Part shown: positions 1-64,000 of the stretch, piece by piece
Numbering within the stretch: position 1 is the first letter of the stretch
How the letters are laid out: each line of letters opens with the position of its first letter
NCBI GenBank assembly: GCA_965242525.1
Contig: OZ251459.1
Coordinates: 2,137,515 to 2,201,514 of the forward strand
Source of the DNA: an uncultured Candidatus Binatia bacterium
GTDB taxonomy: Bacteria; Desulfobacterota; Binatia; UBA9968; JAJDTQ01
DNA: 64,000 nucleotides
Direction of reading: 5' to 3'
The notes under the pieces: model-generated
The model's input: the letters and a program-made list of their open reading frames with translations, nothing else
Told to the model about the DNA's origin: nothing
Databases searched by the model: none
Program-made: the position numbers and the translations under genes

Positions 1-999
1 CCGCTCATGGAGATCGTCAGCGAGCCGGACATGCGGAGCCCCGACGAGGCCGGCGCGTACCTCAGGACCCTCCGGTCCATCCTCCAATACCTGGAGGTAT
101 GCGACGGCAACATGGAGGAGGGCAGCTTCCGCTGCGACGCCAACGTCTCGCTGCGGGCCCCGGGCGCCGACGCCCTCGGTGTCAAGGTCGAGATCAAGAA
201 CCTCAACTCCTTCAAGGCCGTGGAGAAGGCGTTGGAGTACGAGATCGGGCGGCAGGGCCGGGTGCTGTCGGAAGGGGGGGCGGTGGAGCAGGAGACGCGC
301 CTGTGGGACGCCGACCGGGAGGCCACGCGCCCCATGCGCTCCAAGGAGGACGCCCACGACTACCGCTACTTTCCCGACCCGGACCTGCTGCCCCTGGTCA
401 TCGACGACCGGTGGGTCGAGGAGATCCGCGCCACCCTGCCGGAGCTGGCCCGGAGCCGCCGGGAGCGTTTCCGGGAAGAGTACGGGCTGTCCGCGTACGA
501 CGCCGAGGTCCTCACCCAGCGGCGGGACGTGGCCGACTACTTCGAGGCCGCGGTCCGCGCCCACGCCAACCCCAAGGCCATCTGCAACTGGCTCACGGGG
601 GACCTCTTCCGGGCGCTCAAGGAGCGGAAGCTCGACGCCGCCCTGCGTATCGAAGCATGGCCGGTGCCGGCCGAAGACCTGGCCCGCATGGTGCAAATGG
701 TGGATGGCGGGACCATCAGCGGCAAGCTCGCCAAGACCGTCTTCACCGCCATGCTCGAAACCGGCAGGGACCCGGACGCCGTGGTCAGGGAGAAGGGGCT
801 GGAGCAGGTCTCCGACACCGGCGCCCTGGACGCCGCGGTGGACGAGGTGTTGTCCGCGTGCGCGGCCCAGGCCGCGGAGTTCCAGGCCGGCAAGGAGAAG
901 GTCTTCGGGTTCCTGGTGGGGCAGGTGATGAAGGCCACCCGGGGCAAGGCCAACCCGCAGATGGTCAACGAGATCCTCGGGCGGAAGCTGCGGGGCTGA
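1..999 (+). CDS. gatB: Asp-tRNA(Asn)/Glu-tRNA(Gln) amidotransferase subunit B, C-terminal ~330 aa (5' end outside window)
   Basis: The frame is open from nt 1. The translation ('RYFPDPDLLPL', C-terminal GatB/YqeY-like tail 'KATRGKANPQMVNEIL') matches the GatB family. Confidence 0.85.
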   Translation, partial: PLMEIVSEPDMRSPDEAGAYLRTLRSILQYLEVCDGNMEEGSFRCDANVSLRAPGADALGVKVEIKNLNSFKAVEKALEYEIGRQGRVLSEGGAVEQETRLWDADREATRPMRSKEDAHDYRYFPDPDLLPLVIDDRWVEEIRATLPELARSRRERFREEYGLSAYDAEVLTQRRDVADYFEAAVRAHANPKAICNWLTGDLFRALKERKLDAALRIEAWPVPAEDLARMVQMVDGGTISGKLAKTVFTAMLETGRDPDAVVREKGLEQVSDTGALDAAVDEVLSACAAQAAEFQAGKEKVFGFLVGQVMKATRGKANPQMVNEILGRKLRG

Positions 1000-1007
1000 C
1001 CCCGGGG

Positions 1008-2194
1008 TCAGGTGCGGTAGTCGGAGTTGATGCGCACGTACTCGTGGCCCAGGTCCGAGGTCCACACCGAGGCCCGGGCGTCGCCCAGGCCCAGACTGAT
1101 GCGCACCGTGAAGGACGGGCGCTGCATCACCCTGGCCGCGGCGTCCTCCCGGGCGCCCACCGCCACCCCCCGGCGCACCACCTTGACGCCCCCCAAGGCC
1201 ACGTCCACGGCCTCTTCCACCACCGGCGCGCCGGCGTTCCCCAGCGCCATCATGAAACGGCCCACGTTGGGGTCCTCGCCGAAGAAGGCTGTCTTCACGA
1301 GCTGGGAGTTGGCCACCGCGAAAGCCACCTTCCTGGCGTGGGCCCCGGTCCGGGCGCCGTCCACGCGCACCTCCACCAGCTTGGTGGCGCCCTCCCCGTC
1401 CGCCACCACCTTCAGCGCCAGATCCTTCATCACCCGGGTCAACGCGCGTTCGAGCGTCTCCTCGTCCGCGCTCCCGGGAGTGACCTCGGGGTTCCCGGCA
1501 AGGCCGTTGGCCATGCACAGCAGGGTGTCGTTGGTGCTGGTGTCCCCGTCCACGGTAATGGCGTGGAACGAGCCGTCCGCGGCCCGGCGCAGCATGGGCC
1601 GCAGGGAGGCCGCGGCAACGGCCGCGTCCGTGAGCACGTAGCACAGCATGGTGGCCATGTTGGGCGCGATCATGCCGGCGCCCTTGGCGAGGCCGGCCAC
1701 GCGCACGGCGCGGCCCCCGAGGCGGCATCGGGCCGCGGCCACCTTGGGGCCGTTGTCGGTGGTCAGGATGGCCTCGGCCGCGTCCCCGAGGCCGTCCGGG
1801 GACAACGCTGGCGCCGCGGCCGCGATGCCCGACTTGACCTTCTCCAACGGCAGCGGCGCCCCGATGATGCCGGTGGAGGACGGCAGGACCTGGCTCGCCG
1901 GGACGCCCAGGAGCCGGGCGGCCTCCTCGCAGACGGCTTCGGCGTCCCGGAAACCGCGGCGGCCCGTGCACGCGTTGGCGTTGCCGCTGTTGACCACCAC
2001 CGCCCGGATGCGCCCCCGGGCCACGCGCCGGCGGCCCGAAACGATGCTGGGGCTCCGGATCCGGTTGCGGGTGAACAACGCCGCGGCGGTGGCCGGGCGC
2101 TCGGATACGATCAGCGCCAAGTCCTTGCGGCCGCTCTCCTTGACGCCGCAGGCCACCCCGGCGAAGCGGAAGCCCGGCACCCTCGGCGGGGGCT

Positions 2195-2210
<16 letters not shown>
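1008..2210 (-). CDS. argJ: bifunctional glutamate N-acetyltransferase / amino-acid acetyltransferase
   Basis: The 400-aa C-terminal portion of the merged 1008..5681 ORF has ArgJ-like motifs ('[10 protein letters not shown]', '[11 protein letters not shown]', '[11 protein letters not shown]'). The ATG at 2210..2208 overlaps the secA stop (2195-2197). Confidence 0.85.
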
Positions 2211-5674
<3,464 letters not shown>

Positions 5675-5873
5675 GGCTCAAGGATAGCGGCTACGGAGGC
5701 CACATGCAATTTGTGAGGAAGGACGCATCGAAGGGACGGGTCGCCAATGATCGGAGCTAGCCATGGTGGAAAGCGGACCAGTCTCCATGACCTCAGTGGT
5801 CTTGCGGGACGGCTGAAGGATATCGAAACCGAACTTCGGAACGTCGAGAAGGAGGTCGAGTCCGCACGCGACC

Positions 5874-6923
<1,050 letters not shown>

Positions 6924-6989
6924 CGCGCCGCCGCGGTCCGGGACGCGGGCGCCCTCCCCCTCCGACGCCCTTTCCGCCGGGAACCTGAC

Positions 6990-8075
6990 ATGTTGCTCAT
7001 CGACAACGAGACCGTAGAGGAAATCCTCGACATGAAGGGGTGCATCGCGGCCCTGGAGACCGGCTACCGGGACCTGCTGGCGCAGCGTGCGGTGTACCGG
7101 CCCCGCATCGACCTGTACGTGCCCCAGGAAGAGCCCCACCGGATGTACCGTTGGGGCACCATGGAGGGCGCCAGCCGTTCCTTCGGGGTCTTCGCCATCC
7201 GCATGAAGTCCGACATGCTGGAGTGGCCCGAGGGCCGAACCGTGGAGAAATACTGCATGGAGCCCGGGACCTACTGCGGCCTCGTGCTGGTCTTCTCCGC
7301 GCAGAACGCCGAACCCCTGGCCATCATCAACGACGGCGTCATCCAGCACATGCGGGTGGGCGCCTGCGCCGGCCTCGCGGCCCGGTACCTGGCCCGGGAG
7401 GACGCATCGGTGGTGGGGATGCTGGGCTCCGGCGGCATGGCGGAGACCTACCTCCGGGCCTTCGCCGAAGTCCGGGAACTCCGGGAGGTCAAGGTCTATA
7501 GCCCCACCCCCGCCAACCGGGAAGCCTATGCGCGCAAGATGAACGAACTCCTCGGCATACCCGTGACCCCGCGCGAGACCGTGGAGGAAGTGGTGCGGGG
7601 CTCGGACATGGTGGCCACCTGCACCGATTCGGTCAGGGTGGTGGTAGAAGAACCCGGATGGGTGGAGGACGGCGCCTTCCTCACCTGCGTCCGCAGCAAC
7701 GAATGGAACCCGAAGGTCCTCGACCGCTGCGGCCTCACCGTCAAGCTCGGGCGCGGCACCATCCATACTCTGGACGAAGGCATGCAGCGCATCGCCGGGT
7801 ACGCCTCCTACGTGGCCGGCAGCGACCGCGAGACCGCCCGCATCGTCGCTCCCGGAGTCGATCTGTTCGCCGGCCAGTACCCCTTGCTCACCGAGGTCAT
7901 GGACGGCGCCGCCCCGGGCCGGAGCAACGATTCGCAGGTGGCCTTCTTCCTGAACGACGGCACCCAGGGACTGCAATTCGCCTCGGTGGCAGGCTACGTG
8001 GTGCACCGGGCGCGGGATCTCGGGGCGGGCCGGGAGATCCCCAGGGAATGGTTCACCCAGGACATACGCGATTAG
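6990..8075 (+). CDS. ornithine cyclodeaminase / mu-crystallin family protein
   Basis: 361 aa with OCD/mu-crystallin-like N-terminus ('MLLIDNETVEEILDMKGCIAALETGYRDL') and Rossmann region ('VGMLGSGGMAETYLRAF'). Confidence 0.75.
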   Translation: MLLIDNETVEEILDMKGCIAALETGYRDLLAQRAVYRPRIDLYVPQEEPHRMYRWGTMEGASRSFGVFAIRMKSDMLEWPEGRTVEKYCMEPGTYCGLVLVFSAQNAEPLAIINDGVIQHMRVGACAGLAARYLAREDASVVGMLGSGGMAETYLRAFAEVRELREVKVYSPTPANREAYARKMNELLGIPVTPRETVEEVVRGSDMVATCTDSVRVVVEEPGWVEDGAFLTCVRSNEWNPKVLDRCGLTVKLGRGTIHTLDEGMQRIAGYASYVAGSDRETARIVAPGVDLFAGQYPLLTEVMDGAAPGRSNDSQVAFFLNDGTQGLQFASVAGYVVHRARDLGAGREIPREWFTQDIRD

Positions 8076-8123
8076 CCGTACGGAAACTCTCGCGGGGGAA
8101 CGGCAATCCAGGGAGAGAGACTC

Positions 8124-9113
8124 ATGCTCAAGGTGATTCCGGTGGAAGAAGCGGTGGGGATGCGCCTGGCCCACGACATTACCGAGATCATACCGGGGGG
8201 CCACAAGGGTCCCCGGTTCAAGCGGGGGCACCTGATCGCCCAAGAGGACGTGCCAAGGCTGCTGGACGTGGGCAAGGCCCACATCTACATCATGGAGCTG
8301 GCCCCGGACGAACTGCACGAAGAAGACGCCGCCCTCCGGCTGGCCCGGGCCGCCGCGGGAGGCGGCCTCAGGCTCTCGGACCCGAGCGAGGGCCGGGTCA
8401 ACCTGGTGGCGGAAGGGGACGGACTGCTGGAGGTGGACCAGGATCGGCTGTTCCGCTTCAACGAGTTGGGGGACCTGATCCTGGCTACGCTGCGTTCGGG
8501 GGAGTTCGTCCGGGAAGGCACGGTGGTGGGAGGCACGCGCACCATCCCGGTGGTGGTGAAGGAAGACTTGGCGGCCCGGGCCGAAGCCCTGTGCAAGGAC
8601 GGGCCCATCGTATCAGTGGCGGCCATGCCCGCACGGAAGGTCTTCCTGCTGGTGACCGGAAGCGAGGTCTTCACCGGCCGCATCGTGGACGGCTTCGAGC
8701 CGGTGGTGCGCAAGAAGGTGGAGCGCATGGGCTCGACCCTGGAGCCCGCGGTCCTGGCCCCGGACGACCCGGACGTCATCGCCGGCCACATCCGGGAGTT
8801 CGCCGCCGGGGGCGCCGACGTCATCCTGGTGAGCGGCGGCATGTCCGTGGACCCTGACGACCTCACCCCCGAAGGCATCCGCCGAAGCGGCGCGGACGTG
8901 GTGTCCCACGGCTTCCCGGTGCTCCCCGGGTCCATGTTCCTCATGAGCTACCTGGGAGACGTGCCGGTCCTCGGCCTGTCCGGGTGCGTCCTCCACGACC
9001 CGATCACCGTCTTCGATTTCATGCTGCCCAAACTGCTGGCGGGCGCCCGTGTCACCCGCTGCGGCATCCTGCGCATGGGCCACGGCGGACTCCAGAAGAA
9101 GCACGACCACTGA
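8124..9113 (+). CDS. molybdopterin-binding (MoCF-biosynthesis / MoeA-like) domain protein
   Basis: C-terminal half resembles the MoCF_biosynth domain ('VFLLVTGSEVFTGRIVD...DVILVSGGMSVDPDDLT'). It lies downstream of moaA. Confidence 0.5.
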   Translation: MLKVIPVEEAVGMRLAHDITEIIPGGHKGPRFKRGHLIAQEDVPRLLDVGKAHIYIMELAPDELHEEDAALRLARAAAGGGLRLSDPSEGRVNLVAEGDGLLEVDQDRLFRFNELGDLILATLRSGEFVREGTVVGGTRTIPVVVKEDLAARAEALCKDGPIVSVAAMPARKVFLLVTGSEVFTGRIVDGFEPVVRKKVERMGSTLEPAVLAPDDPDVIAGHIREFAAGGADVILVSGGMSVDPDDLTPEGIRRSGADVVSHGFPVLPGSMFLMSYLGDVPVLGLSGCVLHDPITVFDFMLPKLLAGARVTRCGILRMGHGGLQKKHDH

Positions 9114-9130
9114 CACCGGACAGGCGTCAA

Positions 9131-9157
9131 CAAACGTCAATACATCGTATTGACGTT
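9131..9157. promoter_or_regulatory. perfect 11-bp inverted repeat AAACGTCAATA-N5-TATTGACGTTT, candidate operator of the downstream RHH gene
   Basis: Read directly: caAAACGTCAATAcatcgTATTGACGTTTac, about 30 nt upstream of the RHH-protein start. Confidence 0.5.
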
Positions 9158-9185
9158 TACCCGTGTTTCCTGTATCCAACTCATC

Positions 9186-9677
9186 GTGGCGAAGACTGGA
9201 CAGTTGCAGGTTCGCGTCAGTGCGGACGAGAGGGAGCGTATCAGGCAGCGCGCGGAAAACGCGGGCATGACCGTATCCGAATGGGTGCTCAGGCAGTTGC
9301 TGCCGCCCGTCGAGGATGAGTTCCAGGGGCTTTGCCTCGGTCTTGCGGAGCGGCCCGAATTCCGCACCCACGCCCTGGCCCATCTCCATGACTTCTTCCG
9401 GCGTCTGGGCGAACGGGAATTCTCCCTGGCCGTGCGGTACCCGCCGCAGGTGGAGTTGGCGCCGTTCGAGGCAAATTACGTGGCGGCGATGGTGGAGTAC
9501 GCCGCGGTCCTCAAGGGGGCGCCGATGCCGGATTGGACCCGGGACGTGCCGCCCCTGGAGACGCCCTGGTTCGCCGCCCCCGAACGGAGCTTGCGGCTGC
9601 ATCTGCTCACGCAGTCGCCGCCGCCGTTCCGCCGGCGCAACCTGTTCGTGGACGCCAGCGTCGGGAGCCGGGCATGA
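9186..9677 (+). CDS. ribbon-helix-helix (CopG/Arc-like) DNA-binding protein, putative antitoxin/regulator
   Basis: 'AKTGQLQVRVSADERERIRQRAENAGMTVSEWVL' is a typical RHH beta-strand plus helices. The listed TTG at 9150 lies inside the palindrome, so GTG 9186 is a more plausible start. The stop overlaps the next gene as ATGA. Confidence 0.55.
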   Translation: MAKTGQLQVRVSADERERIRQRAENAGMTVSEWVLRQLLPPVEDEFQGLCLGLAERPEFRTHALAHLHDFFRRLGEREFSLAVRYPPQVELAPFEANYVAAMVEYAAVLKGAPMPDWTRDVPPLETPWFAAPERSLRLHLLTQSPPPFRRRNLFVDASVGSRA

Positions 9678-10240
9678 CGCCGCTGGCCCGAGAGGACATC
9701 CTCCGTTTGCTGCAACGGCTGAACGACGAGTTGGCGCGCGATGGCGTGTGCGGGGAACTCTACCTGGTCGGGGGCGCGGTGTTGTGCCTTGCCTTCGACG
9801 CTCGCCGGACGACGGTGGACCTCGACGGGTTCTTTCGTCCATCGCGCGAGATGCGTACGGCCGCGCGACGAGTCGCCGCGGCCGAAGGGCTGAACGACGA
9901 CTGGCTGAACGACAGCGCCAAGGGGTTTCTCAGTAGCAAGGGGGACTTCCGACAACATCTGGCGCTGTCCAACCTGCGCGTGCTCACGGCCAGCCCGGAA
10001 TACCTGCTGGCGATGAAGTGTCTGGCCATGCGCCTCGGCGGAGAGTTCCACGACCGGGAGGACGTCAGGTTCCTGCTCCGTTACCTGAACGTCACGCAGC
10101 AGGACGCAGCCCTGGAGATGGTGAGCCGCTACTACCCGCCGGAAAAGATCCCGCAGAAGACGTTCTACGCGCTCGCGGAAATGGTCGAAGACCTGGCGGC
10201 AGCACAGGGTGTTGCACCCGCTTCGACCGGCAAGTGTTGA
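9676..10240 (+). CDS. nucleotidyltransferase-fold protein (possible toxin partner of the RHH gene)
   Basis: ATG 9676 overlaps the upstream stop (ATGA). 'GELYLVGGAVLCLAFDARRTTVDLDGFF' resembles the Pol-beta/MNT 'GG..x(n)..DxD' motif. Confidence 0.45.
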
Positions 10241-10368
10241 TACTCCGTCAGGTGTAGAGCGTCGTCCGACTACAAGGGTCCGAAAGGCCGAAGTAGTAGG
10301 CGGGCCCGTCCCGTTGAACGGGTCCCTGCGATGCAACCCGGGGCCGAGGTGCTATACTGTTTGTCGCC

Positions 10369-11961
10369 ATGCGCTTCTTCAACACGTCGGGCCCCGTGGT
10401 CGCCGAAGACCACTACCGCATCCCGCCGCTGCAACGGGTGGATCTGGGCGAGGTCCTGGAGTTGATCCGGAGCAAGCGCTACTTCGTGCTCCATGCCCCC
10501 CGACAGACCGGCAAGACCTCCGTCCTGCTCGCCTTGCGGGACCTGCTGAACAGCGGCGCGGAGGGGGATTTCCGTTGCGTTTACGGAAACGTCGAGGCCG
10601 GTCAGGCTGCCCGGGAGGACGTGGGAGAGGCCATGCGCGCCGTCCTGGGCGAACTGGCGTCCAGGGCACTATCCTTGCACGACGAGTTCCCGGACGGCGC
10701 TTGGCCCGACATCCTCGCAAGGTCGGGTCCCCACGGAGCTCTCGGAGAGACCTTGACCCGCTGGTGTCGGGCGGACCCTCGCCCTCTGGTGCTGCTCATG
10801 GACGAGGTCGATTCCCTGGTGGGCGACACGCTCATCTCCGTGCTCCGCCAGTTGCGCGCAGGCTACGACCGGCGTCCCGAGGAGTTTCCGCACAGCGTGG
10901 TGTTGTGCGGCGTGCGTGACGTGCGCGACTACCGCATCCGGTCGAGCTCGGAGAACGCGGTGGTGGCCGGGGGCAGCGCGTTCAACATCAAGGCCGAATC
11001 CCTGCGCCTCGGGGACTTCACGGAAGCCGAAGTGCGCGCGCTGCTCAGCCAGCACACCACGGAGACCGGGCAGGCGTTCACCCCGGCGGCGCTGGATGCG
11101 GTCTGGCGGCAGACCCGCGGGCAGCCGTGGCTGGTCAACGCGCTCTGCCACCAGGCCTGCTTCCGCAACGAGGCCGGGCGCGACCGCTCCCACGCCATCA
11201 CCCACGACGACGTCCTCGACGCCCAGGAACAACTCATCCTGCGCCGGGAGACCCACCTCGACCAACTCGCCGACAAGCTCCGGGAAGACCGCGTCCGCCG
11301 GGTGGTGGAGCCGCTGCTGACCGGCGGCGAGCCCCGGTACGGTTCGCGGGACCTGGAGTACGTGCGCGACCTGGGCTTGGTCACACGGGAGTCCCCGCCG
11401 CGCATGGCCAACCCCATCTACGCCGAGGTGGTGCCGCGGGAACTGTCCCACGTGGTCCAGGACAGCCTGGAACAGGAAGTGGCCTGGTACGTGGACGCCG
11501 AGGGCGGCCTCGACATGGACAAGCTGCTCGCCGCCTTCCAGACGTTCTTCCGGGAACACTCGGAACACTGGCTGGGGCGCTTCGACTACGCCGAAGCCGG
11601 TCCGCAACTCATCCTGCAGGCATTCCTCCAGCGGGTCGTGAACAGCGACGGCCGCGTCGAGCGGGAATACGGCCTGGGAAGGGGACGAACCGACCTGCTC
11701 ATCCTCTGGCCCCGGAAAGGCCGGGAAGCACCGGAACCCGCCGTGGACAAGTTCGTCATCGAGTGCAAGGTCCTGCACAAGAGCCTGGAGCAGAGCATCC
11801 GCGAAGGCCTGGAGCAGACCGCGGGCTACATGGACCGTTGCGCCGCCCAGGCCGGCCACTTGGTGGTCTTCGACCGAAACCCGGACAGGCAGTGGGACGA
11901 AAAGATCTTCCGCCGGGACGAGTCCGTGGACGGGCGGGCGGTTACCGTGTGGGGGATGTAG
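10369..11961 (+). CDS. predicted AAA-ATPase (PF09820-like) with C-terminal PD-(D/E)XK nuclease-like domain (DUF1703-like)
   Basis: N-terminal 'MRFFNTSGPVVAEDHYRIPPLQR...FVLHAPRQTGKTS' and C-terminal 'GRTDLLILWP...KFVIECKVL' (D..E.K). A paralogue lies at 53841..55439. Confidence 0.75.
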   Translation: MRFFNTSGPVVAEDHYRIPPLQRVDLGEVLELIRSKRYFVLHAPRQTGKTSVLLALRDLLNSGAEGDFRCVYGNVEAGQAAREDVGEAMRAVLGELASRALSLHDEFPDGAWPDILARSGPHGALGETLTRWCRADPRPLVLLMDEVDSLVGDTLISVLRQLRAGYDRRPEEFPHSVVLCGVRDVRDYRIRSSSENAVVAGGSAFNIKAESLRLGDFTEAEVRALLSQHTTETGQAFTPAALDAVWRQTRGQPWLVNALCHQACFRNEAGRDRSHAITHDDVLDAQEQLILRRETHLDQLADKLREDRVRRVVEPLLTGGEPRYGSRDLEYVRDLGLVTRESPPRMANPIYAEVVPRELSHVVQDSLEQEVAWYVDAEGGLDMDKLLAAFQTFFREHSEHWLGRFDYAEAGPQLILQAFLQRVVNSDGRVEREYGLGRGRTDLLILWPRKGREAPEPAVDKFVIECKVLHKSLEQSIREGLEQTAGYMDRCAAQAGHLVVFDRNPDRQWDEKIFRRDESVDGRAVTVWGM

Positions 11962-11994
11962 ATATCGAGAGGTCAACACAATGACCGACAGGTA

Positions 11995-12023
11995 TTGACA
12001 CTTCACGGAGTATGGAGTATAGG
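11995..12023 (+). promoter_or_regulatory. sigma70-like promoter of the low-GC operon: -35 TTGACA, 17-nt spacer, -10 TATAGG
   Basis: ggtaTTGACActtcacggagtatggagTATAGGcc sits immediately at the GC-content drop. It is followed by an AGGAG Shine-Dalgarno (12060-12064) and an in-frame GTG at 12072. Confidence 0.45.
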
Positions 12024-12071
12024 CCCCGACTAACTGATGCTTGGCCGCTTTCCCATGACAGGAGTTGTACC

Positions 12072-13106
12072 GTGACAGAACACCACAAAATGCTCGAGGT
12101 GAATCAAATTGACTTCGACACTGAAAATCCCAGGATAAAAATGGCGTTGGAGAAATACGGTAGCCGTCTGAATGCCGAGCGCATTCATTTTGCCTTGCGC
12201 TCCGCTACCGAAGGTTCCAGCGGTACTTCGTCCTACTCCAGCCTGAGAGATTCAATACGCTCTAGTCATGGGGTCATCGCGCCAATCATCGTAAGACCTA
12301 AAGGCCACAGCTACGTCTGCATCGACGGAAATACCCGCCTGGCGATCTACAAACAGTTTCAAAGAGAAGAAATAGAAGGAGATTGGAGCAAAATCAAAGC
12401 CATTGTTCTCGATCATGCCGAACAGCGCGATATCGAAACCGTCCGTGTATCGGCACACCTGGTTGGCGCCCGAGAATGGCCTGCCTACGAAAAGGCAAGG
12501 TATCTTCATTATCTCCGTAATCAGCAGTGTATGGATTACAGCGAAATGATAGCTCTCTGTGGCGGCAACAAAAACGAGATCGAACGTCAGATCGACGCAT
12601 ACCACGACATGAACTCATATTACCGAGATAAGGTGGACGACACCGCTTTTCGTATCGACCGTTATAGCGGATTCGTAGAACTTCAACGGCCGCAGGTCAA
12701 GCAAGCCATTTTTGACGCAGAATTGGACCTAGAGGATTTTGGCGAGTGGATCCGCGATGGCAAAATATACCGCTTGGAGGATGTCCGCAAGTTGCCGAAA
12801 ATCCTTCGAGACGATGAAGCCAAGCGGGTTTTCCTTGAAGGTGGACCTCGCTCAATAGAAGACGCCATGAAGGTTCTCGATCAGAGAACAGGGATCGGGG
12901 ACTCTACGGACAAGGGGCAGACCAGAGTAGAACATGCCACCATCTACGAACTCGCGGACGCGCTCAGCCGGCGAATCAATGACATGCCCTATTCGCAAGT
13001 ACGGGAATTGCGGGAGAAGACTGACGACGACACGGCAGATCAAATTACGCGATTAGAAGATCTATCCGTCAGGCTACGTAATTTGCTGAACGATGTCACA
13101 GAGTGA
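12072..13106 (+). CDS. ParB/Srx-superfamily (DGQHR/DndB-like) protein, paralogue 1
   Basis: 'IAPIIVRPKGHSYVCIDGNTRLAIYKQF' fits the ParB N-terminal domain pattern (PI.VR...Y..IdG.hR..A). The listed ORF start 12012 lies upstream of the predicted -10, so SD+GTG at 12072 is preferred. The 3' end overlaps the next gene by 14 nt. Confidence 0.6.
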   Translation: MTEHHKMLEVNQIDFDTENPRIKMALEKYGSRLNAERIHFALRSATEGSSGTSSYSSLRDSIRSSHGVIAPIIVRPKGHSYVCIDGNTRLAIYKQFQREEIEGDWSKIKAIVLDHAEQRDIETVRVSAHLVGAREWPAYEKARYLHYLRNQQCMDYSEMIALCGGNKNEIERQIDAYHDMNSYYRDKVDDTAFRIDRYSGFVELQRPQVKQAIFDAELDLEDFGEWIRDGKIYRLEDVRKLPKILRDDEAKRVFLEGGPRSIEDAMKVLDQRTGIGDSTDKGQTRVEHATIYELADALSRRINDMPYSQVRELREKTDDDTADQITRLEDLSVRLRNLLNDVTE

Positions 13107-13536
13107 AACACACAGAAACCTGGTCCTCCAGGTCGCAAGAGCAATTGAGGACCGTTATGCCCAAATATCCGTCATTACCGATTTGCAGCAGAACCCTGGA
13201 GATACAGTGCCACCAATGATCTGCGGCCACCGCCCTGATGTTTACGCCTACGAAGAAGTACAGCGCCTCTGCATCGTTGCAGAGGCCAAGACCGATTCGG
13301 ACCTCGACAATCTTCATACGCAACGCCAGTTGATGGCCTTTATCAACTATCTTAGCGACAGAGAAAAGAGCTTGTTCATCTTGTCGGTAAAGGGCACCAA
13401 GTCCGACCACGGGAAGACTCTGCTGCGGTTCACTCATCGACTTCTGGCTGTAAAGAACGTGCCTCTTGAAATTTTCGATGGTCATGATTTCTGGTCCTTC
13501 AACCTACAGGACGAAACTACGTGGCATTTACTTTGA
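13093..13536 (+). CDS. small hypothetical protein with PD-(D/E)XK-like motif
   Basis: 147 aa. 'RPDVYAYEEVQRLCIVAEAKTD' gives a D..(E)AK arrangement typical of the restriction-endonuclease fold. The gene is translationally coupled on both sides. Confidence 0.4.
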   Translation: MSQSETHRNLVLQVARAIEDRYAQISVITDLQQNPGDTVPPMICGHRPDVYAYEEVQRLCIVAEAKTDSDLDNLHTQRQLMAFINYLSDREKSLFILSVKGTKSDHGKTLLRFTHRLLAVKNVPLEIFDGHDFWSFNLQDETTWHLL

Positions 13537-15020
13537 GAAAACCACCCAGCCTGGTGGCAAGACACGAAGCCTATGCCTATCAGCTCGATGCTTTAAGAGC
13601 CGTAAAGGCGCTTCCTTATGCCGCCATATTCCACGAGCAAGGGCTCGGTAAAACAAAGATAGCTATTGACTTGATGTTGCTGTGGCTATCCAATGACTTA
13701 GTGGACACTGTATTTGTGATTACAAAAAAGAGCTTGGTTCAAAATTGGTTTGATGAACTTACCTCTCACTCATACGTAACTCCTCGAATTCTTTCCGATA
13801 ACCGTCGCGAGAACAGCCTCGCACTAAACTCACCTGTATTGATCTATATTATGAACTACGAAGCAATCTCGGCAAATCTTCATTTGATCGAGGATTTTCT
13901 CATTACCTGTAGGGTTGGCGCAATCCTTGACGAAAGTCACAAGATCAAAAACCCGCAAGCAAGGGCATCGATCTGCCTTCACTCTATCGCCGACAAATTC
14001 TCGCGTAAGGTGATAATGACGGGAACGCCAGTGGCGAACCGTCCTTATGATCTTTGGTCGCAAGTCAAGTTTTTGGACGGAGGACAGTCTCTCGGGTCTT
14101 CTTTTGCTGATTTCAAAGCAACCTTTGATCTTCCCGGTCAGCCAAGTTGCACACAGGAATACAGTGAACGACTATCCAATATCATTGACAAGATTAGACA
14201 TTTCTCGGTGCGAGAGACAAAGCGTACCGTAGAATTGAGCCTACCCGACAAGACAATACTAACTCATTTCGTGAACATGGCGCCTCGCCAAGCGGTAATA
14301 TATGACTCCTACGTGACCGAAGCGGCCTACGAGATCAACCTTGGGGACGACCTGATTCTGGACAACGCCGAAGACATCCTGAAACGCCTGTTACGCCTGG
14401 TGGAGTGCGCCTCTAATCCTTTCTTGGTTGACAAGAGATACTCTGAGGTGCCAGGGAAGTTCTCCGAACTCTTGAAGCTTCTCCAGGAAATTGACTTACG
14501 AGCACATAAAGTGGTTTTGTGGACAGGGTTTGTTGATAATGTAGAATGGATAACTGCCCAATTGAAGGAGTTTTCGCCCTTGAAGGTTCATGGTCGTATG
14601 TCCATTGAGCAACGGAACCAGTCCATAAGCAGATTCAAAACCCACCAGAAACACCGTGTCTTTGTAGCCACGCCTGGCTCTGCAAAGGAAGGCTTAACTT
14701 TGACAGTAGCCAATCATGCTGTTTTCTACGATCGAAGCTTCAGTCTTGATGATTACCTCCAGGCGCAAGACCGAATTCATAGAATCTCTCAAACTGAAGA
14801 CTGCTATGTACACAACTTGATCGCCAAACAAACCGTGGATGAGTGGGTGGATGCTTTGCTAAACGCAAAACATATCGCTGCACAGCTATCTCAAGGTGAT
14901 ATTTCTCAAGCTGAGTTTGAGTCTTCCTTTACCTTCAATTTAGCCGAAATACTGGCAGACATATTAACTTCCAGGTCGCTCGCTTCCAGGAGTCAGGAGA
15001 ACGGAAAATGGCCGAAATAA
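13521..15020 (+). CDS. compact SNF2/SWI2-family ATPase (helicase-like translocase)
   Basis: Walker A 'GLGKT', DExH-like 'ILDESHKIKN', motif III 'MTGTPVANRPYDLW', motif VI 'QAQDRIHRISQ'. A GTG start overlaps the upstream gene. Confidence 0.85.
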   Translation: MAFTLRKPPSLVARHEAYAYQLDALRAVKALPYAAIFHEQGLGKTKIAIDLMLLWLSNDLVDTVFVITKKSLVQNWFDELTSHSYVTPRILSDNRRENSLALNSPVLIYIMNYEAISANLHLIEDFLITCRVGAILDESHKIKNPQARASICLHSIADKFSRKVIMTGTPVANRPYDLWSQVKFLDGGQSLGSSFADFKATFDLPGQPSCTQEYSERLSNIIDKIRHFSVRETKRTVELSLPDKTILTHFVNMAPRQAVIYDSYVTEAAYEINLGDDLILDNAEDILKRLLRLVECASNPFLVDKRYSEVPGKFSELLKLLQEIDLRAHKVVLWTGFVDNVEWITAQLKEFSPLKVHGRMSIEQRNQSISRFKTHQKHRVFVATPGSAKEGLTLTVANHAVFYDRSFSLDDYLQAQDRIHRISQTEDCYVHNLIAKQTVDEWVDALLNAKHIAAQLSQGDISQAEFESSFTFNLAEILADILTSRSLASRSQENGKWPK

Positions 15021-16051
15021 AGATCCTCAAGGAATCGGTGCAGGTAGTCAAGGAAGACTATGTGCATATCTACGAACTGAAGTTCCTGAAAGACAACCCT
15101 CGCGTATACGCGTGTACACATGAGTACCCGAATTTCGATGACTTGATGGAAGAGCAACAGCAAGACGTCATTTTCGATAAACTAAAGGAAGAGACGAGCG
15201 TCAAAAATCTCCGTCCTGAGATAGAACGGCATGGGGGCCTTATGGAGCCGATACTGGTTCGGCTCGATACACGCCAAGTCATTGAAGGCAATTCTCGCCT
15301 CGCTGTATACCGCCTGCTGTACGAAGGGACGAGGGAGAGCGACTGGGAATATATTCCGTGCAGCATGGTAAGTGGGCTAACAGAGCGTCAACAGGCCGCT
15401 TTTCTCAACGAAGTCCATGTGAAGGGCAAGACTCAATGGTCCCCCTACGAAAAGGCCAACTTCGCCTATGTCCGCAGGGAACGAGGTTGGAGTCTCAGTG
15501 ACATCGCCGAACTTTTCGGAGAGTCAGTAAATACGATTAGAACCCGAGTAAAGGTCATTGAAACCATGAAAGGGAACTCGGATGGCACAAAATCTCATTT
15601 CAGTCATTACGATGTACTAGTTCGAATACCTGCTATAGAGAAGGAGCTTTCTCAAAATGACGAGCTGCGCAATCTTCTTTACGCGGAGATCAAGAAGATC
15701 GATCCCAGAGACGACAAGAGCGCGAATGAGGACGAAACTGGCGAAGAGGACGAAAGCGGTTTCACCGCGCAGGAACTCAGGAGGAAACTGCCCGCGATCA
15801 TCGAGAAACCTAAGGTTTTGCGAAAATATATCGAAGGTGAAATAGATTTGGACGAAGGCTACCAGCGTGCGAAGATCAGCAACGCGGAAACCCGAGTTCG
15901 GAAAGCAAAAGGACTTTTGGAGGACGTTTCTCGAGAAGAGGTGACAAGGCTCGAACAGAATCGCTTCAATGCGTTCAAACAGGATGTACGGAGGATATCC
16001 CGCGTAGTGGAGCGCCTCAATGAGATCACAAAGGACCGTGAGACACCATGA
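15008..16051 (+). CDS. ParB/Srx-superfamily (DGQHR-like) protein, paralogue 2
   Basis: 'MEPILVRLDTRQVIEGNSRLAVYRLL' parallels the motif in the 12072 gene. ATG 15008 overlaps the SNF2 stop (15020). The 3' end overlaps the next start as ATGA. Confidence 0.55.
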   Translation: MAEIKILKESVQVVKEDYVHIYELKFLKDNPRVYACTHEYPNFDDLMEEQQQDVIFDKLKEETSVKNLRPEIERHGGLMEPILVRLDTRQVIEGNSRLAVYRLLYEGTRESDWEYIPCSMVSGLTERQQAAFLNEVHVKGKTQWSPYEKANFAYVRRERGWSLSDIAELFGESVNTIRTRVKVIETMKGNSDGTKSHFSHYDVLVRIPAIEKELSQNDELRNLLYAEIKKIDPRDDKSANEDETGEEDESGFTAQELRRKLPAIIEKPKVLRKYIEGEIDLDEGYQRAKISNAETRVRKAKGLLEDVSREEVTRLEQNRFNAFKQDVRRISRVVERLNEITKDRETP

Positions 16052-17688
16052 TTCCGTACAATGTACTGCTAGTCGAGCCCGGATACTTCAACAAGTATCC
16101 GCCGCTTGGGTTAATGAAGTTGGCAGCATATCATGGCGCTCGCGGTCGTGGCGACCGGGTCCGCTTCGTCAAAGGTGAGGATCGTGAAGTGTCGCTGGAG
16201 TCGTGGGATCGAGTTTATGTAGCTACATTGTTCAGTTTTGAATGGGCGCGTACTGCCGCGGCAATTGATTTTGCCATCCGGACCGTGCGCGGCCAGACAG
16301 AACGGGTATTTGTAGGCGGCATCGCCGCATCGCTTATGCATGAGCACTTTGAGAACGAACCACGATGGTCGGGTGTCCGTTTTATTAAAGGACTATTGAC
16401 TGATCCGCCGGCAGTTGCGCTGCGTTTATCAGCAGAAGATTGTGATTTTGGCTTTGACGACCACCAGGGACCCCCTATCGAGGAGTTGATTCCAGACTAC
16501 TCCATTCTCGATCAGATCGAATATTCCTATCCTGTCCGAGACGCCTACTTTGGATACGCTTCACGTGGTTGCGTTCGGAAATGTGCGTTCTGTGGCGTTC
16601 CTAAACTGGAAGGCGCTCAGCGCGAAATGCCTTCCCTTACTTCCTTGGTCAAAGGAATCGAAGATGCATACGGACCCAAGAAGGACCTGGTGTTGATGGA
16701 TAATAACGTCACGGCATCCCTGCGATACAAGGAGATAATTGCTGAAATCCGGGATCTCGGCTTCACGCCAGGCGCTAGGCTCGAACGCAGTGGGCGACCG
16801 CCGATCAAGCGACGCGTGGATTTCAATCAAGGCGTTGACGCGAGGATTCTTGCCAAGTCCCCGCTCTTTCTTAGGGAAATGGCAAAAATCTGTATCAGTC
16901 CTCTTCGTATCGCCTTTGACCACCTTGGGGTACGAAAAGTATATGAGACTTCTGTTCGAATGGCAGCACACCACGGAATCACCTCCTTATCAAACTATAT
17001 GCTCTATAACTTTATGGACACTCCCGCAGATCTATACGACCGCATGCGTTTGAATATTACCCTCAATAACGACTTGGGCATCCGTATTTGGTCATTTCCG
17101 ATGCGTTATCAGCCAGTCTATCTCAAGGACCGTTCCCACGTAGGCAAAAATTGGACGAGATACCAACTACGCTCCTTTCAGATTATGCTGCAGGCGACTC
17201 GAGGGGTTGTTAGCGGCAACCCTTCCTTCTTCATGCGGGCTTACGGAGAAGACAAACGCGACTTCGAACAACTTTTGAGTTTGCCACATGCTTTCATTTT
17301 TCACCGTGATTACTACGAGAGAGGACCAGGACGAGGCATCCGAGATGACTATGAGACGGCACGACGGCGCCTTTCCAAGTCTCAAGAACAGGAATTGCTT
17401 GGTTTGCTGGAAGGCTCGGACAGTGTACCGGGTTTTCGAAGGGATCGGCTTCGCTCTTTGGTAGCCGACCCTGGCATTGACACATCTATTCGTAGAGTCA
17501 TTCGATTTCACTTGCTGGATACAAAAGAGAAACCGCAGAACCCCATTCTGCCGCTCTTCCCCGACCTTAATCCTGATCCAGCTTTCCCTGACGACGATGA
17601 ACTTGTCGAGGACGCCGGACTCTTTGATCACGAACACGCCTTGGAACAATCTGAAAAGGCCATCAAAGGAAACCATCATGGTCAATGA
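16048..17688 (+). CDS. radical SAM enzyme with N-terminal cobalamin(B12)-binding-like domain (class B radical SAM-like)
   Basis: CX3CX2C in 'YASRGCVRKCAFCGV'. The N-terminus 'VLLVEPGYF..YPPLGLMKLAAYHGARG..VRFV' resembles the B12-binding domain of class B radical SAM proteins. Confidence 0.75.
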   Translation: MIPYNVLLVEPGYFNKYPPLGLMKLAAYHGARGRGDRVRFVKGEDREVSLESWDRVYVATLFSFEWARTAAAIDFAIRTVRGQTERVFVGGIAASLMHEHFENEPRWSGVRFIKGLLTDPPAVALRLSAEDCDFGFDDHQGPPIEELIPDYSILDQIEYSYPVRDAYFGYASRGCVRKCAFCGVPKLEGAQREMPSLTSLVKGIEDAYGPKKDLVLMDNNVTASLRYKEIIAEIRDLGFTPGARLERSGRPPIKRRVDFNQGVDARILAKSPLFLREMAKICISPLRIAFDHLGVRKVYETSVRMAAHHGITSLSNYMLYNFMDTPADLYDRMRLNITLNNDLGIRIWSFPMRYQPVYLKDRSHVGKNWTRYQLRSFQIMLQATRGVVSGNPSFFMRAYGEDKRDFEQLLSLPHAFIFHRDYYERGPGRGIRDDYETARRRLSKSQEQELLGLLEGSDSVPGFRRDRLRSLVADPGIDTSIRRVIRFHLLDTKEKPQNPILPLFPDLNPDPAFPDDDELVEDAGLFDHEHALEQSEKAIKGNHHGQ

Positions 17689-19186
17689 AGCAAGTGCTAT
17701 GACGACGACGACACGGCAGTCACTTGACTCGATTGGCAGCGACATTCTCAACCTAATTACCCTTGGAATGTACAATAACCCTCTTGCCATCTATCGCGAG
17801 TACATCCAAAACGCTGCGGATGCGCTTGCACGTTCTGGAAGTCGCACTGACGGCCAAGTGGCAATCCATTTTGACAAGTCCGCATCGTCCATAACGATTC
17901 GAGACACCGGACCAGGCCTATCACCGAAGTCCGCAAGACGCGCACTTTTGCCCATTGCCAAGAGCGAAAAGGAATTCCAGGCTGAACGCGGTTTTCGCGG
18001 CATCGGTCGCTTGTCCGGACTGGCTTTCGGCAAATCCGTCACCTTTCTTACGCGAGCACGAGGAGACCAGCCAGCAACAAGTGTCAAATGGGACGGACTG
18101 AAACTTCGGACAAACATTGACCAGCGCAAACCGATTGAACGGGTACTCAAGGAAGCTGTTACGGTAGAACCGCTAACAAGACCAGATTTCCCGCCACACT
18201 TCTTCGAGGTCCAAGTGAACGGTATCGCGCGACACGCAGCGGGACTGATACTCAATCGAGACGCGGTCCGGACGTACATTGGCGAAGTATGTCCTGTCCC
18301 TATTTCCCGATCCTTCCCCTTTGCAACCCGGATCCTCGCTTTATTCCAAGCGGAAGCTCCTTTATTCGCGCTGAACCTTGTCTTGGATGGCACCCCCGGC
18401 CCTGTCACACGCCCCTTTGACGACGCGATTCGATTTTCGGATGACAAGCTAGACAAGTTCACGGAGTTTCAGGAAATCAGGATCCCATCGGTAGACCGAG
18501 AAGGACATGCGGCAGTTGGCTGGATTGCACATTCAAATTATTTGGGCGCTATTCCCAAGGAACACGCCATTCGAGGTGTTCGAGCACGTGCGGGCAACAT
18601 ACAGATTGGGAACGAAGCTGTCTTTGATCACCTTTTTTCTGACGATCGCTTTAATCGCTGGTGTGTTGGCGAACTCCATATCATGGACTCGCGTATCATC
18701 CCCAATGCTCGCCGTGACTACTTTGAGCCGGGTCCACACATCCGAAACCTGGAGAACCAGCTTATCGCTGTATTTCGAGAAGTAGTTGCGCGATGCAGGA
18801 AGGCATCCGCAGAACGCAACAGGGAACGAAGGTTGCAGTCCGGATTGCGGGAAATCGAGGATGCTTATCACTTGGCACAATCCGGCTATTTGTCCATGGG
18901 AGATTCTCAAGCCTTGATCGCGCGCGGTCTCAACCGTCTCCAAGACTTCCGGAACAACTGGAGCGAGATGAACGCCTGTGCAAAGACGGAATTGGAAAAC
19001 CTTGAATCGAACCTTCAAAAATTCCAGCCTTCACATAGTCATCTACCCGTGGCTAATTTGTCAAAGTTGGAAGCGGCAACGTACAGAAAGCTTTTTCACG
19101 CTTTGGTAGAGACGTCCCCTTCCCCGCGCATTGCCAAAGAAACAATCGAAGCTGTCCTTGTCCACCTACAGCGCAGGGTCGCATGA
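17678..19186 (+). CDS. MORC/MutL-like GHKL (HATPase_c) ATPase
   Basis: Bergerat-fold boxes: N-box 'REYIQNAADAL', G1 'ITIRDTGPGL', G2 'FRGIGRLSGLAFG'. ATG 17678 overlaps the radical SAM stop (17686-17688). Confidence 0.75.
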   Translation: MVNEASAMTTTTRQSLDSIGSDILNLITLGMYNNPLAIYREYIQNAADALARSGSRTDGQVAIHFDKSASSITIRDTGPGLSPKSARRALLPIAKSEKEFQAERGFRGIGRLSGLAFGKSVTFLTRARGDQPATSVKWDGLKLRTNIDQRKPIERVLKEAVTVEPLTRPDFPPHFFEVQVNGIARHAAGLILNRDAVRTYIGEVCPVPISRSFPFATRILALFQAEAPLFALNLVLDGTPGPVTRPFDDAIRFSDDKLDKFTEFQEIRIPSVDREGHAAVGWIAHSNYLGAIPKEHAIRGVRARAGNIQIGNEAVFDHLFSDDRFNRWCVGELHIMDSRIIPNARRDYFEPGPHIRNLENQLIAVFREVVARCRKASAERNRERRLQSGLREIEDAYHLAQSGYLSMGDSQALIARGLNRLQDFRNNWSEMNACAKTELENLESNLQKFQPSHSHLPVANLSKLEAATYRKLFHALVETSPSPRIAKETIEAVLVHLQRRVA

Positions 19187-19199
19187 GAGGAAACGGCGT

Positions 19200-20684
19200 T
19201 CAGAGTTTCTCTACGCGGCTTGCCCTCGAACGCAGAAAGTTGAAATCGGCGTCGTCACCGACATCCGGCATCGCGAGCAAGCGTTCGATAAAAGTCTCCG
19301 GCTGACGCTGCTTCCGCTGTGTCTTCAAGCCGCCCCGCCATTCCAGCAGGACGACTTCTTCTCGAAGCTGTTCGCCGGTCACCGTCGAAGGGCGTGTCCG
19401 AAAGAGGTCGATGCCCATGACCCGGTAGTGCAACGACCGGGCCAAGTCGGCCAGGAGTCGGCCCGTGGGGATACGGACCCGCAGATACGACGCCTGGTCG
19501 CCGACCACGTAGGCGAGCCTGGCCCCCGGCTTGAGGACGGCGCGGAGCGACGCGAGGTGTTTCGCCATGCCGCCGAAGTAGAGCCGCGTGACGCGCGGAT
19601 ACAACCGCTCGAAGCCGGAGGTCTTGCCCAACTCGATACGGCGCTTCTCGATGGCTTCGGCGATGTCCCGTATCTCGGCATGGTCGGCAACCTCACGATC
19701 GTCCGTGTCCGCCTTATAGACGCCCCGGGTGTTGGACCGGATCAGGTTCCGTTTCATGGACCGCAATTCCTGCCGGTCGCGCACCAGTCCCAGGATGACG
19801 GACTCCAACCGTGTGGTGCGCGTGTAGTCCTTTTCGTTGGGATACGGCGGGGAGGTGATCACGGTATCGACGGACCCCGGCTCCAGCGCTCGATGGATCG
19901 CGCGGGCGTCCGCCTCCACGACCCGGGACGGCGCGTCCGTCCGGCCCTTGAGGAGTTCCAGGTCGCCGACGATGGTTCGGAAGCAGTCGAGCCAGGCGTC
20001 GACGGCCGGCGCGTCGTCCTTGATCCGGCCCACGCCGACTTCGGGACCGAACTTCAGGTTCCCGATGCGCAGCACCAGCGCGTTGGCAAGCGCCAGGCGG
20101 CCATAGGGCCGCAGTTGCGGCCGGTCGTGCCGGTCCATGGCGTCCAGCAGGGTCAGCGTCTTGTGGAGGGGCAGCGGACTGATGGAGTCCTTCAGCAGCA
20201 GTTTCGACCGGTCGGGGGGAAGACCCTGCAACACGGGTGGTCCGCTCCCGTTCGCGGCGAAGAGCGGAAGCCCCGCGGCCTCCCGGATGCCCTGCCGTTC
20301 CAGCGTCCTTCGCGCCGCCGCCGCAACCCGACGGGAATAGTCCGAAAGCGCCGCCGGGTCGGCCGACCAATCGACCTTCACCGAACTCGCAAAAGACCCC
20401 ATGGGGTTCGACTCGACGCCCACGCTGGGAATGCCGAGTTTCTTGCACTCCACCAACGTCGTGCCCGTGCCGCAGAAGGGGTCCAGGACCGTATGGGAGC
20501 GGTCCACGCCGAGCCGTTCCATGTAGTCCCTTACCAAGTGGGGCGGGAACGACAGGACGAACCGATACCATTGATGGGCCGGACGGTCTTCAGGCCGCAG
20601 CCTGTTCCGGTCGCCTTGGGTTCCGCCGGTGTCGGCAACCGCGGCCCGGCCGCTGCGCGTATCGGAAATCAGATCCGCCATCGG
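19200..20684 (-). CDS. SAM-dependent amino-methyltransferase, probably a DNA N6-adenine/N4-cytosine methyltransferase
   Basis: Motif I 'LDPFCGTGTTLV' and motif IV 'ITSPPYP' are separated by ~215 aa. The likely start is 'MADLISD' at 20684. The gene is convergent on the low-GC operon (stops 13 nt apart). GC is host-like. Confidence 0.55.
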   Translation of the reverse strand, partial: PMADLISDTRSGRAAVADTGGTQGDRNRLRPEDRPAHQWYRFVLSFPPHLVRDYMERLGVDRSHTVLDPFCGTGTTLVECKKLGIPSVGVESNPMGSFASSVKVDWSADPAALSDYSRRVAAAARRTLERQGIREAAGLPLFAANGSGPPVLQGLPPDRSKLLLKDSISPLPLHKTLTLLDAMDRHDRPQLRPYGRLALANALVLRIGNLKFGPEVGVGRIKDDAPAVDAWLDCFRTIVGDLELLKGRTDAPSRVVEADARAIHRALEPGSVDTVITSPPYPNEKDYTRTTRLESVILGLVRDRQELRSMKRNLIRSNTRGVYKADTDDREVADHAEIRDIAEAIEKRRIELGKTSGFERLYPRVTRLYFGGMAKHLASLRAVLKPGARLAYVVGDQASYLRVRIPTGRLLADLARSLHYRVMGIDLFRTRPSTVTGEQLREEVVLLEWRGGLKTQRKQRQPETFIERLLAMPDVGDDADFNFLRSRASRVEKL

Positions 20685-20745
20685 AGTTCCTGGCCGAACG
20701 GGTCGAGGGAGTCCAGCCTTTCCATGGCAACACGTGCGAGAACCG

Positions 20746-21459
20746 TCAGTCCACCGGAACGCAGGTGACCTCCACCCGTCCGTCACCGTGCAGTCGAACC
20801 GCGTTGACCGTGCCGGCGTAGGTCGGAGACCCCGAGTAGTAGGCGGGCACCCCGTCTTCGCCCACGCGCACGGCGCGGTTCCAGTGGCCCAGAGCCACGT
20901 AGTCGGCGCGGCTGGCGGCCAAGTTCTCCTGCCGGATCAGCCACGAGCCCAGCAGCAGGCCCGCCCGGGGCGCGTCCTCCACGTAATGGCCGTGGGCCAC
21001 CGCCAACTGCCAGCGGGTGCGCCGCTCGGGCGGCTCGGGCAGGGGCATCATGTCCAGGTAGTCCACGTGGGGACGGCCCCATACCTCCAGGTCCAGCTCG
21101 GGGAAGCCGCTCCGGTCCTCGGTGAGGCCCAGCACGCGCACGTTACCCGCGCCGGCGAACTCGGACCGGCGATAGACCGAATCAGGAGTCAGGGGGTCGT
21201 GGTTGCCCGGCAGGACCACGATGGGGAGGCCGGAGTCGGCCATGACTCCGGCCGCGTCCTCGATGAACCGGGGACCCTGGCGGTTGTGGTCGAAGGTGTC
21301 CCCCGCCAGGATCACCAAGTCGGCGCCCTGGGCGCTCGCAATCGAGAGCACCTGTTGCAGCACCGGCAGGTTGCCGGAATCGTCTTCGTTCAGGACGCTG
21401 TCCGCGCCCAGGTGGAGGTCCGATGTGTGGACGACGAGGACTTCACGCGGTGCGTTCAT
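20746..21459 (-). CDS. calcineurin-like metallophosphoesterase (SbcD/Mre11-like fold)
   Basis: 'VLVVHTSDLHLG', 'LVILAGDTFDH', 'VVLPGNHD' metallophosphoesterase motifs. Likely start 'MNAPREV' with AGGGAG upstream. It lies directly upstream of the methyltransferase on the same strand. Confidence 0.7.
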   Translation of the reverse strand: MNAPREVLVVHTSDLHLGADSVLNEDDSGNLPVLQQVLSIASAQGADLVILAGDTFDHNRQGPRFIEDAAGVMADSGLPIVVLPGNHDPLTPDSVYRRSEFAGAGNVRVLGLTEDRSGFPELDLEVWGRPHVDYLDMMPLPEPPERRTRWQLAVAHGHYVEDAPRAGLLLGSWLIRQENLAASRADYVALGHWNRAVRVGEDGVPAYYSGSPTYAGTVNAVRLHGDGRVEVTCVPVD

Positions 21460-21661
21460 GCTGGCGGTTTCTCCCTTCCCGGTGCGCCGCGGCCTGCGGG
21501 GACGCGGCTCCGCGGGCCGCAAGCGCGTCCGTCCCGGGGGCCTGGACCCGCCGGACACCGAGGGCCTGCCGGACGGAGGCGCCCTCTTCCAACGGCATGT
21601 GGTCGGGAGCCCTGGCGCCGGCTGCGGGACGGAAACCGCTGCGGAAGGCCTGCGGCCCGGG

Positions 21662-22684
21662 CTACTTCATCAACTCGGCGTTGATCCGGTCGAGTTGGAG
21701 CTGGGACGGCTGCACCGCGTCCTGGGTCAGATACGCCAGGGGCGTGTCGCAGAGGTTCAGGTCCTCCACGAACTCCGGCCGCTCTTCATCCAGGTAGATG
21801 AGGCCGGTCAGGAACTTGCGCTCGGCCACCGCGGCGTGGAGCGCCGTCACCGCCTGCATCCGGTTGGTGGGGTCGTAGTTGCGTCCGAGCTTGTGCAGCG
21901 TCACGCGGGAACCGTCGTGGAGCGTGACCTCCTGGTCGGTCCCCTCCTCGTAGTCCACCTCGATGTTCTCGTACGGCGGAATGAAGTCGATGTCGTGGAG
22001 CGGGTCCAGGTGCTCCCGGATGTACTTGAGGCTCTTGGTGGAGCCGTGATGGTCGTTGAACGTGACGCAGGGGCTCAGCACGTCGAGGATGGCGCTCCCC
22101 TTGTGGGCCACCGCGCCCTGGATCAGGGGCGCGAGCTGCTTCCGGTCCCCGGAGAAGCTCCGGGCCACGTAGGTGGCGCCCAGGGTGATGGCCAGCTCGC
22201 ACAGGTCGATGGCGGGCATGTCGTTGATCTTGCCGCCCTTCATCACCGTGCCCTCGTCCGCGGTGGCCGAGAACTGGCCCTTGGTCAGGCCGTACACGCC
22301 GTTGTTCTCGATGACGTAGGTGATATTCACGTTGCGGCGCATCATGTGGCAGAAGTTCCCCAGCCCGATGGCCGAGGTGTCGCCGTCGCCGGAGATGCCC
22401 AGAGGGATCATCCCGTGGTTGGCCACGTTGGCCCCGGTGGCCACCGACGACATCCGCCCGTGCACCGCGTTGATGCCGAAGGCCTGGTTCATGAAGTAGT
22501 TGGGGGTCTTGGACGAGCAGCCGATGCCGCTCAGCTTGATCACGTTGCGCGGGTCCACGCTGCTGGCGAAGAACGCGCGCATGATGGACGCGGAGATGGC
22601 GTCATGGCCGCAGCCGCGGCACATGGTGGATTCCGCCCCCTTGTAGTCCTTTTCCGTCAGATCGACGCGATTTGCTTTTGCCAT
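21662..22684 (-). CDS. korB: 2-oxoacid:ferredoxin oxidoreductase beta subunit (TPP-binding)
   Basis: 'MCRGCGHDAI...GIGCSS' Cys/TPP-binding region typical of OFOR beta subunits. Confidence 0.8.
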   Translation of the reverse strand: MAKANRVDLTEKDYKGAESTMCRGCGHDAISASIMRAFFASSVDPRNVIKLSGIGCSSKTPNYFMNQAFGINAVHGRMSSVATGANVANHGMIPLGISGDGDTSAIGLGNFCHMMRRNVNITYVIENNGVYGLTKGQFSATADEGTVMKGGKINDMPAIDLCELAITLGATYVARSFSGDRKQLAPLIQGAVAHKGSAILDVLSPCVTFNDHHGSTKSLKYIREHLDPLHDIDFIPPYENIEVDYEEGTDQEVTLHDGSRVTLHKLGRNYDPTNRMQAVTALHAAVAERKFLTGLIYLDEERPEFVEDLNLCDTPLAYLTQDAVQPSQLQLDRINAELMK

Positions 22685-24507
22685 GGCTCGTCCACCTTCG
22701 TTTCGATTTCCTCTTCGGTCGTCTCCCGATGCTCCCGGATCTGCCGGACGATCTCGCCCGCGGTGGCGGGGAGGCCGTCGTAGATCAGCACGCTCACGAT
22801 CCTCGTGGCGAACTCCGGGTACTCCTCCTTGAAGATCGCCGCCATCTGCGCGTCCCGGTTCTGCTCCATGAGATAGACCACCTCATGCGACGCCAGGAAC
22901 TCCCCGACCTCTTCCGTCAGGGGCAACGCCCTGAGCAGCAGGTGGTCGGTCTCCACCCCCGCAGCCCGAAGCCGGTCCCGGGCCTCCCGCACCGCCTCGT
23001 AGCTCGACCCGAAGCAGACCACGCCGGTGTTCACGCCCGGGCGGCTCTCCACCCACGGCTTGGGCACGAAACCGCGGGCGGTCTCGTGCTTGAGCCGCAG
23101 CCGGTCCAGGGTCTCCTTGTAGTCCTTCTCGTCTTCCGAGTAGCGCGCCTGGGCGTCATGCCCCGAGCCCCGGGCGAAGTAGGCCGCCTGGGGATGGCGG
23201 TTGCCGGGGATGGTGCGCTGGGGCACGCCGTCGCCGTCCACGTCCCGGTACCGCCCGAACCCTCCCTGCTTCTCGATGTCCTCGGCGCTCACGAGCTTGC
23301 CCCGGTCGAAGGGCTCCTGCAGCAGTTCCAGCGGGTCGGAACCCCAGAGGTTCATGCCCAGGTCCAGGTCCATCATGACGAACACCGGGGTCTGGAACCG
23401 GTCCGCCAGGTCGAAGCTCCGGCGCCCCAGGTCGAAGCACGACTTCATGTCGTGGGGGATCAGGACGATGTGGCGCGTGTCGCCGTGGGAGGCCAGGTGC
23501 ATCAGGTGGATGTCGGCCTGCTGGGTGCGGGTGGGAAGCCCGGTGGAAGGGCCGCCGCGCTGGATGATGAAATAGACTCCGGGGATCTCGGCGAAGTACT
23601 GGAGGCCGATGGTCTCGTTCATCAGCGACAGGCCGGGGCCGGAGGTGGAGGTCATGGCCCTGGCGCCCATCCAGCCCGCGCCCGCCACCATGTTGGTGGC
23701 GCTGATCTCGTCCTCGGCCTGGATCACCGCATAGGTGGCCTTGCCGTCGTCGTCCTTGCGCAACCGCGGCAGGTACCGTTCCAGCGCCTCGGCCAGGGAG
23801 CTGGACGGGGTGATGGGGTACCAGGCCACGAACGTGACCCCGCCGTAGATGGCCCCGATGGCGCAGGCGGTGTTGCCCTCGGTGACGATCTTCCCCTTGT
23901 TGCCGTCCGGGATCTGCTCCAGCATGGCGATGGACTGGCTCGAACCGTTGTCGCGCATGTGGTCGTAACCGAGCTCGATGCAGAGCAGGTTGGACTCGAT
24001 GACCGCGGGCTTGTTGCCGAAGGTGTCGCTCAACACCGCGCGGATGGTCTCCATGTCGATGCCGAACAGGTAGGCCAGCGCTCCCACATAGACCATGTTG
24101 CGCTGCTTGGCCCTGAGCGGACCCGCCTCCACGTGTTTCTGCACGAGGCCGTTGGCCGGGACCCCGAGGTACTGCACGCCGCCGCGCTTCAGGGAGTCGG
24201 GCAACGGCTTGGTGTCGTCGTAGAGGATCAGGCCGCCGTCCCGGACCCGGTAGATGTCCTTGTCCGCGGTGTCGTCGTTGAACATCACCATGACGTCGAT
24301 CACGTCCTTCCGCCCGAGGTAGCCGTCGGCGTTGGCCCGGATCTGGTACCAGGTGGGCAGGCCCTGGATGTTGGACGGGAACATGTTCTTGGAGGAGCAC
24401 GGGATCCCCATCTTGAATATGGACTTGAACAGGATGTTGTTGGACGAAGCGCTTCCCGAACCGTTGGCGGTAGCGACGCAGATGCTGAGATCGTTGACCA
24501 CGGGCAT
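22657..24507 (-). CDS. korA: 2-oxoacid:ferredoxin oxidoreductase alpha subunit
   Basis: 616-aa alpha/gamma-type OFOR subunit ('GNTACAIGAIYGGVTFVAWYPITPSSS'). It overlaps korB by 28 nt. Confidence 0.8.
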   Translation of the reverse strand: MPVVNDLSICVATANGSGSASSNNILFKSIFKMGIPCSSKNMFPSNIQGLPTWYQIRANADGYLGRKDVIDVMVMFNDDTADKDIYRVRDGGLILYDDTKPLPDSLKRGGVQYLGVPANGLVQKHVEAGPLRAKQRNMVYVGALAYLFGIDMETIRAVLSDTFGNKPAVIESNLLCIELGYDHMRDNGSSQSIAMLEQIPDGNKGKIVTEGNTACAIGAIYGGVTFVAWYPITPSSSLAEALERYLPRLRKDDDGKATYAVIQAEDEISATNMVAGAGWMGARAMTSTSGPGLSLMNETIGLQYFAEIPGVYFIIQRGGPSTGLPTRTQQADIHLMHLASHGDTRHIVLIPHDMKSCFDLGRRSFDLADRFQTPVFVMMDLDLGMNLWGSDPLELLQEPFDRGKLVSAEDIEKQGGFGRYRDVDGDGVPQRTIPGNRHPQAAYFARGSGHDAQARYSEDEKDYKETLDRLRLKHETARGFVPKPWVESRPGVNTGVVCFGSSYEAVREARDRLRAAGVETDHLLLRALPLTEEVGEFLASHEVVYLMEQNRDAQMAAIFKEEYPEFATRIVSVLIYDGLPATAGEIVRQIREHRETTEEEIETKVDEPWQKQIASI

Positions 24508-24655
24508 TTCCTTCTCCAGGGTTGTTTCGGGAGACAGATTCTTGACGGGTCCCTATTGTACCAACACAACGTAGCCTTAACAAGGACTTAACCGTTGCCC
24601 CGAGGACTTTGCCGCTCCTCGGGCCGGGGGATGCGGCGACCCGACGGCCTCCTCC

Positions 24656-25516
24656 CTATCCCGGCGTGTAGTTCTGGTCGGACTCCCAGAACTCCTCGAT
24701 CTCCTTCCATGCCTTGCGCACCACGTCGTCGATGTCGAGCGCCTTGGCGTACTGGAGCACGTCGCCCATGGTCACGATGCCGGTCAGGTCGCCGCCCTCG
24801 CCGGCCACCGGCATGTGCCGGAACCCGTTGTCGCGCATCTTCGCCAGCACTTCCTGGACCGGCGACGCGGGGGCCATGACCAGCGGGTCGGGCGTCATCA
24901 CCTCGGCCACCGGCACCTGCCCCATGTCCCTGTCTTCCAGGGCGACCCGGGTGAGCACGTCCCGCTCGGTGAAGATGCCGCGGACCTTGCCCTCCGCGGA
25001 GACCATGACGCAACCCGTCCGGCCGCGCGCCAGCCTGTCGATGACCTCGGTCACCGGCGTGCCCGCGTCCACCGTGGGCACCGCGCCGGACACCACCTCC
25101 CCCACCGTCCGGGTGTCGCGCAGGTCGGCGCCCAACTCCACCACCAGGTTGAGTATCCGCCGCATGGAGACCAGGCCCGCGGTGCGGCGATCGTCGTCAT
25201 AGACCAGCAGGTGCCGGGACCGGCCCTTGTACATCATGCCCAGCACATCGACGATGGGCGTCCGCTCCGGCACCCCGGGAAGCGGCGTGGTCATGACCCG
25301 GCGCACGGGGGTCTTGTGGACGTCGAGGGTCCGGTTCATCACCCGCCGCAGGACGTCCTGCTCGGTGAAGATGCCGGACGGCTCGTCGCCCTCGGTGACG
25401 ACCACGCGCCCCACCCGGCGATCCACCATGAGCCGGGTCGCTTCCCGTACGGTGCTCGACGGCTCGGCCGTGATGATCGAGCGCGTCATGATCTCGCTTA
25501 CCCTGTTGGTCAGCAT
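24656..25516 (-). CDS. CBS-domain tandem (four CBS motifs) protein
   Basis: Repeated CBS pairs ('VREATRLMVDRRVGRVVV', 'VIDRLARGRTGCVMV', 'EVLAKMRDNGFRHMPV'). Confidence 0.75.
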   Translation of the reverse strand: MLTNRVSEIMTRSIITAEPSSTVREATRLMVDRRVGRVVVTEGDEPSGIFTEQDVLRRVMNRTLDVHKTPVRRVMTTPLPGVPERTPIVDVLGMMYKGRSRHLLVYDDDRRTAGLVSMRRILNLVVELGADLRDTRTVGEVVSGAVPTVDAGTPVTEVIDRLARGRTGCVMVSAEGKVRGIFTERDVLTRVALEDRDMGQVPVAEVMTPDPLVMAPASPVQEVLAKMRDNGFRHMPVAGEGGDLTGIVTMGDVLQYAKALDIDDVVRKAWKEIEEFWESDQNYTPG

Positions 25517-25595
25517 GGAAAACCTCCTTGGCGCCCTGCGCGGCCCCGCGGTCGCCGGGGACCGAAGCGTTGCCTCCGGCCGCGTATCATACTAA

Positions 25596-25793
25596 GGAAC
25601 CTCTGGACAATCGGTACAGGCGACATGAGCGCGTCCTTCGACTCCGCTTCGCTACGCTCAGGACGAACGGGGATAGCTCCGCTTCGCTCAGGACGAACAG
25701 GGAGAGATCCTCTACGCTCAGGACGAACGGGGATAGGAGTGTCAGGGTGAGGGAATCCATCCTGGATGTCTCGATTCTTCACAGGCTCCCTGA
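25596..25793 (+). repeat. MITE-like dispersed element (family A) with three internal ~30-bp tandem units 'cgcttcgct(acg)ctcaggacgaacggggatag'
   Basis: Termini 'ggaacctctggacaatcggtacagg' ... 'cctggatgtctcgattcttcacaggctcc' are imperfectly inverted. The same core is found at six other sites in the window. Confidence 0.7.
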
Positions 25794-25856
25794 TTGTAGT
25801 GCCCATCGCGCGCGACGCCAAGCATAAACACGGCAAGCCGTCTTCCGCAATTTCCC

Positions 25857-27011
25857 ATGGAACCCTTCTCGCTCTACGTCCACATCCCCTACTGCGTCAG
25901 CAAGTGCCCCTACTGTGACTTCAACTCCCACGTGGCCGCCCGCATCCCCGAGGGGGAGTACACCGGCGCCGTGGCCCGGGAGCTGCGCCATCATGCCGGT
26001 TCGGAGCGGTGGGCCAACCGGTCCGTCAGGACGGTCTTCTTCGGCGGCGGCACGCCTTCGACCTTCCACGGGGACAGCATCGCCGCGCTGCTCGACCAGG
26101 CCGCCGGGCTGTTCCGCTTCGAGGAGCGGATGGAGGTCACGCTGGAAGCGAACCCCGGGGCCGCGGACGCCGGCCGGTTCCGGGACTACCGGGGCTGCGG
26201 CGTCAACCGCATCAGCGTCGGCGCCCAGACCTTCGACCCCGGGCTGCTGCGGTTCCTCGGCCGCAGCCACGGGGCCGCGGAGACGCGCCGCGCGCTGGAG
26301 GGCGTCCGGGACGCAGGCTTCGACAACTTCAGCCTCGACCTGATCTACGCGGTCCCGGGGCAGACCGTGGACGGCGTGGACCGGGACCTCAAGCTGGCCC
26401 TGGAAAGCCGGCCGCCCCACCTGTCCGCCTACAACCTCACCATCGAGGAAGGGACGCCCTTCCACGCCCGCTACCGCCAGGGCCGGCTGCGCCCGCTGGA
26501 CGAAGAGACCGAGGTCGAGATGGCCCGGCGCATCGACCTCACCCTCGCCCGGGCCGGGCTGCGGCGGTACGAGATCTCCAACTACGCGCGCCCGGGCTTC
26601 GAATCGCGCCACAACGTCAACTACTGGGAGGGCGGCGACTACCTCGGCGTGGGCGCCGGCGCCCACAGCCATTACCGAAGGCCCGGAGACCCCCTGGGCG
26701 AGCGCTGGCAGAACGAGCGGTCCCCCGCGGCCTACATGCAGCGCACGCGCGAAGACGGCCACGCGGTCACCCAACGCGAGCGTCCGGGACCGCGCCAGGC
26801 CATGGCGGAACACCTGTTCACCGGGCTGCGGATGATCGAAGGGGTCCCGGTCCCCGCCTTCCGGCGCCGTTTCGGGACCACGCCCCGGGACGCTTTCCCC
26901 GCGGTCGGGGAGTGGCTCGGCGACGGCCTCCTGGCCGAAGAAGGCCAACGCCTCCGCTTCGCGCCCGAAGGGCTGCTGCTGGCGGACGAACTCTTCCTTC
27001 GACTCGTGTGA
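25857..27011 (+). CDS. hemW: radical SAM heme chaperone HemW / oxygen-independent coproporphyrinogen-III oxidase family
   Basis: 'LYVHIPYCVSKCPYCDFNS' CX3CX2C near the N-terminus and HemN/HemW C-terminal domain. Confidence 0.85.
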   Translation: MEPFSLYVHIPYCVSKCPYCDFNSHVAARIPEGEYTGAVARELRHHAGSERWANRSVRTVFFGGGTPSTFHGDSIAALLDQAAGLFRFEERMEVTLEANPGAADAGRFRDYRGCGVNRISVGAQTFDPGLLRFLGRSHGAAETRRALEGVRDAGFDNFSLDLIYAVPGQTVDGVDRDLKLALESRPPHLSAYNLTIEEGTPFHARYRQGRLRPLDEETEVEMARRIDLTLARAGLRRYEISNYARPGFESRHNVNYWEGGDYLGVGAGAHSHYRRPGDPLGERWQNERSPAAYMQRTREDGHAVTQRERPGPRQAMAEHLFTGLRMIEGVPVPAFRRRFGTTPRDAFPAVGEWLGDGLLAEEGQRLRFAPEGLLLADELFLRLV

Positions 27012-27094
27012 ACGGAGGCTCGCCGGTCATCCGGCCGGGCGGCAACGCGCGTCCGGGCGGAAGCCGCTGCCGGGGGCCGTCAGGCGCCCACCCG

Positions 27095-28369
27095 TCACGT
27101 GCCCATCTCCCAGGAGGACAGGTAACGCTTCTGTTCCCGGGTGAGCTTGTCGATCCGGGCGCCCATGGCGGCGAGCTTGAGGCTCGCCACCCACTCCACC
27201 AGGGACGAGGGGACGTCATGGACCCGGGCCGACAGCTCGTCCCCCTGCTCGACCGCCCATTCGGAGGCCAGGGCCTGGGTTGCGAAGCTCATGTCCATGA
27301 CCGAGGCCGGATGGCCTTCGGCCGCGGCCAGGTTCACCAGTCGGCCTTCGCCGAGCAGGAACAGGCGCTTCCCCCCGGGCAGGGTGTAGCAGTCCACGTG
27401 GTTCCTCACGTTGCGCTCGCGCTTCACCGCCATCTCGGTGAGGCCCTCGATGTCGATCTCGATGTCGAAGTGGCCGGAGTTGCAGATGACGGCGCCGTCC
27501 TTCATGGCCCGCAGGTGCTCCTTGCGGATCACGTGCATGTCCCCGGTCAGGGTGATGAAGAGGTCGCCGGTCCGGGCGGCATCCTTCATGGGCATCACGT
27601 CGAAGCCGTCCATGGACGCCTCCAGGGCGCGCACCGGATCCACTTCGGTGACCGCCACCCTGGCCCCCATGCCCCGGGCCCGGGACGCCACGCCCCGGCC
27701 GCACCAGCCGTAGCCGGCCACCACCACCCGTTTGCCGGCCAGCAGCACGTCCGTGGCCCGGATGACGCCGTCGATGGTGGACTGGCCGGTGCCGTAGCGG
27801 TTGTCGAACAGGTGCTTGGTGGCGGCGTCGTTGACCGCGATGATGGGGATCCTGAGGGCCCCGTTGGCCTCCAGGGCGCGCAGCCGGATGACCCCGGTGG
27901 TGGTCTCCTCCATGGACGCCACCATGCCGGAGGCCAGGTGGGCGTACTCCTGGTGCAGCATGGACACCAGGTCGGCGCCGTCGTCCATGGTGATGACGGG
28001 CCGGTGGTCCAGCGCCGCCCGCAGGTGCCGGTAGTAGGTGTCGTGGTCCTCGCCGCGCACCGCGAACACCGGCACGCGCTCCTTCTTCACAAGGGCCGCG
28101 GCCACGTCGTCCTGGGTCGAAAGCGGGTTGGACGCGCACAGCGCCACGTCCGCGCCCCCGGCCTTCAACGTGCGCACGAGGTTGGCGGTCTCCGCGGTGA
28201 CGTGGAGGCAGGCCGAGAAGCGCAGGCCCTTCAGGGGCTTCTCCTGCTCGAACCGGGCGCGCACGCTCCGCAGCACCGGCATCTCCTGGTCCGCCCACAG
28301 CACCCGCTTCCAACCGTCCGCGGCAAGGCCCGGGTCCGCCACGTCGAACTGCAACTTCGATCTCGCCAT
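27095..28369 (-). CDS. ahcY: adenosylhomocysteinase
   Basis: 424 aa with NAD-binding region 'VVVAGYGWCGRGVA' and a full-length match to AhcY. Confidence 0.95.
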   Translation of the reverse strand: MARSKLQFDVADPGLAADGWKRVLWADQEMPVLRSVRARFEQEKPLKGLRFSACLHVTAETANLVRTLKAGGADVALCASNPLSTQDDVAAALVKKERVPVFAVRGEDHDTYYRHLRAALDHRPVITMDDGADLVSMLHQEYAHLASGMVASMEETTTGVIRLRALEANGALRIPIIAVNDAATKHLFDNRYGTGQSTIDGVIRATDVLLAGKRVVVAGYGWCGRGVASRARGMGARVAVTEVDPVRALEASMDGFDVMPMKDAARTGDLFITLTGDMHVIRKEHLRAMKDGAVICNSGHFDIEIDIEGLTEMAVKRERNVRNHVDCYTLPGGKRLFLLGEGRLVNLAAAEGHPASVMDMSFATQALASEWAVEQGDELSARVHDVPSSLVEWVASLKLAAMGARIDKLTREQKRYLSSWEMGT

Positions 28370-28451
28370 GTTCCTCTCCCTCTCCGGCGGCCCGCGCGCA
28401 CCGGGGCCGCCCGACGGTCACCGCCGGAAGGGCGCCGGGTGGGTCTCCAGC

Positions 28452-29627
28452 CTATTCTTCGAGTCCGCTCTTCAGGCCCGCCGCCCGGTCGGTCCGTTCC
28501 CACGTGAACAGGCCGTCCTCCGGGTTGCGGCCGAAATGGCCGTAGGCCGCGGACTTCTGGTAGATGGGCGCTCGCAGCTTCAGGGCTTCGATGATCCCCT
28601 TGGGGGTGAGCTCGAAATGCTCCCGCACCAGCCTCGCGATCTCGCGGTCCGGGGCCACGCCGGTGCCGAAGGTGTCGATGGCGATGGACACCGGCTCCGC
28701 CACGCCGATGACGTAGGCGAGCTGGATCTCGCAACGCCGGGCGAGGCCCGCGGCCACCACGTTCTTGGCCACGTAGCGGGCCACGTAGGCCGCGCTCCGA
28801 TCGACCTTGGAAGGGTCCTTGCCCGAGAACGCGCCGCCGCCGTGGCGCCCCATGCCGCCGTAGGTGTCCACGATGATCTTGCGTCCCGTAAGGCCGCAGT
28901 CGGCCTGGGGGCCTCCGATCTCGAAGCTGCCGGTGGGGTTCACCAGGAACTGCGTGCGGTCGTCCAGGTATCCGGCCGGCACCACCGCCCGGACGACGCT
29001 GTCGATGATGGTCTCCCGGAGCTTGTCGTAGGGGACCTCCGGGACGTGCTGGGTGGAAACCACCACGTTGCTGACCCGGTGCGGCCTGCCGTCCCGGTAC
29101 TCGACGCTGACCTGGGACTTGGAATCGGGCCGAAGGAAAGGCGCCTCCCCCGACTTCCTGACCTTGGCCAGGTAGCTCACCAGGTTGTGGGCGAGCTGGA
29201 TCGGCAGGGGCATCAACTCATCGGTGTCGTCGCAGGCGTAGCCGAACATCATTCCCTGGTCGCCCGCGCCCTGCTCCTTGAACAGCCCCTGGCCTTCCGT
29301 GACCCCCTGGGAGATGTTGGGGGACTGGCGCTCCAAGTGCACGAGGACCTTGCACGTGTTGCCGTCGAAGCCCTTGGCCGGGTCGTCGTAGCCGATGTCC
29401 AGCGCCACCCGGCGCGCCACGCTCTCGTAATCCACCTTGCCCTTGCTGGTGATCTCCCCGGCGATGACCACCAGGTCGTTCTTGACCAGGGTCTCGCATG
29501 CGACCCGGCTGTCGGGGTCCTCCGCCAGGTGGGCGTCGAGGACCGCGTCCGATATCTGGTCGCACATCTTGTCGGGGTGCCCCTCCGAGACCGATTCCGA
29601 GGTAAAGACAAAATCTTTGTTCGTCAT
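28452..29627 (-). CDS. metK: S-adenosylmethionine synthase
   Basis: '[20 protein letters not shown]' and '[19 protein letters not shown]' MetK signatures. Confidence 0.95.
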
Positions 29628-29666
29628 GGATGTTCCCTGTCCGGCCCTTCCTTCCCGGAAGGGCCG

Positions 29667-29942
29667 CTAGTCACTCTCGCGAAACTTGTCGTCGATGAGC
29701 TGCTCGATGGCGAGCATCGCTTCCCGGGCGTCGTCCCCCCTGGTCTCGACGCGGATCTTGCTCCCCTTGGCGGCTCCCAGAGTCAGCACGCCCATGATGC
29801 TGCGCGCGTCCACCACGTTGTCGTCCTTGGAGATCTTCACCTCCGAGGAGAACCGGTTCACGGTCTGCACCAGCAACGCGGACGCCCGGGCGTGCATCCC
29901 GAGGCGGTTCTTTATCTCGATCCTCTTCTTGACGCGGTGCAT
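29667..29942 (-). CDS. ptsH: phosphocarrier protein HPr
   Basis: 'IKNRLGMHARASALLV' contains the His-15 region of HPr. Start is taken at 'MHRVKK'. Confidence 0.8.
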   Translation of the reverse strand: MHRVKKRIEIKNRLGMHARASALLVQTVNRFSSEVKISKDDNVVDARSIMGVLTLGAAKGSKIRVETRGDDAREAMLAIEQLIDDKFRESD

Positions 29943-30030
29943 GGGCATGGGCCAGCGTCCCGGCTCCCCGGCCGGGCGCGCCGCGGCCTCCAACCCACTA
30001 GCAAAAAACCGGGCGGGAAGAAACCGCGGG

Positions 30031-30492
30031 TCACAGGTCCCGTTCCTTCTCCTCGATCAGGCTCACCACTTCCTCCGGGGTCTCCACGCGCATGAGGCGT
30101 TCCCGCAGCCCGGCGTCCTTCACCAGCCGCGACACCCGCGCCAGGGCGTTGAGGTGCTCGGAAGTCGATCCTTCGGGCGCAACCAGCAGGAAGAAGATGT
30201 GGGTCGGGGCGCCGTCCTGGGCGTCGAAATCGACCCCTTCCGCACTGCGGGCGAAGGCGACGAACAAGCGCTCCAGCCCCGGGAGCTTGCCGTGGGGTAT
30301 GGCGACTCCTTCCCCGATGGCGGTGCTGCATATCCTCTCCCGGGCACGGATCACCTCGAGCAGCCGCTGCGAGTCCTCGAACCCGTAGTGCCTCGACACC
30401 CGGGTCACCATCTCTTCCAGGACAGCGCCCTTGTCCCGCGCCCGGAGGCTCGGAATCACCGCTTCCGGGTCCAGAACGTCCGTGATTCGCAA
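30031..30492 (-). CDS. ptsN: PTS IIA-like nitrogen regulatory protein (EIIA-Ntr)
   Basis: 'AIPHGKL...THIFFLLVAPEGSTSEHLNALARVSRL' is the EIIA(Fru/Ntr) fold. A TTG start is proposed because AAGGAGG sits 6 nt upstream. No ATG is available. Confidence 0.7.
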   Translation of the reverse strand: MRITDVLDPEAVIPSLRARDKGAVLEEMVTRVSRHYGFEDSQRLLEVIRARERICSTAIGEGVAIPHGKLPGLERLFVAFARSAEGVDFDAQDGAPTHIFFLLVAPEGSTSEHLNALARVSRLVKDAGLRERLMRVETPEEVVSLIEEKERDL

Positions 30493-30536
30493 CCGCCACC
30501 CTCCTTTCCGGGGCTGCCGCGCCCGGCCCGCCGGCG

Positions 30537-31979
30537 TCAGCCGGAGCGGACCCGACGGCTCGCCAACGGCTCCCGTCTCCGGGACGAAGGCAGAATCCCC
30601 AGTTGGTCCCGATATTTTGCCACCGTACGGCGCGCAATGTCGATGCCGAGGTCCGCGAGCGCGCCCGCGATCTCCTGGTCGCTCAGGGGCTTCCCGGGGT
30701 CCTCGGACTCCACCATCGTCTTGATCCGGTCCCGGACCGACTCCGAGGAGACCACACCGGAGCCCCCGTTGTGGGGTATCCCGCTCTGGAAGAAGAACTT
30801 CAACTCGAAGACGCCCTGGGGGGTGAACGCGTACTTGTTGGAGGTGGCGCGGCTGACCGTGGACTGGTGCATGCCGATCTCCGCGGCCACGTCGCGCAGC
30901 ACCAGCGGCCTGAGACGGGCGACGCCGTGGTCCAGGAACTCGCGCTGGAAGCCGAAGATGCTCTCGCTCACGCGGTAGAGGGTCTGCTGGCGCCAGTGGA
31001 CGCTCTTGATCAACCACATGGCCGCCCGGACCTTCGCCTCCAGGTATTCCCTGGCCTTGCGCGCCTCTTCCCCCTTCTCCCGGGCCAGGCGCCGCACCAG
31101 CGGACTCACCCGCAAGGGCGGGACGCCGTCGTCGTTCAGGGAAACCGCGTACTCGCCTCCCACCTTCTGGACCACCACGTCGGGGACGATGGCGCGGACC
31201 TCGCCGTCGTCGAACCCGCGAGCCGGCTTGGGCTCCAGGCAGGCGATGAGGCGGGCCGCCTCCACCACCTGGTCCAGGCTCGCCCCGAGGCCGTCGGCGA
31301 TCCTCTCGTACTGCCGGTACTCCAACTCGTGCAGGTGGTTCGCCACCATGCGGGCGGCCAGGCCGTCCTTCATTCCGGCGTTGCGGAGCTGCGCCAGCAG
31401 GCACTCGCGCAGGTCCCGGGCGGCGATGCCCACCGGGTCGAAGGACTGGACACGGGCCAGGACGTCCTCCACCGCGCCGGGGTCCGCCCGAGCCAACTCG
31501 CCGACCTCCTCCACGGACGCCTCCAGGTAGCCCCGTTCGTCCAGGTTGCCGATGATGAACATCCCGATGCTCTCGCCCGCGTGGTCCAGCCCGGCCATGC
31601 GGAGTTGCCACAACAGGTGCTCCTGCAGCGTCTCCTTGCGGGTGACGGTGTCCTCCAGCGACGGGAAGTCCTCGTCCTCCCGGGCCGCCTCGGGACTCCC
31701 CATGTCGTGGCGCGAGTTGGCGTTCAGGTAGTCCTGCCACTCCAGGATGCGGTCGGTGACCGTGGCGTCGGGGGTCGATTCGGGCTCCCGGACCATTTCC
31801 GGGGCGCCGTCGTCCTCGCCGGGGGCTTCCTCCAGGGCGGGGTTCTCCTGCAACTCCTGGGAGACCCGCTGCTGGAGGTCGAGATGGGACAACTGGAGCA
31901 GCTTGATGGCCTGCTGCAACTGGGGCGTCATCACCAGTTGCGGCGCGAGCTTCTGGGAGAGCTTGATCTCGAGCGCCAT
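30537..31979 (-). CDS. rpoN: RNA polymerase sigma-54 factor
   Basis: N-terminal 'LSQKLAPQLVMTPQLQQAIKLLQL' and C-terminal RpoN box 'ARRTVAKYR'. Confidence 0.9.
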   Translation of the reverse strand: MALEIKLSQKLAPQLVMTPQLQQAIKLLQLSHLDLQQRVSQELQENPALEEAPGEDDGAPEMVREPESTPDATVTDRILEWQDYLNANSRHDMGSPEAAREDEDFPSLEDTVTRKETLQEHLLWQLRMAGLDHAGESIGMFIIGNLDERGYLEASVEEVGELARADPGAVEDVLARVQSFDPVGIAARDLRECLLAQLRNAGMKDGLAARMVANHLHELEYRQYERIADGLGASLDQVVEAARLIACLEPKPARGFDDGEVRAIVPDVVVQKVGGEYAVSLNDDGVPPLRVSPLVRRLAREKGEEARKAREYLEAKVRAAMWLIKSVHWRQQTLYRVSESIFGFQREFLDHGVARLRPLVLRDVAAEIGMHQSTVSRATSNKYAFTPQGVFELKFFFQSGIPHNGGSGVVSSESVRDRIKTMVESEDPGKPLSDQEIAGALADLGIDIARRTVAKYRDQLGILPSSRRREPLASRRVRSG

Positions 31980-31997
31980 CCCGGTGTCCCGCCTCCG

Positions 31998-32720
31998 CTA
32001 CAGGCTGAACCCCTCGCCCAGATAGACCTTGCGGGCCTCGTCGCTGGAAGCGATGTGGCCCGGGGTCCCCTCGGCGAGCACCACCCCCCGGCTCAGGATG
32101 TAGGCCCGGGTGCAGAGCCGGAGGGTCTCCCTGACGTTATGGTCCGTGATGAGTATGCCGATGCCGGACTCGGTGAGCCGCCGGATGACCGACTCGATGT
32201 CCGCCAGGGCGATGGGGTCCACCCCGGTGAAGGGCTCGTCCAGGAGCACGAAGAAAGGCGACAGCACCAGCGCCCGGGCGATTTCCACGCGCCGCCGCTC
32301 GCCGCCGGACAGGGTGTCGGCCCTCCGGTCGGCCAAGTGGACGAGGCCGAACGTCCCCAGGAGCCGGCGGCTCCGTTCCTCCTCCTCTTCCTTGCCGAGC
32401 CGCAGGGTCTCCAGTATGGCCAACAGGTTCTGCCTGACCGTCAGGCCCCGGAACACCGAAGACTCCTGGGGCAGGTAGCTGATGCCGGCCCTGGCCCGAC
32501 GGTAGATGGGCGCCGCGGTCAGGTCGGTCCCGTTGAGGGCGACCTTCCCTTCGTCGGCCCGGACCAGGCCGATCACGATGTGGAACAGGGTGGTCTTGCC
32601 CGCCCCGTTGGGACCCAGGAGCCCCACGACCTCGCCACCGTGGACCTCCAGCGTGACCCGGTCCACCACACGCCGCCCCTGATATGCCTTGACGATTCCT
32701 TCCGCGTTGAGAACGCTCAT
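31998..32720 (-). CDS. lptB: lipopolysaccharide export ABC ATPase LptB
   Basis: Walker A 'GPNGAGKTT', signature 'LSGGERRRVEIARAL', and position in the lptCAB-rpoN arrangement. Confidence 0.9.
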   Translation of the reverse strand: MSVLNAEGIVKAYQGRRVVDRVTLEVHGGEVVGLLGPNGAGKTTLFHIVIGLVRADEGKVALNGTDLTAAPIYRRARAGISYLPQESSVFRGLTVRQNLLAILETLRLGKEEEEERSRRLLGTFGLVHLADRRADTLSGGERRRVEIARALVLSPFFVLLDEPFTGVDPIALADIESVIRRLTESGIGILITDHNVRETLRLCTRAYILSRGVVLAEGTPGHIASSDEARKVYLGEGFSL

Positions 32721-32741
32721 GGGGGAGCTACCCGGCGGGCC

Positions 32742-33326
32742 TCAACGGTTCCACTGGCCGGGAAAGATGACCGCCTTGACCCGTCCGCCGCGGTTCTCGA
32801 CGACGCTGCGGTCCTCTTTCAGGTAGATGGTGACGCGGCCGCCCGAGACGCTGTTGTCGCCGTCGCGCATGACCGTGTTCCCGGACACGGTGATGGTCTC
32901 GTTCGAGTCGTCGAAAACCGCCTTGTCGCCGGTCATCTCGCGGGCGCCCTGGCTCACCCGCACCTTCCCTTCGGCCACCACGGTCTTCAACGATCCGTCC
33001 CCGGGGTCGTAGCGCGCCGACAGGACGTCGCTGCGGATCTTCACGTCGCCCCGCTCCGCCAGCACGTTCCCCCTATAGACGATGAGGTTCTCCTTGCGGC
33101 GGAGCTCCATGCGGTCCGCGGTGATCACCAGGGGCGACTCCCGGTCCGGGGCGGCGCGGCCCGGGGCCGGCTTCGGGGCGTCCGGGCCGTCGTCCGCGGC
33201 CCAGCCCGCGGGACCCGCGGCGTGGAGCGCAACCAGCACCGCAAGACACGCCAACCGCCATCGCCGTCCCGGGCCGGACGGCTTCCCGTGAGGGACCTCC
33301 GTTCCGTGAGTCGTGGGGCGCTTCAT
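32742..33326 (-). CDS. lptA: LPS transport periplasmic protein LptA (OstA-like)
   Basis: Signal peptide plus OstA-like beta-jellyroll. Synteny between lptC and lptB. Confidence 0.7.
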   Translation of the reverse strand: MKRPTTHGTEVPHGKPSGPGRRWRLACLAVLVALHAAGPAGWAADDGPDAPKPAPGRAAPDRESPLVITADRMELRRKENLIVYRGNVLAERGDVKIRSDVLSARYDPGDGSLKTVVAEGKVRVSQGAREMTGDKAVFDDSNETITVSGNTVMRDGDNSVSGGRVTIYLKEDRSVVENRGGRVKAVIFPGQWNR

Positions 33327-33348
33327 GGAGCCGTACCCGGTCCTCCGG

Positions 33349-33942
33349 TCAACTCCCGGCCACGTTCGCCAGGACCGGGCGCCGCGGCGGAAGGGTGGTC
33401 CTGACCGCGCCCCGGACCTCCAGGACCTCGTCCCGGAGCGAATAGCTCATGTCCCGGCCCTCGAACTCCACCCCGTCCACCCTGGCCCGGAACTTGCCGG
33501 GGCAGACCACCCGCTCCTCGGCGTGGAGGTAGATGAGCCGGTCGGCCCGGAACCGCGCGTTGTCGTAGGTCACGTCCACCGGACCTTCCAGCACCGCCCG
33601 TCCCAGTCGGCCGCGGGGAAGGAACACTTTCCCCTCCGGGCTCGCGGCTTCCAGGGTCTTGCCGTCCGGATGGTGGAACACCAGTTCCGGGCGCACGATC
33701 ACCGCCCTTTCCTCGGACTCGTACCAGGCGCCTTCGGCGCCCTTGACCTCCCAGGTCTTCCGTCCGTCCTCGATCATGCTCCGATGGAAGTCCTTGACGT
33801 GCAGGGCCGCTCCCGGGGTGAGTTGCAACAGGGCCCGGGGATCCGGAAGCGCCTGCCCCCGCATGTGCCGCGCGACCTCGACGACCACGAAGGCCACGCC
33901 CAGAGCCGTGGCCAGCAAGAGTCCTGTCCTTACGGACCGCAT
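33349..33942 (-). CDS. lptC: LPS export system protein LptC
   Basis: 197 aa from 'MRSVRTGLLLATALG' (N-terminal TM anchor). Synteny upstream of lptA. Confidence 0.6.
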   Translation of the reverse strand: MRSVRTGLLLATALGVAFVVVEVARHMRGQALPDPRALLQLTPGAALHVKDFHRSMIEDGRKTWEVKGAEGAWYESEERAVIVRPELVFHHPDGKTLEAASPEGKVFLPRGRLGRAVLEGPVDVTYDNARFRADRLIYLHAEERVVCPGKFRARVDGVEFEGRDMSYSLRDEVLEVRGAVRTTLPPRRPVLANVAGS

Positions 33943-34085
33943 ACGTTCGACCTGCGGGCATTCCCCCGCACGACGCCCTGCCGGTTTCGGGATAACAGTT
34001 CCGCGGTGGAGTGTAAAGCAACGGGCATGGGAACGGGCATGGAATTTGCTTGAACGCCCCGGGTCCGCGGGCGGCGCCCGGGGGG

Positions 34086-35072
34086 TCAGACCACGCCGGC
34101 CTTGAGGAGGTCGTGGAGGTGGATGATCCCCTGGGGCCGGTCCGAGTCGGGAGCCTTGACGAAGAGGGAGGTGATGGAGAACCTTTCCATCAACGCCACC
34201 GCTTCCGCGGCCAGCGCCTCGCCGCCGATGGTCTTGGGGTCCCGGGTCATGATCTCCCCGGCCGTGCAGTCGAGGACGTCCGCCTTGCCGCCGCTCCGAG
34301 CGAGGCAGCGTCTCAGGTCCCCGTCGGTGATGATCCCCGCCAGCGCGCGGTTTCGGGTCACGACCCCGGTGACCCCCAGGCGCTTGGACGTGATCTCCAG
34401 CAGCACGTCCCTGAGCGGCGTGTCTTCGCCGACCAGGGGTATTTCCTCGCCCCGATGCATCAGGTCCCCGGTGCGAAGGAGCAGCTTCCGGCCCAACGCG
34501 CCGCCGGGGTGCCGGAGCAGGAAGTCCTCCTTCCCGAACCCCCGGCGCTCCAGCAGCACCACCGCAAGGGCGTCCCCCATGGCCAGGGCCGCGGTAGTGC
34601 TCGCGGTGGGCGACAGCCCCAGGGGGCAGGCTTCCTCGGGGACCCCCACGTCCAGGACCACGTCCGCGGCCAAGGCCAGGGCCGAACGTCCGTTGCCGGT
34701 CATGGCGATGAGCTTGAGTCCCCAACGCTTGACGAAGGGCAGGACCTTCAGCACCTCTTCGGACTCGCCGCTGTTGGACACCGCCAGGACCACGTCGTCC
34801 CGCATGATCATGCCCAGGTCCCCGTGGCTGGCTTCCCCGGCGTGGAGGAAGAAGGCGGGGGCGCCGGTGCTCGCCAGCGTGGCGGCGATCTTGCGGCAGA
34901 CGAGGCCCGACTTGCCCACGCCCGTCACGATGACCTTGCCGGGACAGCCGCGGAGGATCTCCACCGCCCGGGCGAACTCTTCGCCCATGCGGTCCCTGGC
35001 CGCGGCGATCCCGCGGATCTCCATGTCCAGCACGTCACGGGCCTTGCGGACCGCGTCCGGCGCCCCGCCCAT
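34086..35072 (-). CDS. kdsD: arabinose-5-phosphate isomerase (KpsF/GutQ family; SIS + tandem CBS)
   Basis: 'VIVTGVGKSGLVCRKIAATLASTGAPAFFLHAGEASHGDLGMI' SIS domain and C-terminal CBS pair. Confidence 0.85.
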   Translation of the reverse strand: MGGAPDAVRKARDVLDMEIRGIAAARDRMGEEFARAVEILRGCPGKVIVTGVGKSGLVCRKIAATLASTGAPAFFLHAGEASHGDLGMIMRDDVVLAVSNSGESEEVLKVLPFVKRWGLKLIAMTGNGRSALALAADVVLDVGVPEEACPLGLSPTASTTAALAMGDALAVVLLERRGFGKEDFLLRHPGGALGRKLLLRTGDLMHRGEEIPLVGEDTPLRDVLLEITSKRLGVTGVVTRNRALAGIITDGDLRRCLARSGGKADVLDCTAGEIMTRDPKTIGGEALAAEAVALMERFSITSLFVKAPDSDRPQGIIHLHDLLKAGVV

Positions 35073-35073
35073 G

Positions 35074-35906
35074 TCATCCGCTCCCGTGTTGCTTGACCCG
35101 GCGGTCGATGTCCTTGACGGTCCGCAGCAACTCGTCCAGGCCGGACAGGGGGAAGGAGGTGGGGCCGTCGCTCAGCGCCCGATCCGGGTCTTCGTGCACT
35201 TCCATGAAGAGGCCGTCCACCCCCACCGCCACCCCCGCCCGGGCGAGGGGCGCGATGAACCGCCGGTCGCCGCCCGACGCCCGGCCCAGGCCGCCGGGAA
35301 GCTGCAAGCTGTGGGTTGCGTCGAAGACCACCGGGAAACCCGTGTCCCGCATGATGACCAGCGAGCGCATGTCCGACACCAGGTTGTTGTAGCCGAAGGA
35401 GGCCCCGCGCTCGGTCAGCAGCACGTTGGCGTTGCCCGCGGCCACGATCTTGGCCGCCACGTTCTCCACGTCCCAGGGAGCGAGGAACTGGCCCTTCTTC
35501 ACGTTGACGACCTTGGCGGCCCGGGCCACTCCCGCGACGAAGTCGGTCTGCCGGCAGAGGAACGCGGGGATCTGGACCACGTCCGCCACTTCCGCGGCCG
35601 GCCCCACCTGGTCGGGCTCGTGCACGTCCGTGAGCACCGGGACCCCCAACTCCCGCTTCACCTCCTGCAGTATGCGCAACCCTTCGTCGAGGCCCGGACC
35701 CCGGAACGATTCCAGCGAAGTGCGGTTGGCCTTGTCGTAGGACGACTTGTAGATGAACGGGATGTCCAGGCGCCGGGTCAGCTCGCGCAGGTACGACGCG
35801 TGCCGGAACGCCGAGTCCCGGTCCTCGATGACGCACGAACCGGCGATCAGGGCCAGCGGCCGGCCGCCGCCCACCCGGACCTCGCCGATGCGGACCTCGC
35901 CGGCGC

Positions 35907-35910
<4 letters not shown>
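35074..35910 (-). CDS. kdsA: 3-deoxy-8-phosphooctulonate (KDO8P) synthase
   Basis: 'LIAGSCVIE', '[14 protein letters not shown]', '[11 protein letters not shown]' KdsA motifs. Start 'MSAGEVRIG' overlaps the pyrG stop (ATGA). Confidence 0.9.
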
Positions 35911-37557
<1,647 letters not shown>

Positions 37558-37574
<17 letters not shown>

Positions 37575-38313
37575 TCGCCCGGACTCGGCTCCAGTAGGCC
37601 TCCGCCCGTTCCAGGTCCTCCGGCGTATCGACTTCCACCCCCGTCTCCGCGGCGTCCACGACCCGGATGCGGAAACCGTAGTGCAGGACGCGCAACTGCT
37701 CCAACCCCTCGGCCAGCTCCGCCGCCGCCGCGGGCATGGAGGCGATGCGCAGCAGGAACTCCCGCCGATAGACGTAGATGCCCAGGTGGCGATGGCCCCA
37801 GCATACGGGCTCCGCGGGCGGCGTCCGGGGCCAGGGGATCGGCGCCCGGGAGAAATAGCACGCGAAGCCGTCCCGGTCGGTCACCACCTTGACCACGTTC
37901 ACGTCGCGGAACTCGCGCTCCGAGGCGATGGGGGTGCGCGCGGTCGCCATGGGCGCGGCCGGGTCCCGCACCAGGCAATCGACGCTCTCGCGGATGGTCT
38001 CCGTCCGAATGAACGGAAGGTCCCCCTGGACGTTGACGATCCACTCCGCCCGGAGGTCTCCGGCGACCTCGGCCAGGCGGTCGGTGCCGCTCGCGTGGTC
38101 CCCGGATGTCATTACCGCCTCTCCGCCAAAGCCCCGCACCGCGTCCAGGATGCGCGGGTCGTCGGTGGCCACCAGGGTGCGGCGGACCAGGGGCGCGTTG
38201 GCCGTGCTCTCGTACACGTGCTGGATCATCGGCTTGGCGCCGATCCTGGCCAGGGGTTTTCCGGGGAACCGCGTCGATCCGTAACGCGCCGGTATGATCG
38301 CTACGACGGACAT
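37558..38313 (-). CDS. kdsB: 3-deoxy-manno-octulosonate cytidylyltransferase
   Basis: '[18 protein letters not shown]' KdsB N-terminus. Start is taken at 'MSVVAII'. Confidence 0.85.
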
Positions 38314-38415
38314 GGGGTTCGACGCGACGGCAGGCAGCGAGGGGACGCCCCGACGCCGGATACGCCGATGGTCCGCGGCATCATATCCCCGGCCCGTGGA
38401 AACTGTCAAACCGAA

Positions 38416-38580
38416 GGAGCCGGTAACGACCGAGACATCCGGGATGGATCCCCTCCCCCTGGCCTTCCTGTCCCCGTTCGTCCTGACACTCCTATTCCCG
38501 TTCGTCCTGAGCGTAGCGAAGCGAAGTCGAAGGACGCGCTCATGCCCCCTGTCCCGATTGTCAAGAGGTTTCCGAAGTCC
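38416..38580 (-). repeat. MITE-like element family A copy (inverted orientation, two internal units)
   Basis: 'ccccgttcgtcctgacactcctattcccgttcgtcctgagcgtagcgaagcgaagtcgaaggacgcgctcatg' is the reverse complement of the 25.6-kb copy core. It lies between the kdsB start and the zinc-ribbon gene. Confidence 0.65.
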
Positions 38581-38733
38581 GCCCGGAGGTCCGGGCGCGG
38601 GGAATCAACTTGATTTCGACGCGGATTTTCTATATCGTGCCGCCATCCGTCAACTTGCCGGGTGGCGCGGGGGCGGGGCGGTTTGCAAAGACTCCCGTGC
38701 ATGGTCGGCGCGCGCTGCCAAGGAGGAGTGGAG

Positions 38734-38916
38734 ATGGAATTGCCGAAATGTCAGAAATGCGGCAATGGCACGTTGATCCCCCTGTCGGACTATGGCCAGG
38801 ACGGCGCTTCCGTGATGTACAAGGCCTGGGTCTGCACCATGCCTGATTGCGGGTTCTCCCTCAGGATAGACAAGGGCGAGGTCAGCTTCGGGCGCAAGAT
38901 CGACCTGAAGCGCTAG
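38734..38916 (+). CDS. small zinc-ribbon protein (two CxxC pairs)
   Basis: 'MELPKCQKCGNGT...VCTMPDCGF'. AGGAGG sits 7 nt upstream of ATG 38734. Confidence 0.4.
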   Translation: MELPKCQKCGNGTLIPLSDYGQDGASVMYKAWVCTMPDCGFSLRIDKGEVSFGRKIDLKR

Positions 38917-38976
38917 TGCGGGACGGCGCGCCGGACGGGGGCGCCCCGCGGCGCCGAACCGTCAGCACCCGGATCG

Positions 38977-39699
38977 TCAGCCCTTGTCCCGGCTCGCGAA
39001 GAAGTTCGCCAACCGCGTAACCCCGTACTGCGCCGCGGCGCCGGTGGACCACTCCGCGGTGTCCCGGAAGAACGCCTTGGCGGCCCGGAGGCCCTGTAGG
39101 TCGCGGCTCGCCAGGGTCTCCATCCAGCGCCGCTTCTCCTCCGCCAGCCGCTCCGGCGGCGCCACCCGGTTCACCAGGCCTTGCCGCTCGGCCTCCTGTG
39201 CGCTGACCTCGCCTCCGGTCAGGACCAGTTCCAGGGCCTTCTTCCGGTGCATCCATCGGCTCAGGTAGGACATGACCACGGTGGGCGGGAACCCGGCGCG
39301 GATCTCCGGGAACGCGAACCTCGCGTCGTCCGCGGCAAGTGTCACGTCGCTCTGCACCGCCAGTCCGCAGCCGAACCCGAAGGCCTTGCCCCGGACCACC
39401 GCCAGGCTGACGCCCGGGAACGATTGCAGCAACTCGTTGACGCGGACGATCCGACCGAGGGCTTCCGCCCACTGGGCGGCGTTTTCGGGCCTGGGCGCGT
39501 CCGGCTCGCGCCCGGAGCAGAAGTGGTCTCCCCTCCCCTCGATGACCAGGAGCCGGAGCCCCTTGTCCGCGGCCGCCTCGGCCAGGCTCTCCGTCAGCAG
39601 GGCCATGGTCTCGGAGTCCACCGCGTTGCCCTCGTCCGGACGGTTCAGAGTGAGGCTCGCCGCGTCGCCCGTCTTCTCCAGGATCACCTTGTCGGACAT
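38977..39699 (-). CDS. enoyl-CoA hydratase/isomerase (crotonase) family protein
   Basis: 240 aa with 'LLVIEGRGDHFCSGRE' and 'AVVRGKAFGFGCGLA' oxyanion-hole regions. Confidence 0.8.
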   Translation of the reverse strand: MSDKVILEKTGDAASLTLNRPDEGNAVDSETMALLTESLAEAAADKGLRLLVIEGRGDHFCSGREPDAPRPENAAQWAEALGRIVRVNELLQSFPGVSLAVVRGKAFGFGCGLAVQSDVTLAADDARFAFPEIRAGFPPTVVMSYLSRWMHRKKALELVLTGGEVSAQEAERQGLVNRVAPPERLAEEKRRWMETLASRDLQGLRAAKAFFRDTAEWSTGAAAQYGVTRLANFFASRDKG

Positions 39700-39710
39700 G
39701 GGGGGTCTCC

Positions 39711-42143
39711 CTATCCGGCCGCGCCGCGGCTCGCGCCCCGGGCCTCCCGGATGAGCGACCAGAGGTACTGCGGCGTGAGCGGGAGGCGGCGGACGGCGAC
39801 GCCCAGGGGCTTGAGCGCGTCCTCCACCGCGTTGGCCAGCACCGCGGGCGGCCCCACCGTGCCGGTCTCGCCGGCGCCCTTGAAGCCTCCGGGCGTGAAG
39901 GGGTTGGGGGTCTCGATGTGCTCCAGCACCAGCTCGGGGATCTCCATGGCCGTGGGCAGGAAATAGTCCTTGAAGCTCGCCGCCATGGGCTGGCCCTCTT
40001 CCGTGTAGGGCAACTCCTCGTAGAGCGCCCCGCCGAAACCGTGGGCCAGGGCGCCCACGTGCTGGCCCCTCACGATGAGCGGGTTCAGCATGTTGCCGCA
40101 GTCGTGGACGGAGACGAACTTCAATATCTTCAACAGGCCGGTGTCCGGCTCCACTTCCACCGCCGCGGCTTCGGCGTCGTAGGGGAAGCTGCTGAACATG
40201 GCCACGCGGCCGCGCTCGTCCGCCTCGAACTCGATGTTGGGGTCGCGGAAGTGGTACAGCACCTCCAGCCCCGGGTCCATGCCCTCGGGCAACTGGAACG
40301 GGTAGAAATAGGCGGTGCGGGCGACCTCCGACAGGGACACGGCCCGGTCCGGGCGGCCTTCGACGCACACCCCGCCGGCGGAGAACTCCAGGCCGCCCGG
40401 AGGATGCCGCAGCATGACCGAAGCGATCCCGGTGATCTTCTCCCGCAGCGCCCGCGCGGCCAGGGTCACCGCGGTGGTCCCCACCACGGAGAAGCGGCTG
40501 GAGTACGAGCCGGAGCCGTAGGGACAGGCGAGGCTGTCCCCCTCCACCACCATGACGTCGTGGAAGGAGACCCGGAGCTCGTCCCCCACGAGCTGGGAGA
40601 TGGAGGTGGCGTGGCCCTGGCCGTCGTCGCTGCCGCTCGGGAACACGTAAACCCTGCCGTTGGGGTCCATGCGCATGCGGACGCTGTAGTAGCCCGCGTT
40701 GTAGGAACCCATGCGGGTGGAGCTCGACGGCTCGATGACCAGGCAGGTCCCGACGCCCACGTAGCGCCCCCGGGCCGCGAGCTCCGCCCGGACCTTGCGC
40801 CAGTGGTCGTAGTCCAGCAGCTCCAGCGCCTTGTCCAACGCTTCCCGGTAGCGGCCGCTGTCGTAGCGCGGGCCGGTGACGGAGCGGTAGGGGAAGGCGT
40901 CCGGGGGGATGAAGTTGCGCCGCCGCACCTCCACCGGATCCATGTCCAGGCGCGCGGCGATGCGGTCCACCAGCCGTTCGATGACGAAGCAGGCTTCCGA
41001 CTTCCCGAAGCCCCGGTGCGCGCCGTAGGGGGTCTTGTTGGTGACCACCCCCAGCACCTCCCCCTGGTAGTTCTCGATGCGGTAGGCGCCGGGCACGAAC
41101 ATGCCGGTGGTGACGATGGAGGCCAGGCCGCCGGTGGGATAGGCGGCGCCGATGTTGGCCACGATCCGGTCCTTCACCCCGAGTATGGCGCCGTCCCGGC
41201 GCACCGCGGCCTCGATGTGGTGGGTCTGCTCCCGGGCGTGGATGGTGCCGGTCATGTGCTCGCTCCGGGTCTCCACCCACTTGACCGGACGGTGGGTGAG
41301 GATGGACAGCAGCGGCAGCAGGATCTCCTCCGGGTAGAACGCCCACTTCTGCCCGTAACCGCCGCCGATGCGCCGGAACATCACGTGGACCTTCAGGTCC
41401 GGGAGCGCGATGGTGTTCTCGATCAGCGTTCCGATGACGTGCCCGATCTGGGTGGTGCTCCACACCCTCAGCGTCTTGCCGCCGGCGTCGTAGCTGGCCG
41501 CCACCGCCCGGGTCTCGATGGGCGTGCCGGTGAAGCGGCCGCTGTGGATCTCTTCCCGGACGATGACGTCCGCCTCCCGGAACGCGGCCTCCACGTCCCC
41601 GCCGGACACGCGGAACGTCAGCATGACGTTGTCGTCCCAGTCCTCGTACAGGCGCTCGGCTTGGGGCTCCAGGGCCGCGGCGGAATCCACCACCGGCGGC
41701 AGGGGCTCCAGGTCCACCTCCACCAGGTCCAGGGCGTCCTCCGCCACGTAACGGTCCACCGCGGCCACCGCGGCCACGGGCTCGCCCACGAACCGCACCT
41801 TGTCCCAGGCGAGGCAGTAGTGGTCGAAGAACTTGATGGTGGGGTTGCCCCGGCGGAACGGGTCTCGGCTCTGGAACGGGAAGGGCGACAGCGGGTTGAC
41901 GTAACCGAGCCGCCGCACCTGCTCGCCGGTCAGGCCCGCCACCACGCCGGGCAACTCCAGCGCCCGGGAGAGGTCCACTCGCCGTATCCTCGCGTGGGCG
42001 GCCGGACTCCGATAGACGGCCACGTGGAGCATGTCCGGCAGGTCCACGTCGAAGGTGTAACGGGCCTCGCCCCGGAGGATGTCCGGGTCTTCCTTGCGCA
42101 CCAGGGGTTGGCCCACGAGGGGCGGGCGCTCTGCGGAGCTCAT
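39711..42143 (-). CDS. xanthine dehydrogenase/aldehyde oxidase-family molybdopterin-binding large subunit
   Basis: 810 aa from 'MSSAERPPLVGQPLVRKEDP', with 'RIGGGYGQK'. The CODH form I/II active-site loop was not seen, so it is not called coxL. Confidence 0.8.
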   Translation of the reverse strand: MSSAERPPLVGQPLVRKEDPDILRGEARYTFDVDLPDMLHVAVYRSPAAHARIRRVDLSRALELPGVVAGLTGEQVRRLGYVNPLSPFPFQSRDPFRRGNPTIKFFDHYCLAWDKVRFVGEPVAAVAAVDRYVAEDALDLVEVDLEPLPPVVDSAAALEPQAERLYEDWDDNVMLTFRVSGGDVEAAFREADVIVREEIHSGRFTGTPIETRAVAASYDAGGKTLRVWSTTQIGHVIGTLIENTIALPDLKVHVMFRRIGGGYGQKWAFYPEEILLPLLSILTHRPVKWVETRSEHMTGTIHAREQTHHIEAAVRRDGAILGVKDRIVANIGAAYPTGGLASIVTTGMFVPGAYRIENYQGEVLGVVTNKTPYGAHRGFGKSEACFVIERLVDRIAARLDMDPVEVRRRNFIPPDAFPYRSVTGPRYDSGRYREALDKALELLDYDHWRKVRAELAARGRYVGVGTCLVIEPSSSTRMGSYNAGYYSVRMRMDPNGRVYVFPSGSDDGQGHATSISQLVGDELRVSFHDVMVVEGDSLACPYGSGSYSSRFSVVGTTAVTLAARALREKITGIASVMLRHPPGGLEFSAGGVCVEGRPDRAVSLSEVARTAYFYPFQLPEGMDPGLEVLYHFRDPNIEFEADERGRVAMFSSFPYDAEAAAVEVEPDTGLLKILKFVSVHDCGNMLNPLIVRGQHVGALAHGFGGALYEELPYTEEGQPMAASFKDYFLPTAMEIPELVLEHIETPNPFTPGGFKGAGETGTVGPPAVLANAVEDALKPLGVAVRRLPLTPQYLWSLIREARGASRGAAG

Positions 42144-42637
42144 GGAGTCCCTCCCTCGCCGCCGGCCTTCCGCCCCCGGGCCGCGGCCTCCACCGCTTCC
42201 ACCACCGGCAGGTATCCGGTGCAGCGGCACAGGTTGCCGATGATCCCCCGGCGTATCTCGTCCCGGGAGGGGTTCGGGTTCCGGGCGAGCAGCGCATGGG
42301 CGGACATGACCATGCCGGAAGTGCAGAAGCCGCACTGGAGCGCGTGGGCCTCCTGGAACGCGGCCTGCAGGGGATGGAGCCCGCCTTCCGCGGCAAGGCC
42401 CTCGATGGTGGTGAGCTCGCGCCCGTCCGCCTGCACCGCCAGGAAGGTGCAGGACTTGGCGCTCCTGCCGTCCATCACCACCGTGCACGAGCCGCAGTTG
42501 CTGGTGTCGCACCCGTAGCGCGTGCCCTTGAGGCCGATGACGTCCCGGACGTAGTCCACCAGCAGCATGCGCGGCTCGGCCTCGCCCTGGTGGAGCCTTC
42601 CGTTGACCGTGACCGAGATCTTCCGCCTAGCGGACAT
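42140..42637 (-). CDS. (2Fe-2S)-binding small subunit of XDH-family oxidoreductase
   Basis: 'CDTSNCGSCTV' and 'CGFCTSGMVM...CRCTGY' cysteine clusters. Confidence 0.9.
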   Translation of the reverse strand: MSARRKISVTVNGRLHQGEAEPRMLLVDYVRDVIGLKGTRYGCDTSNCGSCTVVMDGRSAKSCTFLAVQADGRELTTIEGLAAEGGLHPLQAAFQEAHALQCGFCTSGMVMSAHALLARNPNPSRDEIRRGIIGNLCRCTGYLPVVEAVEAAARGRKAGGEGGTP

Positions 42638-43529
42638 GCCCTCCCTCCACCGTTTCGCCTCGATGGCGCCGCAGGGCCACGTCCACCGCCTTCCGGAACA
42701 ACGCGCCGCATACGGCCCGCTTGTAGTCGCTCGAACCGCGGACGTCGGCCAGGGGGCTCGCGGCGTCGCGGACCTGTTGGGCCGCGGCCTCCACCACGTC
42801 CGGGTCCATGCCCTGGCCCCGGAGGGTCTCCTCGGCCGCGGTCGCCCGGATGGGCGTGAGTCCGGCCGCGCCCAGGGCCACGCCGGCGTCCCGGCAGCGC
42901 CCGGACTCGTCCAGGCCGAGCTGGACCGCCACGCTGGCCACCGCGAAATCCCCGGCCCGACGCTCCAGCTTGAGGTAGGCGCCCGCGCTGCCGGCCGGCG
43001 GCAAAGGCGCCCGGACTTCCGTAATCAACTCGTCGTCGGCCAGGACCGTGGTGTAGGCATCCACGAAGAACTCCCCGGCGTCCACCACCCGGCTCCCGCG
43101 CGGTCCGACGCACACCACCTGCCCCCGCAGGGCCTGCACCACCGGACCCCAGTCCCCCGCGGGGTCTGCTTCGGCCAACGCCCCGCCCAGGGTCCCCCAA
43201 CCCCTCACCTGGGCGTCGCCGATGACTCCCGCGGCCTCGGCCATCAACCCCAGCTTCTCGCGGACCACGGGGGACGCGCCCACCTGCGCGTGCGTGGCCA
43301 GGGCGCCCACCAGCAGGAGGCCCGCGGCCTCGTCTTCCCGCACGTGCGCCAGCCCGGGAACCCGTCCGATGTCGATGACCCGGGTCGGCCGGACCAGCCG
43401 CAGCTTCATGAGCGGCACCAGGCTCTGCCCGCCGGACAGCAGCTTGGCCCCTTCTCCCGAACCCTGGAGCAGGTCGATGGCGTGTTCCACAGAATCGGCG
43501 ACGGCGTAGTCGAAGGAGGCGGGGTACAT
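42627..43529 (-). CDS. FAD-binding (CO dehydrogenase flavoprotein-like) medium subunit
   Basis: 'FDYAVADSVEHAIDLLQGSGEGAKLLSGGQSLVPLMKLRL' FAD-binding PCMH fold. Confidence 0.85.
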   Translation of the reverse strand: MYPASFDYAVADSVEHAIDLLQGSGEGAKLLSGGQSLVPLMKLRLVRPTRVIDIGRVPGLAHVREDEAAGLLLVGALATHAQVGASPVVREKLGLMAEAAGVIGDAQVRGWGTLGGALAEADPAGDWGPVVQALRGQVVCVGPRGSRVVDAGEFFVDAYTTVLADDELITEVRAPLPPAGSAGAYLKLERRAGDFAVASVAVQLGLDESGRCRDAGVALGAAGLTPIRATAAEETLRGQGMDPDVVEAAAQQVRDAASPLADVRGSSDYKRAVCGALFRKAVDVALRRHRGETVEGGHVR

Positions 43530-43752
43530 GGTGCGAGGACCTGACGTGAGAGACGCGACGTTGATAGCCCAACGCTACCCGTGAGTCAAACCAGGCAGGC
43601 GCAGGCCACGGAGAAAGACGCCTTCCATTGCGAACATGGTGACCGGCATCCTCCGTCCACCGGCTCGACCGGGACAGGAAGACGTGCTAAGCAGGAACCT
43701 GCGGTGGCGGGATGGACCGGGCGGGCCGTCATCGTGAGGAGGCCGAACATTC

Positions 43753-44022
43753 ATGGAAAACATGGAAGACAGAGAGCTATTGAAACGCATCGAATTGAAT
43801 CCAGGGGTGATGGGAGGGAAGGCCGTCATCAAGGGCACACGTTTGACGGTGGAACACATCCTCAACCTGCTCGCCCACGGCGAGACCGTTGAAAAGATCA
43901 CGGCGGAGTACGACGGAATCGCCCAAGAAGACGTTTTGGCCTGCGTCCTGTTTGCCGCGAAAGCCCTGGGGGACACCACCTTCGCACCGTTGGCTGCAGA
44001 GACGCCTGGATGCGGTTCCTGA
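43753..44022 (+). CDS. DUF433-family antitoxin-like protein
   Basis: 'NPGVMGGKAVIKGTRLTVEHILNLLAHGETVEKITAEYDGIAQEDVLA' is the DUF433 signature. Confidence 0.6.
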   Translation: MENMEDRELLKRIELNPGVMGGKAVIKGTRLTVEHILNLLAHGETVEKITAEYDGIAQEDVLACVLFAAKALGDTTFAPLAAETPGCGS

Positions 44023-44363
44023 TAGACGAATGCGTTGGCCCCACGGTAGCGCAGTGGTTGCGACAAGAAGGGCACGACGTATTCTCCGTCTTCGAGGAGG
44101 CGCGCGGCGCAACCGACGAAGAACTCGTTCGCAAAGCGCACCGGGAGAACCGAATTCTCCTGACGACCGACAAGGATTTTGGCGAGAAAGCATTCCGAGA
44201 ACGCAGGTCGCACAGGGGGATTGTCTTGCTGAGGCTGCAAGACGAACGCCCAATGAACCAAGTGAGGGTCATTCGGCGCCTCCTACAGCTTTACGAAAAT
44301 CAACTGCCGGATCGATTCTCGGTAGTCACGGAGGCTGGCGTTCGGTTCGCCATGAACATGTAG
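44010..44363 (+). CDS. DUF5615 (PIN-like) toxin-like protein, partner of DUF433
   Basis: 'MRFLIDECVGPTVAQWLRQEGHDV...LLTTDKDF'. It overlaps the upstream gene. Confidence 0.6.
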   Translation: MRFLIDECVGPTVAQWLRQEGHDVFSVFEEARGATDEELVRKAHRENRILLTTDKDFGEKAFRERRSHRGIVLLRLQDERPMNQVRVIRRLLQLYENQLPDRFSVVTEAGVRFAMNM

Positions 44364-44403
44364 CGAGGCGCGTCCGATCGGATTTGCCTGAGCCGTTGAC
44401 GGC

Positions 44404-45186
44404 GTGCCGGGGCCGAGCCGTCCCGCGCAACGCGGCGCCATCTCTTCGTACCCGCCCGGCGAGGCAGGGGTAGCCGCCGCTCACCGGCCGGCGGTCTCGC
44501 CGCCGGCCGGTGAAAACCTCATGATCGACGTCCGGTCACTTTCCGTCACGGGGATGCAGTGGCGGGCGGGCCGACTGTGGCTTGCGTCCGCGGACGAGTC
44601 CCTGGTGGCAGCCTACGACCCCGCAAGCGGGTCGTGCGACGAGGTCCTTTCGTTTCCGGGGGTCCGGCACGCCTGCCCGTCCAACGAAGGCCTCTGGCTC
44701 ATCACCGCCGGCGGACGGCTGGGGCAACAGTTGCTCCTGTGGTCCCTCGAAACCAACCGGGTGACCCGGCGTTTCGACTGCCCTGACGGCGCCGCGTCCG
44801 GCGTCACCGTGCTGAACGACAAGCTGTGGCTGAGCCACCGGCGCAACCGCAAGCTGTTCTGCATGGACCCGCAGAGCGGCCGCCCACTGTGGACCATCCG
44901 CACCGAGAACCAGATCCTCAACCCCACTTCGCACCAGGGCGAGCTCTGGTTCGTCGAATGCGACCCCGGACCCTTGGGAGACTGGAGCGACGAGAGCCAG
45001 GCGGGGTACTCGTTCCTCCGTTACGACCCCGTGCGCGAACTGGCGGCGGAGCGTCTCCCCGTGCCCTTTCGCCCGACGTGCCTGGCTCTGGACGGGGAGC
45101 GTTTCTGGTACGCCGTGCAGGACGAGCCCGGCCTCCGTGTTCGGAGCCGGAGGGCGCTGCTTCCCCGCAGACGGATGCTCGACTGA
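44404..45186 (+). CDS. hypothetical protein with PQQ-like beta-propeller 'LW' repeats
   Basis: Recurrent 'LWL/LWT/LWF/FWY' blade-like repeats. The start is uncertain; it may be 'MIDVRS' at 44521. Confidence 0.3.
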   Translation: MPGPSRPAQRGAISSYPPGEAGVAAAHRPAVSPPAGENLMIDVRSLSVTGMQWRAGRLWLASADESLVAAYDPASGSCDEVLSFPGVRHACPSNEGLWLITAGGRLGQQLLLWSLETNRVTRRFDCPDGAASGVTVLNDKLWLSHRRNRKLFCMDPQSGRPLWTIRTENQILNPTSHQGELWFVECDPGPLGDWSDESQAGYSFLRYDPVRELAAERLPVPFRPTCLALDGERFWYAVQDEPGLRVRSRRALLPRRRMLD

Positions 45187-45395
45187 CCGTCCGGGGCTCC
45201 CGCCCAGTCAGGCACGACTGCGTGGGATGCTGTTGCTCAGCCGGCCTCCCTTGATGAGCCTCTTCCCCGCCAAGCACGGCTACATCCTTACCCTGGCCGC
45301 CACGTGGGCGGGAAGCATCGGAGGGCAGGGGATAGCTGCCAACGGACCGTCTCCTTGACACGACTCGAAATGTAAAGCAGGATTTCACAACCGAA

Positions 45396-45465
45396 AGGAA
45401 CCACTGAACAACGATCCTCGTTCATCCTGAGCGAAGGCGAAGGTCGCGCCTTTCCATAGGGAGAA
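45396..45465 (-). repeat. truncated family A MITE fragment
   Basis: 'ggaaccactgaacaacgatcctcgttcatcctgagcgaaggcgaaggtcgcgcc' matches the TIR plus the reverse-complement core. Confidence 0.5.
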
Positions 45466-45677
45466 GGAACTCAAGCCGAGTTGGATCAGACGGTCCAAAA
45501 GGCAACCAGAGATCTTGCCATGGTCACATCCACGATTACCCTAAGGGCAGACCACGCTGCCCGGCTTCGATCCGTTGCGACAGCTATCCATGGCCGACGG
45601 ACCTTACAGCTACCAGACCGACGCGGATTCCTGTGCACGGACCACCAGCAGACTGAACGCGCGAAGGAGGTCTTGTC

Positions 45678-47024
45678 GTGGACGCGAGAGAACTGATCTT
45701 GCAGGACGTACGCTGCTTCCAGGACGAACAGCGTGGCCGCTTGCGGCCCGTCACGCTGCTCGTGGGCGAGAACAGTACCGGCAAGACGACCTTCCTGGGC
45801 TGTTACAGGGTGTTGCATGGGATGTTTTCCAATCCAGGGATCGGCGAATTCCTGGATTTCAACGGAGAGCCTTTCGTCATGGGTTCGTTCCGCGACATCG
45901 TCCGGTCACGACGCGGCCCGAGCGGCCGTATCGACGAGTTCAAGATCGGGGTCCGAGTCGATCGATCGCCAGACGACGTCATGTCACCGTGTGAGCTGTC
46001 GGTTGCTTTTCGCGAGAAAGGCTCGGAACCGGTGGTCTCGTCCTTGCGTTTCCAGTTCGATTCCGATGCGTTCCTAGAGATGAGTTCAGATGAGGAAGGA
46101 ACCATCGTGCAGATTCCAGGCCTTACCGAGCACGCCAAGGGTGTTCCGCTTGTTCGCACGATGGCCATGTTGGACTTCGTGATCCGCGATCCCGATTTTT
46201 GGGGAATGCCCCCCGGATGGTCAAACTTGGAAACCAGCTTCGAGTATCTCCATGGCCTGTTCTTCCGCCGAGGAGCCGCAAAGAGAAAACACACCGAACT
46301 TCAATGGCCTTTCGACGACGAGCTCCCGCGTTTGCCCGACCTGATTCCGGTCGCACCGCTTCGTTCCAAGCCCAAACGTACCTACGATCCGATACGCGAG
46401 ACCGCTTCCCCGGAAGGGGAACATGTCCCGATGCTGATGATGAGGCTGGATCGCACGGACACGCCGCACTGGAAATCGCTGCACAACGACCTCGTGAAGT
46501 TCGGCCAGGGTTCCGGGCTATTCGCCGACATCAAGGTGAAACGCCACGGCAAGCAGATGAGCGACCCTTTTCAGTTGCAGGTCAAGGTACGATCCGGACC
46601 TCATTCGAACCTCATGGACGTCGGTTACGGCGTCAGCCAGAGCCTGCCGATTCTCGTGGATGTGCTGAAAGGGTCCAGCAGCGGACGCAAGTGCGAGTTC
46701 CTGCTCCAGCAGCCGGAGGTTCACCTGCACCCTCGAGGCCAGGCGGAACTCGCCAGTCTGTTCGTCCAAGCGTTCAAGCAGAGTGGAAACCGGTTCCTGA
46801 TCGAGACCCACAGCGACTACATCATCGACCGCGTGCGCATTTCGGTCCGAAAAGGGCTGCTGAAGCCCGACGACGTGTCCCTTCTCTACTTCGAACCCAA
46901 GAGCAACGCCGTCGAGATCCACAACATGACCCTGGACGAGCATGGAAACCTCCTTGGCGCGCCGAGGGGATACCGTGACTTCTTCCTGAAGGAAACCGAC
47001 AGACTGCTGGGGTTCACGGACTGA
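45678..47024 (+). CDS. ABC/SMC-type AAA ATPase (AAA_15/AAA_21-like; OLD/PtuA/AriA-like ATPase)
   Basis: Walker A 'LLVGENSTGKTT', Walker B/D-loop 'FLLQQPEVHLHP', H-loop 'IETHSDYI'. Confidence 0.7.
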   Translation: MDARELILQDVRCFQDEQRGRLRPVTLLVGENSTGKTTFLGCYRVLHGMFSNPGIGEFLDFNGEPFVMGSFRDIVRSRRGPSGRIDEFKIGVRVDRSPDDVMSPCELSVAFREKGSEPVVSSLRFQFDSDAFLEMSSDEEGTIVQIPGLTEHAKGVPLVRTMAMLDFVIRDPDFWGMPPGWSNLETSFEYLHGLFFRRGAAKRKHTELQWPFDDELPRLPDLIPVAPLRSKPKRTYDPIRETASPEGEHVPMLMMRLDRTDTPHWKSLHNDLVKFGQGSGLFADIKVKRHGKQMSDPFQLQVKVRSGPHSNLMDVGYGVSQSLPILVDVLKGSSSGRKCEFLLQQPEVHLHPRGQAELASLFVQAFKQSGNRFLIETHSDYIIDRVRISVRKGLLKPDDVSLLYFEPKSNAVEIHNMTLDEHGNLLGAPRGYRDFFLKETDRLLGFTD

Positions 47025-47036
47025 GGGCCACCGAAG

Positions 47037-47516
47037 ATGTGCATCATCGTGGACGCCAACAAGCTCGATGTCTTTCTCGCCGACCCGGCCGACGAGAATT
47101 CCAGGCCGATACGCAGGTGGCTAAGTCAGGGCGCGGGGAGCATCGTGTATTCGACGGAAGGCAAGTTTGCGCAGGAGATCCGAGGTCGAGCCAAGGCCAA
47201 GCTGGCCGATTACGTTCGAGCCGGCAGAGCGAAGCACGTCCCCGCGAGCCTGTTCGCCGACGAAGAACGCAAGCTGGAAACTCACGCAGACCTCCGCTCC
47301 GATGATCCGCACGTGCTCGCGTTGGCGAGAGCGACCGGTGTACGTCTCCTGTACACCGCAGACGGGAAACTCACGTCGGACTTCAAGAACAAGAACATCA
47401 TCGACCGGCCGAGGGGCAAGGTTTATTCCGGCGCAGGCAATGCCAATCTGCTGACCCCCTCGGCATGTGCGTCGTCATGGCCAAGGTCTGCTTCGAAATC
47501 ATGGCCGACTTCATAG
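47037..47516 (+). CDS. PIN-like nuclease-domain protein (partner of the upstream ATPase)
   Basis: 'MCIIVDANKL' and 'DDPHVLALARATGVRLLYTADGKL' resemble PIN acidic motifs. It starts 13 nt after the ATPase stop. Confidence 0.4.
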   Translation: MCIIVDANKLDVFLADPADENSRPIRRWLSQGAGSIVYSTEGKFAQEIRGRAKAKLADYVRAGRAKHVPASLFADEERKLETHADLRSDDPHVLALARATGVRLLYTADGKLTSDFKNKNIIDRPRGKVYSGAGNANLLTPSACASSWPRSASKSWPTS

Positions 47517-47586
47517 ACACCGGCATCGCCGGGAACCTGAAGCGTCCGGGATCCAGCAATTGAGGACAGGATCGAGAAATCCGGCA

Positions 47587-49347
47587 ATGCGGTTCAGCGA
47601 CGCGGACATCGAGCACCGGTTGCGCTTGGGCGAGGACAGCGCCTGGGAGTTCAAGCAGGTCGAGTTCGCCGGGAACCGTCCGAGCCGCCCGAGCCGGGAC
47701 GACTGGGCGGACGAGATCGCGGCGTTCGCCAATGCGCGCGGCGGCGTGTTGCTCTGCGGCGTCAGCGACGATGGACAGGCGCAGGACATGTCGCGGGAGC
47801 AGATGGCCGCACTGGATGCCTTGCTCGTGGAAGTCAGCACCGATTCCATCAAACCGCCGGTACGCGTCCAGACATGGCACAGGATGCTGCCGGAGGGCAG
47901 GCGGGTGCTGCTGCTCGAAGTCCCGGAGAGCGACTCGCAGCACGACAGCCCTGGCGGAAGCTACCTTCGAGTAGGCGCCTCGAAGCGCAGGATGACGAAC
48001 GACGAGCGATTGCGTCTGGCGCAGCGGCGGGGACAGGCGCGGTTCCGCTGGTTCGACGAACAGACCGTCCCGAATACGGGCTTCCGAACGCTGGACGAGT
48101 CCCTGTGGCGGCATCTGCTCAGCGCCGAGGGCGCGGCGAATCCCGAGGCGGCGCTTGAAAAACTGGCGCTCCTGGCGCCCGACGAGGCCGGGGTCATGCG
48201 GGCAACCGTGACCGGCGTGTTGCTGTGCACCCGGAACCCGGAGGAGCGGCTGCCCAACGTCGGCATTACGGCGACGCACTATCGGGGAAGGGACCGCGCC
48301 TCCGGCCAGATCGACGCACGCGAGATCGGCGGCCCGCTGGACCAGCAGGTTGCGGACGCGATGGTCTTCGTGGCGCGGAACATGCGGGTGGCGGCGCGCA
48401 AGGAGCCGGCCCGCGTGGACGTGCCGGAATACAGCGACCGTGCGCTGTTCGAAGCCCTGGTCAACGCAGTGGCGCATCGCGACTATTCCATGCGCGGCAG
48501 CCGCATCCGGCTTTCCATGTTCGAAGACCGCCTGGAGATCCAGTCGCCCGGCTCGCTGCCGAACAACCTGACGGTGGACAGCATGGCGACGCGGCAAGCC
48601 GCCCGCAACCAGACGTTGACCTCCGTGCTCGGGCGCATGCCGGTGGGAGGAATCCGGGGTTCCGAGGAAAGACGGTATTTCATGGAACGGCGCGGGGACG
48701 GCGTTCCGATCATCCTGCGCGAAACCCGGGGGCTTTGCGGGAGACCGCCCGAATACCGGGTGATCGACGACGCGGAAGTCTGCCTCGTCATTCCCGCGGC
48801 GCCGCAGGAGCCGAGCCCCGTCCGCGCCGTCGTCAGCGTGCAGTGCGCCGGGAAGCCGCTGGCGGATGTGGACGTGCTGGCGCTGTTTCCCAACGACACA
48901 TGGAAACGCGCCGCCACCGACGAACACGGAGAGGCGCGCCTGGAACTGCACTCCGGCCGTCTGCCGATGACGGTGTTCGCCGCGGCAACGGGTTTCTCCG
49001 CCCATGTCCGTCTCGACTGGCTGCCCGCGGAGGAGGGCCGTCTCCGTCTCGAACTGGATGCCTTGCCCGGCGGCGGCGCAGTCATCCTCACCGAGGACAC
49101 CGGCGCGCTCCCGGGGCTCAAGGGAACGTTGAATCCCGTCCGCGACGCCCTCGACCGCACCTGGCTGTACGCCTCCAACATCGCCGTCAACCAGGGCCAG
49201 CCCCAGCCCGTGCACTTCATTCCCGGCGAAGACCTGCGCCTCACGGACGCCGACGGAAACGAGGCGTGGGCGCGTATCGTCGCCGTCACCGGCAGGTCGT
49301 CGCTGGTGGAGTACCGCCCGGCGGCGAAGCAGGGTCAAGTGAAGTAG
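47587..49347 (+). CDS. AlbA_2 (Schlafen-like) DNA-binding domain + HATPase_c_4 protein ('putative transcriptional regulator / RecG C-terminal-like ATPase')
   Basis: 'EDSAWEFKQVEF...EIAAFANARGGVLLCGVSDDGQ' AlbA_2 signature. Central 'LFEALVNAVAHRDYS' matches the HATPase_c_4 region. Confidence 0.7.
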   Translation: MRFSDADIEHRLRLGEDSAWEFKQVEFAGNRPSRPSRDDWADEIAAFANARGGVLLCGVSDDGQAQDMSREQMAALDALLVEVSTDSIKPPVRVQTWHRMLPEGRRVLLLEVPESDSQHDSPGGSYLRVGASKRRMTNDERLRLAQRRGQARFRWFDEQTVPNTGFRTLDESLWRHLLSAEGAANPEAALEKLALLAPDEAGVMRATVTGVLLCTRNPEERLPNVGITATHYRGRDRASGQIDAREIGGPLDQQVADAMVFVARNMRVAARKEPARVDVPEYSDRALFEALVNAVAHRDYSMRGSRIRLSMFEDRLEIQSPGSLPNNLTVDSMATRQAARNQTLTSVLGRMPVGGIRGSEERRYFMERRGDGVPIILRETRGLCGRPPEYRVIDDAEVCLVIPAAPQEPSPVRAVVSVQCAGKPLADVDVLALFPNDTWKRAATDEHGEARLELHSGRLPMTVFAAATGFSAHVRLDWLPAEEGRLRLELDALPGGGAVILTEDTGALPGLKGTLNPVRDALDRTWLYASNIAVNQGQPQPVHFIPGEDLRLTDADGNEAWARIVAVTGRSSLVEYRPAAKQGQVK

Positions 49348-49364
49348 AGGGGAGAGATTTCGCC

Positions 49365-49598
49365 ATGCTCACGTCCGCGATTACCTCGAAGGGCCGGACG
49401 ACGCTGCCCAAACCGGTTCGGGAGGCCCTTGGAGTGGGGGCCGGAAACCGTGTGCGCTACGTCATCCTCGACAACGAGGTTCGGGTTCTGCCCATGCGGC
49501 CCATCGGGCGGTTGTTCGGCGCACTGAAGCACGACGGCCCGCGGGTTACGGTGGAGGACATGGAACGCGCCATCACGGAAGGGGCGTGCGAGGAATGA
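49365..49598 (+). CDS. AbrB/MazE-family (SpoVT-AbrB fold) antitoxin-like protein
   Basis: 'SKGRTTLPKPVREALGVGAGNRVRYVI' is a swapped-hairpin barrel motif. Its stop overlaps the hsdS ATG. Confidence 0.65.
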   Translation: MLTSAITSKGRTTLPKPVREALGVGAGNRVRYVILDNEVRVLPMRPIGRLFGALKHDGPRVTVEDMERAITEGACEE

Positions 49599-50926
49599 GC
49601 GCGTTGGACACCAACTCCGCAGCCAGTAGAAAACCGCCGGCTAGCTGGCTCTATCGTCCACTGTTTCCGGCTCATTGGGAGCGCAGGCCACTTTACTCCA
49701 TGGCGCAATGGGTCAACGGACTGGCCTATCGGAATATCGAGTTCAGTGCGGCGGGACGCCCGATTATCAAGATCGCAGAGATCAAGGGCGGCATCTCGGA
49801 TCAAACCAGGTTTACATATCAAAACTTCGACGAATCGGTACGCGTGCGTGCAGGCGACCTATTGTTTTCCTGGTCTGGACAGCCGGAAACTTCCATTGAT
49901 GCGTTCCGGTGGCGTGGTCCGGAAGGCTGGTTGAACCAACATATCTTTCGTGTCACTCCCGCCGCCGGAATCGATGCCACCTTCTTTTTCTATCTCTTGC
50001 GATACCTGAATGCTCATTTCGTTGCCATTGCACGGAACAAGCAGACGATAGGTCTCGGACACGTCACAAAGCACGACCTGGAAAATATCGAGGCGGCTCT
50101 ACCCGACCGCCAGGAGCAACGCGCCATCGCTCACATCCTGGGCACGCTGGACGACAAGATCGAGTTGAACCGGCGCATGAACGAGACGCTGGAGGCCATG
50201 GCGCGGGCGCTGTTCCAGTCATGGTTCGTCGATTTCGATCCCGTGCACGCCAAGATGGAAGGCCGTGATACCGGCCTCCCCAAGCCAATCTCCGACCTCT
50301 TCCCCGATCACCTCGTGGATTCCGAGCGTGGCGAGATCCCCGAGGGATGGAAAATCAAGTCCCTGAGAGAATGTTTCCGTCTTACGATGGGGCAATCACC
50401 CCCGGGCAACACCTACAATGACCGTAGCGACGGGTTGCCTTTCTTTCAGGGACGAACTGACTTCGGGTTTCGATTTCCCGAGAATCGGAAATTCTGCACT
50501 GCTCCAACGCGGGTCGCTCAACCTGGGGATACGCTTGTCAGTGTCAGAGCGCCCGTGGGAGACATCAACATGGCATGGGAAGAATGCTGCATTGGACGCG
50601 GCGTTGCCGCACTCCGGCACCAGTCGGGTTCAAGCTCGTTCACCTATTACTCGGCTTGGGCAGTACAGAACAAAATCAGAGAGTATGAGGACACGGGTAC
50701 GGTGTTCGGAGCCATCAATCGAAAACAATTTGAAGCACTCCAGACGCTGGAACCCTCACCGGATATTGTCAATGCGTTCGACGCCCAAGCTGGACCGGTA
50801 GATGTCCGCATCAGGAACAACGTAACCGAGTCCCGAATCCTTACGACCCTGAGAGAAATCTTGCTGCCCAAGTTGATCTCCGGCGAAACCCGCCTCCGAG
50901 ACGCCGCGGAGCAGGCGGATTTGTAG
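49595..50926 (+). CDS. hsdS: type I restriction-modification specificity subunit HsdS (orphan; no hsdM/hsdR in window)
   Basis: Two target-recognition domains and conserved central/C-terminal repeats ('QRAIAHILGTLDDKIELNRRMNETLEAMARALFQSWFVDFDPV', 'LREILLPKLISGE'). Confidence 0.85.
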   Translation: MSALDTNSAASRKPPASWLYRPLFPAHWERRPLYSMAQWVNGLAYRNIEFSAAGRPIIKIAEIKGGISDQTRFTYQNFDESVRVRAGDLLFSWSGQPETSIDAFRWRGPEGWLNQHIFRVTPAAGIDATFFFYLLRYLNAHFVAIARNKQTIGLGHVTKHDLENIEAALPDRQEQRAIAHILGTLDDKIELNRRMNETLEAMARALFQSWFVDFDPVHAKMEGRDTGLPKPISDLFPDHLVDSERGEIPEGWKIKSLRECFRLTMGQSPPGNTYNDRSDGLPFFQGRTDFGFRFPENRKFCTAPTRVAQPGDTLVSVRAPVGDINMAWEECCIGRGVAALRHQSGSSSFTYYSAWAVQNKIREYEDTGTVFGAINRKQFEALQTLEPSPDIVNAFDAQAGPVDVRIRNNVTESRILTTLREILLPKLISGETRLRDAAEQADL

Positions 50927-51127
50927 GCCATCCCATGAAAAACCAATCGAAGTATTCCAGTTCCGAGACCATCGCCGAGACTTTTCGATATCTGGGACTT
51001 GACGATCCAAAACTGCGCAGTCGATTACGAGGGTTCTCCAAACCGGGGATATCGCCTCCTCGAGTCGAGAGACGCAGCAGCAAACTTGTCACTCGGAACA
51101 ACACCGCGCCAGATCAAGGAGACGATC

Positions 51128-51854
51128 ATGCCCAACTGGAATCAACTACTTGACGAGATTCGCGCCGCTGGCAGCATGTATGATGTGGTTCGCCGTCGGT
51201 ATCTGTCCAGGATCCATGAACTGACCGGTCGAAATGTGATAGTCTATTCCTCAGGTTGGCTTCAAAGAGGCAACTTGCCGGGCGTAGAGATCAACGATGA
51301 TGACAAGAACGGATTCATGACCGTCATTCATCAGATGAAGCGCGATATCGGCCTCGATCTTGTCTTGCACACCCCTGGCGGCGATGCGGCTGCCATCGAA
51401 TCCATCGTCGATTACCTGCGCTCCATGTTTCAAACAGACATACGGGCGCTCGTGCCACAGCTCGCCATGTCCGGCGGTACGATGATTGCATGCGCATGCA
51501 AGGAAATATTCATGGGAAAGCAGTCGAGTCTCGGTCCGATTGATCCTCAATTGGGAGGTATTCCAGCCCATGGCTTGGTGGAAGAGTTCAACCGCGCCAA
51601 ACTTGTCCATCGAACGATGCCGGGAGATGGGCCTGAAGGTCACCGAACTCGAAAAGAGTCAAGAGCTACAGGACGCGGTACTTTCATTGCACCATGCTTG
51701 CATGCTCACATTTACAGCTACTTCGGCCTTCAAGATCATCGAAAATCATAGGGGAATTGCATTCATCAAGATGGCACAGCCGGTCCTGGTCTCCGGGGCG
51801 CCGACCGGCAACCCGGAGCCAAGCAGGGCGCCACTGGAGCAACCGGAGAAGTGA
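51128..51854 (+). CDS. S49/SDH-family (ClpP-fold) serine peptidase, apparently frameshifted near 51.6 kb
   Basis: 'VLHTPGGDAAAIESIVDYLR...LAMSGGTMIACACKEIFMGKQSSLGPIDPQ' in one frame. A plausible C-terminal continuation ('SIERCREMGLKVTELEKSQELQDAVLSLHHACMLTF...') is in the +1 frame (ORF 51486..51854). Confidence 0.45.
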
Positions 51855-51905
51855 TCGCCTTGGGGAATCGCAAAGCGGCGCTTCGGCAATCCCGGAGATG
51901 GTACA

Positions 51906-53147
51906 ATGATCCCGATGATCCCACAGCCCCATGAACCACCGCGCGTCCAGCGCTTGAAAGTCCGTAACTTCCGCGCCTTGCGGGAGGTCGAGATCAGGAA
52001 CCTGACGCCGATGACGGTGCTGCTCGGTCCCAATGGCAGCGGCAAGTCCACCGTGTTCGACGTGTTTGCGTTCCTCTCGGAGTGCTTCGCATCCGGACTT
52101 CGGCGCGCATGGGACCGTCGCGGCCGGGCCAGGGAGATCAGGACCCGCGACGCCGAAGGGCCGATGACGATCGAGCTTCAATACCGCGAGCAGCCGAAAC
52201 CGCCGCTCATCACCTACCACTTGGAAGTGGACGAGCACCGGGGCGCGCCGGTGGTCGTCCACGAATGGCTGCAATGGACGCGGGGCAGAGCAGGGAAGCC
52301 GTTCCGTTTCCTCGAATACCGGAACGGCTTGGGCAAAGCGACCAGCGGCGAGGCGCCCGATGCGGAAGACGAGAGGCGGGAGATCCCGCTCAAATCGCCT
52401 GATCTGCTGGCGGTCAACGCGCTTGGGCAGTTCCAGGAACACCCGCGCGTGGCGGCGCTTCGCGACTTCATCATGGGCTGGCACGTTTCGTACCTCTCCG
52501 CAGACAGTGCGCGCGGCCAACCCGAAGCGGGGCCGCAGGAACGGTTGACCACCACCGGCGACAACCTCGCCAACGTGGTCCAGTACCTGAGCGAGCAGCA
52601 TCCGGCGCGGCTCGACGCCGTCTTCGAGACGCTGCGCAGGCGCGTGCCTCGTATCGATCGCATGTGGACCGAGCTCATGCCGGACGGCCGGCTGTTGCTG
52701 CAAATCAAGGACGCCCCGTTCAGCCACCCGGTTCTGTCGCGCTTCGCCTCCGACGGCACACTGAAGATGCTGGCCTACCTGGTGCTGCTGCACGACCCGG
52801 AACCGCCGCCGTTCATCGGTATCGAGGAGCCGGAAAACTTCCTGCACCCGCGGTTGCTTCCCGAGTTGGCGGAGGAGTGCCGCGCGGCCTGCGAGCGCAC
52901 GCAGTTGATGGTCACTACCCACTCGCCGTTCTTCCTGAACGCGCTGAGACCCGAGGAAGTCCGCGTCCTGTGGCGCGACGAAGCGGGCCATACGCGGGTG
53001 CAGCGGGTCGCCGACCTGGACCGTGTCCGTGCTTTCGTGGATGAAGGCGCACTGCTCGGCGATCTGTGGATGGAAGGCCAGTTCGGCGTGGGCGATCCGT
53101 TGACCCGGCATGGAGCTCCGGCGCGCGGCAGCGGAGATCGTCGATGA
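51906..53147 (+). CDS. ABC-type AAA ATPase (AAA_21-like), partner of DUF4276 protein
   Basis: Walker A '[11 protein letters not shown]', Walker B '[13 protein letters not shown]', H-loop 'VTTHSPFF'. Confidence 0.7.
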
Positions 53148-53761
53148 CGGCCGCGCGGCACCTGGAGTTCCTGGTCGAAGAACAGTCGATGGAGGCTTTT
53201 CTGCGAGGACTGCTACCGCGCCTGCTTCCCGAAGGCTGCACGTTCGAAATTCGTGTATTCCAAGGCAAACGCGATCTGATGCGACGACTCGATAGTCGTC
53301 TGCGCGGCTACAGACACTGGCTGTCCGATGAATACCGGCTCGTGGTGATGGTCGATTGCGACCGTGACGATTGCCGAACGCTCAAGGCGCGGCTCGAAGA
53401 TGCGGCAGCCGGTTCGGGACTGCACACTCGTTCGCGAGCCGAAGATGACCGCTGGCAGGTGCTCAACCGCATCGTGATCGAAGAACTGGAGGCGTGGTAT
53501 TTCGGCGATTGGGAAGCTGTGCGCAACGCCTTTCCCCGAGTGTCTTCCACAATCCCGAATAAACCGCGTTACGGGAAACCCGACGCGATCCCGGACACAT
53601 GGGAGGAATTCGGGCGCATACTGAAAAAGCACGGATACCACAGGGCCGGGCTGCGCAAGATCGAAGCCGCACGGCTCATCGCGCCGAAGATCAATCCGGC
53701 GCGCAACCGTTCGCCGAGCTTTGCGGCCTTTCGCGATGTCCTCGCCGAGGCGACCGCATGA
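53144..53761 (+). CDS. DUF4276-family protein (Toprim-like), coupled to upstream ATPase
   Basis: '[37 protein letters not shown]...[12 protein letters not shown]' matches DUF4276. ATGA start/stop overlap with the ATPase. Confidence 0.6.
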
Positions 53762-53840
53762 GGCGCCTGCCGACCGGGAGCGGCGGCGCATAACGGGACG
53801 ACGGGCGGCGCGGCACAGGGACGGCGCAAGGACAGAATCG

Positions 53841-55439
53841 ATGACACAATCGGAAACGGGTTCGGACCCGCGCGCAGCGCGGCGGAAACTCCCCATCGGT
53901 ATCCAGACCTTCCGCGAGATCCGCGAAGACGGCTGCTACTACGTGGACAAGACCGCCTACGTCCAGCGGCTGGTGGACGAAGGCAAGCACTACTTCCTGT
54001 CGCGTCCGCGACGCTTCGGCAAGAGCCTCCTGGTGGACACCATCAAAGAGCTGTTCGAAGGCAACGAGCCGCTGTTTCGGGGTCTCGCCATCCACGACAG
54101 GTGGGACTGGTCCGCTCCTCGTCCCGTGCTGCGCTTCGACTTCGGGGACGGCGGCTATGACGAACCCGGCCTCGTGCACAAGGAGGCCGCGGCGCGCCTG
54201 GGCGCCCTGGAGCGGGGGTTCGCGGTCGCCCCCCACGACGACATCGCCCCGGCCCGTTTCCGGCACCTGTTGCAGACGCTGCACGAACGCACCGGCCGGC
54301 GGGCCGCGGTGCTGATCGACGAATACGACAAGCCGATCCTGGACGCGCTGAGGTCGCCGGAGACAGCCCGCGCCAACCGCGACTTTCTGCACGGGTTGTA
54401 CTCCGTCATCAAGTCCGCGGACGCACACGTCGAATTCACCCTGCTCACCGGGGTGAGCAAGTTCTCCAAGGTCAGCCTGTTCTCGGGCTTGAACAACCTC
54501 AAGGACATCACCCTGGACCCGCGCTACTCCGCCATCTGCGGCTACACCGAGGCGGACCTCGACACGGTGTTCGCCCCGGAGTTGCTGGGACTGGACCGGG
54601 GCGAGATCCGCCGCTGGTACAACGGCTACGGCTGGCTCGGCGACGAGAAGGTCTATAACCCCTTCGACATCCTCCTGCTCTTCGACACCCGACGGTTCAA
54701 GGCATGGTGGTTCGAGACCGGCACGCCGACGTTCCTCATCGACACGCTGCTGGAGCGGGGGGTCGGCTCGCTGGCCCTCGAGGACATGCTCGGCGACGAT
54801 GCCTTGCTGTCCGCCTTCGACGTGGGCGCCATCGCCACCGAGGCGCTGCTGTTCCAGACCGGCTACCTCACCATCCATGACGAACGGGACGTGGGCGGAG
54901 AGGCCGCTTACCGGCTGGGCTATCCCAACCGGGAGGTGCGCCAGAGCCTGAACCGGAGCCTGTTGAGCCGCCTCGCGGACGATCCATCCGGCCCGACAGG
55001 GCACCGCGTCCGGCTGTACGACCTGTTGCGGGACAACGATTTCGACGGCATGGAGGCGCTGCTCAGGGCATTCTTCGCCGGGATTCCGTACCAGTGGCAT
55101 ACGAAGAACGACATCGCCGACTACGAAGGCTACTACGCGAGCGTGTTCTACGCCCTGTTCGCGTCCGCGGGGCTGGACATGACGGTGGAAGACAGCAGCA
55201 GCCGCGGGCGGGTGGAACTCACGGTGCGCCTCGACGGCAGCGTGTACCTGTTCGAGTTCAAGGTGGTGGACCCGGCCCCCCCGGGGTCGTCGGCGCAGCA
55301 AAGCGCCGCGATGACCCAGTTGCGCGAGCGGGGCTATGCGGACAAGCACCGGAGTTCCGGCCGGCCGATCCACCTGATCGCAGTGGAGTTCAGCAAGGAG
55401 ACCCGCAACCTGGCCGTGTTCGAGGCAGCGCCGGCCTGA
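53841..55439 (+). CDS. predicted AAA-ATPase (PF09820-like) with C-terminal PD-(D/E)XK-like domain, paralogue of the 10369 gene
   Basis: 'KLPIGIQTFREIREDGCYYVDKTAYVQRLVDEGKHYFLSRPRRFGKSL' and C-terminal 'GRVELTVRLDGSVYLFEFKVV'. Confidence 0.75.
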   Translation: MTQSETGSDPRAARRKLPIGIQTFREIREDGCYYVDKTAYVQRLVDEGKHYFLSRPRRFGKSLLVDTIKELFEGNEPLFRGLAIHDRWDWSAPRPVLRFDFGDGGYDEPGLVHKEAAARLGALERGFAVAPHDDIAPARFRHLLQTLHERTGRRAAVLIDEYDKPILDALRSPETARANRDFLHGLYSVIKSADAHVEFTLLTGVSKFSKVSLFSGLNNLKDITLDPRYSAICGYTEADLDTVFAPELLGLDRGEIRRWYNGYGWLGDEKVYNPFDILLLFDTRRFKAWWFETGTPTFLIDTLLERGVGSLALEDMLGDDALLSAFDVGAIATEALLFQTGYLTIHDERDVGGEAAYRLGYPNREVRQSLNRSLLSRLADDPSGPTGHRVRLYDLLRDNDFDGMEALLRAFFAGIPYQWHTKNDIADYEGYYASVFYALFASAGLDMTVEDSSSRGRVELTVRLDGSVYLFEFKVVDPAPPGSSAQQSAAMTQLRERGYADKHRSSGRPIHLIAVEFSKETRNLAVFEAAPA

Positions 55440-55465
55440 AGCGCCCGGCCGTACGGCACGCAACG

Positions 55466-56431
55466 TCACCGCCGCCGCACGTGCGGGTCCAGGGCGTCGC
55501 GCAGGCCGTCGCCCATGTAGTTCACGCTCAGGACCGTGAGCGAGATGGCGAGACCCGGCCAGAGGACCCGGGCGGGGGTGATGCCGAGGAAGGGCACGCC
55601 ATCGTAGAGCAACCGGCCCCAGGTGGGGAAATCGGACGGGAAACCGAGGCCCAGGAAGCTCAGGGCGCTCTCGGTGATGATGGCATGGGCGATGCCGAGG
55701 GTGGCCGCCACCGTGATGGGGTTCAGGGCGTTGGGGAGGACGTGCTTCACGATGACGTGGTGCGGCCCCGCGCCCATGCCGCGGGCGGCGAGTACGAACT
55801 CCCGCTGCTTGACCGAGAGCACCTCCCCGCGAACGATGCGCGCGGTCTGCATCCAGCTCGTCATGCCGATGACCGCGACCACCAGGACGAATATCCCGAG
55901 CTCCGGTCCCAGGGCGGCGCGCAGCGGGTCCCGGAACAGCATGATGGCCACCAGCAGCAGCGGCAGCACCGGCAGGGCCAGGAACAGGTCGGTGAGCCGC
56001 ATGAGCGGACCGTCGAGCCTCCGGAAGAAGCCTGCGGTGACGCCGGCGAACGTCCCCAGTGTCAGTGACAGCACCATTGCGCCGACTCCCACCGCGAGCG
56101 AGACCCGCCCGCCCGCCAGCACCCGGGCCAACATGTCGCGGCCCAGGTTGTCCGTGCCCATGGGGTGGGCCAGCGACATGCCCCGGTTCCGGGCCGCGTA
56201 GTCGAGGTATTGCGGATCCACGCCGTGGACCGCGGACCCGAGCAGCACCGCCAACGCGACCACCGAGAACACCGCGGCGCCGGCCAGGGCGCCCTTGTGT
56301 CGCAGGAACTGGCGCCACACGTCCCGGGCCGGCGAGGGGCGCGCCGGCGCCGCGGCCGGTCTCCGGTCGAGCGAGGGGCCTCCCGATCCCGCGGCCGGTT
56401 CCCGGGCGGACTCCGGAACCCCGTCAGTCAT
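55466..56431 (-). CDS. ABC transporter permease (OppC/DppC-like)
   Basis: Six-TM BPD_transp_1 with EAA-like loop. It is adjacent to an oppB-like gene and a family-5 binding-protein gene. Confidence 0.85.
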   Translation of the reverse strand: MTDGVPESAREPAAGSGGPSLDRRPAAAPARPSPARDVWRQFLRHKGALAGAAVFSVVALAVLLGSAVHGVDPQYLDYAARNRGMSLAHPMGTDNLGRDMLARVLAGGRVSLAVGVGAMVLSLTLGTFAGVTAGFFRRLDGPLMRLTDLFLALPVLPLLLVAIMLFRDPLRAALGPELGIFVLVVAVIGMTSWMQTARIVRGEVLSVKQREFVLAARGMGAGPHHVIVKHVLPNALNPITVAATLGIAHAIITESALSFLGLGFPSDFPTWGRLLYDGVPFLGITPARVLWPGLAISLTVLSVNYMGDGLRDALDPHVRRR

Positions 56432-56535
56432 GCCGGTCCCTCGAGTCCGGCGCGCCGCGGCGGCATCCGCCTCCGGATGGAACGCCGTGACCGGCGCCGC
56501 GAAGAGGAACCCCGGGAACGCCGCCGTCCAAGACG

Positions 56536-57549
56536 TCAGTCATACCGGATCCTCGGGTCCAGCACGCCGTAGAGGACGTCCGCTGCCAGGTTGAACGCCA
56601 CGATCAGCACCGCGAAGAGGAAGGTCACGGTCTGTACGGTGGGGATGTCCGCGCTCTCGATGGCGCCGATGAGCAACTGGCCCACGCCGTTGATGCGGAA
56701 TATCTGCTCGGTGATGATGGCCCCTGCGAAGGTGGACGGCAGCCCCAGGGCCGCCACCGTGACCACTGGGATCATGCTGTTGCGCAGCACGTGGACCAGG
56801 ACCACCACCGGCTCGGCCAGCCCCTTGGCCCGGGCCGTGCGCACGTAGTCCCGGTTGAGGTTCTCCAGGACCGCGGAGCGCGTGAACCGGCTGAGTTGCG
56901 CCGCGTTGAACAGGCCCAGCACCGTCACCGGCATGATCATCTGCTTGACCTGGTAGCCGAAGCTCTCCAGGTCCGTCACTCTATGGGTGGTGTCGTAGAT
57001 GGACGGCAGCCAGTCGAGGCCGACGCTGAAGACCACGATGAGCACCGTTCCGGTGAAGAACGTAGGGATGGAGAAACCCACCATGGTGACGAAGGCGCCC
57101 ACCTGGTCGAAGACCGAATACTGCCGGTAGGCGGAGAAGACGCCCACCGGCACAGCCAGGACCAACGCCGCCAGGTAGGAGAGGCCCACCACGGTCAGGG
57201 TCTGCGGCAGCCGCTCCGCGATCAGGTCCACCACCGGCGCCCGGGTGGACCAGGAGCGCACGCGCAGGCGCTCCGCGGAGTCGCCGACCTCGATCCCCCA
57301 CAGTCGCTCGACGAGGTTGAGGGGCTCGTTGACCATGAACTGGCCGAGCCACCTGAAATAGCGCACGTGGAACGGTTGCCCGAGCCCCAGGCTCTCCCGG
57401 ATGGCTTCCCGGGTCTCCGGAGGGATCGTCAGCGGGAGCCGGGCCGTGGGGTCGTTGGGGGCGAGGTCGAGCAGGGCGAAGACGATGAAGCTGATGGCCA
57501 GCAGCGTCGGGACCGAGAACAGCAAGCGTCTGGCCGCGTACCTGGACAT
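56536..57549 (-). CDS. ABC transporter permease (OppB/DppB-like)
   Basis: 'MSRYAARRLLFSVPTLLAISFIVFALLDLAP' typical OppB N-terminus. Confidence 0.85.
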   Translation of the reverse strand: MSRYAARRLLFSVPTLLAISFIVFALLDLAPNDPTARLPLTIPPETREAIRESLGLGQPFHVRYFRWLGQFMVNEPLNLVERLWGIEVGDSAERLRVRSWSTRAPVVDLIAERLPQTLTVVGLSYLAALVLAVPVGVFSAYRQYSVFDQVGAFVTMVGFSIPTFFTGTVLIVVFSVGLDWLPSIYDTTHRVTDLESFGYQVKQMIMPVTVLGLFNAAQLSRFTRSAVLENLNRDYVRTARAKGLAEPVVVLVHVLRNSMIPVVTVAALGLPSTFAGAIITEQIFRINGVGQLLIGAIESADIPTVQTVTFLFAVLIVAFNLAADVLYGVLDPRIRYD

Positions 57550-57614
57550 GGACGGGACCCGTGCGCCCTACCGGCCGGGGAGGGCGCGGGAGGAGTTGCC
57601 GTGCGGGTCCCGGA

Positions 57615-59342
57615 TCAGCGCGGCGGCCGGCGATGCCACTCCTGGACGTTCCACAGGGTTGCGTCCCAGGCGTTGTGGCGCACCCCTCCGAGGGACAGCG
57701 CCCGGGCCGCCACCTCGCCCCGGTGGACCAGCGGGATCACCGCCCCGTCGCCCACCAGCATGTCGTTCATGCGCTTGGCGATTTCGGCGCGCCTCCCGAT
57801 CCCCGGAGTCTTGGCAAGCAACGCCGCGAGTTCGTCGTACTCCGGGTTGCAGTAGCGTGAGATGTTGCGGCCGATCCACTGGTTCCCGGGCGCCGGGATC
57901 TCCTCGCACAGCCAACCCTGCAGGTATGCCTGGGGATCGGTGCCGTCGAAGTTGTTGGTGTACATCTGGATGTCCGCGTAGAACTTCTGGTAGGTGTCCG
58001 GGCTCGCCGGATCGCTGCCGAAGAACACCGACCCGCTGATGTTCTTCAACTCGGTCTCGACGCCGATCTCCCGCCACATCTGCTTGACCAGGGCCTGGGT
58101 GCCCTGGCGGACCGAATTGGTGGAGGTCTGGTAGAGGATCGAAAGCCGCACCCCGTCCCTGGCGCGGACCCCGTCCGGGCCGCGCGCCCAGCCGGCTTCG
58201 TCCAGCAGCCGGTTGGCCCCGGCCACGTCCCGGGTCCTGCACCAGTCGTTGGCCGCGGAGGCATAGACCGGCGGGGCCGGGAGCACGTTGCAGGTGACCC
58301 GACCCGCGGGGCCGTAACCCGCGTCCACCAGGACCTCCCGGTCGATGGCCATGGACAGGGCGCGCCGCACCGCGGGGTCCGAGAGGAAGGGGTGGGGGTT
58401 CCTGCCGTCCTGATAGGTGGAACGCTTGGCGCCCAGGGCCGGATCGGGGTTGGTGAGCTGCACCACCAGGCGCTCCACCAGGGTGCCGAAAGCGGACAAC
58501 ACTTCGCCCTTGCCCGCCTTGGCCATGACGGCGAGGATCTCCGGCTCCACCTGCAGGTTCCAGCCATAGTCGAACTCGCCGGTCTCCAGCACCGCCCGAG
58601 CCGACGAGACCGCGTCTCCACCGCCCTTCAGCAGGACCGAGGAGAAGGCCGGGCGGTCAGGGTCTCGGTAGCGGTCGTTGAGTACGTAGCGGACCACGTC
58701 GTTGGCCCGGAACTCCTGCACCTCGAAGGGGCCGGTGCCCACGGGACCGAAGTTCTCCTCCGTGCACTCCGGCGCCCTGGCGCCCATGCACTTCTCGAAC
58801 TGCTTCTTCTGGAGGACCGGACAGACCGAGCCGGCGAACGGGGCATAGGGGAACGGCATGGGGACGGCGAAGGAGATCCGCACCGTGTGGTCGTCCACCG
58901 CCTCCACGGACGCCACGTTCTGGAACCGGCTGGCCGCGTTGCAGCCGCCCTCGGGATGCATGCAGTAAGCCGCGGTGAAGGCCACGTCCGCGGCGGTGAA
59001 CGGCGTGCCGTCCGACCACACCACGTCCTTTCGGAGCTTCCAGGTGATGGACTTGAGATCCGCGGCGACTCCGCGGTTGGCCACGGTGGGGATCTCCGAC
59101 GCCAGGGCCGGCGACATGACGCCGTTCTCGTCGTAGCGCACCAGCGGCTCCAGGACCAGGGCGGCCGCGTGGATGTCCTTGGTCCCCCCCGACAGGAGCG
59201 GGTTCAGGATCGACGGCGCCTGCCAGTAGAGCAGCTTCAACTCGCCGTCCGCGCCGCGCCCGGCTTGCGCCGGGGACGCCAACGCCGCCAGAGCCGCCGC
59301 GGCCGCGATGAACAGTCCGAGCAATCGCATCTTCGCCCTCAT
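57615..59342 (-). CDS. ABC transporter substrate-binding protein, family 5 (oligopeptide/dipeptide/nickel type)
   Basis: Signal peptide 'MRAKMRLLGLFIAAAAALAALASPAQA' and SBP_bac_5-like body. GGAGGG lies upstream of the ATG at 59342. Confidence 0.8.
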   Translation of the reverse strand: MRAKMRLLGLFIAAAAALAALASPAQAGRGADGELKLLYWQAPSILNPLLSGGTKDIHAAALVLEPLVRYDENGVMSPALASEIPTVANRGVAADLKSITWKLRKDVVWSDGTPFTAADVAFTAAYCMHPEGGCNAASRFQNVASVEAVDDHTVRISFAVPMPFPYAPFAGSVCPVLQKKQFEKCMGARAPECTEENFGPVGTGPFEVQEFRANDVVRYVLNDRYRDPDRPAFSSVLLKGGGDAVSSARAVLETGEFDYGWNLQVEPEILAVMAKAGKGEVLSAFGTLVERLVVQLTNPDPALGAKRSTYQDGRNPHPFLSDPAVRRALSMAIDREVLVDAGYGPAGRVTCNVLPAPPVYASAANDWCRTRDVAGANRLLDEAGWARGPDGVRARDGVRLSILYQTSTNSVRQGTQALVKQMWREIGVETELKNISGSVFFGSDPASPDTYQKFYADIQMYTNNFDGTDPQAYLQGWLCEEIPAPGNQWIGRNISRYCNPEYDELAALLAKTPGIGRRAEIAKRMNDMLVGDGAVIPLVHRGEVAARALSLGGVRHNAWDATLWNVQEWHRRPPR

Positions 59343-59367
59343 GCCCCCGCCCTCCGGGTCTCTTCCG

Positions 59368-59475
59368 GAACCTCCGGTCAATTCCGGCTCGACGTGTTTC
59401 TCCCTGTGAAAAAGCGCGTCCTTCGACTTCGCTACGCTACGCTCAGGACGAACGGGGCAATCGTTCGGGGTTTCC
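59368..59475 (+). repeat. MITE-like family A copy (minimal, one internal unit)
   Basis: 'ggaacctccggtcaattccgg...gcgcgtccttcgacttcgctacgctacgctcaggacgaacggggcaatcgttcggggtttcc'. It ends 25 nt upstream of the SBP start. Confidence 0.65.
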
Positions 59476-59497
59476 TTCGGCAAGGCCCGGTCCGCGG

Positions 59498-60349
59498 TCA
59501 ACTGAACAGGACCTTGGCCATCTCCGACCGGTACCGGTCCGCCAACTCGCTTCCCGGCCCCAGGACCTCGAAGATCCGGACCATCGCCTTGCGGGCGCCG
59601 TCGTCCTCGAAGGCGCGGTCTTTGCGCAGCACCGCCAGGAACTCTTCCAACGCGGCCTCGTAGAGCTCTTCCGCGGCAAGGGCCTGGGCCAGCCGGAAAC
59701 GCAACTCCACGCTGTCCGGGGCCGACGACAACCGCTGCCTGAGGGAATCCACGTCCGCGCCGTCCCCCTGGCTCAACTGCTGCCGGGCGATCAGCCGGTC
59801 GGCCTCCCTGCGCTCGGGCGAGCCCGGGGGCACCCGCTCGAGCAGCGCCAAGCCGCGCTCCGCATCCGTACCGAGCAGGATGCGTCCCATGCCGAGCAGC
59901 GCCCCCGCGTGGGGCGGCGACTCGTCCAGCACCTGTTGGTAGATTTTCGATGCCCCTTCCGCGTCGCCCCGGGACCACAACCCGTCCGCCTCGGCCGCCA
60001 TCTCGTCCTGACGCGAGGGCGCCACCGAACCCAGGACCTCGCGGACTCCGGCTTCGGGAAGCGCCCCGGTGAACTCCGCGGCAACGGCGCCGTCCTTGAA
60101 GACCTTGACCGCGGGGATCCCCTGTATGCCGAAGCCGGACGCAAGCCCGGGGTTCTCGTCCACGTTGACCTTGGCCAGGAGGAGCTTGCCCTCGTATTCC
60201 TCCACCACCCGCTCCAGCACCGGACCCAGGACCCTGCACGGGCCGCACCACGGCGCCCAGAAGTCCACCGCCACCGGCGTTTCTTCGGAACGCTTCAGCA
60301 CTTCCGCTTCGAACTCGGCGTCGCCAACGTCGAAAACCAGCGATTCCAT
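59498..60349 (-). CDS. thioredoxin-domain protein with C-terminal TPR-like domain (YbbN/CnoX-like)
   Basis: 'VDFWAPWCGPCRVLGP' thioredoxin CGPC motif followed by a helical repeat region. Confidence 0.8.
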   Translation of the reverse strand: MESLVFDVGDAEFEAEVLKRSEETPVAVDFWAPWCGPCRVLGPVLERVVEEYEGKLLLAKVNVDENPGLASGFGIQGIPAVKVFKDGAVAAEFTGALPEAGVREVLGSVAPSRQDEMAAEADGLWSRGDAEGASKIYQQVLDESPPHAGALLGMGRILLGTDAERGLALLERVPPGSPERREADRLIARQQLSQGDGADVDSLRQRLSSAPDSVELRFRLAQALAAEELYEAALEEFLAVLRKDRAFEDDGARKAMVRIFEVLGPGSELADRYRSEMAKVLFS

Positions 60350-60405
60350 GATGTTCCGGGACCTTTCCGCAGGGCCGGACCGGGTACGGGCGAGAGCCCG
60401 GCCCG

Positions 60406-60891
60406 CTATTCCCCGAGCGGGTCGAAGTCCGACCCGTTGAGGGTGAACCGACGCTCCACCGGGGTGGGCTTCAGGATCGTCTGCATGACGTAGCACCCGT
60501 TCTCGGCGTTGCGGACCACTGCGGCCACCCGCTCCGCGGGCTCGTCGGACTCCAGGTCCAGCCTGGTCTCGAACCCGACCCCCTGGGCCTCCACGGTCTC
60601 CCGCAGCACCGACCCCTGGCTCTTGAAACGCCCGGTCACGTGGACCCGGGCCTTGCCGATCTTCACCTTCATCATTTCCCCGTACCGGGAAACCTGGGTC
60701 AGCAGTCAGAACCCCAGGGAAAGCGCGAAGTACGCCAACGGCGGCGGCGCGCTGTTGTCGCCGCCGGTCCGCTCGGCCTCGTCGCACAGGACGGTGAACC
60801 CCCGGGCCTCGCCGCTCTTCTTCTGCCGTTCCAGGGCCGCGGCGTCGGCCTCGATCACGATCTCCCGCTTGACGGTCACGTCTTCGGCCAT
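60406..60891 (-). CDS. OsmC/Ohr-family peroxiredoxin-like protein with in-frame TGA (candidate selenocysteine) at 60706-60708
   Basis: ORFs 60706..60891 ('...PPPLAYFALSLGF*') and 60406..60675 ('...VRNAENGCYVMQ...') are in the same frame. They are separated only by TGA at the position where OsmC/Ohr proteins carry the peroxidatic Cys. The second Cys motif 'NAENGC' is conserved. Confidence 0.5.
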
Positions 60892-60923
60892 ATATCAACC
60901 TCCAGGGTTTGGTTTGCGAAACA

Positions 60924-61163
60924 GGAACCTCCGAACGATCGGGACAGGGGGCAAGGCTTCCTTCGACTTCGCCTCGCGTCCTTCGACTCCGCTTCGCTAC
61001 GCTCAGGACGAACGGAGATGGGAGTCCACGCTCAAGGCGAACGGGGATGGGAGCGCAACCCTTCCCAACCGACTCGTGCTGGTCACCCATGTTCAAGGCG
61101 AACGGGGATGGAGTGTCAGGGCGAGGGAGTCCATCCCGGATGCCTCGATCGTTCAGCGGTTCC
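60924..61163 (+). repeat. MITE-like family A copy with TIRs GGAACCTCCGAACGATCG / CGATCGTTCAGCGGTTCC and several internal units
   Basis: Read directly. The internal units are 'acgctcaggacgaacgg', 'acgctcaaggcgaacgggg' and 'gttcaaggcgaacgggg'. Confidence 0.7.
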
Positions 61164-61229
61164 AAAGGTAACCCATCAGCCGGAGACCGTCAATCGACCC
61201 GGCTGCACGAAGCACCGTCAAGCACCGTC

Positions 61230-61730
61230 ATGGCCCGGCGACACGCAGCCCTGATCCCGCTTTCACGCGACCATCACCAGGGGTTGACCCTGGCCTTGCG
61301 CTGCCGCAAGCACGCCCTCGGGCAGCTCAACCCCGGCGACGCCGCATCCCTGGAGGCATGCGCCGCGGAAGCCTCCCGTTTCTTCGGCGAGAGCCTGACG
61401 CCCCACTTCGAGGCCGAAGAGAAGGTCCTGTTCCCGCTGATGGCGGAATACCGGGAGAGCCGGGAGCTCGTGGCCGAGCTCCGGGGCGAGCACCGGGAGT
61501 TCCACCGTCTGCTGGCGCGGGCCGGGGATCCCCGCGGGCTGCGGAAGTTCCTGTTCGACTTCGGCGACCTGCTGGAGCGGCACATACGGAGCGAAGAGCG
61601 CGGCCTCTTCCCCGCCTTCGAGAGGCTCGTGCCGCAGGAGGAAGCCGACCGGGCCGGCCGGGAGTTGCGGCAAACCCTGGAAGGGAGCCGTGGGGCGTCC
61701 CGAGACCCCGAACTGCCGGAGTCGTCATGA
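61230..61730 (+). CDS. hemerythrin-like (HHE cation-binding) domain protein
   Basis: Spaced His/Glu pattern ('SRDHHQG', 'HFEAEEKVLFP', 'EHREFHRLL', 'ERHIRSEE'). Confidence 0.55.
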   Translation: MARRHAALIPLSRDHHQGLTLALRCRKHALGQLNPGDAASLEACAAEASRFFGESLTPHFEAEEKVLFPLMAEYRESRELVAELRGEHREFHRLLARAGDPRGLRKFLFDFGDLLERHIRSEERGLFPAFERLVPQEEADRAGRELRQTLEGSRGASRDPELPESS

Positions 61731-61748
61731 CGAAACCCCGAACGGCCC

Positions 61749-62215
61749 TCCCCGTTCGTCCTGAGCGCAGCCGAAGCCGAGTCGAAGGACGCGTAGCGTA
61801 GTATCCTGTAACAGTGTCCAAGTCACTGGCATGGAGTATCTTGTCATGCACGGAAAACATGTCTTGCGCCGCATCCCCGCTGACAGAGCGAATGTTACAG
61901 GGTAGAAACCTCTGAACAATCGGGACAGAGAGCATGGGCGCGTCCTTCGACTTCGCTTCGCTACGCTCAGGACGAACGGGAATAGGGGCGTCAGGGTGAG
62001 GGAATCGGGAATCCATCCTGGATGTCTCGATTGTTCAGAGGTTTCGGTAGTAGTTCCCTGTAACAGCGACCGAGTCACTGGCGTGGAACATTCCATCATG
62101 CACCGCGAACATGGCTCGCGCTGTATCCCTGATGATAGAGTAACTGTTACAGGGTAGTAGTTTCCCGTTCGTCCTGAGCGAAGCGAAGCGAAGTCGAAGG
62201 ACGCGCTTTCCCAAG
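61749..62215. repeat. nested repeat locus: partial family A MITE(-), 107-bp family B element, full family A MITE(+) (61906-62045), second family B element, partial family A MITE(-)
   Basis: Family B units at 61806-61905 and 62058-62157 share about 75% identity and carry 11-bp TIRs CCCTGTAACAG / CTGTTACAGGG. Confidence 0.6.
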
Positions 62216-62242
62216 GGAGAGCCGGCATTGAACGGACGTTCC

Positions 62243-62452
62243 ATGAACACCAAGACCGCGATCCTGTCCATCGACGGCCTGACCCCCGACACCGCAGCCG
62301 AGCTGTCGAAGACGCTCCGGGATGTCACGGGCGTCACCGAAGTCGATTTCTCGCTGGAACGAAAGGTAGTCGTGGTGGAGTTCGACCCGGAGGCCGCAAG
62401 CGTGGACGGGCTCACGCGCGTGGTCCTGTCCAACGGCTACAAGGTCCTCTGA
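62243..62452 (+). CDS. small ferredoxin-fold/HMA-like protein lacking the CxxC metal site
   Basis: 'AILSIDGLTPDTAAELSKTLRDVTGVTEVDFSLERKVVVVEFD' has betaalphabetabetaalphabeta HMA-like topology but no cysteines. Confidence 0.3.
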   Translation: MNTKTAILSIDGLTPDTAAELSKTLRDVTGVTEVDFSLERKVVVVEFDPEAASVDGLTRVVLSNGYKVL

Positions 62453-62515
62453 CCCGCGGGGGTGAAACTCCCGTCCACGAGATGCGGACGGGGCCTTCGC
62501 CGTCTCGTTGGCCGG

Positions 62516-64000
62516 CTACTTGGTCACGTTGCGGTAATAGACCTGGTCGAAGTTCGAGCCGGCCACGAACCCCCGGACGTTGCGGCGGCGCGCGAACTGC
62601 TCGCTCTGCTGGAACATGACCACGTAGGGTCCCTCGGTCTGGAGACGCTCCTGTAGTTGCAGGTAGAGCTGCCTGCGCTTGGCCGGATCCATCTCGTCGC
62701 GGGCCTGCACCACCATGGCGTTCAGGTCGTCCTGCGCCCATGCGTTGCGCCATGCGAGCACGCCGGTGAGCCCGGCCTCGGGGCGGTTGTCCGGGTTGTG
62801 CGCGAAGGAGTCCGCGTTGGAGTGCGGGTCCACGTAGTCCGGCGACCAGTGGGCCAGGATCAACTCGTGCTTGCGCCCCCGGTACCTGGGCCACAGGACC
62901 TTGCCTTCCCGGGCCACGACCCGGGCCTTGACGCCGACCCGCGCGAGGGTCGCCTGGACCGACCGCGCGATCAGTGGGAACGGCGGCGTGGTGAGGGTAT
63001 CGATGCGCACTTCGAACCCGTCGCCGTGGCCTGCCTCGGCCAGCAGCGACTTGGCTTTCTCCACGTCGAGCCGGTACGGCGTCCCGGTATAGGCCGCCCA
63101 CAGCCCCCTGGGCCAGAACGCCTGGTGCACCATGAACTGGCCCGCCAGGAAGGACTCCGCCATGCCCCGGTAGTCCACCGCGTGCCGCAGGGCCTGCACC
63201 ACCTTGGCCTTGCCGAGGATCGGGTGCGATGCGTTGGCCGCCATATAGACCACCGTGCCGGTGGGAGAGCCGTCGATGGCCACGTCCGGGCGGCCCTCCA
63301 CGGCCTTGATCTGGTCGGAGGTGAGGTTGCGCGCCAAGTCGATGTCGCCCTGCTCCAGCATCCGCCTCTGGGCGGAGGACTCGGGCACGTGGCGCAGGAC
63401 CACGCGCCGGGTCCCCGGAGGTCCCCGGCGGTAGTCGGGGTTGGCTTCGAGCGCCACCGACTCGTTGGCGGTCCAGCTATCGAGCCGGAACGGACCGGAG
63501 CCCGCGCTGTGGGACTTCAGCCACTCGTGGCCCAGGTCCCCGTCCTTCTCGTGGGCGAGCGCGAGTCGTTTGTCCACCACCGAGCCGACGCCGGCCGAGA
63601 GCACGTTCAACACGAGACCCGGGGAGAAGTCCTCCACGATGGTGACGCGCACGCGGCGTTGGTCCACCACCTGGACCAGGTCCTCTACGTTGTCCGCGTT
63701 CCAGCCCAACTGGGTGAGGATGAAGGCCGGGGTCTTGTCGAGTTTCACCACCCGCTCCAGGGAGAACTCCACGTCCTCGGGACGCACCGGGTTGCCGGAG
63801 TGGAACCTGAGACCCTGCCGGATCCGGAAGGTGACGGTCTTGCCGTCGGCGCTCACCGTGTGGCTCTCGGCGACGCCGCCCACGAGCCTGTCCGGGGCCT
63901 CGGGCTCGAACGTCATGATGCGGTCGTAGATGTTGGCCAGGAGCTCGCCGGCGGTGAACTCGAAGGCTTCGGCCGGGTCCAGGGTAACCATGTCGGCCAT
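62516..64000 (-). CDS. ABC transporter substrate-binding protein, family 5 (N-terminus beyond window end)
   Basis: 494-aa partial SBP_bac_5-like sequence. The frame is open to nt 64000. Confidence 0.8.
   Translation of the reverse strand: MADMVTLDPAEAFEFTAGELLANIYDRIMTFEPEAPDRLVGGVAESHTVSADGKTVTFRIRQGLRFHSGNPVRPEDVEFSLERVVKLDKTPAFILTQLGWNADNVEDLVQVVDQRRVRVTIVEDFSPGLVLNVLSAGVGSVVDKRLALAHEKDGDLGHEWLKSHSAGSGPFRLDSWTANESVALEANPDYRRGPPGTRRVVLRHVPESSAQRRMLEQGDIDLARNLTSDQIKAVEGRPDVAIDGSPTGTVVYMAANASHPILGKAKVVQALRHAVDYRGMAESFLAGQFMVHQAFWPRGLWAAYTGTPYRLDVEKAKSLLAEAGHGDGFEVRIDTLTTPPFPLIARSVQATLARVGVKARVVAREGKVLWPRYRGRKHELILAHWSPDYVDPHSNADSFAHNPDNRPEAGLTGVLAWRNAWAQDDLNAMVVQARDEMDPAKRRQLYLQLQERLQTEGPYVVMFQQSEQFARRRNVRGFVAGSNFDQVYYRNVTK

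Follow-up and report, generated by a model that had tools for sequence, protein, structure and literature searches.

An OsmC-related gene of Candidatus Binatia with a conserved in-frame UGA codon, a predicted SECIS hairpin and a thioredoxin-TPR neighbour

Gene organisation at the locus

The window, i.e., the whole stretch of 64,000 nucleotides of Candidatus Binatia DNA that was analysed, contains two minus-strand ORFs at 60706-60891 (61 aa) and 60406-60675 (89 aa), which occur in one frame and whose sole interruption is a TGA codon at 60708-60706. The initial annotation had described both ORFs as adjacent and split by this TGA alone, and this was confirmed in frame and in sequence. Continuous read-through results in 161 codons, MAEDV...SLGF-[UGA]-LLTQVSRYGEMMKVK...NAENGCYVMQTILK...GE-TAG. 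What looks like two small genes is a single one encoding an OsmC-type antioxidant enzyme, in which the internal UGA almost certainly encodes selenocysteine (Sec). The features of the locus are as follows.

60406-60891, minus strand: single predicted OsmC-like selenoprotein gene of 161 codons, with the ATG at 60891-60889 and the TAG stop codon at 60408-60406.
60706-60708, minus strand: in-frame UGA in UGA-C context, codon 62, predicted Sec codon.
60674-60693, minus strand: hairpin within the gene, predicted to be a bacterial SECIS, with a 7-bp stem (60687-60693 with 60674-60680) and the apical loop GGUACG (60681-60686).
60493-60495, minus strand: TGC codon of Cys133, predicted resolving Cys, in the invariant 'AENGC' motif.
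60899-60903, minus strand: Shine-Dalgarno motif GGAGG, as read from the sequence, separated from the ATG by 7 nt.
59498-60349, minus strand: gene of a 283-aa protein with thioredoxin (WCGPC) and TPR parts, on the same strand as the OsmC-like gene and 56 nt downstream of it.
61230-61730, plus strand: divergent hemerythrin-domain gene (PF01814, 62.7 bits), given as neighbourhood context only.

In the public annotation (NCBI, ENA), the exact sequence is represented by the 89-aa fragment P0002, a mis-annotated truncated ORF. Likewise, 118 of the best 120 database matches are C-terminal fragments of 88-107 aa that are cut at the same codon. A single 'full-length' match carries a W at this position, which was introduced by the translation of the JGI pipeline; the underlying codon is TGA.

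The protein encoded downstream matches Pfam Thioredoxin with 91.5 bits and additionally TPR_20 and TPR_19. Its gene is situated directly downstream and on the same strand in 67 of the 74 loci with enough sequence, and no terminator-like site was found on the minus strand between both genes in the window. Judging from this arrangement, co-transcription with the OsmC-like gene is likely. The divergent hemerythrin-domain gene is located upstream in 30 out of 77 loci and is thus less conserved than the thioredoxin-TPR gene.

Further in-frame TGA candidates of the window were rejected. Those at 6921, 55466, 32742, and 1008 are ordinary stops, followed in frame by the next gene or by an antisense shadow, and the candidate at 43025 belongs to a non-coding frame inside a FAD-binding gene. 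In case of the HMA ORF at 62228-62452, the best NCBIfam match is a UxxU (seleno)protein model, but the ORF contains neither an in-frame TGA nor a Cys.

Family membership and conservation of the UGA codon

The read-through product matches the NCBIfam model NF041052, 'OsmC-related (seleno)protein', with 178.2 bits (cut-off 95, E 8.3e-53), where residues 13-153 of the protein align with positions 4-144 of the 144 model positions. For the Pfam family PF02566 (OsmC), 50.9 bits were obtained at a gathering threshold of 27.5. The fold was assessed with the AlphaFold model of the orthologue P0001, which is 77% identical to the window protein and stands in for it here (pLDDT 73.5; core >80). The 50 best-ranked PDB matches listed for this model are without exception of the OsmC/Ohr type, 28 of them at E<=0.001, and the best one is 3cje with TM scores of 0.60/0.66. 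The domain scores and the predicted fold, which fits OsmC/Ohr structures, agree with the family assignment of the initial annotation. The window gene truly belongs to a family that has been published and curated before, and hence is not new.

The Sec reading draws on PMC9312934, PMC13188914, and PMC1088965, the last of which is the 2005 description of OsmC-like selenoproteins from the Sargasso Sea by Zhang, Fomenko and Gladyshev. The U-L-L-T of the read-through product fits the UxxT motif published there (PMC1088965). Both share the OsmC domain, Sec in UxxT at the position of the first catalytic Cys, the existence of Cys homologues and a bSECIS-like hairpin just downstream with G in a small apical loop. 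A difference in kind was not observed; the window copy originates from soil or groundwater-type Candidatus Binatia and not from marine plankton. The statement in the initial annotation that such proteins had been reported by metagenomic surveys is borne out by PMC1088965. Their presumed rarity does not hold for the Binatia lineage; 579 database matches were obtained, and a relative is encoded in 98 GTDB species genomes.

Among solved structures, the one nearest to the window protein both in sequence (E 1.6e-12) and in fold is 3cje, the OsmC-like Jann_2040 of Jannaschia sp. CCS1, a structural-genomics entry without reported function. It has GGD-SAPPPLA, C-x-x-T-Q, and GC-F/Y-x-x-Q in common with the window protein, and its first catalytic Cys occupies the column of the UGA codon. 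The same column contains Cys in 18 Cys-form orthologues, embedded in F-C-[T/A]-L-T-Q. Alignment with Cys- and Sec-containing homologues thus places the catalytic Cys at the UGA and not elsewhere, as the initial annotation had supposed for the first catalytic Cys. Its second proposal, a resolving Cys in 'NAENGC', likewise stood: Cys133 is invariant across Sec and Cys forms, and its counterpart in 3cje is the second Cys (KKGC). In the alignment of both forms the columns of U62 and C133 are both invariant, and in the P0001 model U62 lies within helix 51-73 and C133 between helices 119-132 and 134-140.

Compared to E. coli OsmC and to Ohr of Xylella, Pseudomonas, and Chromobacterium (PDB 1qwi, 1nye, 1n2f, 6ebc), the modelled fold is the same, with two conserved redox residues in both, one situated on the central helix and the other in the C-terminal helical region. 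By analogy, the expected chemistry would be alike: the peroxidatic residue would attack first and then form an intramolecular bond with the resolving Cys. The identity amounts to just ~10-15%, however, and the nucleophile is Cys in OsmC/Ohr and predicted to be Sec in the window protein. Unlike the characterised Cys-based, thiol-dependent OsmC/Ohr hydroperoxide reductases, the window protein belongs to the COG1765/YhfA-type branch.

TGA was observed at the Sec codon in all 83 homologous loci, including 80 species-level genomes, mostly of Candidatus Binatia; TAA, TAG, and TGY do not occur. The context is TGAC in 72 of 74 distinct sequences. With a dN/dS of 0.12 upstream and 0.17 downstream of the TGA, both halves of the gene are under purifying selection, and a pS of ~0.65 in both halves indicates that synonymous sites are near saturation. 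No other stop codon is present in the last 55 codons before the TGA in any locus, nor between the TGA and the normal gene end. In the window, TGA serves as an ordinary stop in 26 of 40 genes, and thus UGA is not reassigned.

The hairpin downstream of the UGA codon

A hairpin of 20 nt, G-UUUCCC / GGUACG / GGGAAA-U (60693-60674), folds at -8.7 kcal/mol, with its stem beginning 12 nt after the UGA. In comparison to shuffled sequences, the folding energy of the 73-nt stretch downstream of the UGA is unremarkable (z = +0.8). Folding energy alone is no evidence for the hairpin; the comparative data put it far beyond chance. Among the hairpin codons TCC CGG TAC GGG GAA, positions +6 to +9 are devoid of synonymous variation and +10 changes from GAA to GAG in 4 of 80 sequences, whereas other invariant residues show 0.8-2.2 bits of synonymous variation. 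Accordingly, pS drops to 0.04 in the hairpin codons compared to 0.65 elsewhere, a constraint that acts at the RNA level. The stem pairs in 73-74 of 74 sequences, and the loop GTA is invariant in 74 of 74. One stem pair is replaced in a compensatory manner, from U-A to C-G, in three sequences, and a C.A mismatch occurs at this pair in one sequence; covariation is represented by this single variable pair in an otherwise almost invariant hairpin. In seven Cys-form genes, the codons at the hairpin positions vary and no comparable hairpin exists (0 to -5.3 kcal/mol). The Cys-form genes were gathered by protein search and contig look-ups, and a metagenome scan for Cys forms with P0007 gave one locus only.

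In the description of bacterial SECIS elements (bSECIS), the apical loop comprises 3-9 nt and the upper stem 4-16 bp, the spacing is 16-37 nt, the MFE is <= -7.5 kcal/mol, and a G occupies one or both of the loop positions 1 and 2, mostly as GG or GU (PMC13188914, Fig. 2 legend). The window hairpin exhibits a 6-nt loop, GGUACG, on 7 bp or, in the alternative register, a loop of 3 nt above 8 bp that include a bulge. Its loop starts with G-G-U, and the pattern N1-G-[G|U]-N-N2-N is realised as G-G-U-A-C-G with G-C as N1-N2. The distance from UGA to loop is 19 nt (60705-60687), and -8.7 kcal/mol lies below the energy limit. The hairpin of the initial annotation is therefore retained in its location, and it fits all four bSECIS constraints; the GUA triloop register proposed for it is not the thermodynamically preferred one, as the 7-bp stem with the GGUACG hexaloop reaches -8.7 kcal/mol and the GUA triloop with bulge -4.9 kcal/mol. 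Three G-to-C variants fall on the bulge position of the triloop register. No SECIS or other Rfam family matched the hairpin when the complete window was scanned at gathering thresholds; under permissive settings, 60600-60760 likewise yielded no SECIS and only chance matches with E > 2.

Similar to the SECIS elements of E. coli fdhF and fdnG and to the consensus (Zhang and Gladyshev 2005), the hairpin is located in the coding sequence just 3' of the UGA and has a small loop starting with G-G-U. It is far shorter than the fdhF element (40 nt), its flanks are unpaired, so that a lower stem is missing, and in contrast to fdhF/fdnG its preferred register does not comprise a bulged U. On sequence grounds, we infer that the hairpin acts as a SECIS, with SelB binding and Sec insertion as its function.

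Probable selenocysteine decoding, alternative explanations and the proposed enzyme couple

Concerning the decoding machinery, selA, selB, selD, and tRNA-Sec were sought in the 64-kb window and in ~0.9 Mb of related loci, and none of them was found there. ARAGORN predicted no tRNA in the window and a single one in the 83 loci, which is not tRNA-Sec. Pfam scans of ~60 window ORFs did not reveal SelA, SelB, or SelD, and tblastn with the E. coli proteins against the window and all loci gave no matches. Within ~6 kb of the OsmC-like gene, the related loci contain nine other in-frame-TGA genes of recognised selenoprotein families, namely AhpC/TSA with W-U-P-Y-C, Prx with PT-U, and CMD with C-S-Y-U, each of which is followed by a hairpin; they speak indirectly for Sec use in this lineage. 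A search for literature on Sec in Binatia or Binatota returned nothing relevant.

Three alternatives to Sec insertion have to be considered. The two ORFs might represent a truly split gene, in which UGA terminates translation, the conserved AUG-AUG (M73/M74) allows re-initiation with the invariant GGGGAA as Shine-Dalgarno sequence and not as a hairpin arm, and an OsmC-like fold is built from the two fragments. An 89-aa ORF from M73 is indeed what gene callers predict, and the 3' arm GGGGAA is placed right before AUGAUG, so that a ribosome-binding site might in principle account for the conservation of this arm taken by itself. The 5' arm UUUCCC, however, has no role in such a model and is equally invariant synonymously, the only variable stem position changes compensatorily, and a distance of just 0-3 nt between GGGGAA and the AUGs is too near for a normal Shine-Dalgarno sequence. 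The Cys forms, which consist of a single ORF, likewise conserve E-M-M-K and do not possess an SD-like sequence there. Furthermore, TGA is the sole stop codon seen at this position, to the exclusion of TAA and TAG, and it replaces exactly the catalytic Cys, so that a split product would lack the nucleophile. Taken together, we regard a split gene as extremely unlikely. A pseudogene would have arisen within the lineage by a nonsense mutation in an OsmC gene of the Cys type, with decay of the downstream part, and the restriction of the public annotation to the truncated 89-aa ORF (P0002) would agree with it. This reading is refuted by the conservation data and its probability is negligible: the TGA is retained in all 83 loci and 80 species-level genomes despite synonymous sites near saturation, purifying selection extends across the downstream half, and further stops do not occur. 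The decay of downstream sequence named in the initial annotation as an outcome speaking against Sec was thus not observed. For contrast, a real interrupted gene, the peroxiredoxin gene of locus L089, has a TAG at a non-catalytic position.

The third alternative is a suppression of UGA62 independent of selenium. Here, a near-cognate tRNA (Trp/Cys) or a lineage-specific suppressor would read the codon, and the hairpin would slow the ribosome or hinder RF2. Of the termination contexts known in E. coli, UGA-C is the most leaky, and it is present in 72 of 74 sequences; the Sec machinery was not found in the window or the related loci searched, and in one orthologue the codon was rendered as W by the JGI pipeline. 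Against such a suppression stands the use of TGA as a normal stop in the window (26 of 40 genes). TGC and TGG are only one mutation away, yet they were found in 0 of 83 loci. The hairpin moreover agrees with the bSECIS consensus, also in its spacing and in the G-G/U at the start of its loop, related genomes carry further genes of classic selenoprotein families with UGA at a redox Cys, and the family is curated as selenoprotein (NF041052). We consider this explanation very unlikely.

Sec decoding remains our preferred reading, and it is highly probable that 60406-60891 on the minus strand is one OsmC-related selenoprotein gene (NF041052; 'OsmC-like protein, UxxT' family) with a SECIS-decoded Sec62, whose product would function as a peroxidase and would be recycled by the thioredoxin-TPR protein. 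During translation, the 20-nt hairpin located 12 nt after UGA62 would serve as bacterial SECIS and recruit SelB.GTP.Sec-tRNA(Sec), so that UGA would be read as Sec instead of causing termination and a protein of 161 residues would be produced. By homology with the OsmC/Ohr thiol peroxidases, Sec62 on the long central helix would be the peroxidatic residue attacking the hydroperoxide, and the resulting selenenic acid would form a selenenylsulfide with Cys133. We know of no biochemical demonstration of peroxidase activity for the COG1765-type subfamily.

Reduction would then probably be accomplished by the thioredoxin-TPR protein, which is likely co-transcribed and is proposed as reductant on account of the conserved gene order (synteny). 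In the case of Ohr, lipoylated proteins perform the recycling, whereas the conserved neighbour of the window gene is a thioredoxin-TPR protein. Similar to YbbN/CnoX-type proteins, the latter consists of an N-terminal thioredoxin domain followed by TPR_19/TPR_20. The motif of E. coli CnoX is SQHC, whereas the neighbour protein keeps the canonical redox motif WCGPC and is thus more likely a true disulfide or selenenylsulfide reductase.

In Candidatus Binatia, the Sec form appears to be fixed, its SECIS hardly varies and the thioredoxin-TPR gene next to it is conserved, details for which no description was found in the literature compared. It is tempting to speculate that the OsmC-like selenoprotein and the adjacent thioredoxin-TPR protein of the Binatia constitute a dedicated two-component seleno-peroxidase, with Sec fixed (no reversion to Cys in 80 species) and with a nearly invariant, unusually minimal 20-nt SECIS that lacks a lower stem, a proposal which we put forward tentatively and with less than even confidence. 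If true, it would provide a natural 'minimal bSECIS' and a previously uncharacterised couple of reductant and enzyme for the COG1765 branch of the OsmC family.

The window gene leaves the current understanding of selenoproteins unchanged. With 118 of the best 120 relatives truncated and one given Trp, the redox enzyme complement of Binatia genomes is systematically under-called, and recognition of the gene identifies this lineage as one that uses selenium. The 20-nt hairpin, almost invariant as it is, represents a compact natural SECIS that could serve recoding work. In the conserved pairing with the thioredoxin-TPR protein, an uncharacterised branch of the OsmC family gains a candidate reductant that can be put to the test.

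Reading frame and family identity

The OsmC-like gene is listed as two minus-strand ORFs of the same frame, and according to the sequence, the ORF list and the translation of 60406–60891 the sole break between the ATG (60891) and the TAG (60408–60406) is a TGA, as the initial annotation had described. A GGAGG is located 7 nt 5' of the ATG in the minus-strand sequence of 60200–61200.

Features of the OsmC-like gene
60706–60891, minus strand: 5' ORF, 61 codons
60706–60708, minus strand: in-frame TGA, codon 62
60406–60675, minus strand: 3' ORF, 89 codons, same frame as the 61-codon ORF
60674–60693, minus strand: hairpin G-UUUCCC / GGUACG / GGGAAA-U, stem starting 12 nt past the UGA

Profile and sequence comparisons were carried out with the 161-residue product containing Cys in place of the internal stop. 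The proposed OsmC/Ohr-like identity is confirmed by Pfam OsmC (50.9 bits, threshold 27.5), by NCBIfam NF041052 "OsmC_like_Se, OsmC-related (seleno)protein" (178.2 bits, curated cut-off 95, model positions 4–144 of 144), and by the closest solved sequence, the OsmC-like protein PDB 3cje. In the 3cje alignment, the Cys of "GLTGCVMTQ" is situated opposite the UGA and "KKGCF" opposite "ENGCY". An orthologue with 77% identity was modelled with AlphaFold (pLDDT 73.5, core >80), and residue 62 lies on the long central helix; the top 50 solved-structure matches listed for this model are all OsmC/Ohr-type, 28 of them with E ≤ 0.001.

A second protein search, seeded with the one Cys-containing match, revealed a clade of 18 full-length proteins of 172–183 aa, which are far fewer than the Sec forms of the subfamily. 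At the Sec column, each of the 18 reads F-C-[T/A]-L-T-Q; the second Cys is likewise invariant in "AExGC" (18/18). Thus the catalytic Cys is aligned exactly at the UGA and not elsewhere, and the positions originally assigned to the first catalytic and the second (resolving) Cys agree with both 3cje and the Cys forms.

Conservation of the UGA and of the downstream hairpin

The protein search yielded 579 relatives. Among the best 120, 118 are C-terminal fragments of 88–107 residues covering 53–61% of the query, and their common breakpoint is explained by the recurrence of the same stop, at which gene callers yield such products. The 77%-identical orthologue P0001 is seemingly full-length with Trp at the Sec column, but its contig codon is TGA. 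With every GTDB species represented by one genome, the scan showed a relative to be encoded in 98 genomes, from which 80 loci were kept, mostly of Candidatus Binatia or of MAGs labelled Deltaproteobacteria; all 80 align with query residues 1 to about 158 and hence span the stop. Including three metagenome contigs of the window's own species, the aligned codon is TGA in 83 out of 83 loci, and never TAA, TAG, TGC, or TGT. A C follows the UGA in 72 of 74 sequences, UGA-C being a weak termination context.

An internal stop could reflect a nonsense mutation with a decayed downstream part. This is ruled out by the conserved TGA together with purifying selection on both halves (dN/dS 0.12 over the 40 codons preceding the UGA and 0.17 over codons +12 to +90 downstream; Nei-Gojobori, 600 random pairs), at synonymous sites near saturation (pS about 0.65), and by the lack of further stops in any locus, both within the 55 codons that precede the TGA and up to the normal gene end. 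A reassigned genetic code would likewise permit readthrough, but is excluded since TGA terminates 26 of the 40 Pfam-supported genes of the window. The UGA is best read as a Sec codon, as initially proposed.

A contrasting case occurs at L089:6154–6813, in a genome whose OsmC-like gene is of the Cys form: an in-frame TAG interrupts the gene of a 1-Cys peroxiredoxin. This TAG is situated at a non-catalytic position (EKS*GHAL) with the catalytic Cys intact, and probably reflects either a true nonsense mutation or an error in sequencing.

The hairpin downstream of the UGA is nearly invariant. Codons +6 to +10 (TCC CGG TAC GGG GAA) are used in 80/80, 80/80, 80/80, 77/77, and 76/80 cases, respectively, among 80 distinct sequences. 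TCC and CGG are non-preferred Ser and Arg codons in the rest of the gene; neighbouring invariant residues show a synonymous codon entropy of 0.8–2.2 bits. Over the seven hairpin codons synonymous divergence amounts to 0.04, compared to 0.65 elsewhere. The six stem pairs at positions 2–7 are formed in 71–74 of 74 distinct 72-nt segments and the outermost of the seven pairs (1–20) in 62; the flanks of the stem are unpaired. Variation among the internal pairs is confined to one, with U-A in 69 segments, C-G in three (compensatory), U.G in one, and C.A in one. The GUA-loop hairpin of the initial annotation was recovered and may adopt either of two registers, its triloop with a bulged G (−4.9 kcal/mol) or a 7-bp stem with a GGUACG hexaloop (−8.7 kcal/mol), the latter being predicted to be more stable. 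In three sequences, a G to C exchange at position 14 abolishes a pair in the hexaloop register and retains it in the triloop register.

Hairpin compared with the bacterial SECIS consensus (constraints from the legend of Fig. 2, PMC13188914)
Apical loop: required 3–9 nt; observed 6 nt
Upper stem: required 4–16 bp; observed 7 bp
G in first two loop positions: required at least one; observed G-G-U
UGA-to-loop distance: required 16–37 nt; observed 19 nt
MFE: required ≤ −7.5 kcal/mol; observed −8.7 kcal/mol

Every observed value lies within the consensus limits, and the spacing is accordingly compatible with bacterial SECIS elements, as had been suggested. An Rfam scan returned no matching family for the hairpin, and the wider 73-nt stretch has an ordinary folding energy. 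The seven Cys-form genes with retrieved DNA have TGC at the Sec column, varied codons at the hairpin positions (AGC/ACC/ACG/GGC; CGG/CGC; TAT/TAC; AGC/TCC/GGC/GCC; GAA/GAG/AAG) and no comparable hairpin (folds of 0 to −5.3 kcal/mol), so the hairpin tracks the UGA. Taken together, a SECIS-directed Sec codon in the OsmC-like gene is very probable.

No tRNA was found in the 64-kb window, no SelA, SelB, or SelD among about 60 window ORFs scanned, and no match to the E. coli proteins in the window or the fetched loci. A scan of the fetched loci for conserved in-frame TGAs revealed nine more, all no further than about 6 kb from the OsmC-like gene. Each occupies a redox-Cys position in a protein whose family was confirmed by Pfam, and has downstream of it a stable hairpin whose apical loop contains G.

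Further in-frame TGAs in homologous loci of other genomes
L035:4654, L055:3536, L057:3937, plus strand: AhpC/TSA, W-U-P-Y-C
L038:4425, L040:1968, L061:4406, minus strand: peroxiredoxin, PT-U
L045:6858, L048:4584, L055:6979, minus strand: CMD/AhpD-like, C-S-Y-U

UxxC, TxxU, and CxxU are published motifs of recognised selenoprotein families (PMC1088965). Judging from these genes and their hairpins, genomes of the Binatia lineage evidently decode Sec. The three selenoprotein genes that locus L055 contains within 12 kb suggest that seleno-redox genes cluster locally.

Genomic context and a possible reducing partner

The window DNA is 92% identical to the complete Candidatus Binatia chromosome OZ241979.1 and 97% identical to metagenome contigs bearing the identical 89-aa fragment. 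A gene encoding a 283-aa protein with thioredoxin (WCGPC) and TPR domains is located 56 nt downstream of the OsmC-like gene on the same strand, and no minus-strand terminator-like site was found between them. This gene is directly adjacent, on the same strand, in 67 of 74 loci with enough sequence; conservation is lower for a divergent hemerythrin-domain gene upstream (30/77). By homology with the OsmC/Ohr family, Sec62 would most likely attack a hydroperoxide, and the resulting selenenic acid would form a selenenylsulfide with Cys133; the conserved gene order suggests that the thioredoxin domain of the adjoining protein might then reduce it. We give this mechanism an even chance of being correct.

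The OsmC-like, thioredoxin, hemerythrin, and HMA genes are flanked by REP-like intergenic repeats of about 45 nt (CGCGTCCTTCGACTTCGCTTCGCTACGCTCAGGACGAACGG) in both orientations (59411–59462, 60956–61022, 61026–61050, 61087–61111, 61746–61802, 61938–61986, and 62162–62209), with copies up to 98% complementary. Long spurious ORFs arise from them, e.g., with the translation ...LRFATLRTNG.... The small HMA-fold ORF (62228–62452, plus strand), which 27 of 83 loci carry close to the OsmC-like gene, matches best the NCBIfam "UxxU metal-binding (seleno)protein" (30.7 bits, below cut-off). With G-L-T-P-D-T at the expected CxxC/UxxU site and neither Cys nor TGA, it is a degenerate metal-binding domain.

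Other regions of the window
5874–9113: MoaA and MoCF biosynthesis genes
~9150–21560: gene run typical of a mobile or defence island (NikA-like, AbiEii-like nucleotidyltransferase, AAA ATPases, SNF2 helicase, GHKL ATPase (HATPase_c_3), N6/N4 DNA methylase, metallophosphoesterase); several ORFs without Pfam match, GC3 below the rest of the window
39711–43529, minus strand: molybdenum hydroxylase genes of xanthine or CO dehydrogenase type (large MoCo-binding and FAD-binding subunits)
~45680–55440: second defence-like cluster (AAA_15/AAA_21 with DUF3696; Schlafen/AlbA_2 with HATPase_c_4 protein; type I restriction-modification specificity subunit; SDH-type ClpP-like protease; another AAA_21 ATPase; AAA-ATPase_like with PD-(D/E)XK nuclease)

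Relation to known selenoproteins and public annotation

OsmC-like selenoproteins have indeed emerged from metagenomic surveys, as the initial annotation stated: in 2005, 15 new selenoprotein families were described from Sargasso Sea sequences, one of them an "OsmC-like protein" (COG1765, UxxT) with a predicted SECIS and Cys homologues (PMC1088965). The family is included in reviews of 2022 (PMC9312934) and 2026 (PMC13188914), and NF041052 is its curated NCBI HMM. As the window gene has every feature of membership open to testing, the finding is correct and already known: the feature is real, its interpretation as a selenoprotein is supported, and the family has been described.

Three aspects may be undescribed so far: the Sec form is fixed across Binatia, its very short SECIS hardly varies, and the thioredoxin-TPR partner is conserved. 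They would be modest additions. The practical point concerns annotation. In NCBI and ENA, the exact window sequence is represented by the 89-aa C-terminal fragment only (P0002; 60406–60675), and the JGI call of P0001 rendered the UGA as Trp; almost everywhere in public annotation, this gene is truncated or mistranslated.
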